Shown: in pieces, positions 1-64,000 of the stretch
Position numbering within the stretch: the stretch's first letter is position 1
Layout: every line of letters starts with the position of its first letter
Assembly (NCBI GenBank): GCA_047967505.1
Contig: CM106538.1
Direction: 5' to 3' (one strand)
DNA: 64,000 nt
Origin: Dipteris shenzhenensis
Taxonomy: Eukaryota
Made by a program: the position numbers and the translations under genes
The notes under the pieces: generated by a model
The model's database searches: none
What the model was told of the DNA's origin: nothing
Seen by the model: only the letters and a program-made list of their open reading frames with translations

Positions 1-897
1 CCAATGGTATGTTGGCATCTTACAAACTTTGATAGGCTAGCCAATGAAAGATGGCCAACTCTCTCTCACATGCAGAGCTGCCTGAAAGTACTCAGGCACC
101 TATTAAGTGCTTAGAGCTACGTGGTTTATAAAAACGTGTGAACCAAATCACCTACAGCACCAAATGGCGCATTACTTATACTGTGTGCACTAGCCCTTAG
201 TTAATTATATTTTATCTTTTGATAGAAGTTTATGAATTATTAATGGTCACATCAAAGCCCCACAAAAAGAGACTGAGTGAAAGTAGAGGCCTCTTCCTTG
301 TCCATCAACATCCATCTAGTCCAAAGAAATGATTAGTCTACATCATGTGTGGATCAATCTTATTTTGAGGATTTTCGAGACATTTTAGAGGTGTACTATT
401 GGTCAAGGTATGGGGAATTAGGAGTACTAGTAGTGTAGTACACTTGTATGAGATGGACAAAAGGGGGTTCTCAAAGGAGCTCTATTAGAATAGAATTTGA
501 GTACCTACTATTCAAGGGGCACACTCGTTAGGGATCAAAGGAAGCTGACTACCTAGTGTCAAAGGAGAGAGAGTGTGTTGGTTATGGGGAGAAGATATGA
601 ATGAATGCCTTTATGGAGCCATATTATTTAATAGGAAAGGCTGATTCAAAGTCTTTTGCATTCGTTAAGGGATCATGGGCGGCGTGAATTAACATGTAGT
701 GACGTGATAGCATTCCTTGCCTTGTAGTGACGAAAGAGCATTTTCCAAGCTTTTGAAAGTGACTACACATTTGTTGGTGACATGTAGGAAAAGAAGATGA
801 TGTTTTCTTTCACTGAAAACTATAGAGATCGAGCAGCTAACCACAATTGTTGATAACAATATAATAACGATGGAGAGGGGGGGGCGGGGGGGGGGTT
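1..897 (+). mobile_element. Highly degenerate LTR-retrotransposon (gypsy-like) internal remnant ending in a G-rich PPT-like tract before TGTAAGG
   Basis: No intact ORF. A purine/G run at about 871-895 is followed by TGTA at 898, resembling a PPT/LTR junction. The upstream sequence looks only weakly like pol. Confidence 0.25.
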
Positions 898-1899
898 TGT
901 AAGGCTAGGTTTAGACGGGGGTGGACACTGAAGTGTGTCTAGCACCTCCATCCGGCCCACGCACTAGATAGTTGATGGGCAACAAATAAAAAAACTTTGC
1001 GCAATGAAGCTGTGAGGATGCCCTACGCTACTAGCAGCCAATGTAAAGCTTCTCCTCGAGCAAAAGACAAATAAATGTGCACATGTGGGCACTGCAGAAT
1101 GCGCGAACATCACACCATTGGGGTGTCCGTCCTCCGAAAGAGACGGAGCACATCCGAACGCAAGCTGATCCGAACCCAAGCTGCTAACTTGAGTAGTGAG
1201 AAGAGAGGTGCATGTGTTCATGTCAAGGTTGGAGGGAAAGTGCTCCGGGAGCACTTTCTCGGGAGGGAAGCCCGAGGAATGCAACGAGCAGCCGTCAGGC
1301 CGCGAGCCACTTTTCCGATGGCTTCTCGACCGGGAAAGTGCGACCGGAGCACTTTTTCGACCGTCGAGGGCCGTTGGGAGGGGGTACCACAATAGTAAAT
1401 GGATTTTATTGGCAATGGGGCGAGTGGGATGGCGGCGCGTCCAGAGAGAGTGTGTGCAGGGCAAGTTGCAAACGGTGCAGATCATCGCAGGGGAAAGATC
1501 TAACGGCTGAGTCGAACGAGGGAGCTGCACTATGTAATAGACATGTGGCGATAGAGCGACGTGTGGCCCTGCGACAACATGGCAGCTGCAAGGTAAATGC
1601 GCATGATCATCAGATGGTTGAGTTGGCAATCCAAAATCGTGTCAATTGTCATTGTCGGTGTTCGTGAATGTGGGTGTGTCAATTGGAAATCGCCTAACCC
1701 AATGAATTTCACTTGATGTACCTTGAGTTGGATGTGGAAGACCCTTTGATCGGAAGGTGGAGATTGATCCTCTACCGACCGAGGCCCTTGAAGGGGATGT
1801 GATGATCGATGGGAGACATAAAGGAAAGGAGGGGGGGGGATAAAGTATTTTTTTTCAAAAGGAGGGATCTGGTGTGAAAGGACTTGGGGTCCCCAACCT

Positions 1900-1989
1900 G
1901 CTGATCTATTTGTTTTGGCCTTTTGGGCTCTTGATCCCCTTCGTTGTATCCGCGCGCTGCTTCTCTCTTCATTTCGAGCTCGCTTTCAG
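1900..1989 (+). promoter_or_regulatory. Putative first (5'UTR) exon of a + strand gene, probably the HemK2 gene
   Basis: CpG-retaining, CT-rich segment ending in a strong donor TTTCAG|GTAAGC (GT at 1990-1991), followed by a pyrimidine-rich tract and (CA)/(TA) microsatellite. The start coordinate is approximate. Confidence 0.4.
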
Positions 1990-4900
1990 GTAAGCTTTCC
2001 AGCTCCGCTCCCTTCATCTCTTCTCCTTTCCATGCATTTCTCTCATCCCTTCCCTCCTCCCCTCCCTTCTCCTCACCTCTTCCTCCTCCTCCTCCTCCTT
2101 TTGCTTCCTTTAGCTCTTTTTGTTCACCCATCGCCATTCACCGGCATCCACACACACACATATATATATATATATAGTTTTGGAGATTTTCCTGCGTCCT
2201 GGAATTTCCCCACAGTGTCGTTTGCACCACCTCGCCTCTAGGACGTAGGCAACGTCCCCTCCCTCTCCTCTTTAGCCAGGATTTTAGCATCGTCCCCGTG
2301 GGTTGACGCTTCGTCGTGCTGTTGCATTTCACCGCGGAGTACAGGGCTCTGGAGGAGCCAGCATTGTATTTGTAATTGGGCAGTGGAATCTCGAGGGAAT
2401 TCAAGGTCCCTTGTACGGCGGTGATAAGCTTGTCCATTTTGCAGGTCGGCCTCCTGGAAGCATTTGCGGATTTTCGCTCGAGTTTTTTTTTTTTTTTGTG
2501 GGGGGGGGGGGAATCCGCGAACTGTGAAAGCGTTTTGGTTTTGCATGCGACTAAGTGTCCCGAGATCATGGGCGTTGTCGGCAATTCGTTTATTGCTGGG
2601 CTCGTATAGGATTGGTGTGTGTCAGAGTCTTTCGTATATTCTCAAGGGGTCTAAATTGCTACCAAGTTTCTGAGCTTCGTAGGATCTGTATAGTTGGGAC
2701 GTTGTTTACAAATTGATAAATGGGCGAACATGGAAATGAGCCGCCGGAAGCACAACTGCATATCTAGATCTGTGGGTCGAAGTTCCTGAGCACGCATTTT
2801 TTAATACGGCAATAGACTTTGAAGACTTTAAAAATGCACTAATCTCATGCAAGCTTAGAGTCATGCACGCATTTGAATACACCAAATAGAGTTGTGGTTT
2901 GAAGAATTAAAAAGTGCACTAGAGTCTTTCTTTTGAATTATAGGAGATTGACAGTGTAGCAACAAATAATTAAGGCCTCTGCCGATTTTTGCAGAAACGA
3001 ATTCCAGTTTGGCATGGACATAGCATTAGATGTGGAAGAATCTGTGACTTCAAATCCATTATGCCTTGCGAGAACTGTGAGCAATTATATTGACAGTGTG
3101 GTATAATTCTTCTCTCTGAATGCACTTTGGGCTTTAAAATTGACAAGGTGAACCCTGAAGCAATTATAATGGTAACTTAAAAAGTTTGGGATTTTCAATT
3201 TCTGAGACTTCTAGTGAATTATAAGCTGGCTTTATAAAGGACATTTTTGGTGACTCTGCTGAACCATCATATTTTAAGCATGTCCACGCTGTTCCCAATC
3301 AATAGGCGTTGCATTTATACGTTTTTCGTATCCATATTCCCAGTGAGCTTAAGGAACACCTGTGTAAAACGAATTATGATTTTTCCTATTGTTGTGCGTA
3401 TCATGTGACACGTTTGCTCACGTGCCACAGGTGAGATTGCTATTCAATCCCTATGTCTTAGTTTTCATCCAGCAGCCAAACCCAAAAAAAATCCAACATG
3501 AATTAGTGGTAAGCAACTGTTATCGTCATGGTTCCACAATTCCTGATGTCAAACTTTATAGCAATTTAGGCTCTTTTTTTGCTGTCCATAAGTTCTCTCT
3601 ATGGCAGTTTTGGTCGTCCTGATGTGAACATGGGAGCCGTGGCCACACGCAATTGGTTTCTGTGTGAAGGGAAGCACAACTTTAGAACTGAGCTGAAGGG
3701 GAAGTGGATGGTTTTGGAACTATCTCACTGTGTGAGGCTGCAGGCGAGTGTTTCAAATGCTGGAAAATGCTCAATTTTGTGAAGATATGTCTTGGAATAT
3801 GCCAATCACACAATTTAAGGCTGGCAGCAGAGCTTCGATTTAGGATTGTGTTAAGTAATAAAAATGTGTCCTATGATGATGGTAGATCATTGAACATGTG
3901 ATTTGATTGGCTTTGCTCTTTGGTCTCTGCCTGTCGTATGGCTGAGTGCCTCTTAGCTCTTGAGAAGCAGTAGAAAATATATTTTGGTCCTATGGATAGC
4001 TGTGGTAGAGCACTGTGCATTGCTTACAGACCTCGAGTGGGTAAAATTTAGCTGAGTCTTTGATTCAAACTCCAAAGTAAATGTTGCTGTATTATGTGTC
4101 TCCTTTTCTGTGGGGAAATGGCAATCTTGTGTTAAGTTCCATCAATTCAAGATTCTGTTGATTTCGTTTGTATATAGGCAAAGCTTGCCTGTACTGTATT
4201 TGGATGTCATGTGGTCCTAGATAGTGTTTTGCTTGGATAAATTCCGCCGCTCTCTTGTTTCCTTGTGTTTGGGCTGGTGTTTCTTTTGTTTTGATAAATC
4301 TCAAGGCTTGCCTAGTTTTTCTACTGATATAGGCAAATCTATCCCAACCCTAGTGGGTTTATGTGGACTACTTCATCTTTAAGAAGACTTTGTATGGGTG
4401 TGAAGCAAGCAGCTCATTCATTTGGTACTCAAAGATAGACAAACATTTCCATATTGAATTTTTTTTTCATTTGATTAGGATTTCATGCAAAGCATGAGTT
4501 TCTGAAATGTTTTGAAACCTAGATGACAGCTTTTGCTTTGATACTGGTGAGAAAGTAAGTGAAGCTTTGCTTACTAAAGTTATTTGTTTTTCTAAATTCT
4601 AAGTTTGTTCATGTCCAGAGTGCCAACAGAAACTCAGTACGAAGACTTTTGTCCCTTCATACGTTTGTATGAGGTGAAAATGTTGATTGACCACTGGATG
4701 TGGCCGCTTCTGCCTAGAGCTTCTTGAAGTGAGGCAATTTCTTCTTCTTGTGGAGATGCACATGACAATAGAAACAATGGTTGTAGGTCATTTGGGTTGG
4801 TGAATTCAAGAAACTGCCGTAGCTGTCGCTATCTTTGGTCGTCCAGTTCTTCTTAGACTGCCCGTTTCTTCCCGTTCCCACCATCACCTGGCGTGGTGAG

Positions 4901-6189
4901 TCCTGGTACTTCTTTCTTGGGTCCCTGACTCATAGAGTAATGAATTCAACCGCACCCCCCATGCCCCCCCAACCCCCTCTCCCCGCCTGCCCACAACCCA
5001 TATGTTCCCTCTGTCATATGCCTCAACAGCCTGCCCAGCTACTTTCATCCTCCCCATTGTGATCCCGCCTGAAGGCCAGCCTCTTCCCACGCTACTGATT
5101 CCGGGGCCATATGTGGCCCACATGTGCAGCCGCTCCAGCAGTTGTTTCCGCCCCTACCTTGCCTCTGATCAGCCAGCCTATGCCTGGTTCTGTCTGCCCA
5201 ATGTATGATTTAATCTGAAGCAGTTCTCTCCCCAGAAGCAGTTACGATTACCTGCTGTTCTCCTTCCTCTGGTTCGCCCTGCTTGTGCACCTTTATTACC
5301 TGCCATTGGTTATTTGCTGATAAAAGCCTCTGCACTTTGGTCAGAAGCTGCAACAAACCTTTGAATCTGCAAGAATCTTCTGCTAATGACCCTTTACTGA
5401 ACAGAGCCTCTACATCACGTGCATTCCAGACTTTACTGCAAGTTCAGCCCATAGGAAAACTGCTCTAGAAAATTTATTTTCTTCTTCCTAAAAATGCTTG
5501 TTAAACCCCCCCCCCCCCACCCCGTGGGGGAGAGCTGGAAATGGAAGAGTTTCTGCCTGTGCGCTACATGGCCGTGGACTCATGTCATGAATATTCAACC
5601 TTGATGAACAGTAGTCAATGACTTTGGCAGTCCATTCATGACTTTGTTCAGTCAATTTTCTTCTGCAAGTGGCACTACAGTGCAGCAACTTTCATCACAT
5701 GCTGTACACAACCGAGGGAACTCTTCTGAAGTTCTGGTTTTGCATTTTTACCACTCCCATGAAATGCCATTGTTCGCATCATGGCTTCCTAGTGTAGCAG
5801 GTCAAGTAGTGAACGGTAGTGAAAAGCATTAGTTATGTTAAAGCTGTGGCCAGTCTCCCCAATATCCTGGTCCTCAATGCTTTGTGATACATTTTCAGGA
5901 TTAAAGCTGTGGCCAGGCTCCCCAATATTATGTTCCTCAATGTTTTGTGATGCATCTTAAGGAGAAAACTATCACGCATTTCTTGTTTTTGCTGCACAAG
6001 CTGCTCTTTGTTGTTCTGTGCAAATTTAGTTTGCCATCCTTTGCTATCACCTTTGTATCTTCTATATTTTCTTGGTTTATGGAGATATGCATTGGTCGAT
6101 ACCCACCTTTTTCTCAAAGACTTGTCCTCAAAGCTGCCATCCTTGAAGTGTCCAAGAGTGAGCACGTTTGATTTAATCTCAAGGTGACT

Positions 6190-7296
6190 ATTGTCATCTG
6201 CAGCTTCTGTGCATGCCAATATTGTACCTTGTTTGTGAAGACTTTGATGGGGAGTTCCTTCTCGAAGATATCCATGGCAAGGATTGATGATCTTTGGAGT
6301 CCGTTGCATGGTACTTCAATTTTTAGTCTGATAGATTTGAATGCGGCTCATCAGATTGTATCTCGTGCTCAAGGTCTGCACAAAACTGCTTTTAGAAGTA
6401 GCTTTGATTGTTATGAGTTTTTGGTAATGTCATTCGGGCTTACCAAGGCTCCAACTACATTTGTCATGCTGATGAGTGATTTACTATGCCCGTATATTGG
6501 GAAGTTTTAGTACAAAAGTCTTGCTGAACTTATAGAACAAGATTTGAGAAAAAAGTACAGTACACAAGTCTGTTGTCTCTGTGTGAATAAGAAGAAAACT
6601 GTGTTATGCATGGTTAAGCTAGAATATATTTTCTTCATTAAAACTCTGATGGGGTTGAAGATGGCTGTAATTTTGTTGTGGCCAGTACCCAAGAATGTGC
6701 GAGCTTTATGGTCCTTCTCTGTTCAGTTTTAGAGAAGACATATCTAAGTGTATTTTGATACGTTCTCTCCATTGACTAAGTTCACGCCAGACAAAGTACC
6801 TTGCGTTTGGGGAAAGAATCAACAAGAAAACTTTGATGCAATAAAGAGAGCAGTAGCTCAAGGACCTGTGCTAAGGATTGTTGATCACTAGAAACCGGTT
6901 TTCCTAGAAATCAATGCAAGTGGCATTGCGGTAGGAGCATGCTATTGCAAGAAGGGAGGCTAGTGCCTTTAAAAGCAAGAAGCTTTCATCTTCTTAGAAG
7001 AATTGGTCAACTCATGAGCAACAGTTGTATGGTGTGGTCCATGCTTTGAAAGCATGGAGACATAATTTATATGGTGCAGAGTTTTATGTTGTCGATTATG
7101 ATAGTCTGACATATTTTTGTAAACAGCCTTATTCGAGTGGCTGCCAAGCTAGGTGGACAAATTTCTGAAATATTTTTCCAAACAGCCAGATTTGAGTGCT
7201 GCCAAGATAGGTGGGCAGAACTCATGCAATTCCATATGGGGATTTGGTACTGAAGGTGGAAGGATAACAAAGTTGCTGATGCATTGTCACGCATTA
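6190..7296 (+). mobile_element. Degenerate Ty3/gypsy pol remnant (RT and RNase H)
   Basis: Translated fragments RIDDL..., FSLIDL, KTAFRSSFDCYEFLVMSFGLTKAPTTF, WPVPKNVRAL, GPVLRIVD, INASGIAVGA and VVHALKAWRH.LYG match gypsy RT/RNase H motifs. There are many stops and frameshifts. Confidence 0.85.
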
Positions 7297-9600
7297 TGTG
7301 AGAGTGCAGCAGAAACTGAACAGAAAAGAGACTAAACCAAACAAACTGAATAGAAAGGAAAGATAGAGAGACTGCAAGGGATCTCAGGGAAAAGTCCTCT
7401 GCACTACTGGTAAAACCTCCAATGTGAGATACAGCAAGTGAGTGTTTTCTTTTTTGGGGGGGGGGGGGGGGGGGCTATATATATATATATATAGGCTCTA
7501 CACCTCCCCAAGTCAACTGGTATAACAGGCTGACCAGCGGTCCTAGATGGGCCGACCCCCTCCTGCCATAAGAAGGGCTGCCACGCAGCCATATAGGGGC
7601 TCTTAAGTGGCGAACCAGCAGGTCGGTGCACTTCAGCCAGACTTGGGGCCTAGTAACCCGACCAGTCAGGTCAGGTTGGCTGCCCCAAAGGGTGGCGTGC
7701 CTGGTCCCCTATAAAGGCGCAGCCTAGGCCCAAAGGGGCTACCACGCGGTAGGAACACGTGCCATGAATGTGCCTCTAAGGTGATCTGTCCGCCTACCCA
7801 TAGGACCCTGATCCATGCTGTGAATGGAGCCAAACTGGTCCACACAGATTTGGTCCCCCTCTAGCAAAGCACAACACCCTGGTAGAGCCTCTGGTTGGTA
7901 GATCTGCTCCGGAAGAGGCGGGATATACCACCTAGGCCAACCCTACTCTACACTAGCCTCACTAGGGGCGGGCACGCCCACAACCAAGGCCCTCACTCTC
8001 TACCCTAACTATCGTACATGAACAGATGCTCAACTCTGACACCCCCTCTCATCTCCTAGATGTCACATGATTAATAACTTGAGGAGTACAGTTTAGGAAA
8101 ATGAAAGACCTTACTCTTGCATTGACATAGTCCTAGAGCTAAGGCATGGTCTCTGCCTCCTCCTATTGTAGGATCCCAAGATTTTCTACGAGGGGTAGGC
8201 CTAACAACCCCCACCAATATGAATTGCTAAATCATAGACTGCAAGACGGCGGACTCCATCTTGACCCACCACACACCGTAATTGAGTCCAACCAACTGAC
8301 AGTTCAAATGGAAGGTGGTAATGTGGAAATTTTCATTTTGCTCTCTACCATCTCAGCCAGGGTATAGCCGTGTCGAAGTGACGAGAGAGTCGAACTAAGA
8401 AGAAAGAATGGATGGGAAAGAAGGTAGAGAAGAGGATTGACGGAGAAAGGGAGGACAAGGTTGGAGAAGATAATGAAGAGGCTTGGGGCCTAGGTGCCAT
8501 CACACCCTCCTTGTTCCATCCCTCAAAGACACCTCCTTTCGAATATGAAAACACCCTTCAAAGACTACGCACCTGCCTTGACACCCAAACTGGCTGCAGC
8601 TCCCGCACTCCTCTTGTGACACCTCCAAATAGCAGCCCTAATCTCTACACAGTTTGCTGCTCTAGGCTTCCTCCACGTCTGGTTTCGAGCCTACCTTTGG
8701 CTTTGATACGATGTGAGAGTGTAGCGGAAACTGAATAGAAAAGAGAGAGCAAACCAAACCAAACAAACTGAACTGAAAGGAAAGAGAGAGAGACTGCAAG
8801 GGATCTTAGGGAAAAGCCCTTTGCACTGTTAGGAATGTATCGGGGATAGACTATCCTCACTCTCTCTCTTGCTCAATGCTAACTGCAACTGCAAGATGAT
8901 TCACTCAATACACAGTGATGCTGTGGATGTGAGTGAGAAAATCAGAGGGAGAGAATGTAGTGGACCTCCAAAGAGGAAATAGAGACAACTGAATAATGAA
9001 TGCCCAACGGGTAGAATACAATTGTATGAAGGGGCTGAAACCCTCACCTCAAAACTGGGAAGACTAGACTATCTAGAGGAGGTGAATCCTCACTAGATCC
9101 TTGAAGAGGCTGAGACTACCTTGCTTTTTGCTGCAGGGAGGCCTTGCTGCTACTATTCTGATAGTCGAAGTGTCGAAATGTGGGATGAAGAACGAGGGCC
9201 AGAGGCTGCCCTATTATACGCTGTTAGGTCAGCTTGGCCGACCTGGTCAACGCAGACCATTGACTAGGTCAATAAAAAAGGCAATGTCCAAAAAAAGTCA
9301 AAGCGTTGACTTTTTGACCAAAAAAAGAGTCAACTGTGTGTTTTTACCTGCGATGATGTGGCATTGACTGTCTGTTGACTGTGTGCTGATTGCTGATTGC
9401 ACAAGGTGGCATGGTTGTATGGATGTCTGCGTGGTAGTTGACCTGGCTGCCTACGTTGGCACCAGCCAGTATGGCCACGTGCTTGTGGATGCGCGCGACA
9501 GGCAAAACCTCCAATGTGAGATACATGAGATGAGACAAAAAAGGGTGGCTGGGGGTATATATAGGCTCCACAACTCCCCTAATCGATTGGTACAACAGGC
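7297..9600 (-). mobile_element. Degenerate LTR element with two diverged LTR copies (about 7297-7530 and about 8712-9600)
   Basis: TGTGAGAGTG..GGGAAAAG..CTGCACT is repeated at 7297 and 8712. AAAACCTCCAATGTGAGATACA...GGT(A)(T/C)AACAGGCTGAC is repeated near 7412-7533 and 9504-9604, so the left copy has a large internal deletion. GCTTTGATACGA before 8712 reads on minus as a degenerate tRNA-iMet PBS. Confidence 0.55.
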
Positions 9601-10147
9601 TGACTGGCATGCCTCAAGGGGCCACATGACTTATTTTCAACCAAAGCAATGAAGTGCTTGAAGACCATAAAACTTTTGGAGTTTTCCTTGAGTGGAACCA
9701 CTCAAGCGAACCTTGAAAAATCATCAATAAATGTGTAGGCGCAGATGTGGGCACCATGTACAGGAGGTCATAAGCCTCGCCCCCTAGCCATGCAAAGAGC
9801 CTCTCTCTCCTCCCAAAAAATCCCATGAGGGATGAAAGGAGAGGGCAAATGAGGCCTTTATATCCAAGGCCCCCCAATACACACATTAGCTTATGGGATT
9901 ACTCCCATTAAATCCACATGTCAGCATGTGGCTGCCCCCCCTTCCATTAAGCCTTTTTTCACGCAAATGAAGGGTGACGAAGTAGAGATGATTCCCCAAC
10001 GATGGAGTCTTGATGGGGCCGCAAACATTACTATGAATTAGTTACAATTTCTAGCAGCCCGAACAACGTCATCCTTTGGAAAAGAAAATATGTGCATTTT
10101 ACCAAGAATGCGAGTGGGAGGGGGAGAGGGAGTGTGCGTGCGCGCGC

Positions 10148-10153
<6 letters not shown>

Positions 10154-10202
<49 letters not shown>
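10154..10202. repeat. (GA)n microsatellite
   Basis: Perfect dinucleotide run read directly from the sequence. Confidence 0.95.
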
Positions 10203-10206
<4 letters not shown>

Positions 10207-11134
10207 GAATCTGCAGACGGCCAAAAAAGTTAATGACCAAGAACACTGAAATGATCATGAGAGTACATCCCGCATGTGAAGAACCAGACTTTTCAAGAAT
10301 GCAATTGTGTGCAATGCTTGCATAATTTGAATGTTGATTGGCCCTCCAATGGGGGAAGAGCGACCTCGTGAGAGTACTTGTTTCTCTTTTTGGCCTACGT
10401 GCAAGGTGGGATAGAGATGTTGGATGAATGCAAGGTGAATAGAGAATGCTACATGAGATTCACAATGAAGGGTGATACCCTTTCATTAATGTCCCTTGAG
10501 ATCACTCAAGTTCCAGTCCCATTTAGGCCTATCCTTAACCGTTGACCCATGCATCTACTTCAATGCACTCTAATGCATTCTCCCCTTTCCTATTGCCTCT
10601 AGGATCTCTCAAGTTTTCTCATTTGATACTGGTATTTGTATTTTCTATCTTCAGGTGACTCTTTGCTCTACGGACTCAACTTTTCTTGTGGGTACTCATT
10701 CCCATTTATGCTCGTCTTAACCTTTTCTTGTTCTTGAAGTACACATGGAGGTGCTAACTTTTCTTCTTTAGTAACCTTTTCATTCCCAAGAGGTTGAATA
10801 GGTGGATTTCCTTTAATTGGCTTCTCATATAGGGATTGCTCTTATGTTTCATTATGGTTTTTAGTTGCATTGCCTCATTGTCGTTTGCGGTCCTTTGGTG
10901 TTTGGTAGTCTCTCCGCATCCAGAATTTCCTTGTCCTTTTAAGAGTCTTCTTTTCCCCCCCAATGGTGGCCTAGATGAGGTAGAACTATTGCATTCACCT
11001 AGATTGGGTAAAACTTTGCACGTTCCTTCCTTCACCTCCTCCTCGAAATTTGTAGATTTCTTTGCTTGCCGCTGCCTCCTCCCCCCCCGTCTGTCTGTCT
11101 CTCCCTCCCCCCCCCTGTCTCTCTCTCCTCCCTG

Positions 11135-11166
<32 letters not shown>

Positions 11167-11188
11167 TGGATATAAATTGGTGTATAAT

Positions 11189-11879
11189 ATAAGTGTTGAA
11201 GATGTTTTCTCTTGGATATATTTTTTTAAAGATAATCTTTACATCTTAATAGGTGATTCTTTGTCTCAACAAAGTATAGGAATCCCTATGGGCACTAATT
11301 GTGCTGTCGTTTTAGTAAACTTTTATCTTTTCGCTTATGAATTTGAGTTTATGCAAGGTCTTATTTCTATCTATACTTGCCCTATCGTTTTACATAAGCT
11401 TAGCCAAGTTAGGCCTTCTATAGATGATTTATTTGCTCAAGATGTTCTTGACTTTCAAGACTTTATGTACAAAGACGCTAGTGCTTTTGGAGAAGGAATC
11501 TATCTTCGTGACTCTTGTGAACTTAATTGCACCTTCAAGAGGGGATTCTTGTGTTTTCTTAGATCTTTCTAAACATGCCTAAGGTTAATACACCGAAGAT
11601 AAAAATCTAAGATTGTGCGAACTTTTTTCACTATTTTTCTTGGATTATACCTCTTGTGTATTAGCAAAGTGATCAAATTACTACATTGAGTGATAAAATA
11701 CTCCTTAGTTATACTAAGGCGAAAAAATCTATGGAATTGGAAAGAAGTGATTCCATATTTTGCCAAGTTAGACATGTTTGAGTCAATGTGAGGCATTTTT
11801 ATAATTTGTAACTCACTATATTCAGGTTGTTCACGTTTATCATATATATCAACCTCTAATCCTGTAGTAGATTGAGAGA
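11189..11879. mobile_element. Penelope-like retroelement (PLE) RT fragment with an internal inversion (11189-11571 on +, 11572-11879 on -)
   Basis: + strand: QQSIGIPMGTNCA...FYLFAYE, IDDL, GIY, and after a frameshift GDSCVFLDLS. - strand: GLEVDIYDKR...IIKMPHIDSN...YGI...QFHRFFR...L.HKRY. These are PLE RT motifs 4-7 and the thumb region. Confidence 0.8.
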
Positions 11880-12118
11880 GTCTATGATTGAACATTTTGG
11901 GCATCTGGATACTCTTTCCCTGGGTCGTGCTGCACGTCAGCTTCTTTTGCAGCATATTGATTTGTTGTTTATTTTTGCTCAGTCACCCTCTTCCTTTCTT
12001 CTTATTTATTATTTCTTTCTTTTTGGTTTTGTTTTGTGTTGTTTTTTAAATTTATTTTTAGTAAACACTGGGTTTGCCGAAGAGACTACGCGGGTCTTTA
12101 GAAACCTGATATGGCTGC

Positions 12119-15100
12119 TGTAACCAAACCTTAAGATACTTGAAATACTTTAGCAATAAAATCACTGCTATTATGACACTCTTGAGCAGTTTGCAACACA
12201 CTAAACAGCTTCTGAAATAAATCGCAATATGGCTCCACTTCTTGGAATAGCTTGTAGAGGATCTTGGGCACCCTTAGACCAAATCGCAGCAGTGCTAGGC
12301 TCCTTGGAATCAATTTGCAGCAGGTCTGGGTGCTTTCGAGCATCTCTGGGCACCAGGTAGGGATGGAAACCCTAATCGCACCAAGTAGATGATCTTCCGG
12401 AAGGACTGGGAACTATATCGCTGCAGCTGCACTCTTTCCGGGCACTTGTACGCGTCAAAGAGTCAAAGGTATGATGCTGGAATGAATTGCAACTCAGCCT
12501 AGGAGTAGAAGTGAATCACAGCAATAGAAAGAGGGGTCTGGGAGAGAGAAAGAATACAAGACACCGCACTAGGGCCTACAAATAAGGGCTGGACCCCCCC
12601 GAAGGTCTTTATTGCAATAGCATAATCTTTGTACTACTGCTCACGATTTGCACAACTGGCTCACGAAAGAGCATAAGCCTGAGTACAATCTTGAATGAAT
12701 CTGGGAGGCCAGGGGCCTTTTTTATAGACTAGGCCTAGCAAAAAGCTAGGGCCTTCTTTCTAAAAGCTGCTTTTACAAAAAGCCAAGATTTTAGTCTCTT
12801 TTCTTTTAATCTGGTTCTCTGGAGCTTTTAGGTGCCTTTTAATCTTGTGAGCTCTCCTTTTAATGAGGTGCCTCCTTGTCTTTACTTTTTGAGCCTTGTG
12901 GGACTTGCTTTTTACACTTTTCTCCCCACTCTTGGGTCCTTTTTGCACTCTCTTAGGTCCTACACATGGCACAAACAAATTCCAACATACCCATTAAAGG
13001 TTAGCGAAATGCATGCATTTCTAGTTCTTGAACTAATCCTAGTTCCTTGTGGGCATCCCCACAGTTCTCTTTTACCATTGCAAAGCAAAAGTAGTAAAAC
13101 TTATTCTAGTGAACCAAAGTCTGTTTTCTTTGATCGTAGTCAATCTGATAAAGACACTTCTTTATTTCTTGGGAGAAATACCAATTGGTGACTTGGCAAG
13201 ATAACCGTTGATAAACTTGCCTCTAGGTGCTTTTCTTCTTTGTGCAGTACACAATCTGTTCTTGTTGGAGGGTCTCCTCCATCTCTTCCACCTTAAGTGG
13301 ATCTTGGAATACGGTAATTGCTGGTCATTGGCTTAGATTAGTCTTGTGGCATTCTCTGCTCCTTTTGGCCGACTGGCCTTCCAGGGCACTACGCAACCAC
13401 ACGCCCCTGTTTTTGCATTTAAAACTCTTTCTTTCCACATGGAAGTTCTTGCTTTTCTTTGGCATTTCTTGCTCTTTAAGAGCACTGGGCAGCCATAGGC
13501 CCTTCTTTTTCACGCTCTTTAAGAGCACTGGACAGCCATAAGCCCTTTCTCGATCTAGTGCCATTCTCGATCATGTCAATATTCTTGGTCCAAATTCCTT
13601 GGAATGACAAAGCTCTTGACATCTTTGTTTTTTAGAATCACCATAATGTCTGTAGATACACTCAGAGAAGTTTCCCATCCAGTACTTATAATGTCCTTCA
13701 TTCTTGGCAAGTTCATGCCCCTTTCACTTGGAGTTGCCTGCTTCTTCTTTGACTTTCACAAGCTGGACTAGAGATAGTTCTGAAATGATTGCTTCTTCCA
13801 AGGGCTCTGTATTCCCCTCGGCTTCTTTGGATGCAACTCCATCTTTAAATCCAAATAAAAAGGAAGCAATAAATCACATGGCCAATATTTGGGCATATCA
13901 CACTCATTGACTTCTCATTCATGACAGGTGTCTTCCTGAAACAAATTCAAGAAAACAGTCCACTTTTCTCCTTGTATTGCCATACAAGAGTTAGATCTTC
14001 ATAAGGCAAACCTTATCAACATAAAGAAGATACTTAGCCTTAATAAAACTATTTCTTGGAATCTTTCCATATCCTCTTTCTTTGAGAATACTCTCAAATC
14101 TTTCTGAATGAAGTGATAATCTCCATACCGATACTCATGCTGGTCAGACATAAACTTGGAGGGTTCTCAAACTTTCCAAAAGGATATATAACTGACATAT
14201 GAACTGTAAAATTCTTCGCTTTGGCCATAATAATCCATGAGAAGCCATAAGAGTTTTTGTATAAAACAAATCCCAATGGAAACTATTGAATAATAGAATC
14301 CTGAAGAAAATACTGGGTCAATAATGACCATAAAATACTGCCATATTGAGGGCTGGTACTTGAGCATGTCATGCTCCATGACAAGAAAACAACAAAACCA
14401 AATATCATAACCGAAACTCCTGCAACTGAGATAATATAACTTGAAACTGAGATACTTGGTCAATAATGACCACATCATACATGGAATTCCACCATAAAGG
14501 ATCAGATACTTGATCATCTCATCATCCATAAGAACATAACTGATGATCATGACTAGTTATCATAACTCAATTCCCTAATTGAAGATCATAAAATCAGGCG
14601 CATGACTATCAACTTGCCAACTTTGAACATACTACCCTCAAATAGGGTCTGATCTTGAATCTATCATGAATCTAACTCTTCAATTCTTAAAAGATATACA
14701 AGTAGTCCAAATTCCCTAGTGCCGAGCCTCCAAACAGGAGTGCCCCACCTTCTTGGATGTGTATTAGTTTACAAACATGAGCGCTCCACCTTCTCGAGCA
14801 AGAATCATGTCACAGTCGGTGCGCCTCACCCTCCCAACACTTGAACTGATACAAAAACAGGTGTGCCTCACCTTGATTCACAGCTCCGTGCTAGCCTTGG
14901 ACCGTTTCCACCAAGGAAAATGGAAATTCTATGCTCTAATACACTGTAACCAAACCTTAAGATACTTGAAAATACTTTATAAAATCACTGCTATTATGAC
15001 ACTTTTAAGCAGTTTGCAACACACAAAATAGCTTCTGGAACAAATCGCAATATGGCTCTACTCCTTGGAATAGCTTGTCCAGGATCCTGGGCACCCTTAG

Positions 15101-16347
15101 ACCAAATCACAGCAGTGCTAGGCTTCCTGGAATCAATTCGCAGCAGGTCTGGGTGCTTTGGACTCAATTCGCAGCATCTCTGGGCACCAGGTAGGGCTGA
15201 AAACCCAGTCACAGCAAGTAGATGATCTTCCACGAGGGCTGGGAACTGGATCGCTGCAGCTGCACTCTTTCTGGGCACTTGTATGCATCAAAGAGTCGAA
15301 GTTATGATGCTGGGATGAATCACAGCTCAACCTGGGAGGAGTAGAAGTGAATCACAACAATAGAAAGAGGGGTTTGGGAGAGAGAAAAACTACAAGACAC
15401 CACATTAGGGCCCAGAAATAAGGGTTAGACCGTCCCGAAGAATAGCTTGTACAGGATTTTGGGCACCCTTAGACCAAATCGCAGCAGTGCTAGGCTTCTT
15501 GGAATCAATTCGCAGCAGGTCCGGGTGTTTTCGCAGCATCTCTGGGTACCAGGTAGGGCTGAAAACCCTAATCGCAGCAAGTAGATGATCTTTCAGGAGG
15601 GCTGGGAACTGGATCGCTGCAGCTGCACTCTTTTTGGGCACTTGTACGTATCAAAGAGTCGAAGATATGATGCTGGAATGAATCGCAACTCAGCCTGGGA
15701 GGAGTAGAAGTGAATCACAGCAACAGAAAGAGGGGTCTGGGAGAGAGAACAAATACAAGACACCACATTAGGGCCCAGAAATAAGGGTTGGACCCCCCCC
15801 TAAGGTCTTTATTGCAATAGAATAATCTTTGTACAACTAGCTCATGAAAGAGCATAAGTCTGCGTACAATCTTGAATGAATCTAGAAGGCCAGTGGCCTT
15901 TCTTTTATAGACTAGGCCCAGCAAAAAGCTAGGGCATGTTTTCTAAAAGCTACTTTTACAAAAAGCCAAGCTTTTAGTCTTTTTCCTTCTAAATTTGGTG
16001 CTCTGGAGCTTTTAGGCACCTTTTAATCTTGTGGGCCCTCCTTTTAATGAGGCGCCCCCTTGTCTTTAGTATTTACTTTTCTTGGGTCCTTTTTGCACTC
16101 TCTTAGGTCCTACACATGGCACAAGCAAATTTCAACACTCTAACCCATTAAAGGTTAGCGAAATGCATGCATTCCTAGTTCTTAGACTAATCCTAGTCCC
16201 TTGTGGGCGTCCCCACACTTCTCTTTTACCAATCCAAAGCACAGGTAGTAAAACTTATTCTAGTGAACCAAAGTCAATTTTCTTTGATCATAGTCAATTT
16301 GATAAAGACTCTTCTTTACTTTTGGGGAGAAATACGAATTGGTGACA
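12119..16347 (-). mobile_element. Non-autonomous LTR retroelement (LTRs 12119 to about 13193 and 14945-16347)
   Basis: Both LTRs start TGTAACCAAACCTTAAGATAC and end AATTGGTGAC(A). The TSD is GCTGC (12114-12118) / GTTGC (16348-16352), one mismatch. A degenerate iMet PBS (GCTCTAATACAC on +) abuts 14945. The 1.75-kb interior has no intact gag/pol ORF. Confidence 0.85.
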
Positions 16348-17299
16348 GTTGCTTATGCTTGGGCACTGATGACGACGTAAGTGTTGCTTTGCTTGCTAAG
16401 TATGTCTACCTTTTGTTTTTCCCAAAAAATTTGTTACCTCATTTTTCTTCCTTTCATTTTCTCTTTTATTTCTTTGTAGAATTTTGGTGTTTAAAACAAC
16501 AAAATTCTGAATTTGTAGTCTTACAAAGGTATATAATATAGAATAATGTTCTAATGTCTACTAATCACAAATTAGTGATTTTTCATCATGACACTTCCTC
16601 CTACTTGAATCGGCAGATTCCTCTTCTGAATCCTCTCGTCTCTTTCTCTTGCATACACTTTTACTCAGATGATCCACTGCCATAACAATTCGGTTAGTGT
16701 CCATCATAAATACAAATACATGCTACACCATTATATTGGCATATAATATATAATAATGTTCTAATGTCTACTAATCACAAATTAGTGATTTCTCTTGTCA
16801 TGACACCCAATGAGGGGAACTAGAAGCTGATTAAACTAGGACTGCAAAAAAGAAGTCAGGAGGAGTTCCTATCATATCTTCTCATGTGTCATATGCCATT
16901 TGTTGGGCATGAGTAACTTGAGCAGCAGCTTGGTGCATTGCAGTGATGGTACCTTGGATGGGGCGTGGTGCTTGCTGGGCTTGTGTTGGAGTCTTCTACT
17001 GACCAGGCGTACTTAAAAGTTAAGGTCCTGATACCCACTTTTCCCATCCACTTTTTCTTATATGATGAAGTCGTTTGTGATCTCTAGCTGTTTGGGGCCA
17101 TGCCTCATGGCAGGTCTCATGAGTCTAGAACTAAGTCAGGGAACCTTGTGTATGAATAGTGCAGCACATCTCTGACCTAGATAGTCAATGACTTTGTTCA
17201 TATCCGTGTATCCATGGGTAAAAAGGTAGTGATACTCCCTCGTATCTCATAATACCTAGGGTGACACCCTTTGTGACATGTCACAAAGGGTGTAGAGCC

Positions 17300-18560
17300 T
17301 CAAATCTCTATAGTGTCGTATGGCTGTAATCTCGTGACCTGCCTTGATCTTCAATCTATGAGAGGAAGTCCTCTGCTGGCCCATGGTGATCCGGGTGCTC
17401 AATTGGAGGAAATGCTCTCTGTAGAAGGCCATCTTGGTGCCGTGTGGTTGCGCAGGAGATACATGTAATTTTTTTGCAAGATGACCTATGTCAAGTCTTT
17501 ATCCATGTCTTATGGATGTGTACTTACGATACGCATCTGATGAGTGTCCTACTATGTCAGACACAGGGAAGGAACATCTACTAAGTACTAATATGGTGGT
17601 AAGTGGTGGATAGACATGTCTGTGATCAGAACCATTTGAAGACTCGTGCATACCAGCAGTGTTTATCTCCCTTAGCTACAATATGTATAGACGATACCTG
17701 GCATTTGTGTGGAGGGGTTTCGCAACAAGCTCTGATACAATGATGTCATGTGGAGTACATCTCTTCCCCTGGATCATACGAGATAGCATCATGACCTGTA
17801 GTCCTTCAAAATCCGTTCACTCATCCTCTTTGAAGCCAAAAAGCATTTGCACATAAGACCGCTGGTCAAATTAGAGAATCAAAGAGTAGTGATATCATGC
17901 TCATGTGCTGGAAATGTGCTTTAAAGCAGTCTCTCGAGTCATGATAAATGATGGCATGCCCTCTGGTCAACATGCATGTGCTGTTGGTTTCATGGTAAAC
18001 TCGGGACCTGTGAAGCTGAGCATCATTCGTGCTCATTCGTTGAAGATCATAACCTTAGTTTTACTGGGTTGACCTTCATGTCTTGGCTCTCACAAAAGCT
18101 TGCAAGGCTGTCAAATGCATCTGTAGCCCCTCTGCTGTGTCTGAGATCAGCAGCACACCGCCTGCATACAGCAGGATATGTATGACAGACTGTGCCAGGG
18201 TCAATCCTTGCGTATCCAGAAAAGAGGCCAGCTCATCAATGTAGAGGCTGAAAGAGCGTGGGGGAGGGGACACCCCTGCTTTACCCAATGTTGTTACTTA
18301 CCTTCTCTGACAACCCCCTGCGGTGTGCACTCTGCCTGTGACCCTCTCATACAAAGCCATAATTGCCCATATAATGTCATGTGCCTATTGCGTAGTCTTT
18401 CCACATTTTACCTTTAGCCCACTGTGGTTGCAGAAATGTTCCAAGACTTTCATGAGTTGCTGGGTGGTCCTCCCCCTTCAGGTTTGGCACTTGGGCCTTC
18501 CTGTGTGTTTCCAGGAATTGGTCTGCATGCTTCCTGCTGTGCAGGTGTGAGGCCCCTACG
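17300..18560 (-). mobile_element. Degenerate non-LTR retrotransposon (RTE-like LINE) RT fragment
   Basis: The minus strand at about 18076-18290 reads (with a frameshift) VKQGCPL.PTLFSLYIDEL...ILLYAGGVLLISDTAEGLQMHL, a decayed QGCPLSP...LLYADD RT core. Boundaries are approximate. Confidence 0.7.
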
Positions 18561-18784
18561 TAAAGGGGAGTGAGATGTGTTCTTCTGTTTGCAAGGATGA
18601 TATCCCTTTTCTACGTAATCCAATTGGCGAATTGTATCATAGTGTAGTTCTTACTACTACTATTTATAAACAAGGACGGTCTCATGGAGTGATAACATTG
18701 CGATATTAATGTCAAGGCCACTTGAATTAGGACCATAATGAAAGTAAAATTCAAGCAGAAAGAATTGTGTAGTGGATCTTTCAG

Positions 18785-18870
18785 GTGGTGATACATATTA
18801 CAACAGAAAGCACAGCAAAGGGACATGTTATGGATTCCTACTTTCTCATGCAATTAAACTTCATCTTGAT
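18785..18870 (+). CDS. Candidate penultimate exon of the HemK2 gene
   Basis: Acceptor CTTTCAG| and strong donor |GTAAGT. It is open in a frame ending in phase 0, which joins the 19259 exon in frame. It has no in-frame ATG. Confidence 0.35.
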
Positions 18871-19258
18871 GTAAGTAGGGGTGAATGCTCAATTGTGTGG
18901 GTCCGTGTGGATATGTGTAAGAGCGTATGTTTATACTATGGTTTACACTGTTGGGCACTGATGATGTTGGTGACAGAGTTTGTGGTTTTCAACCTTGTGG
19001 GTCACTGTCACTGTAGTATATTTATGGCCTCCCTAGTTCTTTGCAAGGGCTCTGTTTTGACCTGTTTCCATAACTCAGTGGCTGGGTTGAGCTTATCATC
19101 TTCCTTTGGGTTTTTGGTTGCTCTAAGTTTGAATGGGATTCTGTTGCCTTGAAAATAACTCCAGTGGATATGTTCTTGTCTTCTTTAAGTGAATTATGTG
19201 GGAAGGTACAATCTACGCTACCTCCACTTTAGTGTGATACCAATTCTCTGAGTTGCAG

Positions 19259-20020
19259 GTTCCCTCTCCTCAAAGAAAAAGTGCAGATATACGACTTCTT
19301 GGACATGACCCTGAGGTTTATGAGCCTTGTGATGACTCTTTTGCACTTGTTGATGCTCTCCTTGCTGATAGAGCTCATTTGAGAGATCTTCAACCAAGTA
19401 TATGTTTGGAGGTGGGATGTGGCAGTGGCTATGTTATCACTTCTCTTGCACTGATTCTTGGTGATGATAAAGACAAGGTGCAGTTTTTGGCTACTGATAT
19501 CAGTGAGGCAGCAGTAAAGGTCACAACTTGTACCCTTACAGCCCACCATATAGATGCTGATGTCATTGTCACAGATCTTGTGTCAGGACTTGAGAAACGC
19601 TTAAGTGGGGCAGTTGATGTGCTTGTGTTCAACCCTCCTTATGTGCCGACTCCAGAAGAAGACGTGGGGCTAGATGGGATCATTTCTACATGGGCTGGTG
19701 GGGATCGTGGTCGTACAGTGATTGATCGCATGCTGGCAGTTGTAGACTCACTCTTGTCAAGCAAGGGGTGGTTCTATCTTGTTACTGTAGCAGCAAACAA
19801 CCCTGGAGAAATCTGCCAGATTATGAGGCGAAAGGGTTTTGCATCACGGATTGCTATCCAGCGTTACACAGAGGAGGAGAGCCTGCATGTGTTGAAATTT
19901 TGGAGAGAGGCTTTGAGGGATTCGTCAGATTTTGGAGGACCTACATCCCCTTATTCTCGCACATCCTTTCCGCAGATCTCTCTGTCTCGACGGTTTTCAC
20001 GTCTAGTATCATTCAAATAA
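19259..20020 (+). CDS. N6AMT1: HemK family methyltransferase (HemK2/N6AMT1/MTQ2-like eRF1 glutamine methyltransferase), main terminal exon
   Basis: VYEPCDDSFALVDAL, SAM motif I LEVGCGSG, NPPYVPT and WAGG..GR are family hallmarks. The ORF starts at a TTGCAG| acceptor with an in-frame TGA at 19235, so the ATG must lie in an upstream exon. Confidence 0.92.
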   Translation, partial: VPSPQRKSADIRLLGHDPEVYEPCDDSFALVDALLADRAHLRDLQPSICLEVGCGSGYVITSLALILGDDKDKVQFLATDISEAAVKVTTCTLTAHHIDADVIVTDLVSGLEKRLSGAVDVLVFNPPYVPTPEEDVGLDGIISTWAGGDRGRTVIDRMLAVVDSLLSSKGWFYLVTVAANNPGEICQIMRRKGFASRIAIQRYTEEESLHVLKFWREALRDSSDFGGPTSPYSRTSFPQISLSRRFSRLVSFK

Positions 20021-20063
20021 TGCTATTTAAGATTTGTCGTACAAGCTCCTTTTGGACCTGAAG

Positions 20064-20163
20064 CTACATTTTGGCGAGTGTCACACGACGATTGATTTAC
20101 CTTTGTATGATAACTACATTTTGGCAAGTGTCACACGACGATTGATTTACCTTTGTATGATAA
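20064..20163. repeat. 50-bp tandem duplication in the HemK2 3' region
   Basis: CTACATTTTGGC(G/A)AGTGTCACACGACG...GATAA occurs twice with 1 mismatch. Confidence 0.9.
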
Positions 20164-22126
20164 CAAGTGATGCTTAGGCATTATATGTAAAAATGTTCCT
20201 ATCATTTGGGCACAACTGGGAGACCATTTTGTAAAAATCATGGCCACTGTTGGATGTATCATGCAGTTCTTCTGACGGGACATACTGTTGGCAATCTATG
20301 CTTGATGGCAAGACTAATTGGAACCCTTTTTATAATACTGTTTCTGCTGAGAAGAAAAATGTCTGTTTTTCAGTTTGACAATTAGCTATCATGTGATAAA
20401 TACTTTATGTACATGGCTGCTTTTGTAGGGGGCTCTTGTTCTTAGATTGAGGGGCTCACCATTTACGATGTGACCTCTTGCTGTATGGATCTTCCTTTTG
20501 TATATAAAACAAGGCGCAAAGCTACCAAACATAAGAGCATCTGTAATCTTTGCATTGTAGTTTTTAGTTGGAACTTGGAGAAACTGTGCTGGGGAGCTCA
20601 GGTTAACCCTTTTTTCCTTTGTGTGCGGATCTGGGGGGCAGAGAAGAAAATGCAGGACGGTTGAAAATCAAGATCTATAGAGCTATTGTGTCCCATGTAC
20701 ACAGTACAAGAGAGGGAGAGATTTTTCATTGGACTAACCATGTAACCAGAATTAGGGTTAAGGCCATTAGAACGTAGGACTGGCATTTAGGAGTAGTCTA
20801 ACCTGAGGTTGGTACTAGCCAGGGCTGAAAAGGTCAAACCTAACTTTGGCCCAAACTAAGGGTTGGAGAGCAGTCTAATCAAGGGTTAGACATAATCTAG
20901 CATTGGTCAGGTTGGAGCTAGCCTGGAGAGCCTTGGAAAGTGCTGTTCCAAGAAAAGTGAATAATTTGAGGAAAATGGGCATTGTGTGGAAAATAGGCCA
21001 TTTAGGGCATAGCTCTTATAATTTAAGATAGCAAAGGTGTAAGGCTAGGCTTATAAAGACAAGCCAAGGGCTCATTGCTCAGGACATCTCGTGGGAGGTG
21101 GTTCCCAAGCATGTGGACTCGGTCAATACTAGCAGCTTGGTGGAACGGGCATGTGGTATGGGGCACGTGCATTGTCAACAAGTGGACTAGCTTTCTATTT
21201 GACCTAGACCTCAAGCTTGGGGGTGGTTGGAGGTACCAAAATAGTGGCTAGGAGGGGAGCACGCTAGCTCAATCCTTGGGGGCTTGGTCACCTATGCTCA
21301 ATGTATGTACTCTTCACTATGGTTTGATAGATCAACATATTGAAACTCAAGGCATTTGCCTTAGGCATGGGAATAATATTGGTGCCTTGATTTGGTTACT
21401 TGAATCATTTGATAGTCCATATATCAAGTAATACTCGTTCTACTCAATTGCAATTTGTAAGCGTTTTGATCTTAGGTTTATTATCCACACCCAAGAGAGC
21501 ATGAAGCAGAGTCAAATTACCATTGTAATATGAAATTGCAAATTTAGGCAATAAGTTGATAATATGGACTAGAAGGACACTATCTTGGTTTGGTGAAATT
21601 TGTAGCCAATGCTCTAGATTGTGAAGTGAAAGAGGACTAATATGGCTTGATGGAGATTATCTTAGCAACTTGGGTGTGTTTGTTGGTGACTATTGGTGAA
21701 GCATGGAGATTATATTAGCCTAAGTTCGATCATTGGATCTAATAACGACAAAGCAATACAACAAGATATAACTTGATGGCAAAACACAAGGCCGATGGAA
21801 CTATGCTGCTAGCCTAAACATTCTGCAATCAAAATTGATTTTAGAGAAGTTTTGGATCGACATTATGAGGCAAACAAATGCAGTGCGATGCTACGAGAGT
21901 AGGAGGAGATATCCCACATGAGGACAACATGGATTAAGGGAAGAGAAGGCATGGAGTGTTGGAGTGAGAGACTGTCCGGAGACCACACGCTATGGAGATG
22001 TTGACCAAAGCATACATGATAGAGGTTCAACCCATCCCAGCTCTACTTAGAGGGGAATGTTTGAGCCACAAGGCTTCACTCTTGATATGGCCGATTGGAT
22101 ATATAGATCACAAAACTATGCCCCCC

Positions 22127-22365
22127 GCCACAGTGAGAGAGGACCTAACAAACACAAATATGAGATTTCTTTGTAGCTCACTGGAGAGCCACTATGGCAC
22201 CTGGCTATGTATTTTGAGTACTAGTCCACTAGATACAGAGATCACAGAACTACGCCCCTTGCAAGTTGCCACAGTGAGAAATGACTCGACAAACATAGAT
22301 ATGAGATGTCTTCGCAGCTCACAAGAGAGCCACCATGGCACATGGCTATGTATTTTGAGTACTAC
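22127..22365. repeat. Diverged tandem repeat with a 141-bp period
   Basis: GCCACAGTGAGA...GGCTATGTATTTTGAGTACTA starts at 22127 and again at 22268. Confidence 0.8.
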
Positions 22366-22514
22366 TTTTGAGTTTGAGTTTAGCACCCAGCAAAGGGCGC
22401 TAGCGAGCTTTTTGCCTCAGCCCACAGTGGCTTGTATGAGTTACCCTTGGATTCTAATTTGTCTCATAGGCCCGCGAGCCCTTCCAAAGACATTAATAAA
22501 TCTTTCTTCTTAAT

Positions 22515-22568
<54 letters not shown>

Positions 22569-25126
22569 CCCAAATGATCTTCTCCCATCTATCCTCACCT
22601 CTTATGGAGGTCACCTCTCCTCTGGTCCCTCTTCTTTTCTCCATTGGTGGTGTGGAACTCAAATTCAACATCAATAAACCTTTTCCCTAATATCTTCTTG
22701 AAATTATCTAGGCCCTTTTATCGTGTTTCTTGATCTCCATATTTTTATGACTCTAGGTCTTTTATTGCTTTACTTTCTTCACAAAAGATTCAAGTGGGAA
22801 GAAGAAAGGTTGTCTCACTCTTGTCTCACCTCTTAGGCTCTCCTTAGGCCCAAATAGGGATTTGATGCCAAAGCCTCATAATATACCACTCAAACAATAC
22901 AAATGTACATCTACTCAAGAAACAAAACTTTTATACATCTACTCAACAAACAAAACTTTTGTACTTTTTTAAATTTAAGTGTTGTTCTTTCTTGTTTATA
23001 AAAAATTTTGTTAGTCCATATGTGCTAATAATTATATGCTAGCATATTTGTTAGCATTGGTTTAATGTTAGCACGTATGTGTTAATGATCGTTTGCATGC
23101 TTAATTTAATGGGTTGCTTTGATGGATTTGTTTCAATCACAATGGGTTTGCTTGGTGAATGATTATATACGTAACTTGAAAGAAGTATTTTAAAGAGTCA
23201 AGTACATACAACTTACATTAAATATTAAACTATTAAGAACAAGTTAATATATGAACAAGTACATGAAGATGTTATGCATTCAAATAACTTCCAATTACAA
23301 GGACATTCATCTTATAGAGGTTAAGAATCTGGAGCCATTAGCTATTGTGGGAGCATCAAATTGCCAATCCCAAAATCATATATAGAAAACATGGAAACTC
23401 AGCCCGCTACCCAACAAAGTGGACATAACCTACGTGCTTACATGGCTTGTAGCAAGAAGAAACCTATGGCTACAAGGTGTAACATAGAACCCGCTAGATG
23501 CATCAAAAACTACCCGACACACTAGACATAGTAATGCATCTTTGATGCCTTCAATAAGGGACCCCATCGAGCAAGATGGTGACAAACACTACCTGCAAAG
23601 AGGCTCAGTGCTCCATTCACTCTTGTCATAGACACACGTTCAATTTCTTTAAGCTTACCAATTGTACTAAGAGCCATCACAGTCTTCTGGGCCACTTCAT
23701 CTATTATTTGTCTTTTCAAGCGTTGGCTCTCATCAAAATGAGCTTCGTTTTCCTCACTTTCGCTTAAAAGCTGCCTGAATCTCATTGGCATGCTGCTCTT
23801 CTTCTTCAATCTCTTCTCATGTTTATGGTCTCTTATGTGTTCTTTTACTTCTCGATGTGGCTCCTTTCCTGACATTGGAAACGGTAGAAGGTGTTGTGTG
23901 AAGTTAGAAGGTGGATGCTGTGTGAAGATATTGGTTGATGCAAGCAAAATAATATGCATGCATAGATTCAAGCACAAGGCGCAAGCATGCAATGATATAG
24001 ATTGCATGTGTGTTTGTTGTTTTGATAGTTAGCTTACAATTTTCATGCATGCAACACAAAAAATGACATGCATTCAAATTAAAAAATGACAAAAACCACC
24101 CCTCTCTTTGAGATTTTACCTCTTGAATGAAAATCATTGCAAAATGAAGCAGCGGTATCCTTATATACTTAAGGCAATACTAGTACCATGCTACACAAGA
24201 CTATACCATTGGTACATCTCTAATATCGATGGTAGTTATCACACTATTGGCAGTATCACACAATATACCATCAATAAATGTAAGATTACAACCGGTGGAA
24301 TTTGTGCCTGGTTTCGCCAACGATGCATTTCTCTTATTGGTGCACGAGGATATTTAACAATTATGATATTTATCAATGATAAACATCTTTGTATCGGCAG
24401 TACAATGTGCTAGTACCACCAATAAAGGTCATAATATTGGTGGCGATTGCCAATTTCTTATTTTTCTTGACCGGGAAGGTTTTGTCATCATCGTGTGTGT
24501 GAATTTGTGAAAAGGGAGTTCACGAATACAAATCATAGAAAAATTTACATGATTACATGAATATCCCATCCCTTTTCTCACAACCCCATAAACACCTTAC
24601 AAGGTCAAAAACCAAATATTTTGGCCCAGGTGTAAAAAAAGGATGGTAAAAGAGGCCCCCTACTGCCATCCATCTAGCTAAATTGTGTATGATATTATCA
24701 CATCCTCCTCCATGAACATTTGGGAGATTTTTTTAATCAAATACATTTTATAGGTAGGTGAAACGTTTCCAAGGTAGAGAAGAAAAGAAGAGCATTTTCC
24801 TTATAAAGACATAGTTGGTTGTTGCTGTTCAACTCTTTCCTAAAATATAATCCTAAAATTCCCTTAAATATAATTTAAAATTTTATAAGGTAAAGAACAT
24901 ATTTTGGGAAATTTTTCATTCAACTTTTGTATAGAGAGTTATGACACTAAGGTATCAAGGAAAACAAGACCATGTTCAATGAAGTCCTAATTGGCTATTG
25001 GCAGCCATGTCTTCTCTAAAATGTCAACTAAGTTTAAAGAATAAGGGGGAAAGCACGAAGGCTAATACAGTTTGGTAAATTTAGCATTTGAATAGAAGTA
25101 ATGGCTTTTGTAAGGGGGTTCTAAGA

Positions 25127-25172
<46 letters not shown>

Positions 25173-25894
25173 ATATATATATATTATTTTCTTGTCCTCA
25201 CATAATAGAAATCGATTACATAGCCAAACTTAACTTCTTGTTATGCAGAAGTCACCCTATTTCATGCCAAAAAAACATTTAGAACCCCCACCTCCCCTTT
25301 GCCTCCTCTTCCATTTGAGAGAATTATATGTCAGCCCTTTTAAAGAATGGTATGAGTTGAGTATGAAACTTATGGACATCAGGCTCCCCTTTTAGGCCCA
25401 AAAGTGCAACAAGCTTCTAGATTGCCCTCTAGGTTCGCCCTTTCCATGACTTTGGTACTAGTAAGGAAAAGTCATTTTGTCTTGTACATGCTCATAGAGG
25501 AGAAATAACTATTTTTATTTGTAGAAGGTAAAGAAATAAGGAATGTCTTTTGTTTTGTCTACATAACATTGTCAAGAAAAAGTGCATGCGACAATATCCA
25601 AAAAGATAGACTCCTTTAGTAAGACCCTATTAAGGTTACTTTCCTTTCTACACTCCTTGTAATCAATATGGTAGCTTTTTCTATTATGTGGGCCAATGAA
25701 TGAAGGAAAGTGACTACTATGAAGGAAATTATCCACCTCACCAATTGGCCATTTAGGTGTATTGAAGTAGGGGTACCAGCAAAAAGCCAACAAGGACAAG
25801 GTATGAAAAAGCAACATGAATTACTTGAAATTTATTTTCCTAGAGCCTTGGGCCCTTGGTCTAAGTCTTTTAAATAAATGGCCCATCATATATA

Positions 25895-26502
25895 GGGCAA
25901 TGCTTGACATTATAAAATTATTTCTTGTAAGTTTCTATTAATGTATTGTCTATGATAGCAAAATGACTCATTTACCAATCTATTGGTGAAAGAAAAGAGC
26001 GTCACACCCATAGCATGGGCACTTTGCCACAATTTGTAAGACTTCTCTCACAAGACATAAGGAAAACTAATGTTGTTCTATATTTTATATAAGTGTTACT
26101 TGTGTGTTTTGTTATAGCAACAAAATTGTTTCCTTCCATGGCTATAAACATGAATTTGCCAAGGAGAATATGAGCAAGTTCAAATTGTCAAGTTATCATC
26201 ACACACCTTTTGAAAATGTTGTTTTGCTTACCCACACGACTTACTATACATTGCATACTCTTGTTATGTGAGCATTAGGCCCCTTAAAAGAGGGCAAACC
26301 AATCTCTAAGAATATGAGCAAGTTCAAATTGTCAAGTTATCATCACACACCTTTTGAAAATTTTGTTCTGCTTGCCCACACGACTTACTATACATTGCAT
26401 ACTCTTGTTATGTGAGCATTAGGCCTCTTAAAAGAGGGCAAACCAATCTCTAAGAGCAATGGCCATCCCCACCTATCACCCAACTAGATGTTAACACCAC
26501 AC

Positions 26503-26580
<78 letters not shown>

Positions 26581-27238
26581 GCCTTTTGGTCCATTGATTC
26601 CTATAGAAATCTTCACTACCAAACTAATGAGTTGTTGTGGTCCTTAACTTGCCATCTTTGTAGAAAAGCCCATTCAATGCTTCAAGCATCACAAGTAGGA
26701 CAATGCTTTTGACATCATAGACTTATAAATTTCTTTCTTGAAAATTTCCACTAATTTCTTGTCTATAAAGATGAGATGACTCATTAACAAATCTATTGCG
26801 AATAAAAAGAGAGTCACACCTTGTCATAGGCCCTTTGTTGTTAAATTGTAAGACTTTTCACACATGAAATGAGGACACCTAATGTTATTCTATCCTTAAC
26901 ATAGGAATTCCTTGTGTAGTTTGTTATAACTTGAAAATTGTGTCCTTCCATAGCTTCAAAGCCACTATATGAACATGCCAAGGAGAGAATTCTCAAAATT
27001 AGATTATTGATTTACATAATATATCTTCTCATAATTTAACTATTTCAATTGTTTTCACTTGCCCATAGGGCTTACCATCACTTGGACACTATTGTTGCTT
27101 GAGTATTAGGGCTCTTAAAAGAAGGCAAGCTAATTTCTTAAGAGCAAGGATCATCCCCACGAATCCCCAAGGTGAACATTGATGTGACACACAGTTTGTG
27201 TGTGTGTGTGCGCACATGTGCACGCCGTGCGTGCGTGC

Positions 27239-27306
<68 letters not shown>

Positions 27307-27370
27307 TATCAAGATTAGCATGTTGCTTTTTGGTCCATTGACTTCTATAGGAATCTTTACTACCAAACTA
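25895..27370. repeat. Two diverged units of about 0.8 kb, each ending in (GA)n; the first contains a young 144-bp internal duplication (26165 and 26309)
   Basis: CAATGCTT..GACAT...ATGACTCATT.AC.AATCTATTG... starts near 25898 and at 26701. (GA)n runs lie at about 26507-26577 and 27241-27303, and TTTTGGTCCATTGA follows both. Confidence 0.75.
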
Positions 27371-28908
27371 AAGAGACTAGAGATGAACCCATGCCACAAA
27401 TGAGACTACTGAGTGCTCATGTGCATGTGGTTGTTCTCATTGGGGCTTAGATAATAAAGCACAATGGAAGCTAAAAAGATGTGGCCGGGGGATGTGATGT
27501 GGGTTAGTTTTGAACAATATGAAGTCCCATTTTGGTTGATCTATGTGCGCAAGAGTAAGCTCTTAGTGAGGCTTGGCTAAATTTTTTTTGGTAAGGAAAA
27601 CATCATAGGGACTGTTTTTGTGATGCAAATGCATTTTCATTTTCGTGTAGGATAAGAGCAAAGGGCAAGGCTATGCAAGGGTTGCAAGGTGGCATGAATG
27701 AGGTGGTGCCCGAGGCTATGCAAGTGTTGCAAGGTGGTATGAATAGGAGAATGAGACGGTGTGAATGTAGATCGTGTGCAGTCGACAATATCAATGGTGA
27801 GGTGGGACACTCCTTGTTATGCCGGTGGCGTGGCGATACACTCCTTGTTATGCGATGGCGTGGCGATACAATGATTTTGAGCTTGTTGATCCATTTGTCC
27901 TAGGATTGATCTATCAACTTGACTTTAGGACTTAGAGGTGACCCAATGCAAGGACCCATGAGGGTTACAGAGCATTCATGACTCTTCAAAGCTCATTTTA
28001 AACTATTTGCTATGCTGCAAGAAGGCAAGCATTCATGTGACGTAGATGGTGAGCTGGCATGTATCTTTGAGGCATGTTGTTGGTGTTAAATCTCTCTCTC
28101 TCTCTCTCCCCCTTTTTTGAGTTGCAATAGATACTAGTGGAGCATAGGTGGATTCTTTACTATATCTTGTAAAGATGCACTTGGTGTGGACTACGAGGAG
28201 AGAGTTTGCAGAGGATAGGTGTGGAGGAGAATCATTGATGATGTTGTCGTATCGTACGTCGGGCACATGTGTGGTTCGGATTGCAGTCCATCAAGCTAAG
28301 GTTTGTCGGACCCTATTGGAGTAAGGGGGCACATGTTAGTAACTTTCTTCATTTCCATTGGATACCCCCTCTCCTTCCAACCGTGGCATGTTGCATCAGC
28401 CAGGCGGATCCGATCCTTGCCAAAAGAGGTGAGAGAGGAGAGCCGGATTTTTAGCACGGGCGAGAATTGAATCATGACGTGGATAGGTGACGTGGATGGT
28501 CATTGAGCAACAACATCATCATCATGATGATGGGCTTGATTCATCATCGTCGACTTCCTCTCCTGTTCACGCGATGCTGCGCTTGCTCAATTCAGGGAAA
28601 TTCGATGAGCTCCTGGGTCAATCGGTCCCGTGCAACTCTCAAATTTGATTTCCTGAACAACCCATCTCCTATCTTCTCTCTTGTTGGTTCGCGCGTCCCC
28701 GAACAACGACCGGGCTTTCTTCATGGGTCTAGAATGGAGGAACCCATTTCGGTTTTGTTTTCTGAATTCCTTCATCATAGCTCTCCATGCCATTTCTGCC
28801 GTCCCACAGCCCAAGTTCGTCGTCAGATTTTGACTTTTAGAAGGCTTCTGGAATTTTCCGAGCCCTGTGTGCTGCTAAAGTCTGTCCTGATTATCTCCAC
28901 GCTTGTCG

Positions 28909-29061
28909 TTGCCAGGTTCTATACCTGAAGAATTATGTCTACGGACTCTCTCTCCTGAGAAGAGTTTGGCTGGACATGGGCAGTCCTTGCCAGTTTCTAT
29001 ACCTGAAGAATTATGTCTAAGGACTCTCTCTCCTGAGAAGAGTTTGGCTGGACATGGGCAG
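28909..29061 (+). repeat. 78-bp tandem duplication just upstream of the F-box start codon
   Basis: TTGCCAG(G/T)TTCTATACCTGAAGAATTATG...GGACATGGGCAG occurs at 28909 and 28987 with 2 mismatches. Confidence 0.9.
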
Positions 29062-29081
29062 AGTTATTTCCAGCTGTTGTT

Positions 29082-30137
29082 ATGACATTAAGCAAAGTCC
29101 ACACGTTGCCGAAAATGAAAATAATGTCAAATTTTGATAGACTTCCTGATGGAGTCGTATGCTTGATCTTTTCCAAGCTAAACCTTGCCCAAACTGTGGC
29201 TCAATGTTCCACAGTCTGCCAACGTTGGAAGGCTTTATGCCGAACCGTCGACAGTCTTACCTTTGAATCTTTTCAACTCTTTGAAAACAGGGCGGAAACT
29301 AAGCGGAAGGCATCTTGTATCGAAGCTATTGTGACTGGAATGCTTTTGAAGACCAGTGGCATCCGGAACTTAAAAATAACATATCATCCAGTAGTGTGGC
29401 CATGGATTCCAGACGACTATTTTTCTGAAGGCAAAGTGTGTGAATGGCTTGAACATGTCAAGAGCTCTTTGGAGAACCTCACACTTGTTGACCCTAATTT
29501 AGTGAAACCTGCGTCAGACAGGTTGATACATTTATCTGATTGCCGCAAGTTACAATGGCTGAATCTTTGCTATGGCTCGATTCCTGAAATACCTGTACAA
29601 TGCCGTCGCTTTGAGCTTTTGAAGTCTTGTTTTTTAGACTTGGTTGTTATTAGTGATATTGCACTAGAGGCTTTTGTCGAGTTATGCCCTCTATTGGAAC
29701 ATTTGAAGTTAAACTCTTGCAGGGGTTTAGTTAGTCCACTTATGAGGGCCCCAAGTCTTAAATGTCTGGAGATTTTAAATGACTTGGATGGATGCGTGGA
29801 ATCGATTCAGAGGGTGTATGCAAATGCACCCAAGCTTGTAAAGGTCTCTATAAGCTATGCCAAAGAACTGATCGCTGAAGGACAAGGTCTTTTGGAGCTG
29901 GAATTGTTGTGTCATGTAAAGCCTCAGATACAGGCTTTGCCCGCTGTTAAGAGTCTTTATATGAATGGGCACACCTGGGAACTGGATAGCATATCTGAAT
30001 TTGTGCGACTCGGAACAACAGTGAGAACTTTGTATATTGACGTCAAACTCAAGGAAAAGAATCCTGTGCGCCTTGATTACTTCTTGGGGCATCTGCAGGA
30101 TTTGAATTCACTATACATCAGTTCTGATTTCTTTCAG
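29082..30137 (+). CDS. F-box/LRR-type protein, coding exon 1
   Basis: N-terminal F-box FDRLPDGVVCLIFSKL...CSTVCQRWKAL, followed by LRR-like LxxLxL repeats (CPLLEHLKLNSC). The donor is TTTCAG|GTTTGC, phase 0. The true start may be the ATG at 29115 or 29124. Confidence 0.88.
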
Positions 30138-30384
30138 GTTTGCTTCTAAACGAATGACTTTCACCTTTTCTGCAGCTAGACTCAATGCACTTGCTAATGA
30201 ATACTTAGTGAAGGTGACTGTCTATCCTCTCCTCGTAGCTAATGCATTTTATGTTGTCTAACAAGTCCTCAATGTACTTTTGATTGGAATGCCCAAGTCG
30301 TTTAGAGACTTTAGGTCATGTGAAAAAGTCATCATAAAATAAGGTTTGTTTCACACAGACAATTAATGGGTTATGTGGATTCAG

Positions 30385-30651
30385 TGCCTGCAGGCTGGTG
30401 CCAAGTTCATCTCTGCTTTCCAGTGGATGAGCTTACCACAGTTGGAGGACATCACAATTGCTGTGACTTGTGGCAATGAGCATTGCATCACGGTTCTTGG
30501 AATACTTCTGAAGTGCTCTAGTTCCTTGAAAACACTCCGGATCAATGTAGAGCCACTGGAAAACAGCACTGAAAATGTGGCATTTTTTAGTGGCGTGTTG
30601 GCATTGCAGAGAAGTTATCCTCATGTTGAGATCACATTTGGCCTGTCCTGA
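30385..30651 (+). CDS. F-box/LRR-type protein, coding exon 2
   Basis: Acceptor TTCAG| in phase 0 (alternative at 30394). It continues CLQAG...LLKCSSSLKTLRINV...YPHVEI*, an LRR/FBD-like C-terminus. Confidence 0.8.
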   Translation, partial: CLQAGAKFISAFQWMSLPQLEDITIAVTCGNEHCITVLGILLKCSSSLKTLRINVEPLENSTENVAFFSGVLALQRSYPHVEITFGLS

Positions 30652-33499
30652 TAGATCGGTTATCTCTAATCAAGGGATTTCTCCTGACTGTACATCTTAT
30701 GGCTAGAGCTCTGTATATGGGGACAAGAAGCCACGTCTCCAAGCTGATCTTTTGTACATAGTGCATGCCATTATTACTGACAAGCTGGTGAAAGTTAAGA
30801 ATAAAGAAATCTTCATTTAGCTGAGACCCTTCATACTTTTTCTCTTGTTTCCAAGTAACCTATTCCATCTTCTGTGCTTGTTATATGCTGTGAATTTCTG
30901 CTTGTTTAAACATGGTTGTCTTGAAAAGCTGTCTCTGATGGAAACATCTATCGGTAGCTGAGTCTCCTGCATCAGAATACGTAGTACATGTTAGACATTG
31001 GCAACACCTGTGCACACATCTGCTGGTAACGAGTTCCGGAAGTGGCAAATACTCCTTGCAGAAGAGGTAATTTTTCATTGGTGGCTCTTTTTTGAAGCAG
31101 GCAAGAGTTTCTCATATGTGGTCTTTATAAGAGCAAGATTGTGGGCAGCAAGCACATGAGGCTGTGTACTGGATAAGGAGCGCTGAAATCAGGTGTGTCA
31201 CGGGTGCAAGTTTGTAGAAACAAGTGGCCATGATCTTTACTACCATTGAGGTCTTAAGAGATGGCAAGAGATTAAAATAGTTCTTTGGGAACAGCAATTG
31301 AAAAATAATTATCATGTAACATCAAGTAGAAAGAAAATTTGGAAAGAAGAACCTAGGCTTGAGGACTGAGATGACCGATCAAGTCAATGTGATACTAAGT
31401 AACAATTGGGGACAACAAAGTTCAGATTCTAATATTCTTCTTTTTTTCTAAACAAATAATACTAAAATGCTGAACATGATGGCAAAATAAATTTGAAAAA
31501 GGCTCAAAGAATAATGTTTCAACAACAGTTTCCAGTCTGGAAAACCTGCAGTCAAACTTGGTAATGTCCACCATTGCCTTATCTAAAGAAAGGGCTGATA
31601 TTCACTTCATCTCTGCCCAAAATGAGGAGAGAAGTGGTCCCAATCTTGTGCACAAAGCCCAACAATGAGTAGTCTGTTGTCTGTTAAAATCCTCTCAACA
31701 CTGAGTAGAATGTTAGTTTTTTTTTTCTTTTGAGTAGAGTTTTAGTTATAGAGAGCACCTTTTGAAATAAGTTGAGCAGGCTCGGGAAATAAGAAGGGGG
31801 GAACACCCAGTGACTGCAGAAAAATATACTATGAGATAGAAGAATATGTGATAGCCTAGGGAGCTACAATAAAAGTATTAGAGCGGCAAGCATATGCAGA
31901 GGAGCTTCCAATATATATGTATTTTGCACATATGTATAGGTGAAAAGGAAAGTCGTTTGGCAGTCGGGAGAGAGTGAGTTTTGATTTTTAAGAGAAGCGT
32001 GTGGTGGGCAGGTGGCAACAGAAATTAAAATCAGAAGGAATTTGGCATGGAAAAGGTGTGGTTAACTTGGAGTAGCAAGAAGTGAAATGACATGCAGGGA
32101 TGAGTTGATGAAGTTAATGCAGAAGGGTTTTATGAAGATGTGATTGATATCCTGCTTGTGCCAGCCAAATCAGGTATTGAAGATGAGCAAGGCTCCAGGG
32201 CAGCCCCAAGTTTCATGAATGTATCCATACAGGGTAGAGGTAAGTTGGTCGTCATAGAAACAATTCTTTGTGCTAGTCACTGAGTTTCCTACAATCCTTT
32301 CCATGCAAAATATCTGCATGAGGCCTGTTTTTCCAGCAATGTTTCCCTTCTATGTTGACAAACGTTGTCAAATGTAGCAGCTAGGCAATGATAAGAGATG
32401 TAGGCATTCCCGCAAGAGAACATTGGAGTGCATCCTGGAAATGTCAATATTGTCACGGTGGTCAGCTGTTTCACCTGCACTCTTCCATCATCGAGCAGTG
32501 TCACATCCATGCCCTCATTGCTACACCAAGAAGGTCTACAAGGGTTTTATATCCCGGAATAGACAAAACGATGTATTGTAGTTATATTTTCCCTCGGCAA
32601 GGAATTGTTCACACTATATTGGATTATGTGGCAAGGTCCTTTGCTTTTAGGAAAGATGACTGCTACAAGTTGAAAGATTCACATTAGATGTTCTATAGAA
32701 GATAAGGCTGTGTTTTTAAGCTCCTTGCATTGACTTATGGTGTCACCTCTGTGACAAAATGCATGGAGAATTGTAACAAAGGACTACCTTGGTTCCTGCA
32801 AACTCCAATATATTTTCGACTATCCATCCAAATTTAATTCTAGCTGAAAATCGTATGCATGTTTTTCTTGGACGTCTAGAACGCCTAAAAATAGCAAGTT
32901 AAATAATTTTTGGTAACTCTTCCTAGGTAGTAATGAGATGTGGCAGAAGTACCCCATTTTAGCATTCCACATGACATCACTGACATAAGTGAGCAGTGCC
33001 ATGTGTCAGCTTAACATGTGGCATCCATGCATCTTGGGCAGCCTCATGGACCCTTGTTAAAAGGATGGGAGAAGAGAGAGAGCTCACCCGGTCTGTGGTG
33101 CAGCTCCCTTGGGCTGCCCTATACGTGTCTTGCAACACTCGATCAAGCTGAAAATAACCACTTGTCTCAAACTCTTGTACATGATTCATCTAACCATTCT
33201 TCCCATTCTAAAGCGGAGTTCACAGCCTCCTCTTTGTGAGAAGGGGAGGCCCAAAGGGATGTTTCCCACTCCCCTGCAAACTTCTATAGGGCATTCCCAC
33301 GCTCCCACTTGTTGGCTACCTTCTCCGAGAGCTCTCTCTTACTGGCTAACCTCTCTATAGAGCTCCCCCTTGCTGGCTGTTCACTCGTGAGCACTCCAGT
33401 CCTCATCTTATCTCAAGTTCCTGAACAGCTCGTCCCTTGAGAAGATTCCTATATATAAGCATGAGTCAATATGCCAAAGAGGTAACTATATAGTTACAT

Positions 33500-35000
33500 T
33501 AGTATATGGCAGGAAGATCCTAATCTCAAGAAAGAAATCTCAGATTAAGGACTTTTCTTTTCTAGTACTAACCTAGTAAAACTTTGTTTTAAAAGATTTT
33601 CTTTTAGTAAGAAAGCCTCAAAGGGTGCTCATTTGGGCACAAGCATGACATAGAAGGAAGTAGGAGACGATTTGCTATATCAAAACCTGAAGATTTAGCA
33701 AGCGAGGGCTTGTTAAATCAAAGCCCAAAGTAGGAGAGGATCTACTTAATCAAAACTTGAAGCAGCAGCTGGAGAAGATCTACTATGTTAAGTAGAAAAA
33801 TAGGCTAAGAGAGAGAGCAGCCGGCACAATGTAGTTTATTGTATACTACTATTTGTGGCTGATTGTATACTGCTATTTGTTGGGATTATGTTTGAAACAC
33901 CATAATATGCATGTGCTCATTACACAGTTAGGTCCCCAAGTGCCATATACCCAGGTTCCTTTATGGGACATGCACTACAATGGTGTAATTTACATCTTCC
34001 AACATCCCCTCTTAATTTACAATGGATAACTAGAGGGTGCTTTATGGGTCACACATGAAATCTTGGGGGGCAGAAAAAGAGTGAGTTTTGTTGAAGATAA
34101 GGTCGCAACTGGCTGCTTTTTGCTTTGCCATGATAAATCTACTAATCTAAGACTAAATGAATCTTTACGGCATTTTTGCCATCAACATTCTCGGTGGAAT
34201 TTGAATCACCTTATCCAAAGTAAGCTAGATTAATATCTATCATATTTTAAGCCATAGTTCCATGTGCTTTTAAAGTATTTGAGTATTCTTTGGCTACTTG
34301 AATATGATTTTTTTTGGAATTTATACAAGCTCACCTGAAAATGCCAATTGCATCTGTAAAATATCTAGCCTTATAATTATCAAATAGGTCAAGCTTAAAA
34401 TGAGCTTTCTATATCGATATGGATCTATATCAAAAAAAATTATCATGAGCTAATAACTCGGGATTTGTCTCTATTAGAGTAGGGAGTGGCTTATAATCAT
34501 GCAAATGAAATTGCTTCAACCTTTTGGGTGTACTTTTCCTATGTAAGAATAATTCCATTTTCACCTCTCAAAATTTATATTCTTGAAAAATAATGATCTC
34601 CCATGTCTTTCATATGAGATTCTACTATGAGATTTGACATGCTCTCAAATAAGCTAACCATGATAACCTAACATAAAAGTGTAATCATCAACATATAAAA
34701 CCAAAAATCCGATCCTGTTTTTTTATGTGAAGTGGAGGATCTAAATTTGATTATAAAAACACATGGTGATAAAGTGATTGTGCATTCTGGCATTCCATGC
34801 TTGTGGTTGCGTGCTTTAGTCCATACAATGGTTTTCACAATTTACAATGTTCTTCTCTAAACCTTTGAAAACCAACCATTGGCTATGTCATTTAGAATTT
34901 TTGATCTAAATACCATTGAGAAAACATTTTTAATGGGTTATGAAGGCCAAAAAAACATGTTATGGAGAAAATTTTTAAACAAAATTTCCTTCATAACCTA
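33500..35000 (-). mobile_element. Degenerate Ty1/copia RT-RNase H remnant with PPT and a probable 3' LTR
   Basis: The minus strand gives LVLYVDD (about 34690-34710), QAWNARM and KRILKYFKSTWNYGLKY. A GAGGGGA|TGTTGG PPT-LTR junction lies at about 34004. The left boundary is uncertain. Confidence 0.65.
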
Positions 35001-35143
35001 TTCCATAAGTTTGTGCACTACTTGACAACTTATATAGCTTTGAATTGATGTGTATGCGTGTGTGTCCATGCATGTTTTGTGTGTGTGTGCACAGGCATGC
35101 ATGTGTGCTCGCATGCTTTGTGTGTGTGTGTGTGTACGCGTGC

Positions 35144-37247
35144 AAATTGATATTGCCAAAGCCTTTGATACTGTTCAGTGGGATTTTATTTCATCGACTA
35201 TGCAAGCATTGGGTTTTGGCACAAAAATGCAGCAACTCATTACTTGGCTATATCAAGATAGTGAAGCTGCCTGTATACTCTCAGGAGATATTTCCCCATC
35301 CTGGACTCTTGCTTGCTCTGTCAGGCAAGGATGTCCCCTGAGTGCTTTACTTTTTGCTATAGCCACCCATCCACTGCTTCAATATTTGGATCACCTTTTG
35401 GACACTGATCAGTTGCATGGTTTGGAGATTCTTGGTAGTCGCAGCATGATTGCTCAGGCATATGCTGATGATTCATTCTTTACTCCAAAAAATACTCGGG
35501 CTGATTTGTCCATGATTATGCATGCTCTTTCCACATATGGTTTGGCTGCTGGCCTTCGGGTAAATTTTCAGAAATCAAAATTGCTGCCATTACATGCACA
35601 GGAATGGCACAACCTTCTGTGGCCTGGGGAAATTGTCCCCGCTTCTCATTTTATTCGACATCTTGGTTATCCTCTAGGCTGGGGACTCACCCGCTCACAA
35701 CAAACTGATTGGGTGCTAGCAAAGTTAAGGGCAAAACTTGAATATTGGAAGCTTGCAACTTGGCCATTACATGTTCGCCTGCGAATCACACAATCCATTT
35801 TGATAGCATACATACAATTTTATCTACCTCTCACTATGTTCACTAAGGCAGATCTGGTTTCATTTATGTCAGCTATCATGGAAATTTTCTGGCGTTCAAA
35901 ACATGGCAAGAAAAGTCTCAGATTACTCTCTATGCATCGTCTCTGTTCTCCCAAGATGCACGGAGGTCTGAACATTCTCGATATTCAAATGCATTTACTT
36001 GCTCACATAGGGAAAATGATGATACAGTTTATGCAAGGAGATCAGCCTTGGGCTTTCATGATCCGCTCTCTCTTATTACATCTTCATATATCTGCCTTTG
36101 GGCATTGGCAGCTTACTCAGTGGGATTTTTTATTTGGCTCTATCCAAGGCAAGATCAGAGGATGCCCTTTTGTCTCTCGTCTGCTTCTTGATTGGAAACA
36201 TATTCTATCCCATTTGGAATGGCATGGCAGGGACTCTCTCTCGGGCAACTCTTTGAGGTTAGAGAATATTTTTTGGTCTAAAGTTTTCCACCCCCCTTTG
36301 GCCATACAAGAACCCCGACGTTCTTATTTTCTCTCCTTCAAAGGCATTTCATCTGTGGCGGATGCACTTCAGGATGATGGCACAATCTTATCTTTTTCTA
36401 TGGCTGCTCGCAAATATGGCTTGGGAGCTCATTATCGTCCTTCATGGCATCGAATTTCAGCAATGCTCCAACCGTACTTGCCGGTACTCCATTTGGAACT
36501 TCAGAATCGGCTTGAGGATTGGATCTTACGCTCTCCTTCCTTATATGCCCGTCCTCTGAAGCTCTCACATATCACAGTGTCATCACTGTATAAAGTATTA
36601 TTACCTCCGCCTTGGATTTCCCACAAAGCAAATACTGTTTGGCATATGGATCGCCCAATGAAGTGGTGGAGAAAAAGGCTGCGTCTCCTTTGGCATTACA
36701 AAGTCCCTCTACGATAACAGCTTTTCTTATGGCGAGTTCTTCTTGGCATTTTTCCATCCGGACAGTTACTCGCACACAGACATATTGCTTCAGCTGTTTG
36801 TCACCGATGTCAGCACTCTACTGAATCAGTGTTTCATATCTTTTGGTCTTGTCCAAACACTTCTGATCTCATTGCTCTCATCAGACAAAGGCTTCAACAG
36901 CTATTTCCTACTGTTACTTTTGAGAGATTTTTCTGGTTGTTTGGCTTTCATCCACAGGGATTTGATTTATTTTTTGTATGGGTGCGCTATTGGACCCTAT
37001 GGACTTTATGGATGGACAGAAATCATAGAGTCTTTGGTGATCCACTATTTTCATCTTTTCTTTTTTTCAAACGATCTCTGCAACAATCATTTTATGATTG
37101 TCTTCAGACTCGTTTGATTGATCAGGATGTATATACAGCTTATACTGAGATCTTCAGTTGAGTAGTAGTTACTTCGTTTTTTTGAAGTAACTATGAATGT
37201 AATTATTCTACAGTAATAAAAGATTTCTTCCCACCAAAAAAAAAAAA
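35144..37247 (+). mobile_element. 5'-truncated L1-clade LINE (RT domain plus C-terminal zf-RVT)
   Basis: DIAKAFDTVQW, VRQGCPLS, AYADD and HLGYPLG are present. A single in-frame TAA at 36715-36717 is followed by CHRCQHSTESVFHIFWSC and a stop at 37161. AATAAA and an A12 tail (37236-37247) follow. The 16-bp TSD GTGTGTGTACGCGTGC is at 35128-35143 and 37248-37263. Confidence 0.95.
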
Positions 37248-37290
37248 GTGTGTGTACGCGTGCGTGCGTGCATGCGTGTGTATGTGTGTG

Positions 37291-37640
37291 TCTAGAGTTT
37301 TTGTCCCTCCGTTTGCAAGTGCAAGAACCTCGCCGCTCGTTAAAGGCATCCATTTAGTGGCAAATGTCATTCAAGATGATGGGTTTCCTCTTTCTTTTCC
37401 ATTGGCTGTTGCAAAATTTGCCTTTTCATCCCATTCCACCATTGGAGCTTCAAGAACGCCTTCATGATGGGATTATTACTTCTCCAGGATCTCGTTCTTG
37501 AAACCATTACAGCTGTCACATATTACTGTCTCTTCATTATACAAGGTCCTTTTACCCCCACCATGGGTTTCTCATAAGCTCAATCAGCTTTGGCAAATGA
37601 ATCGCACAGCAAAGTGGTGGCACAAAATACTATGCCAAAT
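37291..37640 (+). mobile_element. Older, degenerate fragment of a related L1 LINE
   Basis: It aligns by eye to 36277-36690, for example LSHITVSSLYKVLLPPPW.SHK and ...KWW, with deletions. Confidence 0.8.
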
Positions 37641-40600
37641 TGATGAAAGCAGAGGTCAACCAATTGCTCAAGGTAGCGTTCATCTACCAAGCCAATCACA
37701 GTAATTGGTTGTTTCCAATCACTATTGTGTTGAAGAAGAATGGAAAGAAAGCCAAAATTATTTGGATCATAAGCTATAGGCCACACTCTGGGCCTACTGA
37801 ACGGCATTCAAGGTCACAATGATTCATACCCCATTCCAACTAGCATTCAGTCTTTGAGGAAATTGTTGAGAAGTCCTTTGTTGATTTAGATCACTTTAAT
37901 TCTTCATCAAATCCCACATTGAGCTCTTTGATTGTTGACCCTTTGGCAATCTGTCGACTGTGCCTAACTTGGTTGATTCAATCCAATGGCTATTCTTGGA
38001 CTTTTCTTTCTTCTTTGTCTTTGGTGAAGCCTTTTGGAAAGCTGTGTGTAGCTCTTCTACTTTTGGAATCGTTTTGGCTACTATCCATAGTATGGCAATC
38101 GTTGCAACTCGCAATCAACATGATTTTGAGCATGAGCATCTTCTCTAGGCATATCCTTCTTCCACCTATAGACATTTGGGCTTGCAATCTTTCTTTACCA
38201 TGGTGTTTTCCATTGGTATTTGCACATCCTTCCCTTTTCGGCAATTATGAGGGTCTCCCCTCCCACAGTCATAAGTATCTTGGCACCCTTCAGCCATGGT
38301 GTCCCAAGAGCAATGGGTACCCTCCTTTTTTCTCCCTCTTGACCACGATGAATATGCTTATGAAGTAAAGTCCAATAATCTTGATGCAAATGTCTTCTGA
38401 TATGCTAGTAGGCATCACCAATCTCTAATCTAAAATCCAAATTTTGAACAATGATGGCTTCAATATTTTCAGCTTCATCTTTTTTCTAAACTTTATGAGA
38501 GATGATGTTCTCTCCCATGACTCCATCAATGAGCACTTCCTTCACTGTGTGATTTCAGAATTTAATGTCAATTATGGGTATGTTTTTGCCTTAGATCATC
38601 ATCTCGGCCACTTTTATCATTGACATAAGGGGTGTGGCTATGACTCATTGGTCCATGATGGGAATTTTACATAGTGTGGTGTGAGTTCCATCAATTGATT
38701 GATCTAAATCATCAAATTTAGTTCTCACAGCTTCTCTTAGGCAGAGTTGATTTGCATGTGCTCCACTTGTCATTCAAGTTCATCTTCACTCTTGGTCTCA
38801 TTATCCTCCTTCATTTATTCATTTGCTCCCATCAGTCGATCCTTCAACTGTTGCAATCTATTCCTCAAGGCAAGAGAGCTCAGTTTCTACATTCACCACC
38901 TAGTGAGAGCTCTAACTCTTTTGTCTCCAGAGCTTTTGGTCACCCATATCCAAGCCAATTATAGATCTTGAGGGCTGAAAGAGGAGAATTGACTACTACA
39001 AGCATGGCCCATGAGGTGATAAAGCAATCAGAGTAGCATCGCTATGCAAAAAAGTAAAGAAACTAAAGAACCAAAATCAATGTAGGAATATACAGGAAAA
39101 GGATGTTCAAACCCACTATGATTTGGCCGATAGGGAAAATATTGAATTGAAGATGGGAAATGCAAAAAGGCTCGCGAACAAGATCCACTCGAAGCCAAGG
39201 TTTATAGAAGTCTAGGCCAAGCTTACGAAGTCTCCAAATTATTCAAAGGGATTTTACAACAATGGGATGACTCCAACGATAGGTAAGAGAACTCTTATAG
39301 CTACTCACCCAACCCTATGACCCCAAAAATCCCAAGCCCAAAAGGATGGCAACTACAAAGGAGAAAATGGTGCAGGAGCCACAAGAACATCGGCCTCCAC
39401 CACACCAAGATCTTCAAAACCAATGACCCTTCTATAAAATATGACAAGTGAGAAATCCTAAAGGGAGGGAGTCAAGAAAATCAAAGGGTCAAGCTGAGGG
39501 AAACCAAGAAAAAAAGGAAAAGTAGAGGGCCGACGAGTGCCAAATTTTTAAGTAAGAGAAGACCCGAGTGGTCAAAGAACTAATCAAGCCTACAGCCATG
39601 AAGAAGTGAATAAAGATGCTGAGAAGGAAAACAAAGCATGTGGCTAACAAGACCAAAGGTCAAAGCACTAAGACACTGAAGGAATAGGTTGCAACTGAAG
39701 AAAAAATTCAAGGTTTAAGAAGCCAATAGTGGCCCACCCTAAAAAGGCAAGTAGATGAAATAGAAAGAAAGTGAGCCAAGGAAGTCATTGAGGCACAAGT
39801 AGCTTGAAAGGCAAAGGAACACCTAGCCAAAGTTTCCATTCACATGGCTTGGTTGAGACCATGCAACGAGATATGCATAAGCTGTGCAAAAGCGCATTGT
39901 AGAGCTACAAGATCAATAATGAGCAAGGGTGTCACCAAAAGGAGGATCCCATCAATTTAGATGTAGAGGATCACACAATTTTGATGACCCCACTAAGTAC
40001 TTGCTAATAAACAATGCATGAAGCAAGTCAAGCGAGAAGGATTGGAGCACAAGGGGGGTCGTCTCTTCCATACAAGTGGCCATCTCACTCAATAGAGAAC
40101 AACCATGGAGACGAGTCATCAAGCTGAGGCTTGATAGGGAAAAGAAGACCCAAGAGGTGGTGGCGAGTTTAAAATGTCTTTACTTGACTTATGTCCACTC
40201 TCCAATTGCTCTGAGCAAAACTGACTTGATCGTGGGCCTAAACATGGGGGGAAATCTAAAGCATGACACACAAGGTTGTTGAGTTGGCCTTGCATCAGGT
40301 CTCAAAGTAAAATCGTGTACCACTTCCAATGCGTGGACTCTTTTGAGGTCTCAATAGATTCATGCAAACACAACAAACGAATTCCTTCATTGTTCATGTA
40401 GGCTGAAAATTGAGATGCACTGCTACTTGGATATTCTTACCCCCTCAGGAGTTCCTGATAGTTCTTATATTGGCCTCTCTTACTATGCGATCCTTCTCAT
40501 TTGGGGCATTAAAATTCATTCATCACCCAACTCGGATTCACTTGTAGTAGACTCTATGTCATCATCCATAATTGAAGGGTAGCCCATCTCAAATAATTTT

Positions 40601-41400
40601 ACACGTTCTACGAGTGGAGCTTTATGATGAACATTGATTATTATTCAATTTTTACTTCATCCTGCCATTCAAGGCACATGAAAAGTGCACATCATGACTA
40701 CTCTAGACAATCCCATGAGAATTTGGTACAACATTCCTTCTAAAATGGCAATCAAATTAATTTCCATTTAAAGGGTCTTAAAGGCTTGACTTGTAATTCA
40801 AGACATAACTTTTTGTAAAGACCCGAAATTCATGACATTCATCACTAATATAGCATCTAGTATAACATCTACTATAGTTTGACCCTTATTTTCTATACAA
40901 ATATGGGGGAAATTTTTCTCTACAGCCATATCTTGAGGAGTTGTTACTTTCTATGGTGGATATGTATCGATGATGTGCTTCACTTCTTTGAACAATGTCC
41001 TCACTATCCGATGCATGTCTGCAAACAACATCATGGCTTGAAGCATTAACATGGCAACAAGACATAGATAAATGTCTACCCTTTTTCTCATTTCAGTCTA
41101 CCACTACATATTTTAAATTTCTCTTTCTTAGCTATTGATCCACAATCTTTTCCACTCAAAAGGGGTTTCTCATTACCAAGTTTGAGCAAACGTCTACACT
41201 AGGTTCACCATTTGTGTATATCTTCAAAAATTTATGCATAGTGCATATGCATTCAAACACTTTTGAGTCCAAATGAGGATCTTCCCCTACAATAACATGA
41301 AAATTAGGGAAACGAAAAACCAAATCATTGGGTAATGGGGGCATCACACATGGAAAAAAATGTGGAACTTGAGGTACAACCATCGTGTGTGGAACCATAG
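37640..41400. mobile_element. Scrambled Ty3/gypsy remnants (RT start on +, aspartic protease on -)
   Basis: + 37640-37750 reads KAEVNQLLKVAFIY...WLFPITIVLKKNGK. - about 38500-38580 reads VKEVLIDG. The rest is only weakly recognisable and boundaries are approximate. Confidence 0.5.
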
Positions 41401-42022
41401 GTCAAGGAGGTAGTAATCCTATTCCACTGGGTATTGCAATCAAACCTACCGTTACGAGAGGGGAAGAAGTTGTAATACAAACAGATGTTTGAGAAAATTT
41501 TGTATGCGATAAAGATTTTCCCACCTTCTTCTTCTTCTCCTTCCTATCCTTTAGATGATCTAACTACTAAGAAATCTTATGTATGGTTTAGGAAGAGGTA
41601 TGAGACTATATATTCACCTATTTCAAGATATATACCTGTCAATCAATCCAAACTCAAGTCTCTCAAAAATTGAGGATCTGCTCTCTACCATTCTCTCCAA
41701 ATTCTGCATTGCATTTGAGGGTCTATCTCGTCATCACTCATCCCCTCTTCTTTAGCCTATGATTGCTTATAGGAGAGCCTTAAAAGCCATCTGGGATTGG
41801 TAAGTCCAAGTGAATCATTGTACAAAGTATATATGATTTATACTTTTCAAGTATTGGCTTCTATCAAGGGTAAAATGTGCATGCCCGATCTTTGGTGAGG
41901 TTATACCTTTCCCCAAGGAGGGAAGGAACCCCGTTGCTAGTTCAACCCCCATGAAGTGAAGGGTTTAGCTCTCTCCACACTGGGGCTGCATAAAAGCAAA
42001 CCATCCCTTTGAAAATTGTTAC

Positions 42023-42073
<51 letters not shown>

Positions 42074-43750
42074 ACCCCCTATAGAATTCACATATTGCAA
42101 CTTGCGTGCAAATTTGGAGCTTGAGCTTTCTCTGAAGTTGCCAAGTATATATCTAGATGAATCCAAGAACATATCCAAACATGCAATTTCAATCTCTAAA
42201 AACATGGAAAAGGGACGTGGTCCCTAAAAACACAATGCGGTGTAGTTTTAATCTCTAAAGACATTAACAAGGGAAGTGGTCACCATAAAAGACCTCAATT
42301 CAAATAGGAGCTTGTTCTATGAGAGACAAACACAACACAATAGAAAAAACACAAGACCAAGGTAAAGGACTATGATAAGCAAGCTAGACTAATTTAGAGA
42401 CATGGGACCCATGTTAGTGGTACACTTGGAAACCATCTCAAATATTGCACAGTAGTAATTATCTTATTGTTATTATCAGTGGGTGCCTAACGTCTTCTCT
42501 TGGGAAGTACGTGCGTTGAAAGGATATGATCTTTGCCTTGTCCCAAAAATGTTATACCACTGGCAAATTTTTGATGTGGAGAATCCCATAAAGATTACAT
42601 TTGAGTTCATATCAATCATTCTCTTCAAGGAAGTATTCCTAAGGTAAACTCATAGTTGAGACCATTAGCTACTCCAATACTTTGCCATGCTAATTTTCGG
42701 GAGATAGAACCTAGCAATATCATCAATCATCATATTACTTGTATAGAGTGGAGCATTTCACATCTAAAACATTTGAAGTTTAAAATGGATGTAGCTGGAC
42801 GTGTAAGCTTCCTACTAATTGACAAAGAATATGCATCATTTGATAGTGCAATGGAAAAGGAAGCAAATCACAAGATCTTTTGTTAGAGCTTCCCTATTGG
42901 ATACCCGTGTAGAGGCATGAATTCTTCCAAAGATGATGTCATCTCCACTCTTGGAAATCACCACAAGATCTTTCCCTAGAACTCCCCTATTGGATGCCCT
43001 ATGAAGCAACAAGTTTTTTCCCCTTCTATTTTTGGCAATATAGATATCTGAGCACACATCATGTGTTGCAAGGTGCATCAAATGAATATGGTATCACTTG
43101 GAGATTCAAGTACACCCATTACAAGTCCTTTGTGTGCTCCATAAAGTTGTCATTCTTGAGGTCACCTTGGAGATTGCAGCTTGGAGAGCAAGTGTCCACT
43201 GTGAAGACCACGAAGATTCAGTAGGAAAGGTTGGAGCTGAGTGTTGGGAGAGAGTGGCTTGAAAAGATCTTTTCCCACACTTTCTTTAGAAATTTGGATG
43301 TTGGCCTTTATTTAAAGGTCTTGAAGCTGCTAGAAGAAAAGCTTGAGCTTTTAAAAAAGCCTTGTGCAAGGCTACCAAGTGGCTTCATGAGGGTTGAGAA
43401 AACCCAAAACCCTCTATAGGCTAACTTGCATAAAGAACACAAAGGGAAGACCCAGTTTTGGGATGAATCCCTGTGCTTTGAAGTGGTTGAGAGAGAAATA
43501 ATTCTTAAAGAACAAAGAATTTGTGTGCTAGAAAGTCAATTGGTTGACCTTAAAGAGGAATTGACTAGGGAGATTGAGCAATTAAAGAAGAACTTGGGCC
43601 ATGTCCAAGTTGAGTTGTGGGCCTCCAAGTCCAAAGGCAAGGATGTGGAGGTGATCACAATTTAGCGATAGAGGTGATATAGGAGAAAAACTATGTTGGC
43701 GATTGAGAAAGAGTGAGGTATGAGTTTGACTAACGAACTCTAGAGGAGAG

Positions 43751-44007
43751 TGACAAAATATGAAGAGGGGAGAGGAGAAGAGTGGAGATGAGGAGAGAGG
43801 GCACAACTAGAGAGCACACCACAAATGACTAACTGTACACTAGAATTAGTTGAAAAAATAGAATATATACAAACCCTTTTAGGGTTAGGGTTAGGGGATC
43901 TAACCCTTTCCTTTATAGCACTCTATAAGGTTAGTGCTATGCACATATGATCACGTGATGGTGCTATGCACACATGATCACATGATGTTGAGCGTGAACT
44001 CTCAACA
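43751..44007 (-). repeat. 3' LTR of the copia element
   Basis: Near-identical to 50862-51118 and adjacent to the PPT (CCTTCCCTC on +). Confidence 0.97.
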
Positions 44008-44095
44008 CCTTCCCTCAAGATCAACATCATGAAGTAGGCCTTCCCTCAAGATGATGATTCTGGGGAATCGAAGAAGGACTGAGCATTACATTCCA

Positions 44096-47000
44096 TCACA
44101 CCCCTTTAATGGGAATGTCCTTCCTCTGCATCAAACCAAGAGCTAGTTGGTGTTTCTCGAATAGCTCTTTACTGAGTGGTTTGGTAAAGATGTCTGCAAC
44201 ATTTTCTTTGCTATCACAATGCTGCAGTGTGATGTCACCAAGTAACACTCTTTCTCTGATGAAGTGCTCTCTGACATCAATGTGCTTTGTTCTGGAGTGA
44301 TATACTGGATTTTTGGCCAATGCTTGAGCCGATTGATTATCACAGTATATTGTTGTTGGCTTTGACTCATCAAAGTAATTTGTTTCTGACAATAGTCTTC
44401 TGAGCCATGTAGCCTCACATGCACCTGTAGTGAGTGCTCTATATTCTGCTTCAGTCGAAGACAAAGAAACAGTTGGCTGTTTGTTTGACAACCATGATAT
44501 AGCACCTTGACCAAGGAAAAATGCATATCCCTATGTCGATCTCCTGGTCTCATGATCTCCAGCATAGTCACTGTCACAGTATCCATGCAACCATGGATGA
44601 CTTCCTCTGTATTCTATCCCAAATTGTCTTGTACCTCTGATGTATCTCAAGACTCTTTTGGCTGCATTCCAGTGAGACTGTTTTGGATTTGCCATAAACT
44701 GTGCTAGTGAGCTTACTGCATAACAAATATCTGGCCGTGTGATTGTCAGATATATAAGAGATCCAATGAGTTGCCTGTAGTATCTGTCATTGATTGTAGG
44801 CTTTTCTGAATCTTTAGTAAGTTTCAAACTCTGTTCCATGGGAGTGGCTGCAATCTTGCAATCTGCCATATGAAACTTCTTCAGGAGATTGTCAACATAT
44901 TTGAGCTGACTCATGAATGTGCTATCTGAATCTCTCCAGAACTCAATTCCAAGACAATAGTGCATAAGTCCAAGATCTTTCATGTCAAACTCTGCAAATA
45001 AGTCTTGTTTTAGTTTTCTGATGAAGCTATCCTTGCTTCGTGTCACAATCAGATCATCTACGTACAAAAGTGCAATAGTAATATCTTCCCCTTGAACTTT
45101 GTAGTAGAGAGTATGATCTGCATTGGACTTCATGTATCCCAGATCAGCAAAATACTTGTCAATTCTGCTGGTTGTTGCATGTAGACTTCCTCGTCTAGAT
45201 AACCATTGAGAAATGCATTCTTGACATCGAGCTGATACACATTCCATTTACTGAGTGTTGCTAGTGATATCAAGAACCGTATGGAATCCATCTTTGCTAC
45301 TGGAGCATAAGTCTCATCATAATCTTGACCATATTGTTGTGCAAATCCTTTTGCAACTAATCTGGCTTTGTATCTCTGAATACTGCCATCTGGATTGTAC
45401 TTCACTTTGTATACCCATTTGTTGGCTATGGCCTTCTTTCTTGGTGGAAGGTCGCATAATTCCCAAGCGTTATTTTTATACAAAGCATCCATTTCTTCAT
45501 TCATAGCAGTTTGCCATTCTGGCTTGTCTACTGTGTCTTCGAAGTACACTGGCTCTTCTGTAGCCATGATGGTAGTCATAAGAGCATAGTTGGTGGTTTC
45601 CACCTGAATTGCTTTGCCTTTCTGAGCATATGTCAATCTGGCTGGTGGTCTGCTTTCCCTAGTAGACCGTCTGAGCTGCTGTGGCACTGATTGGGGTGTT
45701 GTTGGGAATTCTTGCTCTTCTTCATCAACCTGTTCTGTAGGTGACTGTGAAGTCGATTCTTCTATCTCCTGTGTAGGTGAGGTTTTCCATTCTGATTCCT
45801 CATCGAAGATTACATCTCTGGAGATAATGACTTTGCGGTTGATGGGATCATACAATTTGTATGCTTTGCTTTCTTCACTGTAGCCAACCATGATGCATTT
45901 GCATGACTTCGCATCCAATTTCCTGCGATGATCATCATGTATGTGGGCATATGCTATGCAACCAAATATGCGGAGATGCCCAATGTGTGGCTTGTGTCCA
46001 GTGAATGCTTCATAAGGAGTCATACCTTGTATTGGTTCGGTAGGAAGCCGATTAAGCAAGTAGTTAGCTGTAGCTATTGCTTCTGCCCAATACTGATTCG
46101 GAAGATGCTTTTCACTAAGCATTGCTCTAGCACTGTCTGCTAAAGTTCCATTCTTCCTTTCAGCTCTTGCATTTTGCTGAGGAGTATCTGCACATGTGAA
46201 TTGTCTTCGAATGCCGTGATTTTTGCAAAAGTTCATGAATGCTGAAGACATGTATTCACCTCCTCTGTCTGATCTCATGACCTTAATCTTTCTGCCTGTT
46301 TGGTTTTCTACCATGGCTTTGAATTCTTGAAATCTGGCAAACACTTCAGATTTCTCTTTCAGAAAGTAGACCCAACAATATCTTCTGTAGTCGTCGATGA
46401 AGGTCAAGTAATAAAGTGAACCATTGATGCTGCGGGTCTGGGCATAACCCCATACATCTATATGAATCAAATCAAGAATACCTCGTGCACGAGAGGTACT
46501 TCTGACAAAGTTGGTTCGCTTTTGTTTGCCGAAGCAGCATGCTTCACAAACTTTTCCAAGAAACTGTAGCTTCGGAATCCCAATTGCCATATTCTGATTC
46601 CTTAGATCTAACAAGTACTTGAAGTTGACATGACCATATCTCTTGTGCCATTTTGCAGATAGTGGCATCTGTTGCATTTGAGCTGACAAGGCATGCTTAT
46701 CTGGTACTGTAGCTAGCATCCTGTATAAGCGTCCTTCCTTGACACCTTTTGCTACTAGCTGACCTCTTTTGGATTTGTCTCTGATAGTGCATTCATCACC
46801 GTCAAAGATGACTTTGTAGTTGTGTTCCGTCATTTGACCTACTGACAAAAGGTTCTTGCTGAGCTTCGGAACATAGAGCACATCTTTGACTAATCCTTTT
46901 GTACCAGTGAAATTGTTCATAGGGATAACCCCTGTCCCTTGAACCGGATTCGGTGTATTGTCTGCTGTGTAGATGACATTCTTTTGTCCTTCTAATGGCT

Positions 47001-48261
47001 TCATTTCTATGAACCATTCCTGATGATTTGTCATATGAGATGATGCACCGCTGTCGATGTACCAAGGATCCTGTTCCACTTGGTCGACTTGATAGCTGAA
47101 ATCCTCTTTGGGATTGAAATCAGTGTCTAGGTGCATTGTATCAGTCTGATGCAATTCCTCACTTGCAAGAAACATATTGCCATGTTCATTTGCAAAATGA
47201 CTGTGACTAGAATGTCCACCACGATGATTTCCTCTTCCTCGGGAATTCCCTCGATTACTGCTGGATTGACCGCCTTGGTCGTACTGCTTCTTGCGGCAAT
47301 CTCTTTCATAGTGTCCAAACTTGTGACAGTAATTGCACTGGATGTTTGACACATTGGTGGATGCATTCCCTCATCCTTGGAATCTTCCTCGGTTGGAATG
47401 ATTTCCTCTTTGCTGATTTTGATGTTGCTGAGGATGGTGCTAATGTTGATGCTGATTCTGACTTTGATTTTGTTGATGATGACCACTTTTCTGATATGAT
47501 CTACCTCTGTTTCTACCTTTGCCTCTGCTTCTGTCTGAAGCTGTGAATGCCTGATCATTAGAATGACCTTTACGTGCTTGAATGGCCTGAGTCCTGAGTT
47601 CTTCACCAAGTAGAACTGACTGAAGTTCTTCCAGTGTTGGAATTTGCCGTTGGATGGCAATACTATGGACTAGATTCTCATATCCTTCTCCTAGTCCATT
47701 CAGGATTACTTGAACCATTTCTACGGGATTCATAGTCTCTCCTGCTGCTGCAAGTTAATTGTTGTAGTCTTTGATGCGGAGTACATAAGCATGACCGGTT
47801 TCATTGCTGTTGCGGAAACTCTAGTTGATCTGGTTTCTCAGGGTGAGAATCCTAGATGTGTTCTTGGACTCGTAGAGAGCTGTGAACATATCCCATGCTT
47901 CTTTTGATGTCTTGACTGTGTTGAGCTGTCCTAGCATGACATCTTGCACATTCTGCTTGATCAGGTGATAGGCATACTTGTCTTTCTTATCCCATTCTGC
48001 TTGAGCTCAGGCAATGGCAGGATCTGCTACTACTGGTGCGGAAACTGTTTGTGTAGATGTAGATCCTGTTGCTGGTACTGTGACAACAGATGGAGTAGAG
48101 CTACTGGTGGCTGGATCGGCCAATGGTCTAGGTATAGATCCATCGACATACTCCCATTTGTCCTGAAGCACAAGAATGGTCTCCATTCGGTATTTCCATG
48201 TACCGTAATTGGAGTTGTCTAACTTAGCAGATGCCTCCAGATTGAGGTTGCTAGTCGACAT
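44096..48261 (-). pseudogene. Copia gag-pol polyprotein, disrupted
   Basis: Gag KLDNSNYGTWKYRM and zinc knuckle CNYCHKFGHYERDC; protease WYIDSGASSHM; integrase WHKRYGH...CEAC, IDD, RSDRGGEY; RT YKARLVAKG, LLYVDD; RNase H YCDSDYAG, ADIFTKPL. There are five in-frame stops in gag, a frameshifting deletion near 45168 and a stop at 44531-44533. Confidence 0.95.
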
Positions 48262-49969
48262 GGTGCAAACAATGTACTCAAAAGTGTCCTGAAAAAACTC
48301 TGTATGAATCAACTGCAAATACACTGAAGATGCCAAGTGAAATCTCTGTACCGTCGATGAAGATAGAACTGCAGTATATAAGATCTGATCTGTGTTACAA
48401 GGCTTGTGGCAATGATGCCGAGAATAGCTAAGAGGCTTTACAAGGCTAAAAAATGATGTGCACGATGCCATGAGATAGCCGAATAGGCTTTACAATGGTG
48501 CCATGTGTGTGTGAAATCAAGTGCTATCTACCCACTGAACCAATCTGCAATGCCTCTGAACTCTGAAGTCTGCTCACTGAACTGATAAACGTAAGGTTTC
48601 AGGTAATGTAATGATGTGAAATCGGATGTGAGCGTATGGACTGACTCCGAGTAGATACTAGTCGGGAATTTTGGGCATGGCTTAGATTGGCAACTTGGGG
48701 AATTCAAAGCATCCCCTCTATGGCGATCTAGTCTACTCTGATCTAGATCTAAACCAACCATCGATCGATGAAAGAGTAGCAAATAATTCCTTTTCTTTTG
48801 TTCTTTTTAAGTGCTGGGTCAGATGCGTCGATGTAGAGGCAAATGTGCGTGAAGGAAGTGGTTTTGTCGGCGAGGCTCAAATGTGAGTGTAACTTGCACC
48901 GAAATGTGCGCGTGATGTAACGAGCGCATAGAGCACAAAAAAACGAGCGACTTTCCTTTTTGGAGTACCCTCAAATTCTTCCTGGATCAAGAGATATGAC
49001 TTGATCTAGGTGGAGGGGCAAAAGGAGTGCAAATGGTGCTCAATGATGATGTGTCACTGTGAGTCACATGCAGTGATGATGTGGCATTGTGCTTAGCAAG
49101 AGGTGTGCCAGTGAAGCTCTGTGCTGAGGTGGCAGGAGTGTGCACATGCAGTGTGTGCACAGTGTGCCTGGCAAGGGACTGTGTCTGCAGAGGGTTAGTG
49201 CTGACTGGACTGCTGAGGTGGCAGTGCTGAGGTGGCACTGATGATGTCAGCAAGGTGACGTGGCAATGCTGACGTGGCACTGATGACATGGCATAGGTGA
49301 TGTGGCACTATGGATAAGGTTGCCACGTGGTAGCCCTTTGACCACACCTGTGTGTGTGGTGACCTTGGGTGGATAAGGTCTATGCCAGGTGTCAATTTTG
49401 TGGCCAGCCCCTAGGTGCTTCCTATCTGCCACGTGTAGGAAGATTGGAGGTCGGAATCTTCGAGGTTCCGACGGAATCTCTCAAAGATTTCGTTAATGGA
49501 CATTGCCGGTTTGGCGAGATGGTCGCACAAGAGGTGGCGTGGGCGCAAGAGCTATCAAGAGATACCAGCTTGAGGGAGCCATTGTTCCCTGTTGCAGAAG
49601 AGCCGCTCTTGTTTGATGGTGGATGAAACCCGGAGTCGCTGGAGACAAGCCGCTCAGGGACTAGCGTCGACGTCGAATGGAGAGCTGGAGTCTACAGAGG
49701 TTGGAGCCATCGCTATGGCAGAGCTTTGGGCTTGTTTGGCTATGGCGCTGTTCAATATGCTTAGAGATTCGTTGGTCATTGCTGGATGGCATCCGTAGTC
49801 TAGCGGAGATGGCAAATAGCTTTAGTCAGCGAGGTCGCCTTGGAAGCTGTCGGTTACGTTGATGGAGGAGCTAGTATTGAGTAAGGAGCTTTGTGCGTGC
49901 TGGTCGATGCAGAGTTTGGAGATGTTGCTCATTGACTGAAGCTCGTGAAGCTGTTATGAGGCATCGTGC

Positions 49970-50523
49970 ATTTGGAAAGGACCGCATCGGCCGCTTCACG
50001 CCGACAGAGTAACTGTATGCGTGATGATAACTTCTGCTCAGACAGCATGACTGCTGTCGAGTCTGATCTCGTTAACCAGATGCTAGGAAACATCAAGTTT
50101 CTTTCGAGATGCAGAACTGCTGCATTAGCTGCCTTGGAGGCGGGCCTCTATTCCAAATCGGTTCGGCATTTCTCCAAAATTGTGGAGGGTAGGAAAGGCA
50201 CTCCTCAAGGTTTCATTGCGGATTGCTACCTTCACAGAGCTATAGCATACCAGGTGGCGGGAAACGTCGTAGACGCCATAGCAGATTGTAACCGAACTCT
50301 TGTGCTGGACCCCCATTGTACGAGAGCGCTAAGCGCTAGAGCTTCGCTATACGAGATGGTGAGATGCTTTTCGGAGTGTTTGCTCGATTTGCAATAGCTA
50401 AAGATGATTTACGAAGCTGCACTTCGTTATCGAATGGTACGGGAGCCCCGTTGGTCCATCCGTCAACAGACAACAGCAGACATCGACTTTGCTGGTGGCT
50501 TGGACTACATTAACAGCAAAATG
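49970..50523 (+). pseudogene. Captured fragment of a plant TPR-repeat/J-domain (DnaJ-like) gene inside the copia 5' leader
   Basis: ASAASRRQS...DD.F, IKFL.R.RTAALAALEAGLYS.S.RHFSKIVEGR.GTPQGFIADCYLHRA.AY...G...DAIADCNRTL.LDP...AL..RA.L.E.VRC...L.DL. A single in-frame TAG (50395-50397) follows, then LKMIY...LR. From memory this matches the Arabidopsis At2g47440/At3g62570-type family. Confidence 0.85.
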
Positions 50524-50849
50524 TGGACGGAGTTGGTTGCCTCTCTCTCTCAAAGCCTTAGTAAGAAACTGGTCTCTCTTCAACTCAAAGAATTCACCAT
50601 CTCTTGCTCTAAGAAGAAGAAGAACAAATCCTCACAGATCTGTCTCACAAAATGAATTGAAATCCTCACAAGGAAACTCAAGAAATGAACAGAAATCTCT
50701 TAAGGAATGACGGAAATTTTCTCTCAAATGGACAGATGAAGATCTCTCATCGAAAGTGGACTCTCACGGAGAACACTCAAGAGAACTCTCAATCTCACAA
50801 TCTCTCTCACACTCTCAAGAATCACAATGCCTCAGCGGAAGACAAGGAA

Positions 50850-50861
50850 GCTCTGATACCA
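50850..50861 (-). promoter_or_regulatory. Primer binding site (tRNA-iMet)
   Basis: The reverse complement is TGGTATCAGAGC, immediately internal to the 5' LTR. Confidence 0.95.
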
Positions 50862-51118
50862 TGACAAAATATGAAGAGGGGAGAGGAGAAGAGTGGAGAT
50901 GAGGAGAGAGGGCACAGCTAGAGAGCACACCACAAATGACTAACTGTACACTAGAATTAGTTGAAAATATAGAATATATACAAACCCTTTTAGGGTTAGG
51001 GTTAGGGGATCTAACCCTTTCCTTTATAGCACTCTATAAGGTTAGTGCTATGCACATATGATCACGTGATGGTGCTATGCACACATGATCACATGATGTT
51101 GAGCGTGAACTCTCAACA
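50862..51118 (-). repeat. 5' LTR of the copia element
   Basis: Near-identical to 43751-44007 and adjacent to the PBS. Confidence 0.97.
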
Positions 51119-52849
51119 GAGAGAGCTCTCATGCACCTCTTCAAATGCAACTGGAATCAATTTGTTCTAAAAGGAATGAATTGAAAACAAAAATGGAAAC
51201 ACTAAAGCAATAGCTTCAATGACCTTGAGTGTATTTGGAGTGGTCTATTTTCTTTTAATGTAAAGCATCCTATTCTTTTGAGACTCTAGAGAAATAGGTG
51301 TCAACTCATGTGAATCTAACTCAATACTTTGACTAAATAACATTGAAGAAAGTCGAGGCTAGGGTAATGAATGAGACCCAACATCTCAATAATCATTGAG
51401 GTTCCTCATGTATGTGAAAAAAAAGTTTCACCCTTTTGGCTGTTCAATTTGATTCTAAAGACTAGTTTGCAACAAAACCTTTTCCAACATCTAGTATGTC
51501 TGCTAGAATTGCAAATGTAGCAATCTTGTCAATGATGGATACACTCTTAGTCCATTCATCTTTGGGTCGGCGTATTGTGTCATTTCTTATTTTATTTTTT
51601 CTTTTTTCTATTTATTTGCCATAAGTTTCTAATGCTATCCTCTATCATAGATTTGAAGATCAAGAACCAGAGATCATCGACCTTGTCTCACAACACTTGC
51701 TTAGCACACTCTCACCATGTGACAAACATTCGAAACGGTAATCTAGTTCCCTGAAGTATTACACTAGCTTAATGATTCAAAACCAATGGACCGATGGGTC
51801 ATTACACCGATATTTTATAGCTATCAGAGCGGAAGCACACCACCTATCCAACCACAATATGTGTGGCTATATTATATTATATTAGATCATATTATATATA
51901 TATATATATATTATTTAATACTAAGAAATTGCACTCAAATATCCAATCTCAACTCTATCTTATATTGATTAACTTTTTCTTGCTTAAGGATGCATCTTAG
52001 TATAAAAGAGGTACTCCATTATGGCTATCTCTAAAGATCAAACATCAAACATCCAAAACATAGCAAAAGTCTTCTTCTATTGCCAACTTTTAAATTACAT
52101 GCTATCCCTGATCCGGTTGTGGATATAGGGTACTAGAAATTCAAACCATGCCTTACACGACACTAGTTAGCCTATTTTTCTTGTGTTTCAACCTATTGCA
52201 ACTGAGCCTATTGGCTTCTCATTGCAAAAACCTTCTTGGTTTGTTTGAGACAATCCTCTCTATGGCCTTTTGCATTGATTTTTGCTTCCCAATAGATATC
52301 TCAAACCTACAAACCAATGCTTTAGACTTGTCAATGAGTGTGGCCCACATTCTTCAAGCTATCAAGCTCTTTCATCGTACTCCTCCTGAATGGATTCACT
52401 CCACTTCATCATATCCATTTTCTCCTTGAAACTATACCCATGGTCTTGTTTGTTTGATTTATCCTTGTTATCATCGTCTTCCATTTCCTCATATTTAAAC
52501 AACTCCTTGGGAGGTACTCCTGTATATTGTTGAGGGGGAAAGGGATTCTAAAGCAAATATACCCTTGGTCTTGTTTGTTTGATTTACCTTCATAACTTCC
52601 TTATAGAATTCAGAGAATGTTGTAAGACTTCTCCGTAATGTCGAGGTAATCTCTAGGCGAATTGACTTCAAGACAAATTTCAACAAAAGTAATGTCACTA
52701 AATCTACCAATTGTCATGCTTTGATTCTGGGATTTTTGACTCAAACCCCATGATTTTAAACCATTGAGGGACTGACACGTGTTATTTTATAGATTTTATA
52801 AACCTCTTGATACTAAATCTTGTTTGAGAGATGCTTTTGATTGGTCGAA

Positions 52850-53285
52850 ACATTTTCAACAATAGGCAATTATGGCTCTCCCACCACCTACCAATGTACG
52901 GGAGGTAAGGGGGACTTTGAGTAAAACAAAGTATTACCAATGCTTTGTTGACATATTTTTGGAAAGATGTACAAAAGATTTCCTATAAATATGTTGATAA
53001 AGAAAAATGTTTCCTTCCAATCACGACTAGATCAAACTCAAGCCTTTTCTTTGCTTAAGGAATGCATGAGTTAGAGTCTAATTATCTAGCCTCTTAGATG
53101 GGAGGGTGATTTCTATGTGAACCAAAGTGTATCATCCTTACAAAAGGGAGAGCAATGATGCATGCAAATAGTGTATTATGCAAGTCAACTACCACGTGAT
53201 GCTCAAAAGAGGTATACTGTGATGGAGAAAGAAGGTTTGTCTCTTGTTTTTGTAGTAAAGAAGTTTAGATCATACTTGGTGCCTC
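52850..53285 (+). mobile_element. Degenerate Ty3/gypsy RT-RNase H remnant
   Basis: ALPPPTNVREVRG.L and VYYASQL...AQKRYTVMEKEGLSLVFVVKKFRSYL. Confidence 0.8.
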
Positions 53286-55689
53286 CCCTTTTTCTTCCTA
53301 ACATATCATACTTGGTGCCTTCCCCTTTTTCTTCCTTACATATCATCCTTATTTACAATTCTTGTTTCATAGACCCAATCCTCCAAGAAATTTTGCAAAG
53401 TGGCTTTGTGAGACTTAAGAATTCTCTTTTAATTTTATTACAAAAAATACCATGAGGGCCTCCCTTGCAAGTTTTCTTGTATGTAAGGAGAAGAAGAAGG
53501 AATAGGGACAAAGAAAGAAGTATGTGAAGATTTAGACACTCTACTAATTGTTTTCATTTGGACACTCTACTACTAATTGTTTTCACTATGCATTTTGATG
53601 GATAATTTAAGCCATGTAGGCAATGTAGGATCTAAAAGGAAAAGAGGTATGGGCCAAGGGAAGAGAATTTCCAAAATCTATACCAATGTTGTTGAGTACA
53701 ATGCATTAATTTGTTGGATTAGAGAAATTCTTGAGGGAGGGAGTCAAAAAGGTTGGAGTTAAAGGAGGCTCTCAAGAAAATGAAAATGGAGTACATGGCA
53801 AGGAGTCCTAATTTATATAAAGATAATTGGAGCTAAATAAAAGGTTGGAGTTAAAGGAGGCTCTCAAGAAAATGAAAATGGAGTACAAGGCAAGGAGTCC
53901 TAATTTGTCGGATTTACATAAAGAGAATTCGAGCTAAATAAGCTTTTGAGTTCTACAAAATTTGAGCATGTTAACAAGAAGGATAATCAAAAGACTAATG
54001 AGTAGGATACTAAAACTCTTCCTACATTCAAAGTGGCTACTCTTCTGCTAAGCAAAGATGGCCTCTCATTGATGCTATTCTAAATCTTCCAAGTCAGTGT
54101 TGGTATGCATGAGTATCTAGATAGTTTCAATTATAGGGTATGCCTATTAGTCAATACTTAGTATTCATTAGGGTGTTATAAGGTATGTTTATTGGTCAAT
54201 ACCAATATTCACTAAATGCTTGACTCAATAGGAGACCCATCAGATCATACAGGATGACCTATGGTATGTATATGTCCATAGGAGATGGATATCCTCCTTG
54301 TAGCTACACATGACCAAGTTGGCTTTCTACAAATCACACTTCCTTCACTGAACCAAGGATGGTTTCATCCAAGATTTAGGGTACATATAGATCCATCTTT
54401 AGGATACCTACTTATCCATGCAATGCAAATCATCATGGGATAGCTTAGGACCTGATCCCACCAATTCTAGATCAAGGTAGGATGTGAATTTCCTGTGTAC
54501 ACTATGCAAGGTCTCATTTGGAGCCACCTCCTCAAATTTTTAAATTTTAATTGTTTTCCTCTCCTACAATATTCCTCTCTAGATCATACCCAAAGTTACA
54601 CAATGGAGGAATGGTGGATGAGAATGAGTATTCCTAGTTAATCAATGTGAGCAAAACTTGTAGAAGTGCACAAAAAAATAAGTCAAAGTTAAGATAAGGC
54701 ACTTGTTTTGAACCGTTGTAAAAGAAATATGGTTGTGAAATTGACATGTTGAGTTCTCCTTAACAATTCTCCTATTCAAAGGCCCTTGCATGTGGTAGTA
54801 TTTTGAATGCCTTTACATTCTAATTTCTATGCTACGTCAAAGTAAGTACTTTCCAATAGCATTCAACTGCCATGAAATACACAGTTAGTCTTGACACTCA
54901 GATCGCTATCACAACGCTATAACATTTGTCTCATAGTGGGTGGTATCTAGGTATGAAGTATTGTAGGACTTTTTTGAGTTTTTGGGAAATACTTTTAATT
55001 GATATTTTGGACTAAGCAAAGCCTAGTGTGTGTTGCCTTTTTGTCATAGAGAAGTTACCTCTGATACTATAGTCTAAAATAAAAAGCAAGCCCTAATAAG
55101 TTGCCAAGTTTGTGAACAATCTGATTTGTACATTTTATGTTGGCACTATACTTTCATCGTCAACATCCAAAAAGCAAAAATACTTTTATTTAAATCCAAG
55201 ATTCAGAAAAACATTCATCACTTAGAAGACTTAGTAAAGCCATCAAATAGCTATAATTTGTATAACTAAACACCTTGAATGTTTGCATTGCAATAGGGCT
55301 CATAATGGACAAAGGCTTGTTGGGATGACACATACATGAGAGGATGCCTCTTCTAAGTAATTCTATGTGCATGCTTGCATGCATGTAGATATTTCATCAT
55401 TGATCTACTTTTTTGTGATGGTAGGATTCTAATGTTTTGTATAATATATTGCTTTGAAGATAGAAGATGAAAAACGAATCTTATGGAAATTGTTTAGAGT
55501 CAAAGTCATAAAAGGTTAGAGGATGAGAGAGATGTGTGATAGCACAAAAGATAGGATGACTTAAATGTCCTAATATTTAGAGCATAATTTATACAATGGG
55601 GGACTTCTAAAGTACCACAAAAATGTATGAAGGGGGTCATATTACAAGTCTTAATTCAAGATGATAGGAGAATTCCTCAAAGCATGATT

Positions 55690-56320
55690 GCTATACTTTA
55701 CTCCATGCCAGGTCCACCAGCATTCTAGCAAGTACCACGATGTCAGACCACTCACCAGCAATTCTCCATGTGGAGCAGCCCCATTGTGGACTCCTCGAAA
55801 AGGGATTCCACAGTCTCTTACAGGAGGAGAACATTCAGCAGGTGTTGGTAAAGATTTGGAGTCATCCCGTGGACAGTCCCATTGAGGGGTGGGTGGCAAG
55901 GGTAGTTGAGCGAATACAACAGAGCAGTCAAGAGCTATAGATCTAGGCATTGAGATGGCGAGCTGTCCTTTAGGAGCAGGAGCAAGAGCCAGCTCTACAT
56001 TAAGATCTTATGTCCATTGAGAGACTTAGGGAGCAGGACCTAGGGTCCCCATGGCTTCGACACTGTCTCGAGTACATATGCTTGGAGCTACATGACTTGG
56101 AAGTCTGTAGAGCAAAGTTTTCTTACCACTCCTCTAGGGCCACAGATGGGTCTAATAGGGGGATAGAATGATCGACCAGTTTTAACAGACCATAGTCAGC
56201 AAGGATCTAGCTACAACGTCTTGGGGACTTCTAGAGGACAAATACACTCAGACCCACAGAACATGCTCGAGATGACTACATCCTTCTATATCCAGCTTTT
56301 CTAGCCAGAGGAGGCCTCGG
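55690..56320 (+). mobile_element. L1 LINE ORF2 fragment (end of endonuclease and linker), similar to 57518-58140
   Basis: SDHSP motif and a degenerate W...GDR motif. Clear nucleotide similarity to 57518-58140. Confidence 0.75.
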
Positions 56321-56344
56321 TTACAATTCTAATCGAACAAAGGC

Positions 56345-56365
56345 ATGTGTGTGTCTGTGTGTGCA

Positions 56366-56438
<73 letters not shown>
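56345..56438. repeat. Compound (GT)n-(GA)n microsatellite
   Basis: Read directly from the sequence. Confidence 0.9.
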
Positions 56439-56441
<3 letters not shown>

Positions 56442-57099
56442 AGAGAGCCAGAGAGTTGTTTTGGTAGATGTGGAAAAACAGAAACTTCTAATTGATCAAA
56501 GGTAGCAATATTTTTCACCTTATAGATATTCAAGTTATCATCACATCCATCCGTCATTTTATTTTATTTTGTTAATCTTTGGAGATGTGTTCTTTTGTCA
56601 TAGTTTCAATGCTTGAAGACTTATACATAAAATGCCCTATCATGCCACGTTTTTTCTTTGTCCTATCGACAACTCTCACAAAAAAATCTGACTTTTAAGG
56701 CAAGGCCACGTGGGGATTGAACTAATGGTGATGCTAGTTTGTCAATGCACAGATACTAATTATTTGCCCTTTAAACCCCCGACAAAGTCACGAAAATCCG
56801 GCTTCCTCGAACAAGCTCCCATGCACAGGCAAGCCTTGTTCACTATGGTCCCATCTCCATGAGTTTCATGGTGGTGAGTTGGAATGTGCATAGGCTTCAT
56901 GACCATGCATGCAGCCAGCTATAGTACCAAATTTTATGTTAGGAATTGCAACAGGCTCTAGTAGGCAAGTCAGTTGATCTTCTTTTGATTCAGGAGCATA
57001 TGTTCTCAGTAGCAAACATGGCACGCCGTCATTGCCTCCTCCTTGGGATAGGCCCAGAGATCTAGTCCGAGCAGTTGGTAGGAGCGGTGGAGCTTGCAT

Positions 57100-58140
57100 T
57101 TCAGTGTCTCGGACACTGGCTTAGAGATTTTTGCACAGGGTGAGCTCATTCTAGGCCGTGTAGTTTGGATGGGCCTCCAGGAAGGAGAGGCACGGATTCA
57201 GGTGCTTGCAAGCAACACGCTAGGCTTTCTGGTGGCAGCTCACATATTACCTCCTAGAGGTGGACTCATGGATTGTTGGGGGAGATTTCAATAACCTTGA
57301 GTTCATGGAGGATAAGCAGGGAGGAGGCTCTTTCTCAAAGATGCCAACAACGGGGGAGAGGAGCACTTGGGAGCAGTTCATTTTTGCGGTTAGTGGCAGG
57401 GATCCTTGGCATGAGCTAGAGTTTACTAGACTTCCAAGTAGCCTGTGCTTTTCCTTTAGCTAGATACGGCACGATGGACTGCTAGAGCATCTGGATAGAT
57501 TAAATATTGGTGACTCGGCTTTACTCCATGCCAGGTCCACCAGCATTCTAGCAAGTACCATGATGTCGGACCACTCACCACCAGTTCTCCATGTGGAGCC
57601 GCCCCATTGTGGACTCCCCCAAAAGGGAGTCCATGGTCTCTTACAGGAGGAGAACATCCAACGGGTGTTGGTAAAGATTTGGAGTCATCTCGTGGATAGT
57701 CCCATTGAGGGGTGGGCAGCATGGGCAGTTGAGCGGATACAATAGAGCAATCAAGAGCTACAGATCTAGGCATTGAGATGGCAAGCTATCCTTTAGGAGC
57801 AGGAGCAACAAGAGCGGGCTCTACATCAAGATCTTGTGTCCATTGAGAGACTTAGGGAGTAGGACCCAAGGTCCCCATGGCTTCAGCACCGCCTAGAGTA
57901 CATACACTCGGAGCTACAAGACTTGGAAGTTTGCAGAGCAGAGTTTTCTTACCACTCCTCTAGGGCCATATGGGTCTAATAGGGGGACAGGATGACCCAC
58001 TAGTTTTTACGAACCACAGTCAGCAGGGATCCAGCTACAAGGTCTTGGGGACTTCTAGAGGACAAATACACTCAGACCCATAAAACATGCTTGAGATGAC
58101 TACATCCTTCTATATCCAGCTTTTCTATAGTCGGAGGAGG
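57100..58140 (+). mobile_element. Degenerate L1 LINE APE-endonuclease fragment
   Basis: WIVGGDFNN, DPW, LDR and SDHSP motifs, with stops and frameshifts. Confidence 0.8.
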
Positions 58141-58799
58141 CATCGATTTAGCCTCTTGTCCTGATTTCTTTTCAAGGTAAAAGAAATGGTGTGGCTGCTG
58201 GGATTGAAATCTCCATGGCTAGTGGTGTAAAATCTGTTACTCCTATGATTGGGTGCAGCTCTGCAGCCTCTTCCATGTAAGTTTGCTGCTTTTGCACCTC
58301 CAAACTGTGTGCCTTCCCTGTCTCTACGGTTGCAAAACCACGTTGTTTCTACTTCTGCACTTCCAATCTGCCTGCTTTCTGGTCACGGTTCCTACGTGTA
58401 TTCTAGCTGGCGAATCTTCTGCTCGTATAGGTTGCATCTGTAGAACTATAACATCTGTGCACCCTCTGAGCTCCTGCGTGTGCATTTGCATGTCCACTGT
58501 GTACACCCGTGCGCATCACGGACATATTGCGATGATTTTCTAGGCTCCTCTGTCTTCTGGTTGCGGATAGTTTTTCTGGGTTTCTGCAAAACTGTAACAG
58601 ATCCTGTGCCCCCCTCTCTTCTTCTTATCTTTCTCTTTCTCTTCTCCTTCTCCTCTCCTCTCCTCTCTTTTTATTAAAGAGTGGGATTTAAACCCAAGAC
58701 CTCCCCCTTCACAAAAGGGAGACTTATCATTGGGCCAGCAAGTAAGAAGTGATGAAAATGTAATGATTTTTGCTTATATATTGAAATCTCGGGAATTGT

Positions 58800-60050
58800 A
58801 ACTCTCTAACCATGGGGAGTTTCCTCTTGCTGTAAAAAGAAAAAGTATTTCATTTCATGTGCTCTATTCACATCTCCTACTAGATCGCCGATTTGGAACT
58901 TTTCCAAGTAACTCACTTCACGGACGCACGCCACACGAGGAGGGTGGATATTTATGTCACTTCTCGATGAGTTTAAGGATTTGATGCCTGGTTCTCCATG
59001 CCTTACGGCTACCAATGGGCAAGATCTCTTTCTTGATCTTCATGTCGATTTGCAACAACTGATTGTATAATGCATTGCTCAAGGAGACGACGGGTGGGAT
59101 GATAGACCATGGATGATTCAAGGTGAAGAACTAGTGATACACTGGGAGAACTTTGATTTTAATTCTACTCATTGTGTGGTGATCGAGCTACTTGCTGCTT
59201 CGGAGGTAATTAAAAGAGTGTCCTTCTTCGAAGGGTGGGATGCTCCCCAAGCTTGGGGGGAGATTTGGCGCATCTGCTTGTTAATTCCTGTGGATAAGCT
59301 CATCTTGAATGGTTTATTCTCAATCTCACTACAAAGGTTTCTAGGGCTCGGCTATGGTTGGTAATGTTTCGACCAAGGAATCCCTTTGTACCTAATCAAC
59401 CCTTTGTGCCTCATTTTGAGCTTCAAGTTATAATTCTTTTTGGTCTAAAGATAAACTATCAACAAAGGATTGTAAGTTTATTTGGTGCTGAATGTTTGGC
59501 ACAGGCTCTTATGGATCTAGGAGGGGGATCTGGGAGGGCTGACCTTTATCTGACATTTAGTGGAACCCAGGGGAGTGGTTGTGGCCAACCCGCATTGGGC
59601 AATCGGACCTGGTGGAGGAGGTTTCTTACTTCTCATACACTACTTGTATTGGTTGTGCCGCTTATAGCTTGAGGCAACGACATGGTCCCCTATGAGGGAA
59701 CACCGCTGCCTAGAGCAGGATGTCCCATAAGAGGTCATAGGCCAATTTTGACCCCACCTTTGGACAAGTTTGTGCCCATGGAAGATTTCTTATTTCTTCT
59801 AGTTGTTGGTGCATGGGGTTGTGCCCATTGGCCCTTGGCTAGAGTAGATGAGGATAGATGGCAGATGCACTGATTGTGTGGATGGAGTTCTAGAGATGAT
59901 CCTGCACTATCTTTGGGGCTGCCTTGTCAGACAGTGGATATGGCTAGCATCCTTCAAGATTGTTGCTAGCACACAAAGGATGAGCAAGGATTTCACATGG
60001 GGGATAGTGGCTTGGCTCACAGATAGAGGCCACGCCTTTGCGTGATCGAC
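58800..60050 (+). mobile_element. Degenerate LINE ORF2 C-terminal remnant
   Basis: zf-RVT-like CTDCVDGVLEMILHYLWGC at about 59866-59922. The rest is weak. Confidence 0.5.
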
Positions 60051-60053
60051 CCT

Positions 60054-62640
60054 GTCACACTATCTTACACTATTATAGATGGTGTAAATTGCACCATCTA
60101 GATAGGGCACTAGGGGAAAACCTTAACCCTAACCCTTAGGGGTTCACATGTATATATTCATGTATGTTCAATACAACATAGTGTACAGGTAGCTATATCA
60201 TGTGCACTCCTCACTCTCTCCATGTATAGGTAAAGGTGAGTGAAGGAAAGGTTTGAGAGTTCTCTTTGGAACCTCAGCCCTTATTTTGTTTCTTAGTGTA
60301 TAGCGAACCTCCTACAAAGGATCAAATTAGCAGATTAGCTATGATAGCAAGAAGGTCAAACAGCTCTATGTGACCAGTTGCAACAATAGAGAAGAAAGAG
60401 AATAACAACAGTTGCCAAAGATGACCACGACTGGCACCACAACCACGCTACTTATGTAACGACTCGAATGAAGTAGCAATGATTGGTATACCAATAAAGC
60501 CAAGGGCATCTCACAACCCTGCAGTGATAGTAGCCTCTAGCATTGACAGGCAACCAACTCACCAAATGACTCTCAATGGCTCTTCCATGAGCCCTACGTC
60601 TCCATAGCGAGACCCATCCCACAATGAATCTCTACAACAACTTCAACACAATAGCACCAATGGCCGACCTTACAGCCTCCACTTGACCACCCAAGACTCT
60701 ACATGCCGCTCCACCACCAACAGACAACAAGCCACTCTGCAACAACCGTCGACAATAGTGCCTACACTACTCCAAACACCATGAGCTCTAAGGCTCCCAG
60801 TGAGCCTGCAATGAGCAAAATGACTCCATCAACATAGCTCCCAAGACCTTCAATGGCAGGCTCAACTCATGGTGGCTTCATCCTCGCAAATGGCCAATGG
60901 AACCTCTACAGTGAACTTTGCACTCAGTCGGCTCACAACAAACGAGCAGCCGACTTCTGCACTATATAGCATAGATGAACTTCTCCCTAGAAACCACTAA
61001 TGGGCAAGCCTCCAGCAACCAGCAGCTCTGACTTGTGCTAAGACCTACCGGCTCACGACTGGGCTTCTCCGGTCTCTCGCATCACCAACTACGACGACCT
61101 TCTACTACGGCCTCCACTCCAACTATACAACATAGGCGACAATGGGCATCAGTAGCTCAAGTTCCACGCTCAGCTAGCATGGTTGACCCAACAACACCCT
61201 CAGCCACTATTCCAGCGAAACTGCTCTGCCATCCTCACATCACAATCGCACCCTCACGTCGCAGTGCCTCACCATAGCATCAAAAACATCTCATGGCATC
61301 AACACGTCGATGCAACAATGGTGGGGAAGAAGGTAGAATATGAGTTTCCATCCATAGATTATGGTGCATCTAGCAGAATTTTAAAAGATTCTAAAGGATC
61401 TAATAGATTTTGATAGACTCTTATCTCCAACACGTGGCCCTTTCTCAACCCACTTTCTCAACCCACTGTAAGGGTTTGGTTACTGAGGCCACATGGCAGC
61501 CTTATCTGAAGGGCCACATGGCAACCCACTCCACTATGCCATGTCAATGTTATCCACAACTACCATGTGGCACCCAACGACTACCACATCATCTAGTCAT
61601 TCGGCCACTTCAATAGCCCAGCCACCCTTCCACATAAGCACACTAGCCCTATCCAGCCACATCAACAACTAGCTAGCCATGTCATCACTCCTGGCCCCAC
61701 CTACCATGTCAGCAGAAAGAGTCACCTGGCCAGTCCACGTGTCATATGCCACGTAATTAGTATGACATCAGCATTGTGACTGTGCACTACCATGTAACAC
61801 TTATCTAGTGCCATGTCACTCTTGATAAGTCACATCAACAGTCTTCCTAGCTTAGCTATCGCCACATCATCTTGCACAGCCAGCATTAGCCACCTTAGCA
61901 AGCCATGTGGGAGAGTGCCAGTTAAGCACTATTCTCTCTTCACAGGCATAGTGTGTTTTTGCATGTGACCTCAGCTTGCCACCTCATCGCTTTGATCACC
62001 CCCTCTTGTGATCAAAGTTTGACCTATCCTTCCACGATCCAGGTAGAATTTCACAGTGATCGAAACGCAAAAATGATCAACAAATTGTGCTCTACGCCAT
62101 GAGCACCATAGATCTACCATCTGACTTTCCACAGGGCATCATCATTGAATCCTCTTTATCAGAACCAGCTTCTGATCCATTGTAGCGCATCCATCACATA
62201 AAATAGTCAACAATGTGTGACATTACATGGGTGGCATGTGTGTGCAAGAAGTATGCAACAATCTTGAATCTGAGGAAGATCACCCTACCAAGTGTCACAT
62301 TGAAGTGTTGAACTGCGTAATGCCAAGAGATTGAGCTAGTGTCAGATGTGTGAATGTGTACAGCGGTGATAGAACGAAATGGGAATGATGCCACTAGGAA
62401 CTAGTCGGGTGATGTGGCAATGGCTTGCTTGTCTTGGTGGAGTTGGATCTTCTCTATGGTGGTGCTAGTCTACAACTAGACTACACGTCGAAGCTTCAAA
62501 TGCAACAAAATGAATTTTATAGAACACTACAAAATATTCTATCACTGCAAAAAAACGGCGTCTAATGCTCTTTCACAGATTGTCAGTGAAAAGCTTGACA
62601 AGAACAACTTCCAAGCATGGAACTTTAGAATGACGATCAG
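60054..62640 (+). mobile_element. Truncated, older copia element related to 43751-51118 (LTR-like piece, long leader, gag start)
   Basis: 60117-60220 resembles the reverse complement of the 257-bp LTR (TAACCCTAACCCT...TGTATATATTC...TAGTGTACAG.TAG). GCCAC(A/G)T repeats at 61430-61990 and GATCCAGG.AGAATTT...TGTGCTCTA.GC match the leader. The gag N-terminus SEKLDKNNFQAWNFRM lies at about 62585-62633. Confidence 0.7.
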
Positions 62641-63061
62641 TAGCATTATTCATTGCTGGAAATCGAGGACACGAAGTTTTAAAAAGAAGCATGTATACAA
62701 TGTTGAAAAATGTATCACAATCCCTGATCCAAGTCGTGTCCATATTAAACATCATTTGGCAAGGCTTGACCCATCAAGCGCAAATACATTACATGACTGT
62801 GATGACTATGAATGAGATTCAGATGCATAAGATAATGTTTTGTATGCTTTTTTCCATACAAATGGTGTACCTATACACCACCAATAAGATAATGTATTGT
62901 ATGCTTTGTTTTTCAAAAAAAGGGTGTATCTATACACCACTTATATATTGAATTCAACAAACTCTTTTTTTTTTAAATAATGGTGTATCTATACACCACT
63001 TATTTGTTGAATTCAACAAACTCTTTTCAATTGGTGTCATATTTTCACTTTATCAATATAG

Positions 63062-64000
63062 TGTTAAAATTGAACTGGAGTTAGGAGACTACTGCTCTTA
63101 TTATTATAGTTATTGGATGGGGGCACCATGCACAAGTTTGGGAATTATAGCTTCATTGAGCCATATTTTTTTTTATTAGAGGTCACCACTTGACTTTTAA
63201 GCTTAATAAGGCCATTTTTGTATATAAGTGACCCATTTAGTGCTCTAAAAAACCCAATTTTTAAGCTCACTAAGTGAAGTTGAGTGGAGAGGATATGCTC
63301 CAAAAAAAAGTCCAAACTAGGAGAGAAAGTCCAACATTTTTGAATAGTGTGTTAAGAAGAAGAAAACTATTTTCAACCTCCACCTTTGTGTGTATTCCCC
63401 TATTATGTATGTGAGAAAGCTACAAGTGAGAATCCTTACTTATCTCCCACTCTCTTTACATGGTATCAGAGCTCGGTTCATGGTAAGGAGCTCAAGAAAG
63501 CAAACCAAGTTCGCGGTGTCTTGGTAAGAGGATCAGTATTGCTTTCCTTTTCGAGTTTGGGAGGAAATCTCTACAAGTAGCACAACCAGAAAGTGTAAGA
63601 GTGCACTGTCTTAGATTGGGACGCCCTTCGTAGTGTGGCGAGAGGACATTATATGCTACGGTGACATTATTTTTTTGATTCGAGGCCATTTTGGGGCCCA
63701 TTTTGGTGGCAGAAGTTTTTTGTAGGCACTCAGAAAAGTGCCTTGTTTTTGTTGTGCGACCACTGTTCTGTAGGTTGGTGAAAAGTTACCGTAGAAATTG
63801 CATTGTATGCCTATGCACAAAGATATTGGGAGTGACAAAATCATTCTTATTGCCTGTTGATGCAAAATCGTCACTAGGAAGTGACTGTGTGGTCAAATAC
63901 CACTTTTGTCAGTTTTGCAGATTTGCCCTTGTGAGGCAGAAGTTGTATTTTTTGTAGTGACAGAATATTTTTACAGTGTTTAGTAATGGCATCTGATGCT
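63062..64000 (+). mobile_element. 5' LTR end, PBS and leader of another LTR retrotransposon running out of the window
   Basis: ...CTCTTTACA (ends 63460) is directly followed by a perfect iMet PBS TGGTATCAGAGC (63461-63472). The LTR start at 63062 is tentative. Confidence 0.75.

Follow-up and report, generated by a model that had tools for sequence, protein, structure and literature searches.

LTR retrotransposons that carry pieces of host genes have been surveyed in several grasses. A survey of maize, in the text available, describes 425 intact LTR elements with gene fragments and at least 189 captures (PMC2774510). Gene-fragment surveys of rice and sorghum are cited in the available portions of two other papers (PMC13317346, PMC7264820), and Bs1 of maize carries three fragments. 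Among maize Sireviruses, 204 elements (3% of those examined) were reported to contain captured exons, and the sections available describe no orientation bias (bioRxiv 10.1101/777037), so antisense captures are ordinary. Gene fragments in LTR elements, sense or antisense, are already in print, as is siRNA cross-talk with the donor gene.

We analyzed a 64-kb stretch of DNA from a fern-like genome (the window) in which a copia-type element carries part of a host coding sequence. Like Bs1 and the maize transductions, this locus has a partial host coding fragment between the LTRs of an otherwise normal element, and, as in Bs1, there is more than one foreign piece in the element. Bs1 differs in that, as far as the available descriptions go, its pieces lie in sense orientation and make up a chimeric ORF that is expressed. 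Here, the fragment is antisense, lies in the 5' leader, is surrounded by non-genic filler and belongs to a fern-like genome. None of the elements in the maize survey combined pieces of two standard genes (PMC2774510). The locus resembles the Sirevirus cases in being a copia-type element with a captured exon fragment, and the consequence proposed for those elements, siRNAs that act on the donor gene, was also an idea of the original prediction made from this DNA. It differs in that the maize captures favor 3' exons (64%, in the available sections of bioRxiv 10.1101/777037), whereas the piece found here is internal to the coding sequence. What is distinctive is the host lineage, the leader position, the antisense orientation and the non-genic filler; we make no claim of a first in ferns. 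The locus provides a clean, datable fern-like example of an LTR retrotransposon acquiring host coding sequence and leaves the general picture unchanged.

Structure of the copia element

A Ty1/copia element occupies part of the minus strand of the window. Its 3' LTR (43751-44007) and 5' LTR (50862-51118) are each 257 bp long, begin and end with TG..CA, and differ from each other at 2 of 257 positions (43806/50917, A/G; 43857/50968, A/T). The sequence GAGAG adjoins both outer LTR flanks as a TSD (left, 43746-43750; right, 51119-51123). The original prediction, a copia element whose LTRs are nearly identical and whose TSD is 5 bp long, is thus borne out. The PBS, TGGTATCAGAGC, reads from 50861 to 50850 on the minus strand and directly adjoins the 5' LTR; it presumably fits the 3' end of initiator tRNA-Met. 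A polypurine tract (44008-44020, minus strand; ..TTGAGGGAAG) adjoins the 3' LTR. The TG..CA LTRs and 5-bp TSD, the PBS and polypurine tract, and the gag-PR-IN-RT order of the coding region all identify the element as copia. Both LTRs contain a telomere-like (TTAGGG)3 after TTTTAGGG (50990-51007 and 43879-43896).

The gag ATG is at 48261, so the 5' leader extends from the PBS edge to this codon, at 48262-50849 on the minus strand. At 2588 nt, it is very long. Within the window, no leader piece has a further copy, the LTR pair being the only repeated part. We aligned Logan contigs of four public runs (including X1, X3, X4 and X6) to positions 43500-51400. One part of the leader is common to other family copies: a stretch of tandem 14/28/42-bp repeats with a TGACGTGGCA-type unit (49041-49310), which is covered by contigs in all four runs. 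The depth of X1 contigs over this stretch is 1039-3025, compared with about 25-80 over gag-pol. Just past the repeats, at ~49325 and ~49430, are CACGTG motifs that presumably resemble bZIP/G-box sites.

The gag-pol region (44098-48261, minus strand) is broken, a feature absent from the original prediction. It contains six premature stops (48009, 47823, 47757, 47442, 47373 and 44533), and at about 45130-45247 RT is interrupted by a frameshift or a loss. Pfam matches on the minus strand follow copia order: Retrotran_gag_3, Retrotran_gag_2, Pol_BBD (the protease barrel), gag_pre-integrs, rve, SH3_retrovirus and then RVT_2. The RVT_2 match is split over different ORFs, which account for profile positions 1-102 and 132-243, and positions 103-131 are absent. 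The open gag-pol frame of an autonomous copy was not found. The element is recently inserted and already defective. Because six stops and one frameshift are accompanied by only 2/257 LTR differences, mobilization in trans is most likely, and the element was probably copied in trans from a progenitor that was already defective.

A host gene fragment in the leader

The leader contains a piece of a host TPR/J-like gene. It spans 547 bp (49976-50522) on the plus strand, antisense to the element, and corresponds to residues ~171-363 of a ~600-aa protein. Plus-strand positions 49975-50523 translate into 183 residues with no frameshift and a single in-frame TAG (50395-50397), where relatives have Gln. 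We searched the window with four family proteins using tblastn. Each protein gave one strong plus-strand match, in all cases at 49975-50523 (E values 2.5e-76, 8.5e-72, 1.8e-70 and 1.2e-49), and the alignment covers residues 171-363 of a 603-aa protein. Every other match in the rest of the 64-kb window had E > 1. A profile built from 70 family members and searched against the six frames of 47500-51300 found the fragment only (E 1.6e-98). The other three reported frames had E >= 0.43, and no further gene piece was detected in that interval.

A comparison with plant proteins had been proposed as a check of the original prediction. In a set of 5.8 billion proteins, of which we searched those of 406-2000 aa, 191 proteins matched at E <= 0.001, and the closest were 66-70% identical to the fragment. 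The best match to fern TPR/J-like proteins had 68% identity and an E value of 3e-76. The named closest proteins come from ferns (Adiantum, Ceratopteris), then from liverwort, gymnosperm and angiosperm, and are described at their sources as 'J domain-containing protein', 'DnaJ subfamily C member 7-like', 'TPR-like superfamily' or DnaJ with tetratricopeptide repeats. These results agree with the proposed identity of the fragment as a non-TE host gene piece of the plant TPR/J-like family. Its antisense placement between PBS and gag, and its contiguous frame with one stop, were also predicted correctly, and the predicted coordinates (49970-50523) are correct to within 5 bases. No short near-identical proteins were found in the 5.8-billion-protein set, the closest being 55% identical.

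The fragment does not include the J domain that had been part of the original description. Pfam TPR_1 matches the fragment with an E value of 1e-5 and 25.5 bits, slightly below the cut-off of 27.8. On the nearest homolog, the DnaJ profile match starts at residue 377 and is weak (E 0.0014; 19.1 bits, where the cut-off is 27.8); 7 of 19 family members match this profile at E <= 0.01, all of them under the Pfam cut-off. Since the fragment ends at residue 363 and the J-like match begins at 377, only the TPR part is present, and the profile search of 47500-51300 found no J-like piece. A complete open gene is likewise absent, with only residues 171-363 of about 600 represented and one TAG in the frame. 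We read the fragment as a passenger pseudogene piece that is decaying, and nothing points to a function of its own.

Permissive tblastn matches in the flanks of the fragment were considered as remnants of the donor gene and rejected as noise. One example is a match of 49577-49702 to residues 139-186, with an E value of 0.017 that applies to a 700-base database and 11 queries. We also looked for the marks of a LINE-type retrocopy and found neither a poly(A) tail nor a separate TSD at the fragment ends (49960-49980 and 50515-50560).

Intron content of the parental interval

The absence of an intron from the fragment had been read as a sign of mRNA capture, and comparing intron positions in the parental gene had been proposed as a check. 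We performed this comparison on 54 homologous plant genomic or transcript loci (metagenome contigs). At 41 of the 54 loci, a single HSP runs across residues 175-360. No intron was found within this interval at the other 13, where the alignment is cut by contig ends or small gaps. The family does have a conserved intron at residue ~145/146, which we observed at 28 loci (gaps of 65-1068 nt). It lies just before a WRYLVLG motif and is followed by a long exon that continues past residue 460 (loci L003-L054). The 54 loci are 35-53% identical to the fern protein, so that the intron pattern applies to ferns by inference. Because the interval is intronless in 41/54 loci, a missing intron is expected from a DNA source too and carries no weight. 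The comparison does not discriminate between a cDNA and a DNA origin, and the argument from intron absence to mRNA capture fails. It also serves as a caution: where the parental interval is intronless, an intronless fragment is no proof of mRNA capture.

The edges of the fragment suggested another idea about introns. The donor match ends just before a GT (50523-50524), and an AG is present at 49978-49979. These dinucleotides may mark the fragment as a whole fern exon in a gene with extra introns, in which case a DNA or pre-mRNA origin would follow by another route. The single-exon idea is weakened by the homologs, which lack an intron at residues 171 or 363, and the AG and GT are compatible with chance as well as with a fern-specific exon.

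Donor-type contigs

Two Logan contigs match the fragment and nothing beside it. A 2233-nt contig from X1 matches 49976-50522 with 15 mismatches in 547 positions and no gaps (97.3%), and a 2230-nt contig from X3 matches 49979-50522 with 12 mismatches in 544 positions and no gaps (97.8%). Both contigs are unlike the window on either side of the fragment. A match restricted to the fragment, with diverging sides in two contigs, indicates that the donor gene exists. In both contigs the match begins near nt 691-696, a position that would fit residue 171 behind a ~180-nt 5' UTR. This fit suggests that the contigs represent the donor-type gene, as transcripts or at the least as loci, with the provisos that the RNA nature of the runs is an automated guess only and that their species may differ from that of the window.

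The fragment differs from the donor contigs by 2.2-2.7%, compared with 0.78% between the LTRs. The difference is not significant (Fisher p = 0.25 and 0.11), and it is a comparison with contigs that possibly come from another species.

A foreign mosaic around the fragment

The gene piece is part of a larger foreign insert of ~1.3 kb, GC- and CpG-rich, that spans about 49308-50610 (edges approximate). The original prediction did not include this mosaic. GC content is 0.50-0.55 over about 49000-50500, compared with ~0.42 in the element. The observed/expected ratio of CpG is 0.78 at 49311-49975 and 0.96 at 49976-50522; elsewhere in the element it is 0.19 (LTRs), 0.33 (gag-pol) and 0.35 (50523-50861). 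The resulting GC and CpG island covers 49311-50522. A ratio of 0.96 indicates that the fragment has not been long inside a methylated element.

Besides the gene fragment, the mosaic contains a second foreign piece (49431-49874, no strand assigned), which is a relative of a separate 1189-nt contig from X1 (depth 54). The contig differs from the window at 25 of 178 positions over 49431-49608 and at 10 of 111 positions over 49764-49874. Between the two matches, 155 nt are replaced by 27 nt. The matching parts are 86-91% alike. Outside the fragment, the mosaic comprises flanks of 665 bp and 88 bp that are neither donor transcript nor common leader.

We examined how contigs from other copies of the element relate to the insert. 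Such contigs diverge from the window at 49293 (X1, n=2) and 49278 (X3, n=2), and at the far edge they diverge at 50611 (X3, n=1) and 50786 (X1, n=2). Divergence at these edges indicates that other family copies differ over roughly 49300-50610. In the contigs of the four runs we detected no further copy that has the insert. The notion that the copia family carries the fragment is not supported.

Contig coverage of the mosaic was low in X6 and X4. Depth in bins over 49308-50627 is 0-2.3 in X6 and 0-0.65 in X4, compared with 82-176 in the flanking leader bins of X6; absent coverage over the mosaic carries no evidential weight. The coverage in X1 and X3 consists of the donor-type contigs and the matches to the 1189-nt contig. 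No contig in the four runs bridges any insert junction, and none of the 15 joints listed, out of 52, skips the insert. The leader shares words with 11 sequencing-run rows, none above 0.17 of words, and there are no RNA runs among the runs listed.

Unbridged junctions are what would be seen if a chimeric read or a misjoin had placed unrelated DNA in the leader. The insert, however, lies neatly within one element that has matching LTRs and a TSD. The 2-3% difference of the fragment from the donor contigs and the stop codon are those of an old copy and not of a misplaced read. We regard an assembly artifact as exceedingly improbable.

Outside the gene fragment, no Pfam or Rfam family and no convincing protein relative was found in the insert. 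Pfam detected 0 families in the seven ORFs of the remaining insert, and an Rfam search of the insert returned one match (E 0.13) far under the gathering score. An 87-aa ORF (49363-49623) was searched against 1.84 billion proteins; its sole match, a 916-aa protein translated from a tandem repeat, was judged spurious. A 10-bp repeat, TCTCTCAAAG, occurs at 49477 and 50546, and we found no TIRs inside it and no matching termini around it. The motif GACGGA..CTCTCAAA is present at 49469, 50526 and 50711. As a junction microhomology, this motif is marginal and was set aside, since 10 of 300 shuffles reach its score, and clear microhomologies were not found at the junctions.

Route and timing of acquisition

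The mosaic resembles the cargo of Pack-MULE and Helitron elements, which is a patchwork of short pieces from multiple loci, in either orientation, for which introns are not diagnostic. The insert edges distinguish it from these carriers. At about 49300 and 50610 we found no TIRs, no 9-10-bp TSD and no Helitron ends (5'-TC..CTRR-3' and a 3' hairpin). Where plants repair double-strand breaks, filler DNA forms mosaics of ectopic sequences, each some hundreds of bases long, that are sharply joined. The insert is like filler DNA in that it is a mosaic with sharp junctions and without transposon ends. The antisense orientation, the foreign flanks and the lack of transposon ends favor a DNA-level patchwork.

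The original prediction had proposed that a parent element captured host mRNA by template switching. In such a Bs1-type transduction, reverse transcriptase inside the virus-like particle would jump from the copia RNA to a host transcript packaged with it and then return. In keeping with this route, the fragment lacks introns, comes from within the coding sequence, has sharp boundaries and lies in an element that has near-identical LTRs and a TSD. Bs1 sets a precedent for several fragments in one element, in the available portion of PMC13317346, and the three occurrences of GACGGA..CTCTCAAA could act as microhomology. The orientation of the fragment argues against it. Template switching on mRNA predicts a sense insert, and transduced sequences are usually sense, according to the part of the source available (PMC7264820). 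An antisense fragment would presuppose either an antisense transcript of the host or switching while the plus strand was being made. The intronless state is weightless where 41/54 loci have no intron in the interval, and the flanking 665 bp and 88 bp derive from neither the donor transcript nor the common leader. A template switch to host mRNA is thus not supported, and we consider it improbable.

Damage within the fragment bears on when the patchwork was acquired. Of 45 columns with >=95% conservation among 70 relatives, 4 are changed in the fragment, where family members have 0.76 such changes on average and 5 at most. This count includes K171E (49975), which is at the homology edge, one base outside the donor match, and may not be within the fragment. 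The conserved-column changes include CGC>TGC (50110) and GAA>AAA after C (50155). In these two, and in the CAG>TAG that created the stop (50395), a C in CG or CHG context has undergone a transition. From the LTR divergence, about 2 changes would be expected in 547 bp since integration. The stop and four conserved-column changes, set against about 2 expected, suggest acquisition before integration, although they are not decisive.

These numbers also bear on a later origin, in which the patchwork was copied into the leader at this locus only, after the element had integrated, as filler DNA, by gene conversion or as a nested element without ends. Several observations would fit. No other insert-bearing copy was found in the contigs of the four runs, the pieces come from at least two loci, as in break repair, and the divergence between fragment and donor is not significantly above that between the LTRs. 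The CpG ratios of 0.78-0.96, compared with 0.19-0.35 in the rest of the element, are those of a recent arrival from unmethylated DNA. On the other side, the damaging changes exceed the approximately 2 substitutions expected since integration, and the insert has no TSD, TIR or poly(A). We consider a post-integration origin unlikely.

On balance, we lean towards a model in which a defective progenitor took up the passenger fragment, inside a ~1.3-kb patchwork, at the DNA level and was then retrotransposed in trans. The progenitor would have been a resident copy that was already defective, and it could have gained the patchwork when a break was repaired from ectopic templates, or from a nested insertion whose ends have since been lost. 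Proteins of intact relatives would then have reverse-transcribed and integrated the composite RNA, yielding the present copy with its near-identical LTRs and 5-bp TSD. Further copies sharing the same junctions would indicate that retrotransposition in trans had multiplied a patchwork formed at the DNA level.

Possible RNA cross-talk

Over 547 nt, an LTR-driven transcript of the element would run antisense to the mRNA of the donor. With ~97-98% identity over this length, siRNA cross-talk with the donor gene is possible, judging from the sequences. If small RNAs map to the fragment, the 'epigenetic conflict' model developed for maize would extend past seed plants.

We considered whether the fragment could be a selected regulatory module, in which the donor gene is tuned, or silencing of the element blunted, by antisense RNA or siRNAs. 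The 12-15 mismatches in 547 nt should leave many perfect 21-24-mers. Cross-talk through siRNAs between captured fragments and their donors is documented in maize, in the available sections of a study that also saw little advantage to the TE (bioRxiv 10.1101/777037). The other family copies differ at the insert edges and the element is defective, both of which speak against selection for such a role. A regulatory module is very unlikely in our estimation. It is equally a long shot that this copy represents a recently mobile and trans-mobilized fern copia lineage with an antisense exon of a conserved co-chaperone gene in its transcribed leader, and that the resulting siRNA or dsRNA would measurably lower expression of the donor gene or methylate it, or would moderate silencing of the element. 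If true, this would be a maize-type epigenetic conflict in a fern, arising from a DNA-level patchwork spread by retrotransposition.

Other features of the window

Several features of the window lie outside the element. Between 12156 and 16346 there are several direct repeats of 184-237 nt that are 91% identical and lie 2.8-3.2 kb and ~0.37 kb apart; these may be tandem units or LTRs that belong to a further element. The long ORFs at 19238-20017, 29037-30146 and 35044-36714 comprise a small-methyltransferase-domain ORF, an F-box/LRR ORF and an RVT_1 reverse transcriptase (non-LTR type). A block of ~0.6 kb is repeated at 55696-56303 and 57519-58127, with a spacing of 1.82 kb and 87-91% identity, and a (CA)n/(GA)n microsatellite is present at about 56400-56480. 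A short RT/RNase H-like ORF was recognized by eye at 53159-53455.
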